Shown piece after piece: positions 1 through 64,000 of a stretch of DNA of 64,000 nucleotides. Each line of letters begins with the position of its first letter. Position 1 is the first letter of the stretch. Both the position numbers and the translations under genes were made by a program. Source of the DNA: an uncultured delta proteobacterium (GTDB lineage Bacteria; Myxococcota; Myxococcia; Myxococcales; Myxococcaceae); assembly GCA_963771175.1 (NCBI GenBank), contig CAVYSY010000001.1, positions 96,001 to 160,000 of the forward strand, in the 5' to 3' direction. Under the pieces are notes generated by a model. The model made no database searches. It worked only from the letters and a program-made list of their open reading frames with translations, and had not been told where the DNA came from.

Positions 1-128
1 GACCGCGGATTCTCCCGGAGGGGCGGAAAAATGGGGGGAAAAATCCGGTGTATGCCTCCCCCGGGGTTCATGCGTCCTCTCCTGTGGAAACCGGGCAACG
101 AGGTCCAATCTTGAAGGGCACCGCCGTC

Positions 129-662
129 ATGGACGAGACGCCGATGGGAGCGAGGGGCACTCCCCTCGACTTCGACGTGCTCGTGGAGAGCGAGCAGGCC
201 GCTCTCCTGCGCCTGGCGCGGCGGCTCGTCTGGGACGGGGAGGAGGCGAGGGACCTCGTCCAGGCCTCCCTGGCGGATGCCTACGAGAAGCGCCACACCC
301 TCCGGGACTCCAAGGCGGGCCCGGCCTGGCTGCGGCGCATCCTCGTCTCGCGTGCCATTGGCCACCTGCGCCGACGCCGGGTGTGGAACGTCGTCCGGGA
401 GGTGCTGGACCTCGGACCTGACTCGCACCCCTCGCCCGAGGAGCGCTTCGCCGGTGTCGAGCGCTGGCGCGCCTTCGGCCGGGCCCTGAGGACCCTTCCG
501 GTCCAGCAGGCCACGGCCTTCTCCCTCCGCTACCTGGAGGGGCTCGAGCTCGATGCCATCGCCGATGCCATGAACATCGGCCGCGGCACCGTCCGCATCC
601 ACCTCTACCGTGCGCTGCAGAAGCTCAAGGCCGCTGACGCGCTTCGAGGAGACACCCCATGA
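129..662 (+). CDS. ECF-family RNA polymerase sigma factor
   Basis: Region 2 (EEARDLVQASLADAY...AWLRRI) and region 4 HTH (LELDAIADAMNIGRGTVRIHLYRA). ATG at 129 chosen; stop overlaps the next gene (ATGA). Confidence 0.9.
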   Translation: MDETPMGARGTPLDFDVLVESEQAALLRLARRLVWDGEEARDLVQASLADAYEKRHTLRDSKAGPAWLRRILVSRAIGHLRRRRVWNVVREVLDLGPDSHPSPEERFAGVERWRAFGRALRTLPVQQATAFSLRYLEGLELDAIADAMNIGRGTVRIHLYRALQKLKAADALRGDTP

Positions 663-1234
663 GCTGCCAGGACTTCGCCGCGGCCCTCGTGGACGAGCGC
701 CTGCCCCGGCCTCCGGGCCTCCAGGCCCACCTGGAGCAGTGCGCCGAGTGCCGGGTGCTCGCCCGCCTCCATGCGTCCGCCAGTTCGCTGCGCCTGCCCG
801 ATCCGCCGGAGCCGGCCGCCATTCCTCGCGAGGCCATCCTCGGAGAGGTGCGCCGCCGCCAGCACCGCCGCCGGGTGGCCGCCAGCGTCACCGCCTCCGC
901 CGCCGCGGTCGCCCTGGTGCTGCTCGTCTCGCCGAGCGTGAGGATGCCGGTATCCGTCGAGTCCACACCGGTGATGGGCGGCCCCCTCGAGGGCTCCCTG
1001 CGAGTCGAGCAGCCCAGTCAGGCAGCGCCGGCCGAGCAGGGGGAGGTCGCCTCCATCGGACTGCTGTTCGACGAGGTGCACGGCTACACGCGCACCAATC
1101 CGAGCGTCGAGGACGCGATGTACGAGCCCTTCGGCGCGCTCGCCGCGTGGGTGCGCCCGCCGGACGCCACGGCGCTCGAAGCGGAGCCCTTCCAGTCGGC
1201 CCTCGTGGCCTTCCATGTCTCGAAGTCGCAGTGA
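659..1234 (+). CDS. Zinc-binding (zf-HC2/ZAS) membrane anti-sigma factor
   Basis: N-terminal C...HLEQCAEC (HxxxCxxC), a hydrophobic TM segment (AAAVALVLLVS), and translational coupling to the ECF sigma. Confidence 0.85.
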   Translation: MSCQDFAAALVDERLPRPPGLQAHLEQCAECRVLARLHASASSLRLPDPPEPAAIPREAILGEVRRRQHRRRVAASVTASAAAVALVLLVSPSVRMPVSVESTPVMGGPLEGSLRVEQPSQAAPAEQGEVASIGLLFDEVHGYTRTNPSVEDAMYEPFGALAAWVRPPDATALEAEPFQSALVAFHVSKSQ

Positions 1235-1268
1235 TTCGAAGTGAAGCAGTAATGAAAGGAGCCATCCC

Positions 1269-1896
1269 ATGATGAAGAAGCTGATGTGCGCTCTCGTGGT
1301 CCTCGCCGCCGTGCCCGCGCTCGCCCAGGACAAGCAGGAGGAGAACGTGGTGATCCTCCGTGGCACGCCGGGCACGCCCCCGATGCCGCCGACTGCCGCC
1401 GATGCCTCCCGAGCCGCCCCTGGCTCCGCCGTCCTTCGGGATTCCTCCGCAGGTGGCCGCGAAGATCGGCCTGCCGCAGAACCTCGTGCAGAAGGTCCAG
1501 GATCTGACCTTCGAGGCCAATGAGGCGCTGATCGGCCTGGAGGCGGACCTCAAGCGGGCCCAGCTCGCGCTGGAGAAGGAGCTGCGCCAGCCGAGCCCCA
1601 ACGAGGGCACGGTGAAGGACCTGGTGGAGAAGACGGGCCGCGCGGAGACGGCGGTGCGCCAGAACCGGGTGGGACTGATGGTGGCCATCAAGAAGGCACT
1701 GGGCCCCGACTACTGGGCGAAGCTGGAGGCGGAGCTGGGCCCCATGCCCATGGGCGCTGGCCCGCCAGCGGATCCGCATCGAGCGGCGCCTCGTGGCCCC
1801 CAACGCGCCCGGCCAGGTGCCCCCCTCTCCGTAGCGCCAAGGAGCCCACACTCCGCGCCGCCGTCCCCTCCCATCGCCCTGACCGAGTGGCCATAG
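1269..1896 (+). CDS. Periplasmic Spy/CpxP-like (heavy-metal sensor family) helical protein; apparent frameshift near 1390
   Basis: Signal peptide MMKKLMCALVVLAAVPALA in ORF 1269-1523. The helical domain (KIGLPQNLVQKVQDL...IKKALGPDYWAKLE) is in ORF 1360-1896. The 3' end is uncertain. Confidence 0.65.
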
Positions 1897-1904
1897 TGCC
1901 GGGC

Positions 1905-3372
1905 ATGGAAGCGGACAAGAAGCACCAGTTGGAGGCGGATGCGGCCCAGCTCCAGCGGCTGGGGTACGCGCAGCAGCTCCTGCGCGACATGGGCGGCTTC
2001 TCCAACTTCGCCGTCTCCTTCTCCATCATCTCCATCCTCACCGGAGCGGTGACGCTCTATGGCCATGGCCTGCGCTTCGGCGGGCCGTTCGTCATGGGGA
2101 TCGGGTGGCCGCTGGTGGCGGGGATGACGCTGATGGTGGCGGCGAGCCTCGCGCAGCTCGCCTCCTCGTTTCCCACGGCGGGGGCGCTCTACCACTGGGC
2201 CGCCATGCTCGGGGGCCCGGGGCTGGGCTTCTTCACCGCGTGGTTCAACACCATCGGCCAGTTCGCCATCACCGCGGGCATCGACTACGGGCTGGCGGAG
2301 TTCGTCGCGGACATGCTCGGGTGGCCGAGGGAGCGGGGCTACGTGCTGCCGCTCTACGCGGCCATCCTGCTGTCGCACGCCGTGCTCAACCACGTCGGCG
2401 TGCGCGTGGTGGCGGTGCTCAACGACCTGTCGGCCTGGTACCACCTGGTGGGCGTGGCCGTGCTCATCGGCGCGCTGGTGGCCTTCGCGCCCAAGCAGGA
2501 CGCCGCCTTCCTCCTCACGCGCTTCTCCTCGGAGAGCCACTTCGCCACCCGCGGCTACGGCTACGTCTTCCTCATCGGCCTCTTGCAGGCGCAGTGGACG
2601 TTCACCGGCTACGACGCCAGCGCCCACATCTCCGAGGAGACGGTGGACCCCACGCGCAACGCGCCCTGGGGCATCTTCCTGTCCGTGGCGGTGAGCGCGG
2701 TGGTGGGCTACGCGCTGCTGGTGGGGGTGACGCTGGCCATCAAGGACCTGCCGGCCGCCACCGCCGCGGCCAATCCCTTCCTGTACGTGCTGCGCGAGTC
2801 ACTCGGGCCGGCGCTGGGCGGGGCGCTGGTGTGGATCGCCATCGGCGCCATGTGGTTCTGCGGGCTGGCCTCGGTGACGTCCAACTCGCGCATGCTCTTC
2901 GCGTTCGCGCGGGACGGGGGGCTGCCGGCCTCATCGCTGCTGGCGCGGGTGTCGCCGCGCTACCGCAGCCCGCACGTGGCCATCTGGGTGTCGGTAGTGG
3001 CGGCCTTCCTGGTGGCCATCTGGACCGGGGCCTACGCGGCCATGGTGGCGCTCAGCACGCTGGCCCTCTATGCCTCATACGCGCTGCCCGTGCTGGTGGG
3101 CTGGCGCGCGCGGCGCAGCGGGACGTGGTCGCACCAGGGGCCGTGGGACCTGGGGCGCCTGTCCACGCCGGTGAACCTGGTGGCGCTCGGCTGGGTGCGG
3201 GGTGGTGATGGTGCTCTTCGTCCTGCCTCCTAACGAGCTGGCCGGGTATACGTTCGCCGGGGCCCTCGTGCTGCTGACTGTCTACTGGGTGGCAATTCAG
3301 CGGCACACCTTCGTGGGCCCGAAGGTGACGCTGCGCGCGCCGGCACCGGTCCAGGCGGGTTCCGGGAAATGA
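1905..3372 (+). CDS. APC-family amino acid/polyamine permease; apparent frameshift near 3200
   Basis: LGYAQQL..MGGFSNFAVSFSIISI, PTAGALYHWA and GYDASAHISEET motifs, multiple TMs. The last TMs continue in another frame to TGA at 3370-3372. Confidence 0.9.
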
Positions 3373-3435
3373 GTCCGTGTGCGATCGGGTAGAACCCGGA
3401 GAGAGTCCTCTTCTTCCGAATCGGAGCCGTCCTTT

Positions 3436-4044
3436 ATGAGCAAGCGTCCACAGTCCGAGTCCTCCGAGCTGGTTGCCGCGGCGACGGCCATCGAGGAGGA
3501 GCTGGGCAAGTTCGAGACCCTGGCGGAGGAGGTCCGCAGTGGCCCGCTCCGCTCGCAGAAGCAACTGGAGAAGATGGGCAAGCTGCTCAACCAGGTGGCG
3601 GACTGCGACGAGCGGATGGTGGCGAACATGCGCTTGCTGCTCGGGGTGCTCAACAAGTGGAGGGACCGGCAGCAGACGCTGGCGACCGAGGTGAACAGCC
3701 GGGCGCAGGAGCTGCAAGAGCGCACGAAGGTGTACCAGGAGCTGATGCAGCGCTTCGGGGGGCTGGGGCAGGAGGCGGGGGCGCTCAGCACGCAGATGCA
3801 GGAGGTGGCCGGGATGACGCAGCAGGGCCAGCCGCTGAAGGCGGAGGAGATCATCTCCTCGCTGCAGCAGGTGAACGAGCGGATGACGCAGGTGGCGGAG
3901 CACGCCGGGAAGCTGGCGAGCGACGCGGAGGCGCACGACTTCCTGGACGTGTCGCGCGACGCCGAGTCCCTGAAGCAGCAGCTCCTGGCGGCGCGCAACC
4001 GGGCGAACCTGCTGCAGCAGAAGCTGCACCCGGCCAACGCCTGA
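3436..4044 (+). CDS. Hypothetical coiled-coil protein
   Basis: Good codon bias; E/Q/L/A-rich heptad pattern throughout. Confidence 0.7.
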   Translation: MSKRPQSESSELVAAATAIEEELGKFETLAEEVRSGPLRSQKQLEKMGKLLNQVADCDERMVANMRLLLGVLNKWRDRQQTLATEVNSRAQELQERTKVYQELMQRFGGLGQEAGALSTQMQEVAGMTQQGQPLKAEEIISSLQQVNERMTQVAEHAGKLASDAEAHDFLDVSRDAESLKQQLLAARNRANLLQQKLHPANA

Positions 4045-4110
4045 GCCCCCAGGGGGCGGGCGGTCGGGGCCAAGAAGGCGTAGGGCCCCGAGGGGCGGGG
4101 GAGGGGACGC

Positions 4111-4548
4111 TCAGGCGGACCGGGGGAGCTTCGTCCGGCTCATCTCGAGGACGCGCTTGAAGTGCTCGCCGGAGACGGGGGCCACGCTCAGCCGGCTCCG
4201 GGTGATGAGGGGGAAGTCCTTCAGCTCGTGGGTGGCCTTGATGGTGGCGAGCGTCACCGGCTCCTGGACGGCCACCAGGGGGCCCATGTCCGCCGAGGCC
4301 CAGTCCTCACCGGGCGCGGTGGGGTCCGAGCCCGGCTCGGTGAGCACGCGGGCCACGCCCACCACCGCCTTGCCCTCGTTCGAGTGGTAGTAGAGACACA
4401 GGTCCCCCGGCTTCATCGCCCGGATGTTGTTGCGAGCCTCGAAGCTGCGCACGCCCGTCCACTCCGTCCTGCCGTCCTTCACCAACTGCTCGTAGGGGTA
4501 GACGGAGGGCTCGCTCTTGATCAGCCAGTATTGGGGTTTCTTCGCCAT
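4111..4548 (-). CDS. EVE domain protein
   Basis: YWLIKSEP...WTGVRSFEARNNIRAMKPGDLCLYYHS...RLSVAPV is typical of the EVE (thymocyte nuclear protein-like) family. Confidence 0.92.
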   Translation of the reverse strand: MAKKPQYWLIKSEPSVYPYEQLVKDGRTEWTGVRSFEARNNIRAMKPGDLCLYYHSNEGKAVVGVARVLTEPGSDPTAPGEDWASADMGPLVAVQEPVTLATIKATHELKDFPLITRSRLSVAPVSGEHFKRVLEMSRTKLPRSA

Positions 4549-4575
4549 GGCGCGCGCATGGTAGAGAGCAAGCCC

Positions 4576-6072
4576 ATGGCCATCCAGGGATATGACGAGC
4601 TCGACGCCACCGCCCTCGCCGAGCGGGTGAGCAAGAAGGAGGTCCACCCGACCGAGCTGGTCGAGGAGGCCATCTCACGCATCGAGGCCCTCAACCCGAA
4701 GCTCAACGCCGTGGTCCACAAGATGTACGACCAGGCGCGCAAGGCCGCCGCGGGAGCGCTGCCCGAGGGGCCGTTCTCCGGGGTGCCCTTCCTGGTGAAG
4801 GACCTCGACGGCTATCTGGCGGGCGAGCCCTACGCGGGCGGGTGCCGGGCGCTGGTGGGCTTCATCCCCGACCATGACTCGGCGCTCCTCGCGCGCCAGC
4901 GTCGCACGGGCGTCATCATCGTCGGCAAGACGAACACGCCCGAGCTGGGAATCCTCGGCGTCACCGAGCCGGCGCTGCGCGGACCGACGCGCAACCCCTG
5001 GAACCCGGAGCACACGCCGGGAGGCTCCAGCGGAGGCTCGGCGGCGTGCGTGGCGGCGCGGGTGGTGCCCATGGCCCACGGCGGTGACGGCGGCGGCTCC
5101 ATCCGCATCCCCGCGTCCGCCTGCGGCCTCTTCGGGATCAAGCCGACCCGCGCGCGCAACCCCGTGGGCCCGGACGTCGGTGAAGGGTGGGGTGGCTTCG
5201 TCCAGCAGCACGTGCTGACCCGCAGCGTGCGCGACAGCGCCGCGATGCTCGATGCGACGCAGGGACCGGAGTCCGGTGCTCCGTACATGGTGGTGCCTCC
5301 CGCCCGGCCCTACCTCCAGGAGGTGGGCACTCCGCCCGGACGACTCCGCATCGCCTTCTCCACCGGCTCGCTGTTCGGCAAGCACGTCCACCCGGACTGC
5401 GTGGAGGCGGTCCGGGACGCGGCGAAGCTCTGCGAGGAGCTGGGACACGAGGTCGTCGAGGACGCGCCGCGGTTTGACCGCGAGGAGCTGGTGCGCGCGT
5501 ACCTGGTGACCGTCGCGGCCAACGTGGCGGTGCAGATGAAGGAGATAGCCCAGCTCATGGGCAAGCCCGTGGGAGCGACCGACGTCGAGCCGTCGACCTG
5601 GGCGCTCGCGCAGATTGGCCATATGCTCTCCGCGGTGGACATGCAGGAGGCGCGGGACTCCAACCTCCGGACGAGCCGGCTGATGGCGACCTTCCACGAG
5701 CGCTATGACCTGTTCCTCGACGCGACGCTCGCCTATCCACCGGTGCGTGTTGGCGAGCTGGCGCTCAAGCCGGCCGAGCTCGCCGCGCTGACGGTCCTGC
5801 GCAAGCTTCCGCTGAGGCCTGTCGTCATGAAGCTGTTCGACCAACTCGCGGCCAACAGCCTGGAGCGGACGCCGAACACCCAGCTCTTCAACCAGTCGGG
5901 ACAGCCGGCGATGTCGGTGCCGCTCTACTGGAACGCCGCCGGACTGCCCATCGGGGTGCAGTTCGCCGCGCGCTTCGGAGACGAGGCCACGCTGTTCCGG
6001 CTCGCGGCGCAGCTGGAGCAGGCCCGCCCGTGGGTGGGGCGCAAGCCTCGGGTCTCAGGGCGGGGCGAGTAG
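4576..6072 (+). CDS. Amidase signature family enzyme
   Basis: GVPFLVKD, GKTNTPE, PGGSSGGSAA and GGDGGGSIRIPAS motifs. Confidence 0.95.
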   Translation: MAIQGYDELDATALAERVSKKEVHPTELVEEAISRIEALNPKLNAVVHKMYDQARKAAAGALPEGPFSGVPFLVKDLDGYLAGEPYAGGCRALVGFIPDHDSALLARQRRTGVIIVGKTNTPELGILGVTEPALRGPTRNPWNPEHTPGGSSGGSAACVAARVVPMAHGGDGGGSIRIPASACGLFGIKPTRARNPVGPDVGEGWGGFVQQHVLTRSVRDSAAMLDATQGPESGAPYMVVPPARPYLQEVGTPPGRLRIAFSTGSLFGKHVHPDCVEAVRDAAKLCEELGHEVVEDAPRFDREELVRAYLVTVAANVAVQMKEIAQLMGKPVGATDVEPSTWALAQIGHMLSAVDMQEARDSNLRTSRLMATFHERYDLFLDATLAYPPVRVGELALKPAELAALTVLRKLPLRPVVMKLFDQLAANSLERTPNTQLFNQSGQPAMSVPLYWNAAGLPIGVQFAARFGDEATLFRLAAQLEQARPWVGRKPRVSGRGE

Positions 6073-6148
6073 CCCACGAGCCGGCTCGAAGGGATGCCTC
6101 CGCCCGCCCCGGACCTGGGAGCGAGCGGAGCCTCACGTCACGCGGGGA

Positions 6149-6349
6149 CTAGCGGAAGCAGACGCAGCGGCCGAACTCACAGACGACGGCGTCCGGCTCG
6201 CCACACACCTTCATGCTGTCGCAGTGGTAGTCCTGGACACACTCGGCGGCCTGCGCCTCCGCCGGGGTGAAGGCCACGGCAAGGCCCAGGCCCAGGCCCA
6301 GGCCCAGAGCCAGCGCGGTCACAGTCAGGATGCTCTTCGCCTTCTTCAT
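6149..6349 (-). CDS. Small secreted six-cysteine peptide (defensin/CS-alpha-beta-like spacing)
   Basis: MKKAKSILTVTALALGLGLGLGLAVAFTPAEAQA signal followed by AECVQDYHCDSMKVCGEPDAVVCEFGRCVCFR; GGGAGAGA SD-like sequence upstream. Confidence 0.75.
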   Translation of the reverse strand: MKKAKSILTVTALALGLGLGLGLAVAFTPAEAQAAECVQDYHCDSMKVCGEPDAVVCEFGRCVCFR

Positions 6350-6577
6350 GGTCTCTCTCCCAAGGGTTGTGAGGTCGGCCCACCCGCGAATACGCGAAGG
6401 GGAAGGTCCAATCCTAGCAAAACAAGCTAGTGTGTTGAAGCGTGGATAAGCAGAAAATCGCACGGGCCTGGACCGCGCCGTCGGGAATGGACCGAAGCGG
6501 CTGCTGCCCGGGGTTGGAAGGTCAGCGCGACTCGCCCTGAGGTAGGCGCTGTCTCCGCGACGAGAGAGGAAGAGGAG

Positions 6578-7636
6578 ATGCACCCCCACGTGAGCTTCAC
6601 CCCGGATGACACGGATTGGCGTCTGCCGCTTGCGGGCCCGGGTCTGTTGCTCGACGTGCCGAGCGCGGGCCGCTGGAGCGGGCGGCCGTCCCTTCATGTG
6701 GAGGTCGCACCGTACTACCGATTGCGCGTGAGCAGTGGAGGCCAGCCGCTGCTCTGGTTGCGCATCGACGACTGGTGGGATGGGTGTGGTCTGCTCCGGG
6801 GAACCGTCAGTACCCCCTGGGGCTTCTCCCCTCTCTCGGCAGTCGAGGTGCGCGCCATCGTGCACGCGCCCGGGTCCTCCCGCTGGTGGGAAGCCTGGAC
6901 GTGGCACATGGCGAGGGAGCTCGCCCAGGCCACGCACCCGGTGCTTCACGCGGGCCGCTGGTGCCTGCGGCCCCTCCGTCCCGTGACGCTTCGTGAATCG
7001 GCTTCCTACCGCAGCGTCCCCCGGGCCCGGCCTGGCAGCTCGCCCGATCCTCCTCATGGGCTCGAGCGGCTCCTGCGCGTGGAGCGCTTCTGGACGGAGG
7101 AGTGGGCCGGAGGTGGCATCCCGGCGGGCGTGAAGGTGAACAGCGGGGCCGTGCTGCCTCTGCGCGCTCCGTCACCCGAGGACGATGGCCGAGTCAAGAG
7201 CTGGCGCAAGCATGCGCGCGAGGGGACATTGCCTCCGGCGGTGCTGCTCTACGTGGAACTCGTCGGGAAGTGGCTGGTGCTCGACGGGCACGACCGCCTG
7301 CACGCGGCCCTGCTCGAAGGAGTCTCTCCCCCCGTGCTGGGTCTCTGGCCCGTCTTCGAGGAGCCCATCCCCGAGGAACCCTTCCGGCGCGAGGGGATGT
7401 GGCTCGCGGCGGAGGCGCAATTGCGCAACCGGAAGACACCGGAAGGCATCGACGGAGCCAACCGGACGCTGCTGCGCGAGTACATGGGCGTCCAGCGCAC
7501 CGCCGTGACGCGGGCCTGGCCCGTGCGAGGGGGCCTCGATGCCTGGCGGGCCGAGGTGCTCGCCTGGCGACGGTGGAGCCCCTTCCCGGTGGATGAGCGG
7601 GCCTGGGACTGGTTCGCCCACGCCGAACTGTATTGA
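6578..7636 (+). CDS. Trp-rich hypothetical protein with a C-terminal ParB/sulfiredoxin-like motif
   Basis: 352 aa ORF with a strong AGGAG RBS; LPPAVL...LVLDGHDRLHAA resembles the ParB-N GxxRxxA motif. Confidence 0.6.
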   Translation: MHPHVSFTPDDTDWRLPLAGPGLLLDVPSAGRWSGRPSLHVEVAPYYRLRVSSGGQPLLWLRIDDWWDGCGLLRGTVSTPWGFSPLSAVEVRAIVHAPGSSRWWEAWTWHMARELAQATHPVLHAGRWCLRPLRPVTLRESASYRSVPRARPGSSPDPPHGLERLLRVERFWTEEWAGGGIPAGVKVNSGAVLPLRAPSPEDDGRVKSWRKHAREGTLPPAVLLYVELVGKWLVLDGHDRLHAALLEGVSPPVLGLWPVFEEPIPEEPFRREGMWLAAEAQLRNRKTPEGIDGANRTLLREYMGVQRTAVTRAWPVRGGLDAWRAEVLAWRRWSPFPVDERAWDWFAHAELY

Positions 7637-7760
7637 GAGCACTCCAACGCGGGTCTGCATTTCCTCGGGCACACGCCGAGCGGGTACGCTCACCCCGGAG
7701 AGAACTTCTGGCGGGCTCGTTCGTTACCTCGCGACGCCCTTCCTCTCGTAGGGGATTCCC

Positions 7761-10700
7761 GTGCTCGAATACCTCGCGCCACGCACCGTCGTGGCGCTCC
7801 TCGCTCTTGGACTGTCCGTGCCTTTCTCTCTCAACCAGTACGTCCTTGGAGCCAAGGCGGACACCCAGTCTCTCGGCGGGCCGAACCGCTACCAGACCTT
7901 CGTCAGCACCGACAAGCCGCTCTATCGCCCGGGCGAGCAGGTGATGGCGCGCGGCCTGCTGCTCCATGCGAATGACCGCAAGCCGCACCCGGGTGGGGCT
8001 CCGGCGCAGATCGAGATCCGCGGGCCAAAGGGAGACGTGGTCACCTCCGCGATGGTGAACATCCAGGACGCGGTCTGGGGCTACTCGTGGGCCGTGCCCG
8101 CCGAGGCCGCGGGCGGTGAGTACACGCTCAAGGTCTCCTACCCCCGGACGGGAGACGCCCCGGCCGAGCGGAAGTTCGACGTGCGCGCCTACCGGGCGCC
8201 TCGGCTCAAGTCGCAGATCGAGTTCCTGCGCGACGGCTACGGGCCGGGTGACACGGTCACCGCGACGCTCGACGTGAAGCGTGCCGAGGGCGGCGTGCCC
8301 GCGGGCGCGAAGGTCACCGCCACTGCCCTCGTCGACGGTGCCGCCGCGGCGCAGGTGTCGGGCACGGTGAACGAGAAGGGCCTGTGCACGGTCAGCTTCA
8401 AGTTGCCGGCGCGGATCGACCGTGGCGAGGGCTCGCTCGCCTTCGCCATCGAGGACGGCGGTGTGGTGGAGACCGCGGCGAAGACGATCCCCATCCTGCT
8501 GCAGACGCTGGACCTGGCCATGTATCCGGAGGGCGGGGACCTGGTGGCGGGCCTGCTGGGGCGCGTCTACTTCGAGGCGAAGACGCCGGCCCAGAAGCCC
8601 GCGGACCTGGTGGGTGCGGTGGTGGATCAGGCCACGGGCCAGGTGGTGGCCACGGTGCGCTCGGAGCATGAGGGACGCGGCCGCTTCGAGCTGACCCCGA
8701 AGGCCGGGGCGAAGTACGCGTTGCGCATCGACGAGCCGTCGGGCATCCGCAAGACGTTCCCCCTGCCCGAGGTGAAGGCCAAGGGCGCCATCCTGCGCGC
8801 GAGCGAGGACGTGGTGGCGGCGGGCAAGCCCGTCACTCTCTCCGTGGCGCTGTCGGGCGTGAGCAAGGCGAAGCTGACGCTGAGCAAGCGCGAGGTGGAG
8901 GTGGCCTCGGCGCAGGTGGGCGACGGGGGCAGGGTGACGCTCAACCCGAAGGACGCGGACGGAGTGCTCGTCGCCACGGTGTGGGACCACGACGGCCGCC
9001 CGCTCGCGGAGCGGCTGGTGTTCCGCCAGCCCGCCAAGGCGGTGAACATCGAGGTGCGCACGGACAAGAAGAGCTACATCCCGGGCGACACGGTGCAGCT
9101 CACCGCGAAGACGACGCAGGACGGCAAGCCCGTCTCGGCGGTGGTGATGCTCACCGTGACGGATGACGCGGTGCTCGAGCTGATCGAGAAGCGCGACCAG
9201 GCGCCGCAGCTGCCGGTGATGGTGCTGCTGGAGCCCGAGGTGAAGGAGTTGGCCGACGCGCACGTGTACCTGGACGAGAAGAACCCGAAGGCCCGGCTGG
9301 CGGTGGACCTGCTGCTGGGCACCCAGGGCTGGCGGCGGTTCGCGCTCGCCAACGCGGTGAACTTCGTGGCGCAGCACGGCGACCTGGCCCGGCGCGCGCT
9401 CGCGGTCCGTGTCCCGACCGGCTACGGGGAGTTCGAGGGTGGTTTCGCCGCCGATGATGACTTCGGCGGAATGCCCGATGGGGCCCGGCGGCGGTCGATG
9501 CCCAAGAAACCGATGATGGCCCGGGGGGGCGCCGAACCGGAGGACATGCCCGTACCCATGGCCGCGCCTCCGCCGCAGGCCGCGCGCCCGCCGCCAGCTC
9601 CTCAACCCGCGGCGGCCCCGCCTCCGCCTCCTGTCATGCGGCAGCAGCCCGTGGGCAGGGTGGCCGAGGCCAGGCCGGAGCCGATGCCCAATGCCAGCAT
9701 GGCGGGCGCGGTGGCCAGAAGCGATCGGGCTAAACGGGATATGGACCTCTTGCTGGCCAAGGAGGAGGTGGCCGCCATGCCGAGGCTCCAACAGCAGCAG
9801 GTGGTCTACTTCCGCGAGTACGCGCACACGGTGCGGCCGGGCCGCAAGGCGGGCGACCGCGTGGACTTCTCGGAGACGCTCTACTGGAACGCGGGCGTGC
9901 GCACCGACGCGAAGACGGGCGAGGCGAAGGTCTCGTTCGGCCTGAACGACTCGGTGACGAGCTTCAAGGCGTTCGCTGGCGCGGTCGGCAATGACGGGGC
10001 GCTCGGCTCGGCCGTGGCGGAGATTGAGTCGGTGCAGCCGTTCTACGTCGAGCCGAAGATCCCCCTCGAGGTCACCTCGGGCGACGTCATCCAGCTGCCG
10101 GTGGCGCTGGTGAACGGCACCGCGTCGCCGCTCAAGGGAGCGGGACTGAAGCTCGAGCTGAAGGGAGACGTGAGGGTGGGGGCGCTGGGCACGGTGGATC
10201 TGGCGGCGAAGGAGCGCGTCCGGCGCATCGTCGAGCTGAAGATCGGCCAGGAGTCCAAGCCGGTGGATCTGAAGCTGGCGGCGTCCGCGGGCAACTACAT
10301 GGATACGGTGACGCGCACGCTGACGATCAAGCCCAACGGCTTCCCGATCAGCGCCTCGTTCGGCGGGCTGGTGTCGGCTCAGCGGCCGGCTGTGCACACG
10401 GTGACGCTGCCGGCGAACGTGGTGCGCGGCAGCGTGAAGTCGTCGGTCGTGGTGTACCCGACGCCGCTGGCCAACATGACCGAGTCGCTGGCGCGGCTGA
10501 TCCGCGATCCCTACGGCTGCTTCGAGCAGACGAGCTCGACGACGTACCCGCTGACGATGGCGCAGCAGTACTTCCAGTCGCACAGCGGGGTAGACCCGAC
10601 GCTGGTGGCCACGGCGAAGGAGAAGCTGGAGGCGGGCTACAAGCGGCTGGTGGGCTTCGAGACCTCGGAGAGGGGCTACGAGTGGTTCGGAGAGAACCCG

Positions 10701-11948
10701 GGCCACGAGGCGCTGACGGCGTTCGGCCTGCTGCACTTCGCGGACATGAAGCAGGTGCGCGAGGTGGATGCGGAGATGCTGGCTCGCACGCGCGAATGGA
10801 TGCTGCGGCAGCGCGACGGAAAGGGCGGGTTCGAGCGCAAGCGGCGCGCGCTCCACACGTGGATCGAGGACCCCGACACCTCGAACGCGTACATCACCTG
10901 GGCGCTGCTGGAGAGCGCGAACCGCCCGGCCGAGCTGGCGCGCGAGCTGGAGAAGGAGATCGGCTCGCTCAAGGTGGCGGCGGCGAAGAGCCAGAACAGC
11001 TACGTGCTGGCGCTCACCGCGAACGTGCTGGCGCTGGCTCGCGAGACGGGCGAGGCCAGGAAGCTGATGGACCGGCTCGCCGCGAAGCAGGGCAAGGAGG
11101 GCGTGGTGGAGGGCGGCACGCAGTCCATCGTGGGCAGCTCGGGTGAGGCGCTGCAGATCGAGACCACGGCGCTGGCGGTGCTGGCGTGGCTGCGCGAGCC
11201 GGCGTACGCGGGGAACGTGGAGCGCTCGATGAAGTTCCTGGCCAACTCGTGCGATGGCGGCCGGTACGGCTCCACGCAGAGCACGGTGCTGGCGCTGAGG
11301 GCGATCGTCACCTACGACAAGATGCGGGCGGCGAAGCGGGCGCCTGGCGCGGTGCGGGTCTACGTGGACGGCCAGCCGGTGGGCAACGCGGTGAAGTTCG
11401 AGGCGTCGGCGCAGGAGGCGATCAAGCTGCCGGACGTGTCCGAGCTGCTCGTCCCGGGCGACCGGAAGCTCGAGCTGCGGATGGAGGGGGGCACGGAGCT
11501 GCCGTACTCCATCGAGGTCACCTACAACGCGCTGGTGCCGGCCAGCTCGAAGGAGACGCAGGTGTCGCTCGAGGTGGCGCTGGCGAAGACGGCGCTCACC
11601 GAGGGCGAGCCGACGGAGGCGCGGGTCATGGTGGCCAACAAGACGGACCAGAAGCTGCCCACGGCGGTGGCGATCTTCGGGGTGCCGGGCGGGCTCGAGG
11701 TGCGGCACGACCAGCTCAAGGAGCTGGTGAAGAAGAAGACGGTGGACGCCTACGAGGTGATTGGGCGCGACGTGGTGCTCTACTGGCGCGGCATGGAGCC
11801 TCGCAAGCGCATCGACGTGCCGCTGTCGCTGATCGCGGCGGTGCCCGGCACCTATACGGGCCCGGCGAGCCGCGCGTACCTGTACTACACGGATGAGCAC
11901 AAGACGTGGCAGGACGGCGTGAAGGTGTCGATCGCGCCCAGGCAGTAG
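7761..11948 (+). CDS. Bacterial alpha-2-macroglobulin family protein
   Basis: MG2 domain (STDKPLYRPGEQV), RVDFSETLYW, thioester motif PYGCFEQ (10518-10529), GGRYGSTQST, C-terminal receptor-binding-like domain. Confidence 0.93.
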   Translation: MLEYLAPRTVVALLALGLSVPFSLNQYVLGAKADTQSLGGPNRYQTFVSTDKPLYRPGEQVMARGLLLHANDRKPHPGGAPAQIEIRGPKGDVVTSAMVNIQDAVWGYSWAVPAEAAGGEYTLKVSYPRTGDAPAERKFDVRAYRAPRLKSQIEFLRDGYGPGDTVTATLDVKRAEGGVPAGAKVTATALVDGAAAAQVSGTVNEKGLCTVSFKLPARIDRGEGSLAFAIEDGGVVETAAKTIPILLQTLDLAMYPEGGDLVAGLLGRVYFEAKTPAQKPADLVGAVVDQATGQVVATVRSEHEGRGRFELTPKAGAKYALRIDEPSGIRKTFPLPEVKAKGAILRASEDVVAAGKPVTLSVALSGVSKAKLTLSKREVEVASAQVGDGGRVTLNPKDADGVLVATVWDHDGRPLAERLVFRQPAKAVNIEVRTDKKSYIPGDTVQLTAKTTQDGKPVSAVVMLTVTDDAVLELIEKRDQAPQLPVMVLLEPEVKELADAHVYLDEKNPKARLAVDLLLGTQGWRRFALANAVNFVAQHGDLARRALAVRVPTGYGEFEGGFAADDDFGGMPDGARRRSMPKKPMMARGGAEPEDMPVPMAAPPPQAARPPPAPQPAAAPPPPPVMRQQPVGRVAEARPEPMPNASMAGAVARSDRAKRDMDLLLAKEEVAAMPRLQQQQVVYFREYAHTVRPGRKAGDRVDFSETLYWNAGVRTDAKTGEAKVSFGLNDSVTSFKAFAGAVGNDGALGSAVAEIESVQPFYVEPKIPLEVTSGDVIQLPVALVNGTASPLKGAGLKLELKGDVRVGALGTVDLAAKERVRRIVELKIGQESKPVDLKLAASAGNYMDTVTRTLTIKPNGFPISASFGGLVSAQRPAVHTVTLPANVVRGSVKSSVVVYPTPLANMTESLARLIRDPYGCFEQTSSTTYPLTMAQQYFQSHSGVDPTLVATAKEKLEAGYKRLVGFETSERGYEWFGENPGHEALTAFGLLHFADMKQVREVDAEMLARTREWMLRQRDGKGGFERKRRALHTWIEDPDTSNAYITWALLESANRPAELARELEKEIGSLKVAAAKSQNSYVLALTANVLALARETGEARKLMDRLAAKQGKEGVVEGGTQSIVGSSGEALQIETTALAVLAWLREPAYAGNVERSMKFLANSCDGGRYGSTQSTVLALRAIVTYDKMRAAKRAPGAVRVYVDGQPVGNAVKFEASAQEAIKLPDVSELLVPGDRKLELRMEGGTELPYSIEVTYNALVPASSKETQVSLEVALAKTALTEGEPTEARVMVANKTDQKLPTAVAIFGVPGGLEVRHDQLKELVKKKTVDAYEVIGRDVVLYWRGMEPRKRIDVPLSLIAAVPGTYTGPASRAYLYYTDEHKTWQDGVKVSIAPRQ

Positions 11949-12715
11949 CCCGCGCAGGAGCACCCAGCGCGCGCATCAGGACTTACCCGAAGCCCCTGCT
12001 CAGGCTGGAAGGGGCGTACCACCCGCCTCACCGAGAGGCGGGTGACGCCCGGACTACGCCCGATGAACAGGGTGTGCATCGGGCCCCCGCCCTTGCCGCG
12101 CGCGGGTGTCTCCACCACCTCGGTGTCGAAGCCCGCCCGCTTCAACCGGTTGGCGAAGGCCTGGTCAGACGAGGCGGACCACACCACCAGCACTCCGCGT
12201 GACTTCAGCGCACGCTGGATGGCGTTCAGCCCGCGCTCACCGTAGAGCCAGCGGTTTGCTTCCTGGGTGAGCGCCTCGGGGCCGTTGTCCACGTCCAGCA
12301 GGATCGCGTCGTACTCGCCCTCCGCCTCGCGGAGCAGGACCCCCACGTCCCGCGCCTCCACCGTCACGCGCGCGTCCTCGAGGGGCCTCCCGGCCAGGGG
12401 CGCGAGCACGCCCTGGTTCCACGCGACCACCGCCGGCACCAGCTCGGAGACCACCACCTCGGCGCTCGGGGGCAGACGATCCAGCGCGGCCCGGACGGTG
12501 TAGCCCAGTCCCAGGCCTCCGATGAGCATTCGCGGCCGCTTCCCGGTGAGCTGGGTGCACGCCACCTCGGCCATCTTCTCCTCGGAGCCATGCTGTCGGC
12601 TGGACATGAGCTCGCGGCCGCTGGCCCGGATGGCGAACTCCTCGCCCCGTTGGTGCAGCACCAACTCGCCTCCGCCCGGAGCGGGCGCTCGATCGATCAC
12701 CTTCCACGGCTTCAT
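11885..12715 (-). CDS. Spermidine synthase-like class I SAM-dependent methyltransferase (true 3' end probably near 12050)
   Basis: ELMSSRQHGSE, LIGGLGLGYT, YDAILLDVDNGP. The ORF tail overlaps the A2M gene, suggesting an indel near the real stop. Confidence 0.85.
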   Translation of the reverse strand: MKPWKVIDRAPAPGGGELVLHQRGEEFAIRASGRELMSSRQHGSEEKMAEVACTQLTGKRPRMLIGGLGLGYTVRAALDRLPPSAEVVVSELVPAVVAWNQGVLAPLAGRPLEDARVTVEARDVGVLLREAEGEYDAILLDVDNGPEALTQEANRWLYGERGLNAIQRALKSRGVLVVWSASSDQAFANRLKRAGFDTEVVETPARGKGGGPMHTLFIGRSPGVTRLSVRRVVRPFQPEQGLRVSPDARAGCSCAGYCLGAIDTFTPSCHVLCSSV

Positions 12716-12924
12716 TGAGGGCCACCATACCCGCGAGAGGCGGAAAGCAGGCGGCGGAAATCGAAGCGGCTGGGGGCCGCTCCGCCTCGGGAGTGCTGCC
12801 TGGGCGGCCATCCACGCCACGTCGGCCGCGGTGTCGCCCTTGCCAACGCCCAGCAGCTGCCTGGCGATTCCCCCGAGTCGCCCTGATGATTCGCTGGGGT
12901 GTGTGGCATAGAATGCTCGACTGA

Positions 12925-14956
12925 ATGATTGCACAGCGACCTTGTCGCACCTGCGGGAACACTCTTCCGGACGGGGCGATGGAATGCCCCCGTGACGGAA
13001 CTCCCACCGGCCTGGAGTCCTCCACCGACGAGGTCTGGGAGTCCACCGTCCGCAAGGACGTGATGGTGGGTCAGAAGCTCGGCGAGTACGTGGTGCGCCG
13101 ACGCATCGGCAGCGGGGGCATGGGCGTCGTCTATGAGGGCGAGCACCCGGTCATCGGTCGCAAGGTCGCCATCAAGATCATCCGCCCGGACTCCTCGGAG
13201 GGCGTGCGCTCGCGAGACCTCATCGACGAGGCGCGCGCGGCGAGCGCCATCCGCCATCGCGGCATCATCGACATCTTCGGCTTCGGCACGCTCCCGGGCA
13301 TCGGCCAGTACCTGGTGATGGAGTTCCTCAATGGTCGGCCGCTGGATGAGGTCATCCTGGACCGGGCACCGATGCGGGCCGCCGAGGTCATCCGGCCCAT
13401 CATCGAGGTGCTCGGCGCGCTGGGGGCCGCGCACGCCGAGGGCGTCATCCACCGCGACCTCAAGCCGGGCAACATCTTCGTCGTACTGGAGTCGAACGGC
13501 ACGGAGTACGTGAAGGTGCTGGACTTCGGGCTCGCCAAGCGGGGGGCCGCACCCAACAGCGCCACGCCGCAGACGCGCGTGAGCATGATCGTCGGCACCC
13601 CCGAGTACATGGCTCCGGAGCAGGCCTGTGGCCAGTCGGTGAGCCCGCGCACGGACCTGTACGCGGTGGGCATCATCATGTTCGAGATGCTCACCGGGCG
13701 GCTGCCCTTCCGGGGCGACTCGGCGATGCATACGGCCATCATGCAGGTGCAGACGCCGCCGCCCTCGCCCTCGAAATTCGTGGACGGGCTGCCGCCCGAG
13801 CTCGAGGACCTCATCCTCCGGCTGCTGGCGAAGGAGCCCGACCAGCGGCCCGCCTCGGCCGACCTCGTGGCGCGCGAGCTGAAGGCCATCGCCAAGATGC
13901 TGGCCGTCGAGATGACCCAGCTCTCCGGGTTCGCCCGGGCCGTGTCGGAGCCCACTTCCGAGCCCGTCTCCGCGGTGCGTGCCCAGGCCCGGCAGGGGGC
14001 CCCCGGAGCGGCCGCGCAGCGCGGTGGGACCCGTCAGCCCGTGGCGGCCTCGGATCTGGAGACGGCGGCGGCTCCGCGGACCCACGCGCGTCCGGCGCTC
14101 TCTCCACCGCCGCCCGAGGTGGCTTCCCGGAGCGCGCCCGGCTCACGTCCGGCGGCCCCCGCGCGTGCCCAGGCCGCGCGCCCGCAGCCCGCGCGGGCGC
14201 CCGTTCCTCGTACTCAGCTCCTCACCGAGGAGCCGCCGCGGGAGGTGCGCAGTGGCGCGAAGGTCCCTGATACCGATGAGAGCGTGCGCTCGCCGCGCCC
14301 CTCACGGGGAGTGAAGCCGGCAGTAGCCGTGGGTGTGGCGGCGCTCCTCATCTGCGCGGGAATGGGGCTGGTGATGCTCCGGTCCAACGAGGGTCCGAGC
14401 GTGCCGCTGGGCAGTGAGAGGACCGTGTCGAAGGGGCCGACGCCCCTGGACCCGGTGGTCGTGCCCCCGCCTGCTCCGAAGGAAGAACCCAATCCGAAGG
14501 AAGAACCCAAGGCGACGACCGTCTCGCTGCAGCAGCCTCCATCCCCCCGTGAACCCGCCGCACTCCCAGTCCGGGACGGAGACGTCCGAGAAGAACGAGA
14601 CGCAGGTCACCCCGCGGACAGAGACCCCGGACCCGGACGAGACATCGGCGCCGCGGAAGTCCAACACGGCCTCCGCGCAGCAGAAGGATCCGAAGACGGG
14701 GACTGGCAAACCGCGCCGTACCATCAATGGGAATGGGACCCTCAAGCTGGTGGCGGAGTGTTGGGCCGAGATCTTCGTCGACAGCACCTCTATCGGGAGG
14801 GCCCCAAGACCTCCCGTCGTGCTGTCCGCCGGCAAGCACACGCTCGAACTGCGCGGCAATCCGAAGGTCAGCGAGCAGCGGAAGGAGATCCTCATCCCGC
14901 TGAACGGGACGTTCAGTCACACCATCACCTGCGGAGCAGATGGGGCCGGTGGCTAG
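12925..14956 (+). CDS. Hanks-type Ser/Thr protein kinase with Zn ribbon, TM segment and PEGA-like C-terminus; apparent frameshift near 14540
   Basis: IGSGGMGVVY, VAIK, HRDLKPGN, DFG and GTPEYMAPE; TM VAVGVAALLICAGMGLVML. PEGA-like WAEIFVDSTSIGRAP...LSAGKHTLEL lies in frame 14414-14956. Confidence 0.9.
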
Positions 14957-15065
14957 AACGGCCCTCCTGAAGTAGGGCTCGGTGGGCCTCCACACCCGTG
15001 GATGCCCGGGGCCGCTTCAGCTCCTCGTATACGCAAGCCACCTCTCGGAATATGCTCGGCAACCG

Positions 15066-15737
15066 ATGTGCCGACATCTGTCCCTCTCCGTGCTCGCCTT
15101 GTCCGTGGCAATCGCCCCAGCTGCCGAAGCTGCCGAAGCCACCCTTCCGGGCCTTACCGCCTACCGCACCGGTGACTTCGAAGGCGCCGTGACGCAGTTT
15201 CGCGAAGCAATGCCGAACCTGCGGTCCTGGGAGCGGATGCGGGCGTGGACTTATCTGTCCGCCTCGTTGTTCGCGCTCGGTAGGACGGATGAAGCCGAGC
15301 TGAACCTGCGGCAGCTGTTTCGCGAGTTCCCTGAAGCGAAGCTCGACCCTTCAGTCTTCGAGCCTGGGCTCGTTGCGCTCTCCGAACGGGTTCATGTCGA
15401 AGAAACCCCCAAGACGGTTCAGAAGCCGTTCGCGACGCCCCCGCCGAAGGACGTACCCGTCGTCACCAAGAGCTCGAGCCCCCTCCCATTCATCGCGACC
15501 GGAGGAGCGGTCCTGGCGCTCGGCGCGGGAGCCTGGTTCGCCACGTCGTCGTCGAATCAGCGAAATCAGCTCGACCGATCGTTCGATCCTTCCGGCCGCT
15601 CGACGCTGACGTACCCGGAGGCGCAGGCGCTCGCGGGAGGGGCAAATCGTGACGTGGCCCTGGTTGCGGTTTCGGCCGCGACTTCGGCGACGCTCACCGG
15701 TCTCGCCATCTGGCTGTGGACGCGGAGCGAAGAATGA
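15066..15737 (+). CDS. Secreted TPR protein with C-terminal hydrophobic segments
   Basis: Signal peptide, TPR-like GLTAYRTGDFEGAVTQFREA...YLSASLFALGRTDEA, two hydrophobic C-terminal stretches. Confidence 0.7.
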   Translation: MCRHLSLSVLALSVAIAPAAEAAEATLPGLTAYRTGDFEGAVTQFREAMPNLRSWERMRAWTYLSASLFALGRTDEAELNLRQLFREFPEAKLDPSVFEPGLVALSERVHVEETPKTVQKPFATPPPKDVPVVTKSSSPLPFIATGGAVLALGAGAWFATSSSNQRNQLDRSFDPSGRSTLTYPEAQALAGGANRDVALVAVSAATSATLTGLAIWLWTRSEE

Positions 15738-17584
15738 TGCATCGACTCACGGGCCTGGTGTGCGCGGTGCTCGCCGGCTTCGGCTGCGCGGGGCTTCCCG
15801 AGGATGGCCTGTTCTTCTGCGAGCCCGGGCGGGTCTGCACTCAGCGCACCGCGGACGGGACTCCGTACGTCTGCTACCCCGACGACTACTGCCGTCCGCC
15901 CGGCACGCCGAGCGCCGACACTGACGCCGGAGCCACTGACGCCGGAGCCACCGACGCTGGAGCTACCGACGCTGGAGCCACCGACGCTGGAGCCACCGAC
16001 GCATGCGTGCCGATCTCGTGCTCCGTGGAAATCTGCGGTTCGCTCGACAACGGCTGCGGGACGACAATCGACTGCGGCGGCTGTGGCACTGGGTTCTTCT
16101 GCGGAAACAACAGATGCCAGCAGTGTGCGGCGACCGACCTGCCAGATGATGCGTTCGACGATCGGAACTGCGACGGAATCGACGGGCAGCTCGACGGCGG
16201 CATTTTCGTCTCCGAAGACATCGGGAACGACAGTTGGCCGGGCACGAAGTCGCAGCCGGTAGCGTCGCTCGCGGTCGCGTTCGACCGCGCACGGGCCGCT
16301 CCTCATAAGACGATCTACGTCGGCAGTGGGACCTACGACGCCGGCTCGTCGGGCATGCTCTGGGACTCGCCGGTGTCGCTGTATGGCGGCTACTCCGCGG
16401 ACTTCAGTTCGCGCGACGCGGTGACGAGCCCCGTTCTTCTGGTCGGCGCGGACGGCATCCGGGTGACCGCCACCGACGGCGGATTCACCATCGAGCGCAT
16501 CTCCGTGAGCGCCGGAAACGCGGTCGGAGACGGCAAGCCATCGGTAGCAATGACGGTGCTCAACGCGCAGGGCCTTGCGCTCCGCCACGCGTTGCTCCGA
16601 GCCGGTAACGGCAGCGCCGGCACGGGTGGTCAAGCCGGCGGCGACGGCGCGGCCGGCCTGAATGGAGCCGATGGAGGGATCGCCAACAACGCCAGCGCCG
16701 GAGCGGGCGCGGGCTCCACCGGATCGCCCTGCGGCAGTGCGGGCGGCGCCGGAGGCGGGGGCGGCACTCACTACACCGGTACGCCGGGTGTTGGCGAGTC
16801 GGGCACTGCTGGCGCCAACAACGTCGGCTCCGGGGGCCTCGGCGGCTCTCGCTTCACGGGCTGTGACAACCAGGGGACGTGCGGCTCATGCCCGCAGGGA
16901 ACGGCTGGTGCCTGGCGGAAAAGGCGGCGACGGTGCCAACGGAGTCGACAGTTCGCGCGGGACGGCGGGGAACGGAACAGGTTCCGTCGTCAGCGGCGCC
17001 TGGACGGCCGGGAGCGGCGGCACCGGAGCGACCGGCGGCAACGGACGGGGAGGCGGAGGAGGAGGCGGCGGCGGCGCATACCAGATCTACACACGGCACC
17101 AGTTTCTGCTCGTTTGCGAATCCCGGCGGCGGGGGGGGCTCAGGCGGTGGCGGAGGTTGCGGCGGCCTTGGTGGCACCGGCGGTCGCGGCGGGGGCGCGT
17201 CTATTGCGCTGCTCCTGGCAAACGCTCGCGTTCAGGCCACCGCACTGACGCTTCAGACCGGCTCCGGCGGCAATGGAGGCTCGGGCGGTCCCGGCGGGAA
17301 GGGCGGAAGGGGCGGGGCGGGAGGCATGGGAGGTGTCGGCTTCGACAGCTTGGGCGAATCCGGCGGCCCAGGTGGTCAGGGCGGGCGAGGCGGTGATGGA
17401 GGAACCGGTGGTCCCGGCGGTGGCGGCGGTGGCGGACCTTCCGTCGGCATCTACTGCACCGGTTCGTCGACGGTCGTCCACGACGGCGGCATCACCTTCG
17501 TCGCCGGTATCGCCGGGCATGCCCGCGGACAACGGACTCGCTGGCCAGGGCGGGGCGGCATACCAGTGCACGGGCTACCCCTGA
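15734..17584 (+). CDS. Cys-rich/Gly-rich (PE-PGRS-like) surface lipoprotein; frameshifts near 16910, 17120 and 17520
   Basis: Lipobox-like LAGFGC, TDAGA repeats, DRNCDGIDG putative metal-binding motif, GNDSWPGTKSQPVASL (DUF1565-like), long GGxGG tracts pieced together across frames. Confidence 0.7.
15920..16002 (+). repeat. Tandem 15-bp repeat (ACYGACGCYGGAGCY) x5.5 encoding TDAGA
   Basis: Directly visible: actgacgccggagcc x2, accgacgctggagct, accgacgctggagcc x2, then a partial unit. Confidence 0.95.
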
Positions 17585-17789
17585 GTGCTGTCTCCAGGGC
17601 GGTGGGCTGGTGCAGAGCGGCAGAGGAGGGCCGCTGACGGGTGGCAGCAGGGCCGTGCGCCGTGTCGGTACGCATAGGCGGAACAGAACGTATGTCGCCG
17701 GCAAGGTCGTCGTCGCGGTCGCCGCGGCCTGACTCGAAAGTATAGGAGGGCTGGAGGCCCCCTTGAGGGCGGGCCTTCACGCCCGCGTG

Positions 17790-20510
17790 TCACTCCTCGC
17801 GCGCCCGCCTCCTCCGGAGCGCCAGCGCGGCGAGCGCCAGCCACGCGAGCGGCGCCACGGGGGCCGCGCCGCAGCCGCAGCCGCTCTCGGCCTCCAGGTC
17901 GTTCGGCAAGCTCGCTCCAGCATCCGGCCCACCCGTCCCAGCATCCGGCTGCGCCAACTCGCAGCTCCCGTCACCGACGCACACCTTCACTTCGACCTGG
18001 GCCTGCGCTCCCGCCGTGTCGACCACGACGAACCGCACCGTGTGCAGGCCCGGCGATAGCCCCGTCGTGTCCCAGCGGTTGTGCTCTCCGCCGAAGTGGA
18101 AGTGATTGTCCGAGCGCGTGTCCGTGTAAAGCAGCTCCCCGTCCACGTAGAACCCGGCGAGGGTGCAGCCCACGTCGTCCACGCAGTCGCCGAAGAACTC
18201 CGCCATCGTCCCCGAGACGCGCTCCCCCTCCTTGGGGCGCGTGAGGACGGCGCGCGGCGGCTCATCCCGCTTCGTGGTGACGGTGAAGGTCTGCGTCCGC
18301 GTCCGGGGTCGCCCCGTTGGCCACCCGCACCGCTCACGTCCATCGCGCCCACCGCCGTGGGCGTCCAGGTGATGAGCGCCGCTGCTCACGTCGATGCTCA
18401 TGCCCTCCGGCACCGTGCCCACCAGCGAGTACGTGGGCTCCGGCCGGCCGTGCGGCCATTACGCTCGTAGCGGTAGGGAGCGCCCACCACCGCGGTGGTG
18501 ACAGGGTGGAGTTGATGGCGGGAGCCAGCGGCTCGTCGTCCGCCACGGTGACGGCACCGTGCGCGCATCCAGCGCCCGCGGCGGCCACGGTGAGCGTGGC
18601 GGTGTCCTCCACGTTGTCCGCATCCTCCGCGGCGGCCGCGCGTGACGGTCTGCGCCGTGTTCCAGTTGGCCGGCGTGAAGCTCGAGCGTCGCGCCCCCCG
18701 TGACGGTGACGTCCGTATCCCCTGCGTGTCCGCGCCACCGTGACGGTGACGTTCCCCGTGGGCTGCTTCGACAGCGCCACCGTGAAAGTGGCGGTGCCGC
18801 CCTCGTGCAACGCCACGCCGCTGGTGGACAGCACCAGCCGCGCCGCGTTGTTGTCGATGGTGTGACCACCACCGTCTCGGTGCCCAGCCCCTGCGCGGTC
18901 ACCAGGAAGGTGGCGGTGTCCGAGGTCCGAGTCCGCGTCCTCGGCCGCCGCGAGCGTCACGAGCTTGCGGCAGGCTCCAGTTGGTCGGCGTGAAGGTGAG
19001 CTGGTTTCGCTCGCGACGATCAGGTCCGCGATCCGCCCGGGGCCCGCTGCCACGCTGACGCGTGACGTCCGCCGTGGGGGCCTCGGCCAGCCGCACGGTG
19101 AAGACGGCGCGCGCCGCCCTCGACGACGCGCAGGTTCAGCCCGGAGACGATGAGCTTCTGCCCGGGCTCCGCCGGGGCATGATGCGGCGTCAGGACTCCG
19201 AGGTGACGCCCACGACGTACAGCGCGCCATCCGGCCCCACGTCCATGTCCACGCTTGGCGCTGAAGCCCGTGCCCCACTCGTCCACCGTGGCCACCGAGT
19301 TGTCCGCCGCCAGCGTGGCCCGCGTCACCTGTCCGGAGTTGTAGTCGCCGAAGAAGAAGTTGCCGCGGTAGACCGGCCGGGAAGAGCGTGGAGTCGTAGA
19401 AGGTGCCGCCCGTGATGGAGCCGCCCAGGTCCTGCGTCCTCGCCGTGCCACCGCCGCTCGTGCGCGTCCGGCCCCGCCTGCGCCAGCCGTGCACGTGGTG
19501 GGGCTCGGGGACGCTGGCCACGTACACAGAGACCCGTTGAAGCTCGCGTCCGTCACGCCGGACGACGGTGATCCTCTCGCCCTTGCGGAAGCCGTGCGTC
19601 CGCGGTGGTGGTGAAGGTGACGACGCCGCCCGCTGCGCACCGCCCCGCTCGCGGTGAGGGTGCGCGTGTCCGTGCCGTTGGTGCGGTACTTGATGACGGG
19701 CGTGATGAAGCCGGCGGGCTGGTTGTTCTCGTAGGCGTTGTAGCCGGCGTGGTCTGCCCGGCTCGGGACGAAGATCTGCTCGTAGCTCGTGCCCACCGAG
19801 TTCACCCACAGCTTCCCGGTGCCCGGCTGGAACGTGAAGGTGAACGGGTTGCGGAAGCCGCGCGCCCAGATGTACTCGTTGTTGGGGCCGACGCCGTCGT
19901 TGAACGGGTTGTCGTTGACGGGCGTGCCGTCCAGGTTGGCGCGGCCCACCTTGGCCGCCAGCGAGGTGAGGTCCGCGTCCACGCCGGTGCCGTTGCCCAG
20001 GTCGCCGATGGCCCAGTACAGCTTCCCGTCCGGCCCGAAGCCGAGACGCGCCACCGTCATGGTTCTGCCCGACCGTGGGCAGGCGTCGACGATGACCGTG
20101 CGCGCCGTGCCCACGCCGTTGGCGTCCGTGTAGCGGACGATCTGCTGCTCGGAGCGCGGAGACGCCGTGACGAAGAGGTAGACGTAGCGGTTGACGACGT
20201 AGTTCGGGTCGAACGCGATGCCGATGAGGCCGCACTCGCTGTTGGTGTAGACGGCGGGCTCCGTCGCGAACACCCGCGTCACCAGCGTGCCCCCCTGCGT
20301 CTCCGGGACGCCGTCCTTCAGCGATACGAGCCGCACCGTGCCGTTCTTGATGAGGATGAAGAGCCGACCCGAGCCGTCCGGCGCCCAGGCCATGCCCGTG
20401 GCCAGGGTCAGCGCGGTGGAGGTGTAACTCGTCTCCACGAAGCCGGTGGGCACCGTGGCCCCCACCGACATGGACATCAATAGGAGCGACGCGAGCAGGA
20501 AGGTGCGCAT
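17790..20510 (-). CDS. PQQ-dependent sugar dehydrogenase-like (GSDH) beta-propeller with Calx-beta/Ig-like domains and MYXO-CTERM sorting tail; many frameshifts
   Basis: Signal peptide, MAWAPDGSGRLFI, ECGLIGIAFDPNY, LGFGPDGKLY, WARGFRNPF. The C-terminus ESGCGCGAAPVAPLAWLALAALALRRRRAREE is a MYXO-CTERM motif. Confidence 0.8.
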
Positions 20511-20721
20511 AGGACGGCGAAGCTAGCGCACGCGGAACGCGGCTTCAGTCCGTCAACCGTCCGCGGCCCCGCCCGTGCCGGCTTTTTCAGCCTTGGTGCT
20601 GTAACAGTGTGACAACACCGGACCGGACGCGATTGGATTGGGCCGGTCTACCCGCCCAGCGGCAACGCCACGTGGAAGGTGCTCCCGTGACCGGGGCGGC
20701 TTCACGTGAGACGTACCCGGC

Positions 20722-23700
20722 TCACGGCAGCGCCACCAGCAGCGGCGTGAGGAGGTGCCCCGCAACCCCCTGCCCCAGCGAGCCATAGAGGTTGTTGCCC
20801 CAGCTCGACACGCTCCCGCCGGTGTGCACGGCCAGCGAGAAGGTGCCGCCACCCGAGGCGCCCACCCCCCCCGTCAACCCTGGCACCTGCACGGCCGTGG
20901 AGCGCGGACTGGTGGCCCCGTCTCCCAGCTCACCATGGGAGTTGTTGCCGCAGACCCAGGCCGCGCCACTCGAGTCCACCACCAGCGAGTGCAAGGAACC
21001 CGCGGAGATGGAGGTGGCGCCCGTCACCGCCGCCATCTGGACCGGGAGGCCGCGCGGGAAGAGGGTGCCGTCCCCGAGCTGGCCATTGCCATTGAGTCCC
21101 CAGGCCCACACCGTGCCGTCCGCCTTCAGCGCCAGTGAGTGGGCGTAGCCCGCCGCCACGGCCGTGACGCCCGTCAGCCCCGACACCTGCACCGGCGAGG
21201 TGCGCTGGGTGCCGGTACCATCGCCGAGCTGGCCGGCGCTGTTGCTGCCCCACGCCCACACCGTGCCATCTGTCTTCAGCGCCAGCGAGAAGTTGCTTCC
21301 GGCCGCGATGGCCACCGCGCCCGAGAGCACCTGCACCGGGAGCCTCCGCTGGGTGGTGGTGCCGTCCCCGAGCTGGCCATTGCCATTGCTGCCCCAGGCC
21401 CACACCGTGCCGTCGGACTTCAGCGCCAGCGAGTGGTAGCCCGCCGCCGCCACGGCCGTGACGTCCGTCAGTCCCGACACCTGCACCGGAAGAATGAACC
21501 GGGTGCCGGTGCCAACCCCGAGCTGACCCTAGTAGTTGTCTCCCCACGCCCACACCGTGCCGTCCGTCTTCAGCGCCAGCGAGTGGAAGTCCCCCGCCGC
21601 CATGGCCGAGACGCCCGTCAGTCCCGACACCTGCGTGGGCGCGGCCCGGAGGAGGGTGGTGCCGTCCCCGACCTGGCCATTGTCATTGCGGCCCCACGAC
21701 CAGAGCGTGCCGTCGGAGCGCAGGGCCAGGGCATGGTTGGCGCCTGCCCGCACCGCCGCCACTCCCGTCAACCCGGGCACGCCCACGGGGCTCAAGCGAG
21801 GGCCCGTCGTCGCGTCCGCCATCTGGCCGAGCTCGTTGCTGCCCCACGCCCTCGCCGTGCCGTCCTGGAAGAGGGCCACGGAGTGCGCATCGCCCGCGGC
21901 GACGGCGGCTGCGCCCACCAGGCCCGGCACCTGCATCGGCTGGTTGCGCCACGCGGTGTTGCCGAGGCCCAGTTGGCCCAGGTGGTTGTAGCCCCAGGCC
22001 CACACCGTGCCGTCCATCTTCACCGCCAGCGAGTGGCCCGTCCCCGCCGCGAGCGTCTCCACCTCCGACACGCCCAGCACCTGCACCGGCACGAGGCGCG
22101 CGGTGTTGGTGCCGTCCCCGAGCTGGCCATTGCCATTGCCACCCCAGGCCCACACCGTGCCGTCGGACTTCAACGCCAGGGAGTGCTCCTTGCCGGCGGC
22201 GAGGAAGGTGACGTCCGAGGGGAAGCCCTGCACCTGCACCGGCACGAGGCGCAGCGGTGGTGGTGCCATCCCCGAGCTGGCCGGCGTAGTTGGCGCCCCA
22301 CGCCCACACCGTGCCGTCGGACTTCACCGCCAGGGAGTGCCAGGTGCCCGCCGCCACGGCGATGACTCCCGTCAGCCCCGACACCCGCACCGGCGTGGTG
22401 CGCCGGGTGGTGGAGCCATCCCCGAGCTGGCCGGTGCTGTTGGCGCCCCATGCCCACACCGTGCCGTCGGACTTCACCGCCAGCACATGCTCAGCCCCCG
22501 CGGAGAGGGCCACGACGTCGGAGAGCCCCTGCACCTTCACCGGCAGGGTGCGCGCGGTGGTGGTGCCATCGCCGAGCTGGCCCTGGCTGTTGTCGCCCCA
22601 CGCCCACACCTCGCCAGCGCAGGTGAGCGCCAGGGAGGAGGAGACGTTGGCGGCGAGGGACCGGGTGCACGTGGGCACCTGGACGCTCACCGGGGCCATC
22701 CGCAGCAGCTGCGTCCCATCTCCCGAGCTGGCCGAAGCTGTTGGCGCCCCAGGCCCACACCGAGTCATCGGCGCGCTGGACGAGGACGTGGTTGTGTCCC
22801 GTGGCCAGGGCCACGCGCACCTGCGTCAGGCCCATGGACGGTAGCTGGGCCTGCACGGGGAAGGGAAACGAGTTCGTGGCACCGTTGACGAGCTGGCCAT
22901 CGGTGTTGTCCCCCCACGTCCACACGGTTCCATCCGTGCGCAGGGCGAAGGACATCCGGGAGCCGGCCGCGATGGCCGCGACCTGGGACATCTCCGGCAT
23001 CAGCTCCGGCCCGGACATGGCCAGGGTGTTGCTCCCGAGACCGAGCTGCCCCTGGACGTTGCGTCCCCAGACCCAGAGCAGGCCGTCGGAGCGCCGGGCC
23101 AGCACGTGGTTGGCGCGGACAGAGAGGGCGGTGACACCCGAGACGCCCGGGACCTGCACCGGGCTCAGGCGCGAGGCGGTGGAGGTGGTATCGCCGAGCT
23201 GGTACTGGGAGTTCTCCCCCCAGCCCCACACCGTGCCGTCCGACTTCAGCGCCAGCGAGAAGCTGCCTCCAGCCGCGATGGCCACCACGCCCGAGAGTCC
23301 CGGCACCGGCCCCGCAGTGGCGCGGGTGGAGGTGGTGCCATCGCCGAGCTGCCCGTAGTCGTTGTTGCCCCAGGCCCACACCGTGCCGTCCGACTTCAGG
23401 GCCAGCGAGTGGTAGGTGCCACCCGCCACGGCCACCGCGCCGGTCACCCCCTGCACCTGCACCGCGGGGGTGCGAGCAGTGAAGGCGATCGTACCCGTGC
23501 CGATCTGCCCGTTGTTGTCCAACCCCCACGCCCACACCGTGCCATCGGTCTTCACGGCCAGCGAGTGGTAGTTGCCCACGGCGAGGGCCGAGACACTCGT
23601 GAGGCCCGGCACCTGGATGGGCGTGTTGTGCTGGGTGGTGGAACCATCACCGAGCTGGCCGTAGCCGTTGTGACCCCAGGCCCACAGCGTGCCATCCGAC

Positions 23701-25094
23701 TTCAGCGCCAGCGAATGATAGGTGCTTCCGGCGAGACGCTGGACGGAGGACAGCCCCGACACGAGCACCGGGAGGCTGCGCTGCGTGGTGGTGCCATCAC
23801 CGAGCTGACCGTAGGCGTTGTTCCCCCACGCCCACACCGAGCCATCCTGGTGCAGGGCGAGACCGAACAGGTCACCGGCGCCAATGTCCTGGATCTGGGA
23901 GAGGCCCAGCGCCTGGGCGGCAAAGGGACGAAAGCTCGACATGCCATTGCCGAGCTGGCCCGAGTTGTTGAGGCCCCAGCCCCGGATGGTGCCGTCACCG
24001 AGCGCGGCCAGCGCGAAGGAGCCACCACAGGCGATGCCGTGGACTCCCGTGAGGTTGGACACCTGGACCGGGGTGTTGCGCGCGGTGAAGGTGCCATCCC
24101 CGAGCTGGTTCATGGAGTTGTTGCCCCAACCCCACACCGTGCCGTCCTGGCGCAGGGCGAGGGAGAAATAAGTGCCACTGGCGAGCCCCACGACGCCCGT
24201 GAGGCCGGACACCTGCACCGGCGTGAGGGACGAAGCCGTGGCGCCATCGCCGAGCTGAGCATAGGTGTTGTCACCCCAGGCCCACACGGTGCCGTCGGAC
24301 TTCAGCGCCACGCTGAAGGAGCCGCCCCCGGCGATGGCCACGATGCCCGTGAGCCCGGACACCTGGACCGGGGTGTTGCGCGCGGTGGCGGTGCCATCCC
24401 CGAGCTGGCCGGCGCCATTGTTGCCCCAGGCCCACACGGTGCCGTCCTGCTTCAGGGCCAGGGAGTGGTAGTCACCGGCGGCGATGGCCTTCACGTTCGA
24501 CAGCCCCTGTACCTGCACCGGCGTGGAGCGCGACACATTGGTGCCATCGGCGAGCTGCCCGGAGCCGTTGCCGCCCCAACCCCACACCGTGCCATCGGAC
24601 TTCAGCGCCAGCGAGTGAATGTTGCCCGCGGCGATCGCCGTCACGCCCGACAGCCCGGAGACCACCGCCGGAGTGGAGTGCGCGGTGACAGTGCCGTCCC
24701 CGAGCTGACCATCCCCATTGCCGCCCCAGGCCCACACGGTGCCGTCCTGCTTCAGGGCCAGGGAGTGGCTGTTGCCGGCCGCGACCGCCCACACCTGGGA
24801 GAGGCCCTGCAGCTCCACCGGAACGAGGCGCTGGGTGGTGGTTCCATCGCCGAGCTGGCCCTGGGTGTTGGTTCCCGAGGCCCACACGCCACCGGTGGGC
24901 GACACGTACAGCGAGTGCCCCAGCCCCCCGGCCAGACGGCGCGACGACACCATGGAGCCCATGAGGGCCCGGACCTCCCGGGCTGGAGCCTCCGGAGCCG
25001 AAGCCTCCTGGCTGCCTCTCTCCGCTTCACATCCCGCCAGCGTGATGATCCAGAGCGCCAGCAGACACCGCATGACGCGAATTCCCCTGCTCAT
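20722..25094 (-). CDS. Giant RCC1/BLIP-II repeat lipoprotein (~1450 aa reconstructed); frameshifts near 22720 and 22250, in-frame TAG at 21529-21531
   Basis: Lipoprotein signal ([12 protein letters not shown]) followed by more than 25 repeats of [25 protein letters not shown]. Confidence 0.88.
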
Positions 25095-25173
25095 GTGAAC
25101 AACCCCTCCCATGAAAAAGGGGGCGAACCTAGCACGGGCAGTCACAGCCAAGACGCACAAGCGCTTGTTCCCG

Positions 25174-25380
25174 TCAGCCCTCGGCGGGCCGGGGATCCTC
25201 CTCCTTGGAGCGCTTCGCCAGCCGCGACTTGATGCGGTCCGCCACCACGTAGAAGGCGGGCACCACGAGGAGGCTCAGCACGGTGGAGACAGAGAGGCCG
25301 CCCAGCACGGCGACGGACATGGGGGCGCGCGTCTCGCTGCCGGCGCCCAGGGCCAGGGCCGCGGGCACCGCCGCCATCAC
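25174..25380 (-). pseudogene. Isolated C-terminal fragment of an RND (AcrB/CzcA-like) efflux permease
   Basis: AAVPAALALGAGSETRAPMSVAVLGGLSVSTVLSLLVVPAFY matches the last two TMs of RND permeases. The upstream ~1000 codons are absent. Confidence 0.8.
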
Positions 25381-25484
25381 TTTGGTTGGACGGCCGGTGA
25401 GCGGGGAGGGGGACGTGGCCTGCGCCGTGCCCCCTCGCGGGTTAGACGCGAGGAGAGGGCTCTCGCCGGAAGGGAAGGACCGTC

Positions 25485-26128
25485 ATGGCCCAGCACTCCA
25501 CACGTTTCTCTCTGCTCGCGGTCGTCGTCACGTTGATGGTGGGAAGCGGAGCCGCGGCGTCCGCTGCCGAGTCCACGAAAGGGGATGCGCCGCTCGCCAC
25601 CGCCACCTTCGCGGGCGGCTGCTTCTGGTGCATGGAGCCGCCCTTCGACGCGCTGCCGGGCGTGGTGTCCACCACCTCGGGCTACACCGGCGGGACGAAG
25701 CGAGGACCCCACCTACGAGGAGGTCTCCGCCGGAAGCACCGGCCACGCCGAGGCGGTGCAGGTGGTCTACGACCCGCGCCAGGTCAACTACGCGCAGCTG
25801 CTCGAGGTCTTCTGGCACAACGTGGACCCGCTCGACGGCGACCGGGCAGTTCTGCGACAAGGGGGACGCAGTACCGCTCCGCCATCTTCGTCCAGGATGC
25901 GGAGCAGCGGCGGCTCGCCGAGGAGTCGAAGCTCGCGCTGCGAGAAGTCGAAGCGCTTCGAGCAGCCGCTCGTGACGCAGATCGTCCCCGCCTCGGACGT
26001 TCTACCCGGCCGAGGAGTACCACCAGGACTACTACCGGAAGAACCCGCTGCGCTATCGCTTCTACCGCTCCACCTGTGGTCGCGATTCGCGCTTGAAGGC
26101 GGTCTGGGGCGAGGACGCGAAGAAGTAG
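25485..26128 (+). CDS. msrA: Peptide-methionine (S)-S-oxide reductase with signal peptide; several frameshifts
   Basis: [41 protein letters not shown] and [12 protein letters not shown] pieced across frames. Confidence 0.9.
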
Positions 26129-26139
26129 CGTCCCCGTGC

Positions 26140-28209
26140 TCAGTGCACGCCGGTCTTCAGGAAGACGCGCAGGGCCTCCGCCACGCTCCACGCCTGCGCG
26201 ATGCAGCCGCGCGGCCGGTACGGCTCCGTGGCGTCGAAGATCTCGCTGATCTGCCCCAGGCCCGCGTGCTCCAGGTGGTCCTCCAGGCCCGCGCAGCAGC
26301 GCCCGCGCCGCGCCCTTGTCCGCGTTCACCTTCAGCGTCGCGTCGACGTAGTGGCCGATCAGCCAGGCCCACACCGTGCCCTGGTGGTACGCCGCGTCGC
26401 GCGCGCGCAGGTCGCCGTCGTAGTTCGGCTTGTAGTCCGGGTGCCCCGGCGCGAGGCTGCGCAGGCCCACCGGCGTCAGCAGCTCCTCGCGCACCTTCTC
26501 CAGCACCGGCTCCCACCGTCCCGCGCGCAGCACCGGGTAGCTGCAGCGAGATGGCGAACATCTGGTTCGGGCCGCACCGCCGGATCGTTCTTCGCCGTCC
26601 TCTCCGTCCACCACGTCGAACAGGCAGCGCGTCTGCCGGGTTCCAGAAGCGCCGGTTGAAGTTCGCGTAGGCCCGCTCGGCCGCCGCCGCGGTACGGCGC
26701 CGGGTCCTTCCCCAGCCGCTCGGCCCACTCCGCCATCAGCCGCAGCGCGTTGAACCACAGCGCGTTGATCTCCACCGCCTTCCCGCGCCGCGGCGTCACC
26801 ACCCAGCCGTCCACCTTCGCGTCCATCCAGGTGAGCTGGTAGCCCTCCTGCGCCCTGGCGCGAGCAGCCCGTCCGCCGGGTCGACGCGGATGTTGAAGCG
26901 CGTGCCCTTCAGGTGGTGCTCGATGATGCCTCGCCAGCGTCGGGTAGAAGTCGCGCAGCAGCTCCTCGTCCTCGGTGTGCTCGAGGTAGCGGTCCACCGC
27001 GTGGAAGAACCACATCGTCGCGTCGGCCGTGTGGTACAGGCCCTCGTTCTCGCCCTCGGGGAAGAGGTTGGGCAGCAGGCCGTCCTTCACGTAGTGCTGG
27101 AAGGTGCGCAGGATGGCCGCGGCCTCGCGGTGCCGGCCCGGTGCACAGCGTGAGCCCCTCCAGGGAGATCATCGTGTCCCGGCCCCAGTCCGTGAACCAG
27201 TGGTAGCCGGCGATGACGCTGCGCGCGTCCTGGCCCGACTGGAGCGCGCCCAGGCGTCGTCCGCGGGCGCGCATCGGGTCGATGATGAACTGGTCCGCCG
27301 CCAGCACCAGCCGCGCCGGCACTCCCGTGCGCGCCTCCTCGGGCGACCCGCACCAGCAGCCGCCGCTCGCGCTCGCAGCTCCAGCGCGCAGCGCCTCCTC
27401 CGGGTCGCGCTCCAGCACGTCCCAGTCCTCGGCGGTGACGCCCAGCGCCAGGTGACTCGCCCGGCCGCAGCGTGCACTCGAAGTAGCCCGGGCTCGCCAG
27501 CGTCTCCCGGAGTCGTACCCGCGCGCCTGCTCCACCCGGTAGAACAGCGGCGCGACTCGCTCGCTCAGGCCCACGAAGGCGCGCGCGCAGCGCGAGTACA
27601 TCCGCATCCGCAGCGGCGGCGCGCCGTCGCCGGGCCTGCAGCTCCACGCCGCGAGCCCTCGAGGCGCACCGACGGGCTCGCAGCTGCTCCTGTGGTGGAG
27701 CTGTCGTCGTGCATGGCGGCAGCGCGGGGAAGGGGCGCAGCCGCAGCGTGCACCTCCGGACCCGACGAGGTGCTCCCACACGCACGAAGAGCGGTGTTCT
27801 CCCCGTGCACCATCACCAGCCTGCGGCTGGATCCGCGCCTCGCCGAGCTCGTACTCCCAGTCGGGCACCAGGCCCTCCAGGCGGAAGCCGCGCAGCAGCG
27901 TGGCGCACTCGGTGCACCTGCGTGCCGTCCGCGTGCTCCTCGCCGTCCAGCCGGTACGTCCGGCCGCCCACCTGGGCCTGCTCGGCCAGCCGCGCCAGCA
28001 GCACCGTGCGGCCCTTGCTTCGCCAGCGCCGGGGATGAACAGCCCGTGGTAGCGCCGCGTGTTGCAGCCGCGCCACCGTGCCCGAGGCGTACCCGCCCCG
28101 GCCGTTGGTCACGAGCCACTCGCGGGTGAGGACGTCCGTGAAGTCCGTCGCCCGTGGGCCAGTCGAAGGCGAGTCGGGGCAGGGAGGGGCACTCGGTTCC
28201 AGGGGTCAC
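26140..28209 (-). CDS. Glycogen debranching enzyme (amylo-alpha-1,6-glucosidase family); many frameshifts
   Basis: [84 protein letters not shown] overlap with the treZ stop. Confidence 0.88.
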
Positions 28210-30113
28210 GTCTTCGTCTCCTCGCTCGTGAGCACGAGCGCCATCTGTCCTGGCACCCGCGTCCGTCCCTCGTCTTCGCTGGGAAGGCGGGGACATCCCA
28301 TGCCGCCGTAGCGGACGTGCTCAGAAGCCAGGAGGAGCCGCCACTTCTTTCCCGGCGGCGGCGCGAGCAGCGGCTCCGGGCATGGGCTCCAGCTCCAGTT
28401 CCGTCCCCAGGTTGAGGAGCACCAGCCGGTCGCCCTCCTGGCCGCTCCCGAAATAGCGCAGCACCAGCGCGTGCGGAGACAGCACCGCCCCCGCCAGCCG
28501 CTTCAGATCCTGCGCCGCGAACACCGGATCCTCCCGCCGCAGCCTCAGCAGATCCGCGTGGAGCGCCAGCGCCTCCGCGTTCCGCTCGCGCTCGGACCAG
28601 TCCAGCTTGGACAGCGCGGAAGGCCTCCTCCCCGAAGGGCACGCGGTAGCCCTCCACCTCCAGGGCCTGGCGGGCGCTCGCGAACTGGGAGAGGAAGTCG
28701 TTGCGTCCCTTGCGCACCAGCTCCTGCAGCTCCGCATGGTGGTCCACGAAGTAGAGGAAGGGCGAGGAGGCGCAGAACTCCTGCCCCATGAAGAGCATGG
28801 GCGTCTGCGGCAGCAGCAGCAGGAAGGTCGTCAGCGCCCGGGTCCGCGCCGGTCCCGCCTGCTGGTGCAGCCGCTCGCCCCTCAGGGCGTTGGCGAGCTG
28901 GTCATGGTTCTGCAGGTAGAAGACGACGTGCTTCGCCTCGCGTGTGCAGCAGCGGCGAGCCCCGGTGCTTCTTCTGCCACGTGTAGTACTGCCCCTGGTA
29001 CAGCGAGTTGCGCAGCACGCACGACAGCAGCTCCTGTGCGGTGCCGCAGTAGTCCATCAGGTAGGCCTCGGAGCGCGCCCAGCACCGCCACGCTTCGCCG
29101 AGTGGTGGAAGTCGTCCACCCAGAGGGCGTCCGCTCCGTAGCCTTCCTTGGCGGGCGGCTTCACCAGCCTCACGTCCTGTGGCTCGTTCTCGCCGACGAT
29201 GTAGACGCGCCGCTTCCCCGCCGCCGCGCGCACCCGCTCGATGAGCTCCCCCACGATGTGTCGCGGCGAGGCGTCGTAGAGGCTCTGCGTGGCGTCCACG
29301 CGCAGCCCGTCGAAGTGGTACTCGGTCACCCAATAGCAGGCGTTCTGGATGAAGAAGTCGCGCGAGGGGCCGGCCGCCTCCCCGTCATCGAAGTTGGTGG
29401 GGTCGCCCCACTCGTTGGGGTACTTCTCGTTGAAGTAGCCCTCGGAGTACTGGGCCAGGTAGTTCCCGTCCGGCCCCAGGTGGTTGTAGACGACGTCCAG
29501 CGATGATGCCGAGCCCCAGCCGGTGCGCCTCGTCCACCAGGCGCCGCAGCTCGTCCGGGCTCCCGTAGGCCGGGTAGGGCGCGAAGAGATTCACGCCGTC
29601 GTAGCCCCAGTTGAAGCGGCCGGCGCAGGTGTGCAGCGGCATCAGCTCCAGCGTGGTGACGCCCAGCTCCTTGAGCAGCGGCAGCTTGCGGGCCGCCGCC
29701 GCGTAGGTGCCCTCGGGCGTGAAGGTGCCCACGTGCAGCTCGTAGAGGACCTGGCCCTTCTGGCGTGATGCCCCGGCCACCCTCCGTCCTTCCAGGCGTA
29801 GCGCGTGGGGTCCACCACCTGCGAGGGGCCGTGCGGGCCCTGGGGTTGGAAGCGCGAGCACGGGTCCGCGAAGGACTCCCCGCCGTCCAGCCGGTACTTG
29901 TAGAGGCTGCCCGTGGGCACTGGGTGGGTGCCCTCGAAGTAGCCGCCCGCGGTGCGACTCGAGCGGCAGGTAGCGCAGCCTCCCTGCGTCGTGGACGGCG
30001 ACATCCACCCGGCGCCTCCGGGGGGCCCAGACCCGGAAGTGGGTGCGTCCGCCGTCGAGCGGGCGAGCACCGAGGGTGAGCTGGAAGTTCCCGGGACTCA
30101 CTATCCCCTCCAC
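28206..30113 (-). CDS. treZ: Malto-oligosyltrehalose trehalohydrolase (GH13); many frameshifts
   Basis: FRVWAP, DPCSRFQPQGPHGPS, LYELHVGTFTPEGT, WGYDGV, EYHFDGLRVDATQ, PMLFMGQEF. Confidence 0.88.
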
Positions 30114-30131
30114 GGAAGAAACGCTTCTACT

Positions 30132-30326
30132 TCAGGCCTCCTTCGCCACTCCGGCCGGCGTCGTCTCCTTGCCACTGCCCAGTACCGAGCTGCCCGTGAA
30201 CAGGCCCACGCCCAGCAGTGCCACCGTGGCCGCCTCCGCGTAGGGACCTAGTATCGAGCCCAGCAGCGTCATTCCCACCGCGCCCACCGCGAACATCGCG
30301 ATCACCGCTCCCGCCACCTTGCTCAT
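30132..30326 (-). CDS. Small two-TM membrane protein, divergent from exoA
   Basis: 64 aa, MSKVAGAVIAMFAVGAVGMTLLGSILGPYAEAATVALLGVGLFTGSSVLG..., good codon bias. Confidence 0.6.
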   Translation of the reverse strand: MSKVAGAVIAMFAVGAVGMTLLGSILGPYAEAATVALLGVGLFTGSSVLGSGKETTPAGVAKEA

Positions 30327-30603
30327 AGCCGCCGTCCGTTCCCTCGATCGCTCCGGACCTGCCCGGGTCCGGGGCCCACTGAGGGTGAATTCAATCGGCG
30401 TGCCGCGGTTGGTGCCGGGGGAGTGGGAAAAAACCTGGGACACGGTGGGAAGCGCGGTTCCCATCTCGGGGGTGATCCCGAGCCCGGTACGAGCCCTCCC
30501 TCGGGGGTGAGGTCGGAATTTTTTCCCGGACACCCGCCCGGCTTCCGACTGGCTGTAGCGCGTAACCCACGACGATCCGGGGACTTTGCCCTCGCGGTGG
30601 CTT

Positions 30604-30619
30604 TGGCACACCCGCTGCT
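30604..30619 (+). promoter_or_regulatory. Putative sigma54 (-24/-12) promoter upstream of exoA
   Basis: TGGCACACCCGCTGCT has exact GG-N10-GC spacing and a TGGCAC box, about 70 bp upstream of the exoA ATG. Confidence 0.55.
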
Positions 30620-30690
30620 ACGGCCACCCCCGAACACGTGGCCCCTGGCCTTCTTGCTTGGTTGCCAGGGACTTTGGGGAGAGGCGAGCG

Positions 30691-31269
30691 ATGGGAAAGA
30701 CGAGCGCGAGGTGGTGGGTGGCGTTGGGGTTGCTCCTCCTGTCGGGGTGCGCCCACCGGGCCCCGGCGCGGGTGGACAACTCGGACCAGCCGTACCGCAT
30801 CGGCCGTGAGGACATCCTGGATGTGGCGGTGTGGCGTGACGCGGATCTCTCGCGCACGCTGCCGGTGCGCCCCGACGGTTTCATCTCCATGCCCATGGTG
30901 GGCGAGGTGCGGGCCGAGGGTCGCACTCCCACCGAGCTGTCCGAGGAGATTCGCGAGGCCCTCAAGCCGTACGTGCAGGAGCCTCGGGTGACGGTGGTCG
31001 TCCGCGAGGTGAACAGCAGCCGCGTCTACATCACCGGTGAGGTGGCCCACCCCGGCGCCTACCCACTGCGTGGCCGCGTGTCCATCCTCCAGGCCATTGC
31101 CCTGGCGGGAGGCTTCACGGACTTCGCGGACAAGGACGCCATCGTCGTCCTGCGCCGCGCGGGCTCGGGCGGAGGCACCATCCCCGTGAGCTACAGCGAT
31201 CTGGTGGAGGAGCCCGAGAAGTTCGAGCCGCTCATCCTGCGGCCGGGCGACACCATCGTCGTGCCGTGA
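30691..31269 (+). CDS. exoA: Polysaccharide export lipoprotein (short OPX/Wza family), spore-coat ExoA/FdgA
   Basis: Lipobox LSGC; YRIGREDILDVAVW...VRPDGFISMPMVGEV; SLBB domain; first gene of a cluster with the exoA-I gene order. Confidence 0.9.
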   Translation: MGKTSARWWVALGLLLLSGCAHRAPARVDNSDQPYRIGREDILDVAVWRDADLSRTLPVRPDGFISMPMVGEVRAEGRTPTELSEEIREALKPYVQEPRVTVVVREVNSSRVYITGEVAHPGAYPLRGRVSILQAIALAGGFTDFADKDAIVVLRRAGSGGGTIPVSYSDLVEEPEKFEPLILRPGDTIVVP

Positions 31270-31317
31270 GGCGTGGAGCGGGGCGCGGGGCGCCAGGGTC
31301 GGGGTCGGAGTGCGGGG

Positions 31318-32475
31318 ATGGAGGGTGCCGTGAGACGTGCATGGAAGGGTTGGGTGGCGGCGGCGGTGGTGGGGGGCGCGCCGGCCGCGCTCGCGGCCAC
31401 GGTGGTGGAGCCTCGGGCGAAGCTGACGCTGGAGGAGCGCTACGACGACGACTTCCGGCTGAACGCCGGGGGCACCGGCGGCCAGCTCATGACGAAGTTG
31501 ACGCCGAGACTCGGGCTGGGCGTGAAGGACCCGTCGCTGACGCTGGAGAGCTTCTACGCGACGGACCTGCTGCTGCGGCACGGCTCCGGCCGGCTGACGA
31601 TGGATCACCGCGGTGGGCTGTCGGTGCGCAAGCTGCTGTCGCGCCGCCTGCGGGTGGATGTGTCGGGGAGCCTCTACCGGGTGACGGACCCCACCTCGCT
31701 GCCGCGTGAGAGCGTGGCACGCGCGGTCCAGCCCGTCCTCTATGGACAGGGGAGGGTGTACGTGTCGGGGCGGGCGAGCCGGCGGGTGGACGTGGGGGTC
31801 GGCTACGGGATGGAGGGCGTGAAGGTGCTCGAGGGCGATCACGCCACGGGCTTCGTCCACACCCCGTTCGTGGAGACCTGGCTGCGCGCCACGCGGCGGC
31901 TGTCGCTGGGCGCCGAGTACCGCTACCAGGCCTTCCTCTATGGTGACGAGCTGGATCAGGCGCACGGCGCCGCCGCCGCCCTGCGCTACCGGCTGACGCG
32001 GCAGACGACCTTCACGGGCCGCGCCGGACCGGTGTCCTACGTCGGGGCGGACGGCACCCGGGGGCTGCTGCCGAGGGTGAAGCTGGAGTTGATGCACGAG
32101 GCCGGGCGCTTCGACATGGGTTTCGTCGCCGGGCATGACCTGGTGGGCGCCAGCGGCTTCAGCAACGCGCTGTGGGCCGACTACGCGGGTCTGGTGTTCA
32201 ACCATCACTTCACCCACCGGCTGTCGGCGTATGGCGCCACCAGCTTCTTCCGCAACGGGCGCGCGCCGGATGAGGGGGCCTTCACCCTGGGCGGGGGCTC
32301 GCGCGTGGCGCAGGGCTACGCGCTGGGGGCGGGGCTTCAGTTCAGGGTCAATGAGTACGTGTCGGTGCAGGGGGCCGTGGACCGCATCGCCCAGGTGGGC
32401 GTGGACGGAGCCGCGGAGGACTTCGGGCTGACCCGCAATGTCGCGGCGGTCCGCCTGCACATGACGGCCTGGTAG
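31318..32475 (+). CDS. exoB: Outer-membrane beta-barrel partner of OPX (ExoB-like)
   Basis: Signal peptide, amphipathic beta-strands, C-terminal aromatic residue (W); lies between OPX and the co-polymerase. Confidence 0.75.
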   Translation: MEGAVRRAWKGWVAAAVVGGAPAALAATVVEPRAKLTLEERYDDDFRLNAGGTGGQLMTKLTPRLGLGVKDPSLTLESFYATDLLLRHGSGRLTMDHRGGLSVRKLLSRRLRVDVSGSLYRVTDPTSLPRESVARAVQPVLYGQGRVYVSGRASRRVDVGVGYGMEGVKVLEGDHATGFVHTPFVETWLRATRRLSLGAEYRYQAFLYGDELDQAHGAAAALRYRLTRQTTFTGRAGPVSYVGADGTRGLLPRVKLELMHEAGRFDMGFVAGHDLVGASGFSNALWADYAGLVFNHHFTHRLSAYGATSFFRNGRAPDEGAFTLGGGSRVAQGYALGAGLQFRVNEYVSVQGAVDRIAQVGVDGAAEDFGLTRNVAAVRLHMTAW

Positions 32476-32520
32476 GCACGGATGGATGGCGCACAGGTGG
32501 AGCGAGAAGGAGGGGCGCAC

Positions 32521-33943
32521 ATGGAGCGTGGGATGACGGCAGACCAGGTGCTCAAGGCACTGTGGCGCCGAAAGGTGCTGGTCGGGGCCATCGTGCTGGG
32601 AGTCTTCGCGGTGGGGGCCGCCATCGTGCTGAGCCAGCCGAGTGTGTACGAAGCGACGGCGGTGGTGCGAGTACAGCCGCAGCGGCCCGGAGAGGAGATG
32701 GTGCAGCGCACCGTGAGCGAGCTCGTCGAGCAGCGGCTGCTCACCGTCCGCCAGGAGTTGATGGCGCGCCCCGTCCTGCAGCGGGCCATCGAGGAGATGA
32801 ACCTCTATCCGGAGATCGTGTCCGAGGACGGCATGGAGGCCGCCGTCAACCGCATGCGCAAGGAGCTCACCGTGCGCGTGGAGGGCGAGAGCGCCTTCGA
32901 GCTGACGTACTCGAGCCGCGACTCCGCAGGTGACGGCGCAGGTGGCCAACCGGCTGCCGGAGATCTTCGCCGAGCAGGCGCTGAAGTCGCGCCAGGAGCA
33001 GGCGGCCCGGGCCACGAAGCTCTTCGAGGATGAGCTGGTGTCGCTCTCCAGGAGCGTCACCGACTGGGAGAAGAAGATCGCCCAGTTCAAGGTGGACCAT
33101 ACGGGCGAGCTGCCCGAGCAGCTCGAGATGAACATGCGCGGGCTGGAGCGCGTGGGCGCGCTGATGCAGACGAAATCCGAGGAGCTGCGCGTGGCCGAGG
33201 CGCGGCGCTCGGAGCTGGCGCGGACGCGCAACGCCGCGGACAGCGAGGCGGGCCGGCTGGAGTCCGCCGAGCACTCCCTCACCGAGGCGCTGGTGGGCGC
33301 CCGCTCCTCCTGGACGGCGGATCACCCCGAGGTGCGGCGGCTCACCCAGGAGCTCGCCTCCATGCGTCAGAAGCGCAAGGACGCCGAGAGCAGCCAGTGG
33401 GTGGAGCGTCAGGAGCGCGCCCGCGTGGCCGACCTCATCGGCACCATCCAGAAGGAGATCGAGGGGCTGCACCAGCAGGCCAGCGACTACCAGGAGCGGC
33501 TGGACCGCACTCCGAAGTGGGCCCACGAGCTGGGCGTGCTGCAGCGCGACTATGAGATCGCCCGCACCAAGTACCAGAGCGTGGTGTCGCGCCGGGTGGA
33601 GGCGGAGATCGCCCAGGAGCTGGAGGCCAAGAGCGCAGAGAGCCTCTTCAACGTGGTGTCCCCGGCGGGCGTGCCGGCGTCGGCGGCCCGGCCGGACCGG
33701 ATGAGCGGCCTGCTGATCGCCTTCCTGATCGCCCTCGGCCTGGGGGTCCTCACCGGGGTGGTGCTGGAGATGCGTGACGACAGCATCCGTGACACCCAGG
33801 AGCTGCGCGAGCGCCTGCCTCTCCCCGTGCTCGCGGTGGTCCCGAACATGCAAGGCAAGGGGGAGAAGCGGGTGCTGATGCCCGCCACGGGAGCTCGCAA
33901 TGGGGTGGTGACACCGCCTTCGTCGGACTCGCCTCTGAACTAG
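32521..33943 (+). CDS. exoC: Polysaccharide co-polymerase (Wzc/GumC N-domain); frameshift near 32925
   Basis: Wzz-like N-terminal TM plus PSVYEATAVVRV, coiled coil, DHPEVRRL, C-terminal TM and DDSIRDTQELRERLPLPVLAVVP. Confidence 0.85.
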
Positions 33944-33983
33944 GGAACCTCGGGTGAGCAACGCGAAAGTTGGGAGGGCTGAG

Positions 33984-34721
33984 ATGGAACAGACGATGGA
34001 GCGGGCGGGAAACTTCCTTCCCCGAGTGGATGACGCCGCGGGCTCTCCGAACGCGGTGGACAAGCGGGTGGTGTCGCTGACGGCACCGGCCTCGAGCGCG
34101 GCGGAGCAGTACCGCAGCCTCTACTATCGGCTGGAGCGGATGCGCGAGCTGCGGCCGCTCAAGGTGGTGGGCATCACCTCGGCGCTGCCCGGCGAGGGCA
34201 AGACGGTCACCACGGTGAACCTCGCCCTGGTGGCGGCCCGGGCCAACCCCGAGCGGCGCATCCTGCTCATCGACGCGGACCTGCGTCGCGGTCAGGTGGC
34301 CGACGTGCTCGGCATCAGGGGCCGGCCGGGGCTGTCGGAGTTGCTGGCCGGCGAGTGCGAGGTGCGCGACCTGGTGCGCCGCTTCCATGCCACGCGCATG
34401 GCCGTCATCACCGCGGGCGCCACGCCGGAGGAGCCCACCCAGGCGCTCGCCAGCGGGAAGATGAAGCAGTTCCTCAAGGTGGTGCGCGAGCACTTCGACG
34501 AGGTGTACGTGGACCTGCCGCCCACGCTGCCGTTCGCGGACTCGGCGATCCTCGGCCACCAGACGGACGGCCTGCTGATGGTGGTGCGGGCCAACGTCAC
34601 CCCGGCCCGGGCCATCAACCAGGCCGTGGAGCAGCTCGGCGGCGCACCCATCGTGGGCTGCGTGCTGAACGGGGCGGAGCTGAGCGACACCCCGTACATG
34701 AAGAACTACCTGCGGAAGTAG
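33984..34721 (+). CDS. exoD: BY-type tyrosine kinase (CpsD/CapB)
   Basis: AEQYRSL, TSALPGEGKT, LLIDADLRR, VDLPP. Confidence 0.9.
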   Translation: MEQTMERAGNFLPRVDDAAGSPNAVDKRVVSLTAPASSAAEQYRSLYYRLERMRELRPLKVVGITSALPGEGKTVTTVNLALVAARANPERRILLIDADLRRGQVADVLGIRGRPGLSELLAGECEVRDLVRRFHATRMAVITAGATPEEPTQALASGKMKQFLKVVREHFDEVYVDLPPTLPFADSAILGHQTDGLLMVVRANVTPARAINQAVEQLGGAPIVGCVLNGAELSDTPYMKNYLRK

Positions 34722-34805
34722 GCATACCGGCGACCCGGCCGCGCAAGGGGGGACTCCTGACCGGGTGACATGGCGAGGGGCGACGAGGCGGTAGGAGGGT
34801 CATCC

Positions 34806-36191
34806 GTGCTTCGGGTTTTCCACCATTACTTCTCATCCAGGAAGCTGACGCTCTTCGTCATCGAGGGCGCCGCCATCGCCCTGGCCTGCCTGCTGGGGGC
34901 GGCATGCGTGTCGAGGGTGCTGGCGCCAACGAACACCCACCTGTCGCTGGCCCAGTCACTGCCGGCGCTGCTGCTGCTGGGGGCCACCTTCGTCCCCACG
35001 TTCCAGTTCGCCCTCTACCTGATGGATCTGTATGACCTGCGGGTGGCGGCGGAGGATCGGGGCCGGGGTGCGCGGCTCCTCAAGGCGGCCGGGGTGACGA
35101 CGGCCGTCGTCGGGGTGTTGATGCTGGCGGCGCCGACGGTGCTGCCGGTGCGCCTGCCGCCCGGGGCGCTGCTGGGCGGGGCCATGGGGGCGCTGGGCGG
35201 GACGTTGCTGGTGCGTGCCTCACTGCGCGCGGTGGTGGGCGTCCCCAGCCGGGTGCTCATCGTGGGGGATGGGCTCAAGGCGCGCGCGGTGGCCAGCGCC
35301 ATCGAGCAGGGCTGCGAGGACAGCTTCCGGGTGGTGGCCCTGGTGGACCCCCGGCGGGCGGTGGCCGAGGGCAAGCAGCTCGAGCAGGTGGACGCGCTGG
35401 CCGAGCGGCTCGGGGCCGAGTTCGTGGTGCAGGCCGCGGATGACATGCGCGGGGCCAACTGGATGGAGGCGCTCCTGCGCTGCCGCCTGGCGGGGCGCCG
35501 GGTGTACGACGCCAGCGGCTTCTGCGAGCGCGTGCTGCGCCGCATTCCGGTGGCCCATCTGCGCACCAGCGACTTCGCCTTCGCGGACGAGCTGACGGTC
35601 TCGCCGCTGCGGCGCATGACCAAGCGGGCCTTCGACGTCGCCGTGGCCTCGGTGCTGCTGCTGTGCGCCGCGCCCTTCCTGGTGCTGGTGGCGCTGGCCA
35701 TCAAGCTGGACTCGAAGGGTCCTCTCTTCTACCGGCAGGAGCGCGTGGGGCTGGGCGGCAGGCGCTACTGGCTGTGGAAGTTCCGCAGCATGCGCACGGA
35801 CGCGGAGAAGGACGGGGCGGTGTGGGCCCGGGCCAATGACGACCGCGTCACCCGGATGGGGCGCTTCATCCGCAAGACGCGCATCGACGAGATTCCCCAG
35901 GTGTTCAACGTGCTGGTGGGGGACATGAGCTTCGTGGGGCCTCGGCCGGAGCGCCCCGTCTTCGTCGAGCAGCTCAAGCAGCAGATTCCCTTCTACGGGC
36001 TGCGCGAGGCGGTGAAGCCCGGCATCACCGGGTGGGCGCAGATCCGCTACCCCTACGGAGCGTCGGTGGAGGATGCTCGCAACAAGCTGGAGTTCGACCT
36101 GTACTACGTGAAGAACGGCTCCCTGTTCCTGGACCTCGGCATCATCTTCCACACCGTCAGGCACGTGTTGCTGGCGCGGGGAGCGAGGTAG
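34806..36191 (+). CDS. exoE: Polyisoprenyl-phosphate hexose-1-phosphate transferase (priming sugar transferase)
   Basis: KRAFD, KFRSM, RVTRMGRFIRKTRIDEIPQVFNVLVGDMSFVGPRPE, VKPGITGWAQ. Confidence 0.92.
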   Translation: MLRVFHHYFSSRKLTLFVIEGAAIALACLLGAACVSRVLAPTNTHLSLAQSLPALLLLGATFVPTFQFALYLMDLYDLRVAAEDRGRGARLLKAAGVTTAVVGVLMLAAPTVLPVRLPPGALLGGAMGALGGTLLVRASLRAVVGVPSRVLIVGDGLKARAVASAIEQGCEDSFRVVALVDPRRAVAEGKQLEQVDALAERLGAEFVVQAADDMRGANWMEALLRCRLAGRRVYDASGFCERVLRRIPVAHLRTSDFAFADELTVSPLRRMTKRAFDVAVASVLLLCAAPFLVLVALAIKLDSKGPLFYRQERVGLGGRRYWLWKFRSMRTDAEKDGAVWARANDDRVTRMGRFIRKTRIDEIPQVFNVLVGDMSFVGPRPERPVFVEQLKQQIPFYGLREAVKPGITGWAQIRYPYGASVEDARNKLEFDLYYVKNGSLFLDLGIIFHTVRHVLLARGAR

Positions 36192-36291
36192 CGGAGGGGC
36201 AGGCCGGGCCCGTTGAGGCTCGAGTGCCGCCACCGGGGGGCCGGTGGCGGGGGTGTACGGATGGGGTTGGAGAGGGGACGGGGACGGGGAC

Positions 36292-37362
36292 ATGCTCGAG
36301 TCGGAATCGCCTCTCGACGAGGCGTTGGGGGAGAGTGCGCGCCGGACGGCCAGCCGGAACGAGCTGCTGCAGGCGCTCGACGTACGGCCGACGCGCATCG
36401 TGGCCATGGGGGGCGGGACGGGTCTCCCCATGGTGCTGCGGGGTCTGGCCCGGCGTGCCGGGCCGAGAGCGGGGGAGCCGGGCCTGGATATCACCGCCGT
36501 CGTGGCGATGAGCGATGACGGGGGAAGCTCCGGCCGGCTGCGGCGCTCGCGCGGGGTGTTGCCGCCGGGAGACGTGCGCAACTGTCTGGTGGCCCTCGCG
36601 GGCGGCAAGGGCACCAGCCCGCTCAGCGAGGTCTTCCAGTACCGCTTCGCCGGGAAGCGGGGGCTGGCGGGCCACGCGGTGGGCAACCTGCTGATCGCCG
36701 CGCTCGCCGAGCTCAAGGGGGACTTCCTGGAGGCGGTGCGCGTCTCCGGGGAGCTGCTCGGGGTGAAGGGGCGGGTGCTGCCCAGCACCACCTCGCCGGT
36801 GCAGCTCGTGGCGCGAATGGAGGACGCCACCGAGGTGGTGGGCGAGCGCAACATCTGCCGCGTCCATGGCCGTATCCAGAAGGTGCTGCTCAGCCCCCAC
36901 GCGCCGCCTCCGGTCGACGGGCTGCTGGAGGCCATCTACACCGCGGACCTCATCGCCATCGGGCCGGGCTCGCTGTACTCGAGTCTCATGCCCAACCTGC
37001 TGGTGGACGGGGTGGCCCAGGCGCTGTGCGAGACGCGGGCGCTGAAGGTGCTGGTGGCCAACTTGATGACGCAGCCGGGCGAGACGGATGGCATGGACTG
37101 CCTGGACCACGTGCGCGCCGTCATCGACCACGTGGGCCCGCTGCTGGACGCGGTGCTGGTCAACGGTGCCTCGCCCTCCGACGAGGCCGTCCGCCGCTAC
37201 GGGCTCAAGGGCTCGTCCCCCGTCCGGGTGGATCGCCGCGCCCTCATCAGCGCGGGCGTCGTCCCGGTGGAGGCGGATCTCCTCAAGGAGGGCCCACGGA
37301 TCCGCCACGACAGCCGCAAGGTGGCGCGCTGCCTGCTGAAGATGGCGCGCACCGGGTTGTAG
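36292..37362 (+). CDS. exoF: YvcK/CofD-like UDP-sugar-binding protein
   Basis: MGGGTG, SDDGGSSGRLR, PPGDVRNC, GHAVGNL, GPGSLYSS, NLMTQPGET. Confidence 0.88.
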   Translation: MLESESPLDEALGESARRTASRNELLQALDVRPTRIVAMGGGTGLPMVLRGLARRAGPRAGEPGLDITAVVAMSDDGGSSGRLRRSRGVLPPGDVRNCLVALAGGKGTSPLSEVFQYRFAGKRGLAGHAVGNLLIAALAELKGDFLEAVRVSGELLGVKGRVLPSTTSPVQLVARMEDATEVVGERNICRVHGRIQKVLLSPHAPPPVDGLLEAIYTADLIAIGPGSLYSSLMPNLLVDGVAQALCETRALKVLVANLMTQPGETDGMDCLDHVRAVIDHVGPLLDAVLVNGASPSDEAVRRYGLKGSSPVRVDRRALISAGVVPVEADLLKEGPRIRHDSRKVARCLLKMARTGL

Positions 37363-37402
37363 GGCGGGCGGGGCTCCACCCCGGGAGGTGGAGCTCCCTG
37401 TC

Positions 37403-38809
37403 TCACGCCGCCTGGGACCGAGGGGCGAAGGCCGGCTCCGGCTGGCGGTTCAGATCGGCCGCGGCCGGCCTGGAGGTGAGCGCCTTGAGCACCATCCGCG
37501 GGGAGAAGAGGGCCGCGGGCGACTCGAGCATGTGCATGACCCGCACGAACGTCCGCAGCGCTTCCTCATCGTGGTTCGCGAGCCGATGCACCTGGTCGCC
37601 GTACCAGTTCAGCAGGCCGCTCGCCGGCGGGCGCTTGCCCTCCACCTCGGGGAAGCGCAGGTCCCCACTGGTTGCCATGGACCAGGGCAGCTCGAGCAGC
37701 TTGCCCACTTGCTGGCGGTAGCGCTGGGACACTCCGCCCAGGCCCTGGCGCAGGCACTCGCCCAGCGTCTGGGCCTGCAGCGCGCCCGTGGTCATGCCCT
37801 GGCCGTAGATGGGGTTGAACGAGCAGAACGCGTCCCCCACCGTGACCAGGCCCTCGGGGAAGCGCGGCAGCCGCTCATAGTGACGCCGCTGGTTGTGCGA
37901 GAAGCGGAAGACGGTGATGGGCGAGAGGGGCTCGGCGTGCCTGAGCGCCTCGTGGATGTGCGGCTGGCGCAGGCTCCGGGCGAACTCGACGTAGCCGGCA
38001 TCGTCCAGCGGTGGTTGCTCGCCCAGCCATCCCCCCATCGAGACGAGCCAGCGATCGCCCTCGATGTTCTGGATGGAGGCCAGCCGCCGCTCCTTGGGGA
38101 GCTCGGGCGCGATGCTCATCATCTTCCAGTTCCCCACGAAGTCGGGCGGCCGCCGGTAGAGGCGGCTGGCGTAGACCACGTCCACGTGGATGCGCGTCTC
38201 CTCCACGCGCGGGTAGCCCAGCGCCTCCAGCCACTGGGGCGTGCGCGAGCCGCGGCCACTGGCGTCCACGACCAGCTCGCCCTCGAGCGTCTCCTCTTGT
38301 CCGCCCCCGGGCGCCCGGAGCTGGACGCCGGTGACGCGGGCCTTGTCCGCGCTCGTCAGGTAGCCGGTCACCTCGCGGCCGTCGAGGACCGTCACGTGGG
38401 GCAGGGCCTGGAGCTGCTCGCGGAGCACGCTCTCCAGCAGCGGCCGACTCTGCGCGTAGAAGGTGATGCCACTCGGGATGCGAGGGCGCCAGATGCCGGA
38501 CATGTACCAGGCATGGTCCGCGGTCATGTCCATGAAGTTGGAGCCGGCGGCCTTCAGGGCCTCCCGGAAGCCGGGGAAGAGCTCGCAGAGGATGTCCATG
38601 CCGCGCGTGAGCAGACCGTGGACGTGCATTCCCTGGGGGACGCCCTTGCGCGGCTGTGCGCCCGGCTCGAAGCGGTCCCGCTCCACCAGCGTGACGCGCT
38701 CGAAGTGACGGGCGAGTACGCCCGCTGCGATCAGCCCCGCCATGCTGCCGCCAGAGATGATGGCGTGCTTGCCAACAGGGTTGGAGGGAACGGCGTTCGG
38801 TGTGCTCAT
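37403..38809 (-). CDS. FAD-dependent oxidoreductase/monooxygenase
   Basis: HAIISGGSMAGL (Rossmann variant), RKGVPQGMHVH, VDASGRGS, GDAFCSFNPIYGQGMT. Confidence 0.88.
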   Translation of the reverse strand: MSTPNAVPSNPVGKHAIISGGSMAGLIAAGVLARHFERVTLVERDRFEPGAQPRKGVPQGMHVHGLLTRGMDILCELFPGFREALKAAGSNFMDMTADHAWYMSGIWRPRIPSGITFYAQSRPLLESVLREQLQALPHVTVLDGREVTGYLTSADKARVTGVQLRAPGGGQEETLEGELVVDASGRGSRTPQWLEALGYPRVEETRIHVDVVYASRLYRRPPDFVGNWKMMSIAPELPKERRLASIQNIEGDRWLVSMGGWLGEQPPLDDAGYVEFARSLRQPHIHEALRHAEPLSPITVFRFSHNQRRHYERLPRFPEGLVTVGDAFCSFNPIYGQGMTTGALQAQTLGECLRQGLGGVSQRYRQQVGKLLELPWSMATSGDLRFPEVEGKRPPASGLLNWYGDQVHRLANHDEEALRTFVRVMHMLESPAALFSPRMVLKALTSRPAAADLNRQPEPAFAPRSQAA

Positions 38810-39056
38810 ACGGTCCTCGGCTAGAAAAGGAGTCGGAGAGTAGGCGACACGTCTGGAGGCGTCGAATGACGGACTCCTGGCTCGTTCCTCCCTGGTTCAT
38901 GCGGTGTCCGACAGATGACCGGCCGGACCCGTCCGCTCGAACGCTCCCCATCGGGTGAAATGGGGCTCGTGGGTTGTTGGCGGGCAGGGCCGTTACCACC
39001 TTGCGGCGCACGCGGGACCTCGGGGGCCCCGCGCCGTCAGGAGCCGGACACAAATC

Positions 39057-40175
39057 ATGGAAGCCAGACAGCTCACCCCCGCGCCAGGCATCGTCGAGGT
39101 GACGGATCGCACCTCCTTCATGTCTCTCGAGCCGGAGTGGAACGCGCTCGTGGGGTCCACGGCCGACGAGCCCTTCTATCGCCATGAGTTCCTCCGGGTG
39201 TGGGTGGACAACTTCGCCCCGGAGTCGCGGCTGCGTGTGCTGACGCTGCGTGATGGGGAAGGGCACCTCGCCGCGGGCCTGCCGCTGCTGGCCGGGCGCG
39301 CCTCGATGTATGGCGTGCCGGTGCGACAGCTCTCCGCCACGGCCAACTCGCACTCGTGCCGCTTCGATTTGGTGGCGCGCGAGCCCGAGGTCGCCGCGAA
39401 GGCGTTCCTCGGACACCTGCGCGAGGACTCGAGCTGGGACGTGCTGCTGCTCACGGACGTGCCCGAGGGGGGCGCGGGCTGGACGCTGTACGAGGCGGCG
39501 AAGGCCTCGGGGCTGCCGGTGGGGACGTGGGAGTCGCTGCGGTCGCCCTACATCCCGCTGCCGGGCTCGTGGGACGAGTACCAGAAGACACTTCAGTCCA
39601 AGTTCAAGGCCAACTGCCGCCGCCGGCGCCGCAAGCTGGAGGAGAAGGGCCGCGTCACGGTGGAACGCGTGGAGGGAGGGCTCGAGCTGGAGGCACGGCT
39701 GGAGGAGGGCTTCGCGCTGGAGGCGAGCGGGTGGAAGGGCCGTCGCGGCACGGCCATGGCGCAGGACGCGCGCACCCGGGGCTTCTACTCGGAGCTGGCG
39801 CGGGACGCGGCGTACGCGGGCCGGCTGGTGCTCTATTACATGAGGCTGGACGGGCGCGCGGTGGCCTTCCAGTACGCGCTGGAGTACGGCGGGCGCTACT
39901 TCCTGCTCAAGCCCGGCTACGACGAGTCGCTGGGGGACTGCAGCCCGGGTCAGCTCCTCATGGAGGACGTGCTGCGCGACTGCATGCAGCGGGGCGTGCG
40001 CGAGCTCGACTTCCTCGGGCCGGACATGGTGTGGAAGCGGGACTGGACGGACAAGGTCCGCCGCCACACCTGGCTCTACCTCTTCAACGACACGGCTTTG
40101 GGTCGCGCGCTGTGCGCGGCGAAGTTCCGCTGGGCTCCGGTGGCCAGGGAGGTGGTGGCGCGATGGAAGCGGTGA
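39057..40175 (+). CDS. exoG: GNAT (CelD/BcsL-like) acetyltransferase
   Basis: EPEWNAL, PFYRHEF, KPGYDE...SPGQLL, LDFLG...WKRDW. Confidence 0.85.
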   Translation: MEARQLTPAPGIVEVTDRTSFMSLEPEWNALVGSTADEPFYRHEFLRVWVDNFAPESRLRVLTLRDGEGHLAAGLPLLAGRASMYGVPVRQLSATANSHSCRFDLVAREPEVAAKAFLGHLREDSSWDVLLLTDVPEGGAGWTLYEAAKASGLPVGTWESLRSPYIPLPGSWDEYQKTLQSKFKANCRRRRRKLEEKGRVTVERVEGGLELEARLEEGFALEASGWKGRRGTAMAQDARTRGFYSELARDAAYAGRLVLYYMRLDGRAVAFQYALEYGGRYFLLKPGYDESLGDCSPGQLLMEDVLRDCMQRGVRELDFLGPDMVWKRDWTDKVRRHTWLYLFNDTALGRALCAAKFRWAPVAREVVARWKR

Positions 40176-41338
40176 AGCATACGAGGTTGTTCGTTCCCGC
40201 CCAGCCCACGCTGTGGCCGGGCATGCTGTTCGGCCACCGCGAGCCGAGCGGCTTCATGCCCTTCAGCGCGCCCAACGTCCGCTGGTTCTACTTCGCCCGC
40301 AACGCCGTCTGGACGACGGTGAAGATGCTGGGGCTGGACAAGGGCGAGGTGCTGATGCCGGCCTATCACCACGGTGTGGAGGTGGAGGCGGTGGTGGACG
40401 CCGGCGCCATGCCGCGCTTCTACCGGGTGGGCAGCCGCTGGGACGTGGATGTGGAGGACGTGGAGCGGTGCCTCGGGCCGAAGACGAAGGCGCTCTACCT
40501 CACCCACTACGCGGGCTTCCCGGGTCCGGTGGACGCGATGCGCGCCCTGGCGGACAAGCACGGCCTGCCGCTCATCGAGGACTGCGCCCTGTCGCTGCTG
40601 AGCGCGGATGGCTCGGTGCCGCTCGGGACGACGGGGGACATCGGCATCTTCTGCCTCTACAAGACGCTGCCGCTGCCGCACGGCGGGGCGCTCACCGTCA
40701 ACGGCCCCCGGCAGTACAGCCTGCCCGAGCCTCCCGCGCCGCCGTTCGCCTCCACGCTGAGCCACACCCTTTCCGCGCTGCTGCAGAACCTGGAGCTGCG
40801 CGGTGGGGCGTTCGGGCGCGGGGTGCGCCGCTTCATCCGGAGCCTCGGCAGGGGGGCGGTGAAGGCGGCGGACATCGAGCGGGTGGCCACGGGCACGCAG
40901 CACTTCGACAGGCGCCACGTGGACCTGGGGATGAGCCCGTTCGCGAAGCGGATCGCCCAGGCGCAGGATCTGGAGGCCATCGTCGAGCGGCGGCGGCGCA
41001 ACTACTTCTTCCTGCTGGGGCGGCTGCGGGACGTGTCGCCGCCGCTGTTCAACCAGCTCCCCGCGGGGGTGAGCCCGCTCTTCTACCCGCTGGTGGTGGA
41101 GGACAAGGCGGAGGTGCTCGCGCGGCTGCACGCGAGGGGCCTCGAGGCCATCGACTTCTGGAGGCACTTCCACCCGGCGTGCGACGCGGCGGCCTTCCCC
41201 GAGGTGGCACAGCTCCGCCGGAGCATCGTGGAGATTCCCTGCCACCAGGACCTCACGCCGGAGGTGATGGCGGAAGTGGCCACGGTGGTGCGCGGGGCGC
41301 TGACGACGGATCGCCGCAGCCGCAAGCACGCGGGCTGA
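40163..41338 (+). CDS. exoH: DegT/DnrJ/EryC1/StrS-family sugar aminotransferase
   Basis: EVLMPAY, THYAGFP, LIEDCALS, FCLYKTLPLPHGG (PLP Lys), IPCHQ. Confidence 0.88.
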   Translation: MEAVKHTRLFVPAQPTLWPGMLFGHREPSGFMPFSAPNVRWFYFARNAVWTTVKMLGLDKGEVLMPAYHHGVEVEAVVDAGAMPRFYRVGSRWDVDVEDVERCLGPKTKALYLTHYAGFPGPVDAMRALADKHGLPLIEDCALSLLSADGSVPLGTTGDIGIFCLYKTLPLPHGGALTVNGPRQYSLPEPPAPPFASTLSHTLSALLQNLELRGGAFGRGVRRFIRSLGRGAVKAADIERVATGTQHFDRRHVDLGMSPFAKRIAQAQDLEAIVERRRRNYFFLLGRLRDVSPPLFNQLPAGVSPLFYPLVVEDKAEVLARLHARGLEAIDFWRHFHPACDAAAFPEVAQLRRSIVEIPCHQDLTPEVMAEVATVVRGALTTDRRSRKHAG

Positions 41339-41367
41339 GCTGCTGAAACAGACACGAGGTTCATACC

Positions 41368-42579
41368 GTGATTCACGAAGCGGAATTGTCTCCCAAGCCG
41401 AGCCCCGCTCTGTGGTTGGACGTGAGCGCCGTGGGGGACTTGTCGAAGCTGGCGGCCATGCGGGGCGCCTGGAACGCGCTGCTCGACGCGAGCAACGCGG
41501 GGCCCTTCAACGCGTGGGAGTGGCTGTACCCGTGGTGCCGGCGCATCGGGGCGGACCGGACGCCCTTCGTGTTGCAGGCGAAGGACCGGAGCGGCGAGCT
41601 GGTGGGGCTGATGCCGCTGGGCTTCGAGTACCAGTGGGTGCTTGGGCGTCCCATCCGGCGCCTGGCGTTCCTGGGCGAGACGCACGTGGGCAGCGACTAC
41701 CTGGACGTGGTCGCGCGGCGCGAGTGCGAGGAGGAGGTGACGCACGCCTTCGCCGGAGCCCTGTGGGAGCTGAGGGACCAGTGGGACGTACTGGACCTGA
41801 CGGACCTGCGCGAGGACTCGCTGTCGGTGCGGGTGCTGCGGGAGACCTTCGAGAAGAACCGGGCGGATTTCCGGATGTCGACGCGGTACGTGTGCCCGTA
41901 CGAGTCGCTGCCCAAGGGCGAGTCCTTCGATGACTTCCTGCGGCGCACGAGCCGGCGGGACAACTTCCTGCGCCGGAAGAAGTGGCTGGAGAAGCAGGAG
42001 GGCTACCGCATCGAGAAGACGGAGGCGCCGGGCGCGCTGGCGGGGCCGCTGACGGACTTCTTCCGGCTGCACGCGATGCGGTGGGAGTCGGACGGGGGCT
42101 CGCAGGGCATCAAGGGCCGGGGCGTCGAGGCCTTCCACCGGGATGCCACGCAACTGCTCGCCGAGCGAGGCCGGCTGCGCCTCTACACGATGAAGGTGGG
42201 GGGCCAGGCGGTGGCCTCGGTGTACGGCATCCTGCATCGGGACTCGTTCATCTACTTCCAGTCCGGCTATGACCCGGCCTGGCGCAACCGCAGCGTGGGG
42301 CTGGTGCTGGTGGGCGAGACGTTCCGCGACGCCCTCGAGGCCGGGCTCACCGAGTACGACTTCCTCCGGGGCACCGAGTCCTACAAGTCCGACTGGACGA
42401 CGCAGCAGCGGCGCACGGTGTCCCTGCGGGTGCTCTCGCCCGGCGGGGGAGGGGAGTGGCTCGTCCGGCGCGAGGCGGCGATGCGGCGGGTTCGCGAGGT
42501 GGCCCGGCGAGTGCTGCCGCGGAATGCGGTGGAGCGGGTGCGCCGGTGGCGGCGCGAGCTCGCCGCGGTGCGCGGATAG
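41368..42579 (+). CDS. exoI: GNAT (CelD/BcsL-like) acetyltransferase
   Basis: WNALLD...PFNAWEW, SDYLD, YFQSGYDP...SVGLVL, YDFLRGTESYK. Confidence 0.85.
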   Translation: MIHEAELSPKPSPALWLDVSAVGDLSKLAAMRGAWNALLDASNAGPFNAWEWLYPWCRRIGADRTPFVLQAKDRSGELVGLMPLGFEYQWVLGRPIRRLAFLGETHVGSDYLDVVARRECEEEVTHAFAGALWELRDQWDVLDLTDLREDSLSVRVLRETFEKNRADFRMSTRYVCPYESLPKGESFDDFLRRTSRRDNFLRRKKWLEKQEGYRIEKTEAPGALAGPLTDFFRLHAMRWESDGGSQGIKGRGVEAFHRDATQLLAERGRLRLYTMKVGGQAVASVYGILHRDSFIYFQSGYDPAWRNRSVGLVLVGETFRDALEAGLTEYDFLRGTESYKSDWTTQQRRTVSLRVLSPGGGGEWLVRREAAMRRVREVARRVLPRNAVERVRRWRRELAAVRG

Positions 42580-42612
42580 GAGGCGGGGAGGGCGCCCCGC
42601 GTCAGGCCGGAT

Positions 42613-45600
42613 TCACTGCTGGCCGGCGCGGGACAGCACCCCGCGCCGCATGCGTGTCTGCGCCAGTCGCGCGAAGAGCAGCAGCTTCCGCTCCGCGGCG
42701 TACTTCTCCAGCACCTGGAGCTGCTCCTGGGCCGCCTTGGCGTGGCCCGCTTGCGCCTCCACCTCCGCGAGCGCGAGCCGCGCGTCACACTCGGCCAGCA
42801 CGCTGCCCAACTGCCCGGCTTCCGCCACCGTGGCCTGGAGCTGAATGTTGGCGTCCGCGTCCTGCTCGGCCGAGGCCACGAGGGCTGACGTGACCGCCCA
42901 GGCCAATTTCACCAGGGCGTTCTGGTTCGCCCTCGCGAGCGGTTCCGCCCGCTCGCACGCGGCCCGCGCGTCCGCGAGGCGCCCCTGCGCCAGTCCCACC
43001 CGCGCCAGCAGGAGGGCCGCCTCGGCCTCTCCGTCCCGCACCTTCAGCGTCTTGAAGGTCTCCTCCGCCTCTCGCAGAAGCCGTGTGGCCTCTTCCGCAC
43101 GCCCTTCTTCCAGCGCGAGCCGCCCGAGCGCGATCTGCGCTAGCGCCAGCTCGCTCCGCCCGCCCGCCTGCTTGCGGATCCGCACCGCCTCCTCGAGGAG
43201 GCCGCGGGCACGGACGAGCTCATCCGACAGCATCGCCACGTTCCCGGTGGACACCAGATTGTAGGCGATCATCCGCTGGTCCCCGATGGCCTGGGCGGAC
43301 TCGGTGCTCTCCGCGAAGTGCTTCTGCGCGATCGCCAGGTCCCCGGTCTCCAGGTAGAGGGTGCCGAGGATCCACTGGCCCGCGTGCATGCTGTAGCGGT
43401 ACTCCGTCTCCCGGCTCAGGCGAATGCCCTCGACGGCCAGCTCCTTTCCCTTCTGGAACGCCCCCTGGTGGTGGTGGATGACGGCGAGATTGACGAGCGC
43501 CCCGGCCTCCACGCGGCGGTTGCCGAGCTCGTGAGCGATCCCCACGGACTCCTCGAACAGTGCCTTGGCCCCCGCCAGATCTCCTTGCATCAACAGGCAG
43601 TCCGCGAAGCCGTGGAGTCCGGTGGCCACGCCCTGCCGGTAGCCGAGCTCCCGCCAGATGCGCACGGCCTCGCCGAACAGCCGCTTGGCCTCCTCGTAGT
43701 CCCCCGCGCCGTGGGCGATGATGGCCATCTGCTTGAGCGTCTTGGCCTCGGCGTTCCGGTCCCCGGCGGCGGTGAAGATGCGGCGGGCCTCCTCGCAGAT
43801 AGCGAGGGCCTCCTCGGGGGGCTTGCCCAGACGCAGCAGCGCGTGTCCCTTCACCGAGAGGGCCTGCGCCACCAGCAGTCGCGCGCCTTGCTCCGTGCCC
43901 TCCTTCGCCGCCCGACCCGCCGCCTCCAGCGCGCCCTTGTAGTCGGACGTGGCGTCCATCACCTCGGCCTGGGCGAGGTGGAGCCGGCCCCGTTCCGAAG
44001 CCGAGGCGGGGAGCTGCTGGAGCTCCTCCAGCACACCGAGCGCGTCCCGGCCATGCCCACCGGAGAGCTGCGCGGAGGCCAGCTTCAGGCCGTAGTCGAG
44101 GTTGTCCGGATAGGTCTTGTAGAGGGTGTCGTAGATGTCGATCGCCTTGTCCCACTCCTTGCCGAACTCGCGCAGGCGTCCGTCCACCAGGAGGCGATCC
44201 GCGCGGTTCAGGGTGCCGGCCAGCGCGAGGGCCTTCTGTGCCTCCTCCAGCGCGCGGGTGTCATAGCCGAGCGTGGACCAGGCCTCCGCCAGGGCGGAGT
44301 GGGCCAGGGCGTACTGGGGATCCGCCTCCACGGCCTGCGTGAGCCGCTCCTGGGCCAGGAGCGTGTCATAGCTGCGGAGGTGGGAGAGCCCCTCGGCGTA
44401 GTACCGCAGCGCGTCCGCGTTGGCCGGCAGCGAGGCTCGCGCGTCCGGGCTGTTGGAGGTGGCGTCTTCGGCGCCGAGACGTCCACGAAGGCGCGCGCCC
44501 ATCCGGGAGATGAGCTTGAGCACATCCTCCATCATATCGGTCTCCGTGAGGGTGGTGAGGGTGTCACCAGTCGCGGTGTCCTGGAGCCGCACCACCAGTC
44601 GGAGCTGCCCGCCCGAGGAGCCCGGGACCGCCAGGTACGAGCCCAGCACGACGTAGTCCGTGCCGAGGTTCGCGTGGAGCCTTGCCAGGGTGTCCCTGGA
44701 GAGCCCGTCGCTGTCCTTCAGGGCCAGCTCCTGCTTGAGGCGGATGACGTTCTCGCCGGGGATGGTCCGGAGATCCTCCACGGCCGCCAGCTCCGCGAGC
44801 AGCATCTCGGCGAGCGCGGGGGACAGCCAGGCCACGTCCGGGTTCCCCGAGAGGTTCTTGAAGCCGAGCACCGCCACGACCCGGCGGGATCGGCTCTCTC
44901 CCCGAGGTGCCCGGCCGCCAACCAGCAGCCGGAGACCGGGACACGACACCACACCGGTGGCGCCCGCGAGCAGGAGTGCCCCCGCGGTGAGGAGGACGGT
45001 CCTCCGCCGCACCCGTGACGGCGCGAACCCCGGGGCGCGCGCGCGTCGCACCTTGTGGCCATCTCCGGGCGGCGGCGACAGGGGCGCGAAGCCCGGTATG
45101 CCTACCTCACAAATCTCGGTCGGTTCCTCCACTCCGGCGAAGACGTATGGCCCGTGGACCACCCACTCGGGGGCGCGCTCGGAATGGCTGGTGCCCACGA
45201 AGGCCCGGCGAGCCAGGTCGAAGGCGGCGCGCGTCATCAGCGTCTGTCGGGCGATCGCCAGTGACATGGTGCGGGCCGCCACCGGCTTGGCCAGTCCCTC
45301 GACCTCCACGGGCTTGGCTCCCCGTGCCACCGCGGCCGGTGGATTCTCGTGGAGGAACACCTCGCCCAGGTGGATGCCCGCCCGTGCCGCCAGCGGCACA
45401 CCCAGCTCCACGCCCAACGCGGCCAACGCCTGGTGGTAGGCGAGCGCGTAGCGGGTCGCATCCACCGGCCGGTCGAAGAGGAGGAGGAAGCCGTCGGTCT
45501 TGTCGATCTCCTGGCCCCCGTGCGCGCGGAGCAGGTCGCGGGCAAGCCGGTCGTGACGGTTGAAGAGCTGCGCGGCGCGGGTATCGCCCAGCGTCTCCAC

Positions 45601-46440
45601 CATTCGGGTGCTCTCGACGAGATCCGTCATCAGCAGGGTGCGGATGGCGATGCTCGGCTGGGCGGCAACGGTCAGCGCCCGGCTCACCTGGCGGGCGCTG
45701 GCGAAGCGGGCGTGCGGGTCGCGATCGAGACAGCAGAGGATGGCCTCGCGCCATCCCGGGTCCATCCCCGCGAGCCGGGGGAGCAGGGCCCCGTCGAGCA
45801 CCTCCGGGGAGGGCCGCTCGCCCGTCACCATCTCCAGGAGAACGGCGCCGAGTGCCCAGAGGTCGGAGCGGGTCGTCGCCGGTGCGCCCTCGCGCTGCTC
45901 GGGGGCGGGGTGGGGCAGCTCGGTCGCGGAGGGTTCGCGGCCCAGCTCGAAACCCATCACCAGGGCGCGGAGTCCGGCCCCACCGGGCACCAGCACCACG
46001 CGGGAGCTCGAGAGCGCCCGGTGGACGAGCCCCGCCTCGTGGGCCGCCGCCAGTCCTTCGACGAGCTGGTTGGCCAGCGCCAGCGCCTCCGGCCCCATCA
46101 GCCGTCCCCGGTGACGCAGGTGCTGCTCGAGCGTCTCGCCCTCCAGGAACTCCGTCACGAGGAAGGTGGACTCGGTGCCGGACGCGTCACGGTCGCGGAC
46201 GAGATCCAGCACCCGGCTGACGTTGGCATGTGACACGCCGCGGGCCTGGTTGAACTCGCGTCGCAGCCGCGTCATGGCTTCCGCGGAGGCGGCCACTTCC
46301 GGGCGCATGCGAGTGAGCATGACGGGCTGCTCGAGCGTGAGGTCGAGCGCCTCGTGGACATCCTCCCAGCCGGGACGGGCGATGCTCCGCCGCAGCAGGT
46401 AGCGCTGGGCAATGAGCTGCTCGTCCACCTTAGAAGTCAT
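42613..46440 (-). CDS. Fusion of pseudokinase, class III nucleotide cyclase, TM, TolB-N-like domain and TPR array
   Basis: Kinase fold with degenerate motifs (HRALSSSRV, MGFEL, SDLWALG); cyclase TLLMTDLVES...DKTDGFLLLF...RAGIHLGEV...GLAKPVAAR; TM TVLLTAGALLLAGATG; VAVLGFKNLSG; many TPRs. Confidence 0.85.
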   Translation of the reverse strand: MTSKVDEQLIAQRYLLRRSIARPGWEDVHEALDLTLEQPVMLTRMRPEVAASAEAMTRLRREFNQARGVSHANVSRVLDLVRDRDASGTESTFLVTEFLEGETLEQHLRHRGRLMGPEALALANQLVEGLAAAHEAGLVHRALSSSRVVLVPGGAGLRALVMGFELGREPSATELPHPAPEQREGAPATTRSDLWALGAVLLEMVTGERPSPEVLDGALLPRLAGMDPGWREAILCCLDRDPHARFASARQVSRALTVAAQPSIAIRTLLMTDLVESTRMVETLGDTRAAQLFNRHDRLARDLLRAHGGQEIDKTDGFLLLFDRPVDATRYALAYHQALAALGVELGVPLAARAGIHLGEVFLHENPPAAVARGAKPVEVEGLAKPVAARTMSLAIARQTLMTRAAFDLARRAFVGTSHSERAPEWVVHGPYVFAGVEEPTEICEVGIPGFAPLSPPPGDGHKVRRARAPGFAPSRVRRRTVLLTAGALLLAGATGVVSCPGLRLLVGGRAPRGESRSRRVVAVLGFKNLSGNPDVAWLSPALAEMLLAELAAVEDLRTIPGENVIRLKQELALKDSDGLSRDTLARLHANLGTDYVVLGSYLAVPGSSGGQLRLVVRLQDTATGDTLTTLTETDMMEDVLKLISRMGARLRGRLGAEDATSNSPDARASLPANADALRYYAEGLSHLRSYDTLLAQERLTQAVEADPQYALAHSALAEAWSTLGYDTRALEEAQKALALAGTLNRADRLLVDGRLREFGKEWDKAIDIYDTLYKTYPDNLDYGLKLASAQLSGGHGRDALGVLEELQQLPASASERGRLHLAQAEVMDATSDYKGALEAAGRAAKEGTEQGARLLVAQALSVKGHALLRLGKPPEEALAICEEARRIFTAAGDRNAEAKTLKQMAIIAHGAGDYEEAKRLFGEAVRIWRELGYRQGVATGLHGFADCLLMQGDLAGAKALFEESVGIAHELGNRRVEAGALVNLAVIHHHQGAFQKGKELAVEGIRLSRETEYRYSMHAGQWILGTLYLETGDLAIAQKHFAESTESAQAIGDQRMIAYNLVSTGNVAMLSDELVRARGLLEEAVRIRKQAGGRSELALAQIALGRLALEEGRAEEATRLLREAEETFKTLKVRDGEAEAALLLARVGLAQGRLADARAACERAEPLARANQNALVKLAWAVTSALVASAEQDADANIQLQATVAEAGQLGSVLAECDARLALAEVEAQAGHAKAAQEQLQVLEKYAAERKLLLFARLAQTRMRRGVLSRAGQQ

Positions 46441-46582
46441 TCATCCCGTCCGGAAACCAGAGGCGCCGGATTCTGCCACATGCCCGGAGTCGGCACAGGA
46501 CGTATCCGATGACGGTTGGCCCATATCCACGAAGCGGTCTTGCTTGTTGCCTCCTCCCCTCGGGACTACATTCGCGCACCCA

Positions 46583-48451
46583 ATGAGGATAGCTCTCGTC
46601 GTGATGCCGCTCGCGGCGGCGGATCGCCCGAGCTTGGCGGTGGGGCTGCTGCAAGCTGCGCTGAAGGCCCGGGGCTTCGAGTGCCACGCCAAATACTTCA
46701 ACGTCCTGCTCTGGAAGATGTTGGGCCAGGAGGCGTACGGCGGGCTCGCCCAGCGCGCGTCGATGACGTGCCTGGGGGGTGAGTGGGCGTTCTCGCAAGC
46801 CTACTGGGGCACGCGCTTTTCCCACTGGGAGTCCTTCTCGCGCGAGGTTCTCGAGCATCCCGTCTGGGGCGCGAGCTCCGAGGAGCGCGAGTCCATCTGG
46901 CGGCTGAAGGAGCTGGCCCCCGCCTTCTTGCGTCTGGCCTTCGAGTCCTGTGACTGGGGCCAGTACGATCTCGTGGGCTTCACCAGCACGTTCGAGCAGA
47001 CGATGCCGAGTCTGTGTCTTGCCCGGATGATCCGCGAGCGCTACCCGCGGGTGCGGCTGGTGATGGGAGGCGCCAACTTCGAGGGCCGGATGGGGCGGCC
47101 GTACCTGGAGCACTTCGACTTCCTGGACTACGTGTCGACGGGGGAGGCGGACGACTCGTTCCCGCGCCTGTGCGAGAACCTCCGAGCGGGCCGGCGGGAG
47201 GTGCCGCCGGGCTTTCTCCATCGCGAGGGGGGCGAGCTCCGGGACTCACCGAGGGAGCGGGCCACGGGGCCCACCGCTCTCGACGCGCTGCCGACGCCGG
47301 ATTTCGAGGACTACTTCCGGGTGGCGAGTGCCAGCACGCCCGGGGGCCAATCGCTGGTGAACTGGCTGCCGGTGGAGGCTTCGCGGGGATGCTGGTGGGG
47401 CGAGCGCTCCCACTGCACCTTCTGTGGCCTGAACGGCGAGACGATGGCCTTCCGGAAGAAGAGCTGGCGCCGGGTAGTGGACGAGTCGGAGGAGCTGGTC
47501 CGGCGTCACGGCGTGGGCGCGCTCCAGTTCGCGGACAACATCCTGGCGATGAGCTACTTCGAGGAGCTGCTCCCCTTCTGGGCGAAGCAGCCGGAGGGCC
47601 CGTACAAGTTCTTCGAGATCAAATCCAACCTGAAGCGCCGCCAGGTGGGCCTGCTCCGGGAGGCGAAGGTCACGAGGGTGCAGGCCGGGGTGGAGAGCCT
47701 CCTGGATGGGACGCTCAAGCTGATGCGCAAGGGGGTGACCGGCGCGCAGAACGTGGCGCTCCTCCGCTGGTGTACGGAGCTCGGCATCCACCCCTCGTGG
47801 AACCTGCTCTACGGCTTCCCGGGGGAGGACCTGGCCGGGTACGCCGAGCAGCGCGCGCTGATGGAGAAGCTCGTCCACCTCGCGCCGCCCGTGGCCTGTG
47901 CCCCCATTCGCATGGATCGCTTCAGCCCCAACTTCATGAGCTGGCGTGAGCACGGCTTCGCCCGGATGGAGCCCATGCCCGCGTACCGGCATGTGTTCCC
48001 GTTCCCGGAGGACACGCTCCGCGAGCTGGCCTACTTCTTCCAGTACGAGCATTCGCGGTTCGGGCAGGCGTTGGAGCTGGGTTCCGGGCTGGAGGCGTTC
48101 CGACAGTCCTGGGTGGAGCGGGCCGGGCGCGGCGAGAGCGGGGAGCTGGCGGTGAAGCCCCATTGGCAGGGGGGCTATGTCCTGGTGGACACCCGTTTCA
48201 CGCATCCACGCTCCGCGGTCCGGTTGGACGAGGACACGCTGGCGCTGTTGCTCGCGTGTGATGCGCCCACCTCTCAGGAGGCGGCGCTGAAGAGCGCGGT
48301 CCAGGCCCGGTCGGGCAGGGCGGCCGAGCTCTCGGCCAGGCTGACGGAGCTTCTCGCGCAGAACGTGATCGCGCGGGTGGGGTCTCTCATGGTCACATTG
48401 GCGCTGTTGCCAGAAGGGCTGTCGCTGCAGCCGCTTCGTCGTGCAACCTAG
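46583..48451 (+). CDS. Cobalamin-binding radical SAM enzyme, RiPP-maturation C-methyltransferase type (TIGR03975-like)
   Basis: MPLAAADRPSLAVGLL, VGFTSTFEQ and MGGANFEG (B12-binding domain); EASRGCWWGERSHCTFCGLNG (Cx7Cx2C); DNIL, FEIKSNL, QAGVES, WNLLYGFPGE, DRFSP. Confidence 0.9.
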   Translation: MRIALVVMPLAAADRPSLAVGLLQAALKARGFECHAKYFNVLLWKMLGQEAYGGLAQRASMTCLGGEWAFSQAYWGTRFSHWESFSREVLEHPVWGASSEERESIWRLKELAPAFLRLAFESCDWGQYDLVGFTSTFEQTMPSLCLARMIRERYPRVRLVMGGANFEGRMGRPYLEHFDFLDYVSTGEADDSFPRLCENLRAGRREVPPGFLHREGGELRDSPRERATGPTALDALPTPDFEDYFRVASASTPGGQSLVNWLPVEASRGCWWGERSHCTFCGLNGETMAFRKKSWRRVVDESEELVRRHGVGALQFADNILAMSYFEELLPFWAKQPEGPYKFFEIKSNLKRRQVGLLREAKVTRVQAGVESLLDGTLKLMRKGVTGAQNVALLRWCTELGIHPSWNLLYGFPGEDLAGYAEQRALMEKLVHLAPPVACAPIRMDRFSPNFMSWREHGFARMEPMPAYRHVFPFPEDTLRELAYFFQYEHSRFGQALELGSGLEAFRQSWVERAGRGESGELAVKPHWQGGYVLVDTRFTHPRSAVRLDEDTLALLLACDAPTSQEAALKSAVQARSGRAAELSARLTELLAQNVIARVGSLMVTLALLPEGLSLQPLRRAT

Positions 48452-48465
48452 GAGGGGAACAACGC

Positions 48466-48796
48466 ATGTCGAATCTCATCAGGTATCTGCTCACCGTGGA
48501 TTCCACGACGGGAGCAACGGTGAAGGTGGAGCGGTTGGGAGAGGCGGGCGAGCTCACGGAGGTTCCCGTCGGAGTCGATCCCCAGTCCACAGGGGATGGT
48601 CACCCCGTCGTCACCGCAGTCCGTGGTGGTCAACATCTACATGGGCGGGCCCCAGCCCACGGTGACAACCGGCCCGGCCCATCCGTCGCAGAAGGGCGGA
48701 GCCACGGTCCGGAGCGGCTCTCCTTCCCTTTCCGATGCCGAGCCGCCGCCGCCGGACATCATCCCGGGCGGTGGTTCGCACCGCGAGGGTAGCTAG
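48466..48796 (+). CDS. Small orphan protein (~110 aa), candidate RiPP precursor; probable frameshift near 48570
   Basis: GGAGG RBS right after the rSAM stop. N-part MSNLIRYLLTVDSTTGATVKVERLGEAGELTEVP; codon bias then continues in frame 48596-48796 (SPQSVVVNIYMGGPQP...PPPPDIIPGGGSHREGS). Confidence 0.6.
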
Positions 48797-48832
48797 GGGC
48801 ATCGCGCGGCGGTGGTGGGGAAGGAGGGCGGT

Positions 48833-49777
48833 CTACTTCCTTCCCAGCTCGGAGCGGAGCTGCTGGATGGCCATGAGCAGCGGCGGCGGCTGCATGCTGG
48901 CCGGCACCTCCACCGCGAAGCGCTCGAACTTCTCCAGCGCGCTCGCCTTGTCGCCCCGGCGCACCGCGAGCGCGCCCACGAACAGCAGCGCCTCCTGGGC
49001 GTCCGGGTACGTGTCCACCAGCTTCATCAGCTCCTGCTCCGCGCCGGTCTCGTCGCCGCGCACGGCCCGCAGCACGCCCTTGTGGACCCGCAGCTCCACA
49101 TGGAAGGGATCCACCGCCAGCCCGCGCAGCGTGACGCGCTCGGCGTCCTCGTACATCTGCTGCCGGATGAGCTCGTGGCTCAGCAGGGATGCGGCATCCA
49201 GGTCCGACGGATTGGCCTTCACGCGCTCCCACGCCTCGGCCATCTCCTGGTCCATCTGCGGCTCGCCCTGCTGCTGCGCGTTCGCCGCCATGCCCGGAGG
49301 CACCCGGCCGGTCGCCGAGTCTTCCTCGCCGCGCGGACGCTGCTCGGACACCAGCAGGTAGCCCAGGAAGCCGAAGAACAGCACGATGGCCGCGCCCCAC
49401 AGCGCGCCCTGGAGCTGGGGCGAGAGGGCGCCCTGGGACACGGGCGCCGACCGCGGCGCGGACGCCGTGTCTCCGCCGCCCTGCTTCTTCAGGTGCTCGT
49501 CCTTGGCGCGCAGCGCCGCCGCGGCCTCCAGCTCCAGCCGCGTGCGCTCGGCCTCGTACCGCTCCGTCGGGAGCGAGTGCTTGTCCGCCGCCAGCTCCTT
49601 GAGCTGCTCGATGAGGGACTGGTAGCGCCGCTCCAGGTCCTCGAGCGCACCGTCACGTGGCGCCTGCGCGCTCGCGGCCTTGCTGCGGCTCACGAAGAGG
49701 AAGAACGCCGCGGTGACGAAGCCCACCGCGAGCACGATGATGCCAGGCAGCCAGTTGGTGGTGGTCGAAGGGTTCAT
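48833..49777 (-). CDS. ccmI: CcmI/CycH-like TPR protein (cytochrome c maturation)
   Basis: Two TMs flanking a leucine-zipper loop (QLKELAAD...YEAERTRLE), then TPRs; coupled to ccmH. Confidence 0.7.
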   Translation of the reverse strand: MNPSTTTNWLPGIIVLAVGFVTAAFFLFVSRSKAASAQAPRDGALEDLERRYQSLIEQLKELAADKHSLPTERYEAERTRLELEAAAALRAKDEHLKKQGGGDTASAPRSAPVSQGALSPQLQGALWGAAIVLFFGFLGYLLVSEQRPRGEEDSATGRVPPGMAANAQQQGEPQMDQEMAEAWERVKANPSDLDAASLLSHELIRQQMYEDAERVTLRGLAVDPFHVELRVHKGVLRAVRGDETGAEQELMKLVDTYPDAQEALLFVGALAVRRGDKASALEKFERFAVEVPASMQPPPLLMAIQQLRSELGRK

Positions 49778-50271
49778 TGATCCAGCTCCCGGCGCACGGC
49801 CGCGAGGTACGGGTCCACGGAGTCGTTGGTGGAAGAGGGGGCAGCGGGCGTGGGAGGCGCGGCCGCCGGGGCGGACGGCTCGGGCTCGCGCCGCACCTGC
49901 CGGTAGATGACGAAGCCTCCGCCGAGCAGCAGGACCACGGGCCCCAGCCACACGAAGAGGTTGAAGCCCTCGGCCTTGGGCTGCAGCAGCACCCACTCAC
50001 CGTAGCGGGCCACGAAGTACTCGCGGACCTCCTGGTCCGACTTCCCGGCGGACACGAGCTCGCGGATTTTATCGAGCTGGGCGCGGGCCATGGAGGAGGG
50101 GCTGTCCGCGACGGACAGGCCCTGGCACACGGCGCAGCGCAGCTCCTTGCCGAGTGTCTGGACGCGGGCCTCCAGGGGAGGCGCGAGGGGTTCACTTCCG
50201 GCCTGCTGGGGCGCGTACTGGCCCGTGGCGATGCCGAGGAAGAGGGTGAGCGAGAGGAGGGCAGCGGTCAT
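49774..50271 (-). CDS. ccmH: Cytochrome c-type biogenesis protein CcmH/CycL
   Basis: ELRCAVCQGLSVADS, YFVARYGEWVLLQP, C-terminal TM WLGP. Confidence 0.92.
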   Translation of the reverse strand: MTAALLSLTLFLGIATGQYAPQQAGSEPLAPPLEARVQTLGKELRCAVCQGLSVADSPSSMARAQLDKIRELVSAGKSDQEVREYFVARYGEWVLLQPKAEGFNLFVWLGPVVLLLGGGFVIYRQVRREPEPSAPAAAPPTPAAPSSTNDSVDPYLAAVRRELDQ

Positions 50272-50391
50272 GGGTGGGCCAAGGGCTCACCTACCTATCG
50301 CTACTGGCCGGGTGTTGCCCAGGGAAACCCGAGGGCAGGGGAGCGACCTGCGTGCCCGCCCGCCCGCTGTCCGGGGGCCGAGGGGGGGCTG

Positions 50392-50808
50392 CTAGGAGGC
50401 GGCGGACTCGTGCTGCCCCCGCCCGTGCCGCATCTGCCGCAGGCGCAGCAGGCCGGTGGCCATGAGGCCCAGCAGGCGGAACTCGGCCGGCTCCAGCTTC
50501 TTCACGGTGCGGACCAGCCGGCGGATTTCGGCGGGCTCCTCGGTGGGTCGGGGCGGGGCTTCCTTGGCCCAGAAGTTCTCCTGGGCGGGCGTGAGCCCCA
50601 GCAGCACGTCCGAGGGGATGCGCAGGGTCTCGCACAGCTTCCGGAGCGTGGGGACGCTGGGCAGCATGCCGCCGCGCTCCAGCCTGCCGTACACCTCGGT
50701 GGCGAGCCCCACCCGCTCGGCCACGTCCTCCTGGGTGAGATTGGCTCGGACTCGCGCGGCTCTTGCCGCTGTACCGATGGTCGCTGCCAGTCCTCGTGGG
50801 AGAGCCAT
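50392..50808 (-). CDS. XRE-family HTH transcriptional regulator
   Basis: ARVRANLTQEDVAERVGLATEVYGRLERGGMLPSVPTLRKLCETL. Confidence 0.92.
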   Translation of the reverse strand: MALPRGLAATIGTAARAARVRANLTQEDVAERVGLATEVYGRLERGGMLPSVPTLRKLCETLRIPSDVLLGLTPAQENFWAKEAPPRPTEEPAEIRRLVRTVKKLEPAEFRLLGLMATGLLRLRQMRHGRGQHESAAS

Positions 50809-50851
50809 ATGCCGTGCAGTCCTGGGTGGTGGGGGGGGCGCCGGGGTGACG

Positions 50852-50923
50852 TGACTTTAAAGATAACCGGAATAATGGTGACTTCAAGAGTCATGTGTGA
50901 GGAAGATATGACTCCGGAGGTCA
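50852..50923. promoter_or_regulatory. Three TGACT-N6-(G/A)T(C/A)A palindromic operator-like boxes between the XRE and kinase genes
   Basis: TGACTTTAAAGATAA (50852-50866), TGACTTCAAGAGTCA (50879-50893) and TGACTCCGGAGGTCA (50909-50923) in an AT-richer intergenic region. Confidence 0.6.
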
Positions 50924-51051
50924 GTGTTCGGACATTGGCCCGCCTCCAGCCTCGTCATCCTTGTTGTCCCGTCATCCTTCTTGGTCGTTCGTGAAGCGCA
51001 TGTTCACCTTTCGAGTCGTCTCGCCGACATCTCGGCGAAGGAGCTGCCCGC

Positions 51052-52212
51052 ATGTCGCGCCGGTCATCCGCTGACACCTCCCTACCCGGTTCCCCTTCCG
51101 TGGTCCTCGATGCCGGGTTGGCGTCGTACGAGCTCGTCCGGACGTTGGGACAGGGCCACCATGGCGAGCTGCTGCTGGCCCGCCAGCGCTACCACCATGG
51201 GCTCGGGGGTCTCACCCTCCTCAAGCGGCTCAACAAGGTGGCGCGGCAGCTCGACTACCAGCGGCTGGTGGAGGAGGCGCGGCTGGGGGGGCAGCTCCAG
51301 CACCCCAACATCGCCTCCGTGCAGCTCATGTGCGGTACCGCGGAGGAGCCCGTCCTCCTCATCGCCTATGTCGAGGGGGACCTGCTCGGTGACCTGATGC
51401 GTCGGGCGGCCGGGATGGACCTGTCCCTCTCGGAGGCCTTTGCCTGCCATGTGACCGCGGAGGTCGCGGACGCGCTGCACTACGCGCACGCGCTCGTCGA
51501 CGAGAGGGGCCGGTCCCTGGGCATCGTCCACCGGGATGTGACGCCCCAGAGCATCCTCCTCGGTCGCCAGGGCGAGGTGAAGCTGATGGACTTCGGGGGG
51601 GCCTGGTCCCGCCTGGAGGGGCGCATGTCCACGGAGGGGGACACCGACATGGTCCCCCTGGCGTACAGCTCTCCCGAGCGGGTCTCGATGGATCCGCTCG
51701 ACGGGCGCTCGGACCTGTTCTCCCTGGGGCTCGTCTTCCTGCGGCTCCTCACCGGCCGGCACCTCTTCGACGCCGACGCCCGTTACGAGGCCGAGCTGCG
51801 TGCCCGTCAGCTCCGGGCGCGCGGGGACTTCCCCGGGGCCAGCCGGGTGCCGGGGCTCGAGGAGTTGGGCCCCCCTCGCACCACCGACCTGATGCGGCGC
51901 ATCCGCCTCCTGAGCACGCGGCAGGTGGAGGAGGCCACGCGCTCGTTGCCAGAGGGGCTGCGCCCCGTCCTCCACCGGGTGCTGGCGCCGAAGCGGGAGG
52001 ACCGTTACCCAACAGGGGCGGAGCTGAGCCAGGCCCTCCGCGACTACCTGTGGGCATCCGGCCAGCGGTATGGGCGGATGGAGCTGGCGGCGGAGGTGTC
52101 CGCCCTGCACGAGGCCGCCCTGCGGGACGGGGAGGGGGAGCCCTCCGGCGACTCGAAACGGGAGGGGGCGGCGTCTCGGGGACGCCGTAAGGGACCTGTC
52201 AGGGAGTCCTGA
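51052..52212 (+). CDS. Cytoplasmic Ser/Thr protein kinase
   Basis: LGQGHHG, LLKRL, EEARLG, HPNIA, HRDVTPQSIL, DFG, YSSPE, RSDLFSLG. Confidence 0.88.
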   Translation: MSRRSSADTSLPGSPSVVLDAGLASYELVRTLGQGHHGELLLARQRYHHGLGGLTLLKRLNKVARQLDYQRLVEEARLGGQLQHPNIASVQLMCGTAEEPVLLIAYVEGDLLGDLMRRAAGMDLSLSEAFACHVTAEVADALHYAHALVDERGRSLGIVHRDVTPQSILLGRQGEVKLMDFGGAWSRLEGRMSTEGDTDMVPLAYSSPERVSMDPLDGRSDLFSLGLVFLRLLTGRHLFDADARYEAELRARQLRARGDFPGASRVPGLEELGPPRTTDLMRRIRLLSTRQVEEATRSLPEGLRPVLHRVLAPKREDRYPTGAELSQALRDYLWASGQRYGRMELAAEVSALHEAALRDGEGEPSGDSKREGAASRGRRKGPVRES

Positions 52213-52282
52213 CGCTTGGCCAGAAGCCCCGGCCCGTGTTAGTCCGCCGCCTTCCTGCTTCTGTTGGAGAAGGAGTCCGGAG

Positions 52283-52690
52283 ATGGCTCGCCGTCACATC
52301 CGCGTCGTCGGCGCGATGCTTCAGAATTCCGAGGGGCGCTACCTCATCACCCAGCGCCCCCCCAAGGCGACGCTGCCGCTGCTATGGGAGTTCCCGGGCG
52401 GCCGCGTGGAGGAGGGGGAATCGGATGAGCTGGCGCTCGCCCGGGAGATCCGCGAGGAGATGGGCGTGGCCGTGGAGGTGCTGGAGCAGGCTCTCCACAC
52501 CCACCACGATTACCCCACCTACGACATCGACTTCCGCGTCTACCGCTGCCGGCTCACCAGCCCCGAGTCCGCCATCCAGCACCTGCGCGTGCATGACCAC
52601 CGCTGGGTGACGCTCGAGGAGATGTCGAAGTACCAGTTCCCCGACGCCGACGCGAAGACGCTGGCCAAGCTGCTGGGGCTGGAAGGCTGA
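52283..52690 (+). CDS. Nudix hydrolase (MutT/NudG-like)
   Basis: WEFPGGRVEEGESDELALAREIREEMGV Nudix box. Confidence 0.92.
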   Translation: MARRHIRVVGAMLQNSEGRYLITQRPPKATLPLLWEFPGGRVEEGESDELALAREIREEMGVAVEVLEQALHTHHDYPTYDIDFRVYRCRLTSPESAIQHLRVHDHRWVTLEEMSKYQFPDADAKTLAKLLGLEG

Positions 52691-52691
52691 C

Positions 52692-53654
52692 GTGCGGCGT
52701 TGCGCCGTGGTGTTCGCGGGCGTGCTGCTGGGCGCCTGCTCGACGAAGAAGCCGTCGGGCCCCGAGGCCACCACCCAGGCGGTGGATTCACGCTATCCGC
52801 CCGCCGAAGGCCTGCCCGGCTGCACCCTCTACGGGGAGCCGCACGTCACCGGTCGTCCGCCGGACACCGGCCGCGTCCCCCTGGTGCTGGCCGAGATGTC
52901 TGGCCTCGCCGCGAGCACCCGCCACCCGGGCGTCTTGTGGACCCACAACGACTCCGGCAACGCCTTCCAGGTGTTCGCCATCAATGAGCTGGGGGCGGTG
53001 CTCGCCACCCTGACCCTCACGGGCGTCGACGCGACGGCGCTGGGCCGGTTGGACCTCGAGGACATCGCCGTGGGCCCGTGTGCCCCGGGCGATGGGCGCT
53101 CGTGTCTCTACGTCGCCGACATCGGGGACAACTTCGAGCGCCGCAAGCAGGTGCGCCTCTTCCGCTTCCCCGAGCCGGAGCAGGTGGCCGACGCCCCCGT
53201 CACCGTGGAGATGCTGCCCTTCACCTACCCGGACAGGCCGCACGACGCCGAGTCCCTCGTCATTGAGCCGAGGACCGGGCGGCTGGCGGTCATCACCAAG
53301 GAGCGCGCCTCGCTGGGCACCGTCTTCGCGCTGGACGGGCTGGTGCCGGACTCCGTGACGAAGGCCACGCGCCTGGGCGAGCTGCGCACGCCGGGGGATG
53401 TCGACTTCCGCACCACCGCGGCGGACCTCCACGAGTCGGGGCAGCGCCTGCTGCTGCGCACCTATACGCGCGTCTGGGAGGTGCGTCGTCCCGGAGCCAC
53501 CCGCCTGGAGGAGCTCGTCCAGGGGCAGGTGGCCGAGGTGCCCGGTCCGAGCCAGGCCCAGTCCGAGGCCCTCACGTACCTGCCTGGAGGCCGTGCCTAC
53601 CTGCTGGGCTCCGAGTTCGCTGGCCAACTCCTGTACCAGGTGGACTGCCGCTGA
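52692..53654 (+). CDS. Lipoprotein with probable beta-propeller
   Basis: Lipobox LLGAC; EMSGLA, WTHNDSG, DLEDIA, YVADIGDN, HDAESL. Confidence 0.75.
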   Translation: MRRCAVVFAGVLLGACSTKKPSGPEATTQAVDSRYPPAEGLPGCTLYGEPHVTGRPPDTGRVPLVLAEMSGLAASTRHPGVLWTHNDSGNAFQVFAINELGAVLATLTLTGVDATALGRLDLEDIAVGPCAPGDGRSCLYVADIGDNFERRKQVRLFRFPEPEQVADAPVTVEMLPFTYPDRPHDAESLVIEPRTGRLAVITKERASLGTVFALDGLVPDSVTKATRLGELRTPGDVDFRTTAADLHESGQRLLLRTYTRVWEVRRPGATRLEELVQGQVAEVPGPSQAQSEALTYLPGGRAYLLGSEFAGQLLYQVDCR

Positions 53655-53861
53655 TCGGTGTCCCTGGGCGGAGGGTGTCTTGTGGTCGGCATTGGGCCCG
53701 GCCGGATGGACGGGCGGTGTTCCGGCGTTACCTCAAGTACCCAAGGTGTATCTGCATGGCGGGTTGACCGCCGAGCAGGTGTGAACATCTTTGGCCAGCA
53801 GCGAAGTCGTACCACGTACCACCAGGGGTGCGTGGCATGGGGGAGGGGGAGTGCGTCGACG

Positions 53862-55927
<2,066 letters not shown>

Positions 55928-56045
55928 ATCCGCTCGGCGGGCGTCTGGTCGCCTGCCCCCTGAGCTTGCCATCGCCCTTCCACGTCTGCATGTTCTGCGG
56001 TGTGGGAAGGGCGAAATTATCTTGCCCGGGAAGGAGGGAGAGGCC

Positions 56046-56292
56046 GTGGAAAACAGAATCGGTAAGAGCTACATGGCTCGCAAGGCACTCTTCGCCAAGG
56101 GGCTGCGTGAGGGGCGCCTCACGGTGCAGGAGATCGAGGACGGCTCTGCCCGCTGGGACACTCACGGCGGCCGAGCGCTGGTTGCTGTACTACTCGCTCC
56201 GGGCGGCCCAGGTGGAGATCATCGACGAGGTGACCGGTCAGGTGGACCACGGCTTCATGTCCGAGCAGCCCGCCGCCCCCGCCGAGCACTAG
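56046..56292 (+). CDS. Small stand-alone sigma70 region 1.1-like protein; frameshift near 56145
   Basis: [47 protein letters not shown] resembles RpoD region 1.1 (L..GK.QG.LT..EI...LP). Confidence 0.6.
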
Positions 56293-56343
56293 CCGTGTCA
56301 TCGCATACGTTGACACACAGTCGGGGCTGGTTAGGTTCGCCGC

Positions 56344-56967
56344 ATGAACGGCAATCCCCGGACAGATGGGCCGTCCCAGGACGGGACGCAGGCCCAGGAC
56401 GCAGCCAGCACGGCCGCGCCTGAAACGTCCGCCGAGCAGCAGGAGCAGTCGGCCCAGTCGGCCGCGCCGGCGGTGGACCCCGAGCGACAGCGGTTGGAGG
56501 CGGAGCTGGATGCGACCCGGCGCCGCGTGGACGAGCTCGCGCGCGCCTACCAGGAGGTGCAGAAGGATCGCGAGGAGTTCAAGCAGCGCCTCACCCGCGA
56601 GCGTGAGCGGATGATGGACGTGGAGCGCGGCAACGTGGCCACGGCGCTCCTGGAGGCGGTGGACGAGCTGGACCGCAGCCTCTCGATGAGCGGGGCGGAC
56701 AACACCTCGCCCCTGGCGCAGGGCGTGCAGATGATCCGCGACGGGCTGCTCTCGAAGCTGCAGCAGATGGGCATCGAGCGCATCCAGGTGGTGGGCCGGC
56801 CGTACGACCCGAACACCGCCGAGGCCACCGACATGGAGATCACCCCCAACCCCGACGATGACCAGAAGGTCGTGGCCGAGGTGCGGGCGGGTTACAAGCT
56901 GAAGGATCGAATCATCCGTGAGGCGCGCGTGAAGGTGGCGAAGTACGTCGCCCCCGCGCAGGCCTGA
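56344..56967 (+). CDS. grpE: Nucleotide exchange factor GrpE
   Basis: [48 protein letters not shown]. Confidence 0.9.
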
Positions 56968-57080
56968 GTCCCTCCGGGGCTGCTAGGGTGGGGGGTTCCT
57001 CCCCTCGCCCTTCCGCTCCGTGAACGCGGGCCCGGTATTTCGGGAAATAGACGGAGGGGGCGGTTGTTCGAGCCCTCGCC

Positions 57081-58533
57081 ATGGCCCCCGTCGTGACCCG
57101 CCGCTGTCCCTCCCTGACCCCCCTGCTCGTCCTGCTTCCGCTGGTGCTCGCTTCCCGAGCGGGGGCGGACCCGGGAGCGCTCGCCCCGTGGCTCCAGGCT
57201 CGGGCACGGGAGCATGCCTCCTGGGTGGAGGACTCCAGCCCGCGGGCGCAGCGGCCCGATGGGGCTGTGGCGCGAGTGGGGCTCGAAGGAGCCGATGCTG
57301 CCGGGCTTCGTGCCCCCCACCTCGCTGGCGCCGCTCATCCGGGCGGTGGAGGCGGGCGTGGTGAACATCAACATCATGGGCGCGGGGAGCCCGCTGGAGG
57401 GCGCGAGGCGCTCGGCCACGGGCTCGGGCTTCATCCTCACCCCGGACGGGCTGGTGGTGACGAACAACCACGTGGTGGCGCGCCAGGACGTGGGGCGCGG
57501 AGATCGAGGTGCGCCTGTCGGACGGGCGCGAGTTCCCCGCCGAGGTGGTGGGGCGGGACTCCTCCACGGACGTGGCGCTGCTTCGGCTGCTGCGGCAAGG
57601 GCGTGGGCGGGCTGCCGGCGGTGTACCTGGGGGACTCGGACAGGCTGGAGGTGGGCGACTGGGTGGTGGCCATCGGCAACCCGTTCGGGCTGGACCACTC
57701 GGTGTCGCACGGGATGATCTCCGCCAAGGAGCGGGTGATCGGCGTGGGCCTCTTCGACGACTTCATCCAGACGGACGCGCTCATCAACCCGGGCAACTCG
57801 GGCGGGCCGCTCTTCAACATGCGCGGCGAGGTGGTGGGCGTGAACACGGCCATCATCAGCCAGGGGCAGGGCATCGGCTTCGCGGTGCCCATCAACATGG
57901 TGAAGGACCTGCTGCCCAACCTGCGCGAGAACGGTCAGCTCCAGAGCGCGGCTGGCTGGGCGTGGTGCATCGACGAGCAGCCGCAGGTGGGGGCGCGGGC
58001 GGCGGTGGTGAAGGAGGTGTACCGCGAGCAGCCCGGCGGCGAAGGCGGGCATCCGCACGGGGGATCAGGTGGTGGGGGTGAACGGGAAGCAGGTGGACTC
58101 GTACCAGCAGCTGCTGCGCAGGGTGGCGATGCTGGCGCCGGGCACGGAGGCGAAGCTGACGCTCCTGCGCGGTGGGGAGACGCAGGACGTGGTGGTGAAG
58201 CTGTCGGCCCGTCCGGCGCCGGAGGTGCTGGAGGCCCTGGCCAGTCCGGGCAACCTGAGCGAGCTCGGCCTGGTGCTTCGGGACGTCACGCCCGAGGTGG
58301 CGGCGCCCATGGGGCTGCAGCCCTATGAGGGCGTGCTGGTGTCCGGGGTGGTGCCGCGCAGCGTGGCGGCACAGGCCGGGCTGCGGCAGGGAGACGTGGT
58401 GACGGAGGTGAACCGCCGCAAGGTGAAGGACATCGCGGCGGTGAAGGGCGCGCTCGAGCGGGGCGTGGGCGCGGCGGTGCTCCTGCGGGTGCGGCGCGGC
58501 GAGACGCAGCAGTACGTCGCGCTGGAGCCCTGA
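57081..58533 (+). CDS. DegP/HtrA trypsin-like serine protease with PDZ domains; several frameshifts
   Basis: GSGFI...VVTNNHVV, TDVALL, AIGNPFGL, IQTDALINPGNSGGPL, two PDZ domains. Confidence 0.88.
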
Positions 58534-58542
58534 GCCCCGCGG

Positions 58543-59202
58543 CTACTTCTTCTTTCCGCCCGTCTTGCCACCCCCGGAGCCGGGCTCCTCGGCGAACCAC
58601 ATCCCGAGCGGCTCGCCCGTGCGCGCGTGCGTCAGGAGGATGCCCTCCACGCGGGCGGCGACGCCGTACTGCTTCCCGCCGCCCCGCTTGCGCGGGAGGC
58701 TCCACACGCCCTGCGGGGTGAAGACGAGCTGCGCGCGCACCTGGTGTGTGGAGAAGAGGCGCAGGAAGTTGCTGGCGTTCCAGCCCTCGGGCGTGGTGCC
58801 GGTGATGCGCAGCAGCGGCAGCAGCGGGTTGCCCTCCGTGTCCGTCTGCGAGGGCACGCCCTGGGTCATCGCGTAGGCGCCTCCGGGGAAGTACGGGGTG
58901 ACGTGGATGACGTAGTTGCCGGTGCCGGGCTGGTACGGGCCCGGGCTGAGCATGGTCGCCACGTCCTCCCCGACGATCATGTAGAGCTTCTTGTCCTTGT
59001 ACTTCTCGCGGAAGGCCTCGGCCTCCTTGCGGCAGGACGGGCCGGAGAACACGCTGCCGCACTCGCCGATGTACTTCTCCAGGAACGTCGAGAGGCTGCC
59101 CAGGGGCTCGGCTTGATCCCTCAGGCGGGCGAAGCGCGGGTCCACGTCCGCCAGGGCGAACACGGGCAACAGCAGGACGGCGGCCAGGATGAGTCGTCTC
59201 AC
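58543..59202 (-). CDS. Secreted hypothetical protein, myxobacterial (possibly DUF6066)
   Basis: Signal peptide MRRLILAAVLLLPVFALA, one Cys pair, good codon bias. The DUF label is from recall only. Confidence 0.7.
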   Translation of the reverse strand: MRRLILAAVLLLPVFALADVDPRFARLRDQAEPLGSLSTFLEKYIGECGSVFSGPSCRKEAEAFREKYKDKKLYMIVGEDVATMLSPGPYQPGTGNYVIHVTPYFPGGAYAMTQGVPSQTDTEGNPLLPLLRITGTTPEGWNASNFLRLFSTHQVRAQLVFTPQGVWSLPRKRGGGKQYGVAARVEGILLTHARTGEPLGMWFAEEPGSGGGKTGGKKK

Positions 59203-59378
59203 GCGGAGGGCACTCCAGGGGGTGGAAAGGGGAGGCCGATGGTGCCACCCCGGGCCGCTTCAAGCACCGGTGATGTAGGTACGTAGCGGTACGTGCTGGT
59301 ATGGGCTGGTGGATATTTTGACTACATGTCCGCACCATGTAGTTTCCGTGTCACCTTCCACCTACCCGGAGGCCTCAC

Positions 59379-61421
<2,043 letters not shown>

Positions 61422-61651
61422 GTGTAAAATCGCTCCTTGGGGTGAGGCGATTGTTAGGTAGAGGCGGGGCCCTTATGTGCATAGCAGCCACATGGGGTCA
61501 ACCGCTGGCCCGCGTTGTTTGGAACCAAACTGTCAGTTGTTTCAGGTAGTTAGCCAACGCGGCGTGTCAATTCACCGGGGGTGCTTGCCTGTCTGCTCCC
61601 TGGGACCGGGTGGGGGCGTGGAGGCGGAGCGGGGCGGGATGAAAGAAGTGC

Positions 61652-61680
61652 TTGCCGTGGTTGGGGCAGCGTGGTACTTC
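61652..61680 (+). promoter_or_regulatory. Putative sigma70 promoter of the tRNA gene
   Basis: TTGCCG-N17-TACTTC about 40 bp upstream of the tRNA. Confidence 0.5.
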
Positions 61681-61719
61681 GCCCGCCCACATCGGTGACG
61701 CCAAAAGCGTCGCCCCTGT

Positions 61720-61795
<76 letters not shown>

Positions 61796-61804
61796 AGAAA
61801 AACG

Positions 61805-61844
61805 AGGGCTTGGGAGGCAGTTCGCCCCCAAGCCCTTTTTCTTT
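61805..61844 (+). terminator. Rho-independent terminator after the tRNA
   Basis: AGGGCTTGGG...CCCAAGCCCT stem followed by TTTTCTTT. Confidence 0.75.
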
Positions 61845-62125
61845 GTTGCCGCTGTGGAGAAGGAAGCGAAGGAGGCAGCAGGGCGCGCGGAGGTTAGGAC
61901 GGACCCCGAAGAGGCGCAGACCAACGCCCCGCTCCGCGACAGCACGAGCCTCGCCAAGCGGGTCCGAAAAGAAGGACGAGCCGCAGTAGGCCGGGAATTC
62001 AAGAGCTTCCTTGAAGTTGCCCGGATTCTAGGGGCCACCGGTGGACGAGGGACGGCCGAAGCGCTGCGTGGCGTCGGTCGGCGGCTAACCGTTGTAGGAA
62101 CCTCGCAGCCAGCTGTAAAAGCCGG

Positions 62126-63421
62126 CTAGGCCCGTGCCTGCGGTGCGTCGGGCAGCGTCGCCTCGACGTCTCGGATGAGCGGATTCATCCAGGCCCAGGT
62201 GGTGAAGCCAAGCGTCACCAGCCCCATGAGCGCCATGATGACGGCCACTCCGCGGCCCGCGCCGACTCCGAAGAGCGGTCCCAGCCAGTCGGCGAGCCGT
62301 CCCTCGGGCCTCATCGCCGGCTCGAACACCGCGTCGGACAGCGGCCCGGACAGTGCGAAGGCCAGTGGCAGCGTCGCCCCCAGCACCAGCCGGCGCGCGG
62401 CGAACACTCGCCCTTGCAGCGCCGCCGGCACCTTCACCTGCCAGATGGCCTGCACCGCCGAGTTCACCAGCGGGCTGGCGAACCCCACCGCGAAGGCGCA
62501 GGCACCCACGCCCAGCGCGCTCCGCGCGGCGCCGCCCGCACCGAGCGCCACCGCCATCAACAGCCCGCCTGCCCACACCGCCTGGACCCGCCTCCGCGGC
62601 CCGCCCCGGGCCGCCACCAGCCCAGCCCCGGCCAGCATCCCTACGCCTGCGGCCGACATCACCCCTCCGAAGGCCGCCGCCGTCGACAGCGACAGCACCA
62701 GCGGGAGGAGCAGCACCGTGGCCATGCCCAGCGCGAAGTTGATGGCGGCCTGTATCACCAAGGTGCCCAGGAGCCCGGGCCGCTCACCGACGTAGCCAAT
62801 GCCGAAGCGCCACGAGGTCGCCTCTCGCTTGGGCGCCTCCCCGGCCTCCGGCACCTCGGTCAGGGCCACCGCGGTCAGCGCGAAGACGAACGTCAGGGCG
62901 TTGACGACCAACACGCCCGAGAGCCCGATGCCCGCCAAGAGCGCCCCGGCCGCTGACGGCGCCACGAGCTGCGCCAAGGCCTGGCCGGTCTGCTGCGCCC
63001 CGCTGGCCCGGGCCAGCTGCGTCGGCGGCACCAGGAGCGTGGTGGCCGCCTCGAAGGCGAGCCCGTGAAACGCCGCGACGAGCGAGTTCACCGCCGAGAG
63101 CACCCCGATGTGCCACAGCTCGAGTTGCCCGGCGAGGCCGAGCGCCGCGACCAGGCCCGTGCTGACGGCCGACGCGAGGTTGCCCAGCCGCATCACCGTG
63201 CCCCGCTCCAGCCGGTCGACCACCTGCCCAGCGAAGGGCGACACCAGGAGGCCGGGGAGGATGGCGGCCAGGGAGATGAGCGCGTAGGTGGTGACGGTGC
63301 GCGTCTGTTGGAACGCGTGAATGGAGACAACAAAGCCCGACAGCAGGCTGCCCAACAGCGACATCGTCTCTCCGGTGAGGATGACGGGAAAGGCGGCCCC
63401 GCCTCGGATGAGCCGCCTCAC
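62126..63421 (-). CDS. MFS exporter (DHA3/macrolide-efflux-like, often associated with NRPS clusters)
   Basis: About 12 TMs, GQVVDRLER motif A, QVKVPAALQGRVF; GTG start overlaps the thioesterase stop. Confidence 0.88.
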   Translation of the reverse strand: MRRLIRGGAAFPVILTGETMSLLGSLLSGFVVSIHAFQQTRTVTTYALISLAAILPGLLVSPFAGQVVDRLERGTVMRLGNLASAVSTGLVAALGLAGQLELWHIGVLSAVNSLVAAFHGLAFEAATTLLVPPTQLARASGAQQTGQALAQLVAPSAAGALLAGIGLSGVLVVNALTFVFALTAVALTEVPEAGEAPKREATSWRFGIGYVGERPGLLGTLVIQAAINFALGMATVLLLPLVLSLSTAAAFGGVMSAAGVGMLAGAGLVAARGGPRRRVQAVWAGGLLMAVALGAGGAARSALGVGACAFAVGFASPLVNSAVQAIWQVKVPAALQGRVFAARRLVLGATLPLAFALSGPLSDAVFEPAMRPEGRLADWLGPLFGVGAGRGVAVIMALMGLVTLGFTTWAWMNPLIRDVEATLPDAPQARA

Positions 63422-64000
63422 TGGGCTACCACCCACGGGCGCAGCACGCCCTCGAGCTCCCGGAGGACGGCCTGGCGGTTGTGCAGCACGAAGAAGTGGC
63501 CGCCCTCCACCGTCACCGCCCGGAAGGGGCCGCCGGCGTGGCCGCGCCAGGCCTCCAGCGCGCCGGGCGGCGCGAGGGCGTCGGCCGTGCCGCCCATCGC
63601 CAACAACGGGCATCGCACCGCCGTCCCCGGAGCCACGGAGTGCGTCTCGTCCACCGCGAGGTCCGCCCGTAGCACCGGCAGTATCATCCGCATGAGCTCG
63701 TCGTTCTCCAGCACCTCGTCAGGGGTTCCGCCCAGCCGCTTGATGGCGTCGCGGAACGCCCCGTCGGGCAGCGTGTGCATCGGCGCGTGCTCCCGAACCG
63801 ACGGCGCCGCCCGCCCCGAGGCCACCAGGTGCTTGAGCTCGACGGCGCCGTCGGCTTCGAGCCGCCGCGCCAGCTCGAAGGCGACCAGGGCCCCGATGCT
63901 GTGGCCGAACAGCACCACCGGCAGCTCTCCCAGCGGGCGGAGCGCCTCGGCCAGCGCCTCCACCACCGGCGCCATCCGGGTCAACGCTGGCTCCTTGAAG
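63418..64000 (-). CDS. Type II thioesterase (5' end beyond the window)
   Basis: LFGHSIGALVAFELAR, GGTPDEVL...LPVLRADL, GGHFF. Confidence 0.92.
   Translation of the reverse strand, partial: FKEPALTRMAPVVEALAEALRPLGELPVVLFGHSIGALVAFELARRLEADGAVELKHLVASGRAAPSVREHAPMHTLPDGAFRDAIKRLGGTPDEVLENDELMRMILPVLRADLAVDETHSVAPGTAVRCPLLAMGGTADALAPPGALEAWRGHAGGPFRAVTVEGGHFFVLHNRQAVLRELEGVLRPWVVAQ

Follow-up and report, generated by a model that had tools for sequence, protein, structure and literature searches.

A candidate RiPP-type peptide C-methylation locus with a membrane pseudokinase-TPR partner

Three neighbouring genes in the window (the whole 64,000-nucleotide stretch of DNA analysed) may constitute a minimal RiPP-type peptide C-methylation system to which a membrane pseudokinase-TPR protein, P0001, is evolutionarily linked. 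Based on sequence comparisons we give this reading a probability of roughly 0.55, and it is plausible that the locus represents a new kind of modified-peptide locus. The small gene, if read through, would encode a precursor of ~109 aa composed of an N-terminal leader of ~35 residues, a beta-branched hydrophobic stretch (VVVNIYMGG) and a disordered Gly/Pro-rich IIPGG tail, and it would probably be translationally coupled to the adjoining gene for a B12-binding radical SAM (rSAM) enzyme. This enzyme would most likely C-methylate unactivated side-chain carbons of Ile, Val and possibly Pro in hydrophobic motifs, presumably in a leader-dependent manner, and P0001 would most likely act through its TolB-like/TPR part as a sensor/regulator or peptide-binding scaffold, not as an active kinase.

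Gene layout and the radical SAM enzyme

ORF translation and coordinates placed the three genes where the original prediction had them: a 1275-aa ORF encoding P0001 (42613-46440, minus strand), the gene of the 622-aa rSAM enzyme (46583-48451, plus strand) and a small ORF. The first two genes are divergent. The predicted spacer of 142 bp between their starts (46441-46582) is correct once the rSAM start is set at ATG 46583, which we take to be the true start, giving 622 aa, because the alignments of its homologues begin at residue 58 of the longest ORF. The locus lies, as proposed, between exo and ccm genes: exo-type polysaccharide genes, the last of which is a GNAT gene (41368-42579), are located on the upstream side, and a TPR gene and a CcmH/NrfF gene on the downstream side. 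Also in agreement with the prediction, no YcaO, lanthipeptide synthetase, protease or exporter gene was found within ~10 kb of the locus in the window, nor was an epimerase, dehydratase or N-methyltransferase gene found near it. No sigma-70-type promoter or terminator patterns were detected in region 42300-49100, where such a pattern scan is uninformative at 70% GC.

The expected assignment of the enzyme to TIGR03975, a family of B12-binding radical SAM C-methyltransferases, was confirmed over the full length of the NCBIfam profile (579.9 bits against a cut-off of 281.85; positions 1-606 of 606 covered), and other NCBIfam families scored 51 bits or less. A regular-expression search of the translation retrieved the predicted Cx7Cx2C iron-sulfur cluster motif as the sole Cys triad (residues 270-281; 47390-47425, plus strand), and its three Cys residues are invariant in an alignment of 40 rSAM sequences (A5). 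The family profile also matches the solved B12-rSAM enzymes TokK, OxsB, CysS and TsrM. In the rSAM tree the window enzyme forms one clade (SH-aLRT 100) with those of three other loci, L001, L002 and L003. The L001 enzyme is its nearest relative (59% identity, sister at SH-aLRT 98) and the L003 enzyme is 50% identical to it. L001 is accompanied by a weakly NHLP-like small ORF (TIGR03793, 37.2 bits against a cut-off of 50.9), a TOMM cyclodehydratase and a SagB dehydrogenase, and L002 by an FxsB/YhhB-like rSAM/SPASM enzyme scoring under the cut-off; both members of the clade lie in RiPP contexts.

The small gene and its family

An AGGAGG ribosome-binding site, evident from direct reading of the sequence (48450-48455, plus strand), overlaps the rSAM stop codon, and the small ORF begins 14 nt past this stop. 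The small gene had been described as one ORF, which proved incorrect. Relatives of the 108-aa ORF (48466-48792) match its first ~35-45 residues only. Codons 1-35 (48466-48570, plus strand) correspond to a conserved leader that is 77-89% identical to homologues P0005-P0007. The remainder of the gene, 74 codons and a stop, is present in the +1 frame (48572-48796, plus strand; BLASTP and alignments A2 and A4), where it displays 56% identity to P0007 (BLASTP, E 4e-14) and 46% identity to P0005, the latter match beginning exactly past P0005 residue 35. This part contains the conserved Val/Ile motif, VVVNIYMGG, followed by the Gly/Pro-rich tail with IIPGG. The GC3 signal changes frame at the same place as the homologue match, base 48571 (plus strand), where the gene has one extra base compared to its homologues. 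As judged from these alignments, the small gene is not intact in the window genome, where a one-base frameshift splits it behind codon 35. In its present form it would yield the leader fused to an out-of-frame tail, and the frameshift is either a sequencing error or the mark of a recently inactivated gene.

The small protein is not the orphan it was thought to be, and belongs to a conserved family of which ~15 members are known, in Archangiaceae and Acidobacteriota. The family search yielded 15 proteins with E <= 0.1; three of them are query rows and another is near-identical to the L003 row. The likeness exceeds chance, since the product of the small ORF (P0003) matched P0005 with an E value of 4.7e-10 in 5.8 billion sequences; none of the Pfam and NCBIfam models matches the family. 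The Archangiaceae and Acidobacteriota proteins share the N-terminal region (hhalign probability 82%, E 1e-5), and in the alignments both finish in II(P/R)G-type tails. The acidobacterial proteins, of 72-73 residues, are conserved throughout, with a mean column identity of 85%. AlphaFold2 placed three strands in residues 6-33 of P0007 (pLDDT 85-93) and left the remainder disordered, and gave the same topology for the L003 small protein; the leader (codons 1-35) is hence predicted to form a three-stranded beta-meander.

The membrane protein P0001

P0001, recognized by its Pfam Pkinase and TPR matches, consists of a pseudokinase, a cyclase-homology domain, a transmembrane (TM) helix, a TolB-like region and TPR, in that order. 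Full-length orthologues with 46-50% identity are present in Archangium, Vitiosangium and Melittangium, and P0001-like proteins in general are numerous (1605 matches at E <= 1e-20). The pseudokinase domain (residues 1-262; 45655-46440, minus strand) was delineated by alignment with the active kinases of L003 and a further rSAM locus, L015. It has a degenerate Gly-loop, the VAIK Lys is replaced by Thr, HRD by HRA and DFG by GFE, and the catalytic-loop Lys and Asn are replaced by Ser and Arg. This degeneracy is common to the Archangiaceae orthologues.

Matches to PDB sequences, namely the Rv1900c/LipJ CHD (1ybt; E 4e-11) and Ma1120 (E about 1e-10), identified residues 263-457 (45070-45654, minus strand) as a divergent class III cyclase-homology domain. 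PF00211 of Pfam did not match P0001, in line with the prediction that the cyclase is unlike canonical adenylate cyclases. Reading the alignment with what we take to be the canonical class III residues, both metal-binding Asp residues and the Arg are kept in P0001, and the position of the transition-state Asn is occupied by Pro in 22 aligned relatives, in which a family-specific motif around GLAKPVAAR is also kept. The strong conservation of the domain among P0001 relatives indicates that it is under selection. A single TM helix is predicted at residues 482-500 (44941-44997, minus strand), the best 19-residue Kyte-Doolittle window (1.99; next 1.57 or less). The TolB-like region and TPR that follow (residues 501-1275; 42616-44940, minus strand) contain TPR_12 and TPR_MalT Pfam matches and are probably extracytoplasmic, and JGI names of P0001 relatives include 'TolB-like protein'.

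The original prediction likened the cyclase signature of P0001 to TIGR04510. This is indeed the best NCBIfam family of the protein, with P0001 residues 266-904 aligned to profile positions 5-624 of 814, but the score of 300.7 bits is under the curated cut-off of 400. All 12 relatives tested were likewise matched by the profile with scores under the cut-off (250-319 bits for P0001 and relatives together). We found no mention of the TIGR04510 family in the literature.

Association in other genomes and comparison with known systems

The three genes had been predicted to co-occur in other genomes, and this holds at the gene level once, at L003, a Thermoanaerobaculia locus from a different phylum than the window. 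The L003 small ORF (11883-12098) adjoins the homologous rSAM gene and overlaps its 3' end, and two P0001-like genes flank this pair (38-41% identity, best E 3e-119). The kinase part of the L003 partner is 41.5% identical to that of P0001 over 296 residues and belongs to the same subfamily; these relatives are active-looking kinases without a cyclase domain. Of 78 sources examined, only two, the window and L003, have the small-protein family beside an rSAM gene. At the contig level, small-protein and P0001 homologues have equal longest contigs in two cases (P0169/P0172, 96107 bp; P0160/P0182, 223759 bp), from which we infer that two Archangiaceae contigs carry both. For P0162 and P0186, both encoded by the Melittangium chromosome of 9910441 bp, all that can be concluded is that they occur in one genome. 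Co-location did not extend to L001 and L002, both of which lack the small protein as well as any P0001-like gene. These gaps in co-location, the broken precursor gene in the window and the frequency of kinase genes near such rSAM genes (see below) count against the preferred reading.

It is possible, though we consider it doubtful, that the rSAM and small genes form a RiPP pair to which P0001 is a mere neighbour, one of many signalling proteins. In favour of this, P0001-like proteins are abundant, L001 and L002 lack them despite belonging to the same rSAM clade, and kinase-domain matches occur within 6 kb of the rSAM gene in 11 of 77 loci, the host phyla being kinase-rich. At L015 a strong P0001-like gene overlaps the start of an rSAM gene of a distant clade and no small-protein homologue was found, which fits independent chance adjacency in Acidobacteriota. 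Against it stand the two close relatives of P0001 that directly flank the L003 pair in another phylum, the shared kinase subfamily, the spacer of 142 bp that alone separates the two divergent starts, and the sharing of contigs as short as 96 kb and 224 kb, the genomes being apparently 12-13 Mb in size (judged from Archangium contigs).

That the locus is a decaying relic without function in the window strain is unlikely. The frameshift at 48571, the loss of the kinase catalytic residues and the absence of the canonical Asn would fit such decay. However, the rSAM and P0001 frames are full length with a GC3 of 0.88-0.90, like the neighbour genes, the indel of one base may stem from misassembly, and the pseudokinase and cyclase motif are common to all Archangiaceae orthologues, indicating an ancestral state instead of recent decay.

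The original prediction further proposed that the TPR ectodomain of P0001 senses the methylated peptide after its export and that the cyclase domain converts the signal into cAMP/cGMP synthesis. The topology, in which a single TM helix separates the cyclase-homology domain from the TolB-like/TPR part, is compatible with this, as are the retained Asp pair and Arg in a strongly conserved domain and the NCBIfam title of TIGR04510, 'putative peptide modification system cyclase'. However, neither L003 partner has the cyclase domain and none of the 77 rSAM loci encodes one, which makes it the component of the partnership that is conserved least. This absence, together with the loss of the canonical transition-state Asn, leaves cyclic-nucleotide output unsupported. 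PF00211 does not match, inspection by eye revealed no obvious signal peptide in the small protein, and no exporter or leader protease is nearby, so that we regard this scenario as improbable. L003 likewise has neither a protease nor an exporter, which also counts against the preferred reading, as it leaves peptide release and export unexplained. It is similarly improbable that the small protein is an accessory factor (chaperone, regulator or adaptor) of an rSAM enzyme methylating another protein or a metabolite: the independent fold predicted for its N-terminal 35 residues, the whole-length conservation of the acidobacterial members, unlike hypervariable cores, and the action of B12-rSAM enzymes on proteins and small molecules too (the NCBIfam list includes MCR glutamine methylase and hopanoid and lipid enzymes) are outweighed by the score for a RiPP family far above all others, the clade relatives in RiPP loci, the tight coupling of the small gene to the rSAM gene in two phyla, and a disordered Val/Ile/Pro/Gly-rich C-terminal half resembling the PoyC and MpcB substrate types described in the available parts of the respective reports.

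The preferred reading, a peptide C-methylation system with a linked membrane partner, has its closest known counterparts in PoyB and PoyC of the proteusins (polytheonamides), which we take to be TIGR03975 members. The window enzyme resembles them in its full-length TIGR03975 match and PoyC in its Cx7Cx2C motif, the small protein offers candidate Val/Ile targets, and L001, the nearest relative, belongs to a TOMM locus whose small ORF is weakly NHLP-like. The window precursor differs in having no NHLP or Nif11 leader and no Pfam/NCBIfam match, and its locus in having none of the epimerase, YcaO, dehydratase and N-methyltransferase genes. The available part of the PoyC report gives the Cx7Cx2C motif as a hallmark and describes Cbeta-methylation of Ile and Val (PMC11285071). 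The mpc (clavusporin) cluster, as far as the available part of its description goes, encodes the MpcA precursor, the B12-rSAM enzyme MpcB (CX7CX2C; leader-dependent methylation of Val/Ile/Thr/Pro-rich cores), MpcC (DUF5825), an S9 peptidase and an MFS transporter, and such clusters are there reported from Actinobacteria only (PMC10849626). The reported motif and a developmental bacterium as host are shared with the window locus, which in contrast lacks DUF5825, S9 peptidase and transporter and has a longer precursor with a predicted folded beta-meander leader. None of the three actinobacterial TIGR03975-like loci examined has a DUF5825 partner, and thus they provide no bridge from the window enzyme to MpcB.

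P0001 shares with TIGR04510 proteins the order of cyclase-homology domain, TM helix, TolB-like region and TPR, and a position beside a candidate modified peptide, but has an additional N-terminal pseudokinase. The usual TIGR04510 partners are presumably a SagB-related dehydrogenase (TIGR04511) and precursor peptides; no TIGR04511 gene was found near the window locus, and none of the NCBIfam precursor models fits its small ORFs. TIGR03903 ('TOMM system kinase/cyclase fusion protein'), which we take to describe a kinase/cyclase fusion of about 1270 aa beside a TOMM RiPP locus, resembles P0001 in its kinase, cyclase-homology domain, long C-terminal region, length and RiPP neighbourhood. In this case, however, the kinase part alone of P0001 matches (66.7 bits against a cut-off of 705.75), and the window locus has no TOMM machinery. 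The acidobacterial membrane Ser/Thr kinases at L003 and L015 differ in retaining HRD..K..N and DFG and in having no cyclase-homology domain; like P0001, they adjoin a TIGR03975 enzyme, and they are 27-42% identical to it in the kinase part and 38-41% identical over 665-751 residues of the TM, TolB-like and TPR part.

A B12-radical SAM gene followed by a split small gene

ORF calling and translation showed that the three genes of the original prediction exist as ORFs at the claimed place. The gene for P0001, a membrane protein of 1275 aa, occupies positions 42613..46440 of the minus strand. On the plus strand the longest ORF begins at 46412 and encodes 679 aa. Because every homologue aligns from residue 58 of this ORF, we place the start of the radical SAM gene (rSAM, 46583-48451) at ATG 46583, and both the claimed length of 622 aa and the claimed 142-bp divergent spacer follow from this start. 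The region 5′ of the locus contains polysaccharide genes (for an export protein, a chain-length determinant, a tyrosine kinase, a priming transferase, a YvcK-like protein and two GNAT-type proteins), and a TPR protein gene and a CcmH/NrfF protein gene are located 3′ of it; we take these neighbours to be the genes named exoA-I and ccmI/H. The G+C content of the window is ~70%, and a pattern scan of positions 42300-49100 in this ~70% G+C sequence found no promoters or terminators. Within positions 46000-48999 the G+C content is 0.676-0.69 over rSAM and the small gene versus 0.70-0.736 in the flanks, and the GC3 of rSAM is 0.88 versus 0.90-0.95 in the neighbouring genes. These lower values are a weak hint of foreign origin.

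The rSAM protein is a member of an already known family. In agreement with the type originally assigned to it, it scored 579.9 bits against TIGR03975 ('RiPP maturation radical SAM C-methyltransferase'; curated cut-off 281.85) over the full model (profile positions 1-606 of 606), and the second-best NCBIfam family gave 51 bits. The predicted Cx7Cx2C motif is present as a single Cys triad at residues 270-281, and all three Cys residues are invariant in 40 aligned relatives. A candidate cobalamin-binding domain at the N-terminus scored 20.2 bits with the Pfam B12-binding model, which is under the gathering score of 32.1. A family profile built from 40 sequences matched the solved B12-radical SAM enzymes TokK (E 4.9e-16), OxsB, CysS and TsrM, the matches to the first three covering profile positions 99-319. 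The family is large, with 3013 cluster representatives at E <= 1e-30, of which just four full-length ones are 47-52% identical to the window enzyme. When residues 481-622 were compared with PDB sequences only chance-level matches were obtained (best, ATP synthase delta subunit, E 0.001); at a guess, this C-terminal part could be an RRE-like leader-binding domain.

A small ORF had been predicted to follow rSAM closely. Indeed, an ORF of 108 aa (48466..48792) begins 14 nt past the rSAM stop codon and is preceded by AGGAGG. Its similarity to any protein is confined to the first 35-45 residues, and shortly after this conserved start the GC3 signal moves to the +1 frame. Frame 1 matches the homologues to residue 35, i.e. 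to position 48570. The +1 frame read from 48572 is 56% identical to the homologue P0007 (E 4e-14) and 46% identical to the homologue P0005, the latter match beginning exactly at P0005 residue 36. The end of the frame 1 match at 48570 and the start of the +1 match at 48572 together indicate that the gene is broken by one extra base at 48571, which is either a sequencing error or a real mutation. Thus, the predicted ORF is present behind rSAM but is split over two frames, and the end coordinate originally assigned to it, 48796, is the stop codon of the second frame. We also considered whether a core-only peptide starts independently at ATG 48596 and rejected this, since the same-frame similarity to homologues extends upstream to 48572; in addition, no spaced ribosome-binding site was seen by eye. 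The locus also holds an annotation lesson: owing to the frameshift, the small gene was missed or miscalled.

A family of small proteins with a conserved N-terminal region

The small protein had been regarded as an orphan. This view did not hold, since 15 of 2053 candidates in a profile search reached E <= 0.1; three of these 15 are query rows, and P0159 is near-identical to the fourth query row, the small ORF of the Thermoanaerobaculia locus L003. Ten of the 15, including proteins of Melittangium boletus and Archangium sp., form a myxobacterial-type group. Members of this group have an N-terminal leader with RYLLTVDS, a central motif (L/V)VINI(Y/F)MGG that is readily recognised in seven members (P0005, P0006 and P0158 diverge there), and a variable, Gly/Pro-rich tail with repeats IIPGGP, CIPGGP or GPGGP. 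The second group consists of five proteins of 72-73 residues plus the L003 ORF, and we call it acidobacterial after the L003 record. Its members have an equivalent leader with RFLLVVDAATG, a conserved LVFIS stretch, and a C-terminus consisting of GPII(R/M) followed by Gly or Ala-Gly. Profile-profile alignment of the two groups covers 28 N-terminal columns, with a probability of 82% and E 1e-5.

Searches of Pfam and NCBIfam with six intact homologues yielded, at E <= 10, just a single chance match (PsbX, E 0.14), and the two small-gene ORFs of the window gave none at E <= 0.01; a proteusin-type leader (NHLP or Nif11, e.g. TIGR03793) was likewise not detected in these eight sequences. AlphaFold2, supplied with the family alignment, predicted for P0007 a three-stranded beta-meander at residues 6-33 (pLDDT 85-93) with disorder beyond it, and for the L003 small protein the same topology at lower confidence. 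A fold search of PDB with the P0007 model gave 0 matches at E <= 0.001, and a search of the ESM Atlas with the homologue P0162 gave no usable match. The locus has the general features of a RiPP locus: the small gene adjoins the gene for a modifying enzyme in two phyla, and its protein combines a conserved leader with a C-terminal half that is predicted to be disordered. We infer from these features a division of the small protein into leader and core. As a precursor family the small proteins appear to be undescribed.

The membrane protein P0001

The nearest relative of P0001 is a partial protein labelled Archangium sp. (90% identity). Residues 1-262 of P0001 adopt a kinase fold by homology (Pfam Pkinase, 55.6 bits versus 31.7). 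Canonical kinase motifs are the Gly-loop, the VAIK Lys, HRD..K..N and DFG, and alignment with active relatives showed that every catalytic motif is altered in P0001. The Gly-loop has degenerated, Thr replaces the VAIK Lys, HRD has become HRA, Ser and Arg stand in place of the catalytic-loop Lys and Asn, and DFG reads GFE. Judged from these residues, the domain is a predicted pseudokinase. The kinase is degenerate in the Archangiaceae orthologues too, whereas the more distant relative P0189 retains the motifs. A LanL-like kinase role for P0001 was rejected on account of the loss of catalytic residues.

Residues 263-457 show homology to class III cyclase-homology domains of known structure (Rv1900c, E 4e-11; Ma1120, E ~1e-10). 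In line with the original prediction that this cyclase is not canonical, PF00211 was detected neither in the whole protein (E <= 0.01) nor in the domain alone (E <= 10). From the canonical class III cyclase catalytic residue set the domain keeps both metal-binding Asp residues and the Arg, and the position of the transition-state Asn is occupied by Pro. This Pro sits in the motif RGAKPxEVEGLAKPxAAR, which is kept with a few substitutions in 22 relatives picked from the top 120 matches (16 with and 6 without a kinase domain). The domain is followed by one hydrophobic helix at residues 482-500, and then by a TolB-like region and TPR repeats.

P0001 had also been said to resemble TIGR04510 ('putative peptide modification system cyclase'). 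TIGR04510 is indeed its best NCBIfam family (300.7 bits, E 2.7e-89), but the score is under the curated cut-off of 400, as are those of 12 of 12 P0001 relatives (250.5-319.1 bits). We take the partners of TIGR04510 proteins to be an NHLP-related peptide and a SagB-related dehydrogenase; a scan of the small ORFs and of 14 neighbouring ORFs found neither. With TIGR03903 (TOMM system kinase/cyclase fusion) the score was 66.7 bits against a cut-off of 705.75, and the match was confined to the kinase part. Both families presumably point to kinase/cyclase-type proteins that accompany RiPP loci. A literature search on TIGR04510 or 'peptide modification system cyclase' found no papers, and one that combined TolB-like, adenylate cyclase and tetratricopeptide proteins with RiPPs found nothing relevant.

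Conservation of the three genes and a possible function

A single scan of species-representative genomes gave 612 matching stretches, of which 594 were relatives, and the best 80 relatives correspond to 77 loci. In a tree of 78 rSAMs based on this best-80 set the window enzyme pairs with that of L001 (a Myxococcaceae MAG, 59% identity; SH-aLRT 98), and these two then join the enzymes of L003 (50%) and of the Angelobacter locus L002 (46%) in a clade with support 100. At L003 a homologous small ORF overlaps the 3′ end of rSAM. Coupling between a RiPP-family B12-radical SAM gene and a small gene from this conserved, unnamed family is seen in two phyla. The L003 pair is flanked by genes for two P0001-like proteins, one of 803 aa encoded divergently upstream and one of 1167 aa encoded convergently downstream. 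Both share 38-41% identity with P0001 in the C-terminal part and 38-42% in the kinase; their kinases look active by sequence, and the cyclase domain is absent from both.

The other two members of the clade are organized differently. L001 contains a TOMM locus (5833-11848) with a 131-aa ORF that is weakly NHLP-leader-like (TIGR03793 E 2e-9, 37.2 bits, below the cut-off of 50.9), a fused cyclodehydratase with leader-binding domain and a SagB dehydrogenase, followed by two unknown proteins, one of them lipoprotein-like. At L002 (8811-11860) a gene for an FxsB/YhhB-like rSAM/SPASM enzyme of the cyclophane type, scoring 226.6 bits against a cut-off of 370, stops 6 nt upstream of the B12-rSAM gene; no precursor gene was identified there, and L002 may be a two-rSAM RiPP locus.

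The small-protein family was present in 2 of 78 sources (window and L003), the loci being those of the best 80 of 594 relatives; Archangium and Melittangium are outside this set, and their absence from it is no sign that they lack the enzyme. Within 6 kb of rSAM, kinase matches were present at 11 of the same 77 loci, YcaO matches at 9 and cyclase-domain matches at 0, together with strong matches to the P0001 C-terminal part at two loci (L003 and L015) and weak ones at three more. The L015 enzyme belongs to a distant clade of the tree. At L015 (6663-21581) a P0001-like kinase-TPR gene and the start of rSAM share 4 nt, and a 2-hydroxyacid dehydrogenase gene and then at least four more tandem Ser/Thr kinase-TPR paralogues are located downstream.

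Protein-database tables independently support a link between small-protein and P0001 homologues. The small protein P0169 and the P0001 orthologue P0172, both of Archangium sp., each have a longest contig of 96107 bp, and P0160 (small protein) and P0182 (P0001 orthologue) each one of 223759 bp. The equal sizes suggest that each pair shares one contig, which does not imply adjacency. The 9910441-bp chromosome of Melittangium boletus encodes both P0162 and the P0001 relative P0186, which simply places the two in one genome.

The core of the membrane partner that is conserved across phyla consists of a (pseudo)kinase, a TM helix, a TolB-like region and TPR. The cyclase domain lies outside this core, and the cyclic-nucleotide output originally proposed is therefore unsupported. 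P0001 is probably linked to the pair as a sensor or regulator, or as a scaffold that binds the peptide. For the enzyme, methyl transfer onto a peptide is the predicted activity. The beta-meander leader would dock the precursor onto rSAM, and the docked precursor would then be C-methylated at beta-branched or Pro residues of the hydrophobic motifs. This model rests in part on two reports: PoyC, with a 'unique Cx7Cx2C' motif, Cbeta-methylates Ile and Val (PMC11285071), and MpcB, with CX7CX2C, carries out leader-dependent methylation of Val/Ile/Thr/Pro-rich cores (PMC10849626). Besides polytheonamides and clavusporins, the two reports name bottromycins and pheganomycin (PMC11285071, PMC10849626). 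The clavusporin (mpc) cluster contains DUF5825, an S9 peptidase and an MFS transporter, whereas none of these was found among the ORFs scanned within ~10 kb of the window rSAM; DUF5825, sought at the rSAM loci L066, L009 and L071 as a bridge to that system, was not found there. No protease or exporter gene was found among the ORFs scanned within ~10 kb in the window or at L003, and the product may remain a modified small protein or may rely on unlinked factors.

The fullest reading is that the three-gene module of Myxococcota and Acidobacteriota constitutes a new RiPP class, in which a PoyC-like B12-radical SAM enzyme C-methylates Ile/Val/Pro of a beta-meander-leader protein and a dedicated membrane (pseudo)kinase-TolB-like-TPR receptor binds the product. 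We consider this improbable as a whole, at roughly 15%. If true, the product encoded beside the spore-coat exo genes would be an autocrine or developmental signal that is made ribosomally and C-methylated, or else a surface-active factor, and the TIGR04510-like cyclase-homology domain would serve as a nucleotide-binding switch or provide a non-canonical output. The pairing of the precursor family with a pseudokinase/TIGR04510-like protein appears to be undescribed: the papers listed for TIGR03975 were general metagenome BGC surveys, and a search on Archangium radical SAM RiPPs found nothing specific. After TIGR03903 and TIGR04510, P0001 is another signalling-type protein based on cyclase homology next to a candidate modified peptide, and the recurrence of such proteins at RiPP loci suggests a regulatory or receptor role for them in RiPP biology. 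C-methylation of unactivated carbons by B12-radical SAM enzymes is rare and useful chemistry, with few characterised peptide systems. With a single enzyme and a single precursor, the locus is a very small candidate system, and co-expression would make testing easy and cheap.

Three other features of the window were observed. Two large ORFs with coding-like GC3, at 7761-11948 (1395 aa) and 22491-25160 (889 aa), had no NCBIfam match at E <= 1e-10. Just past the ccmH-like gene, at 50392-52212, an XRE-type HTH gene on the minus strand is divergent from a gene for a 386-aa Ser/Thr kinase.
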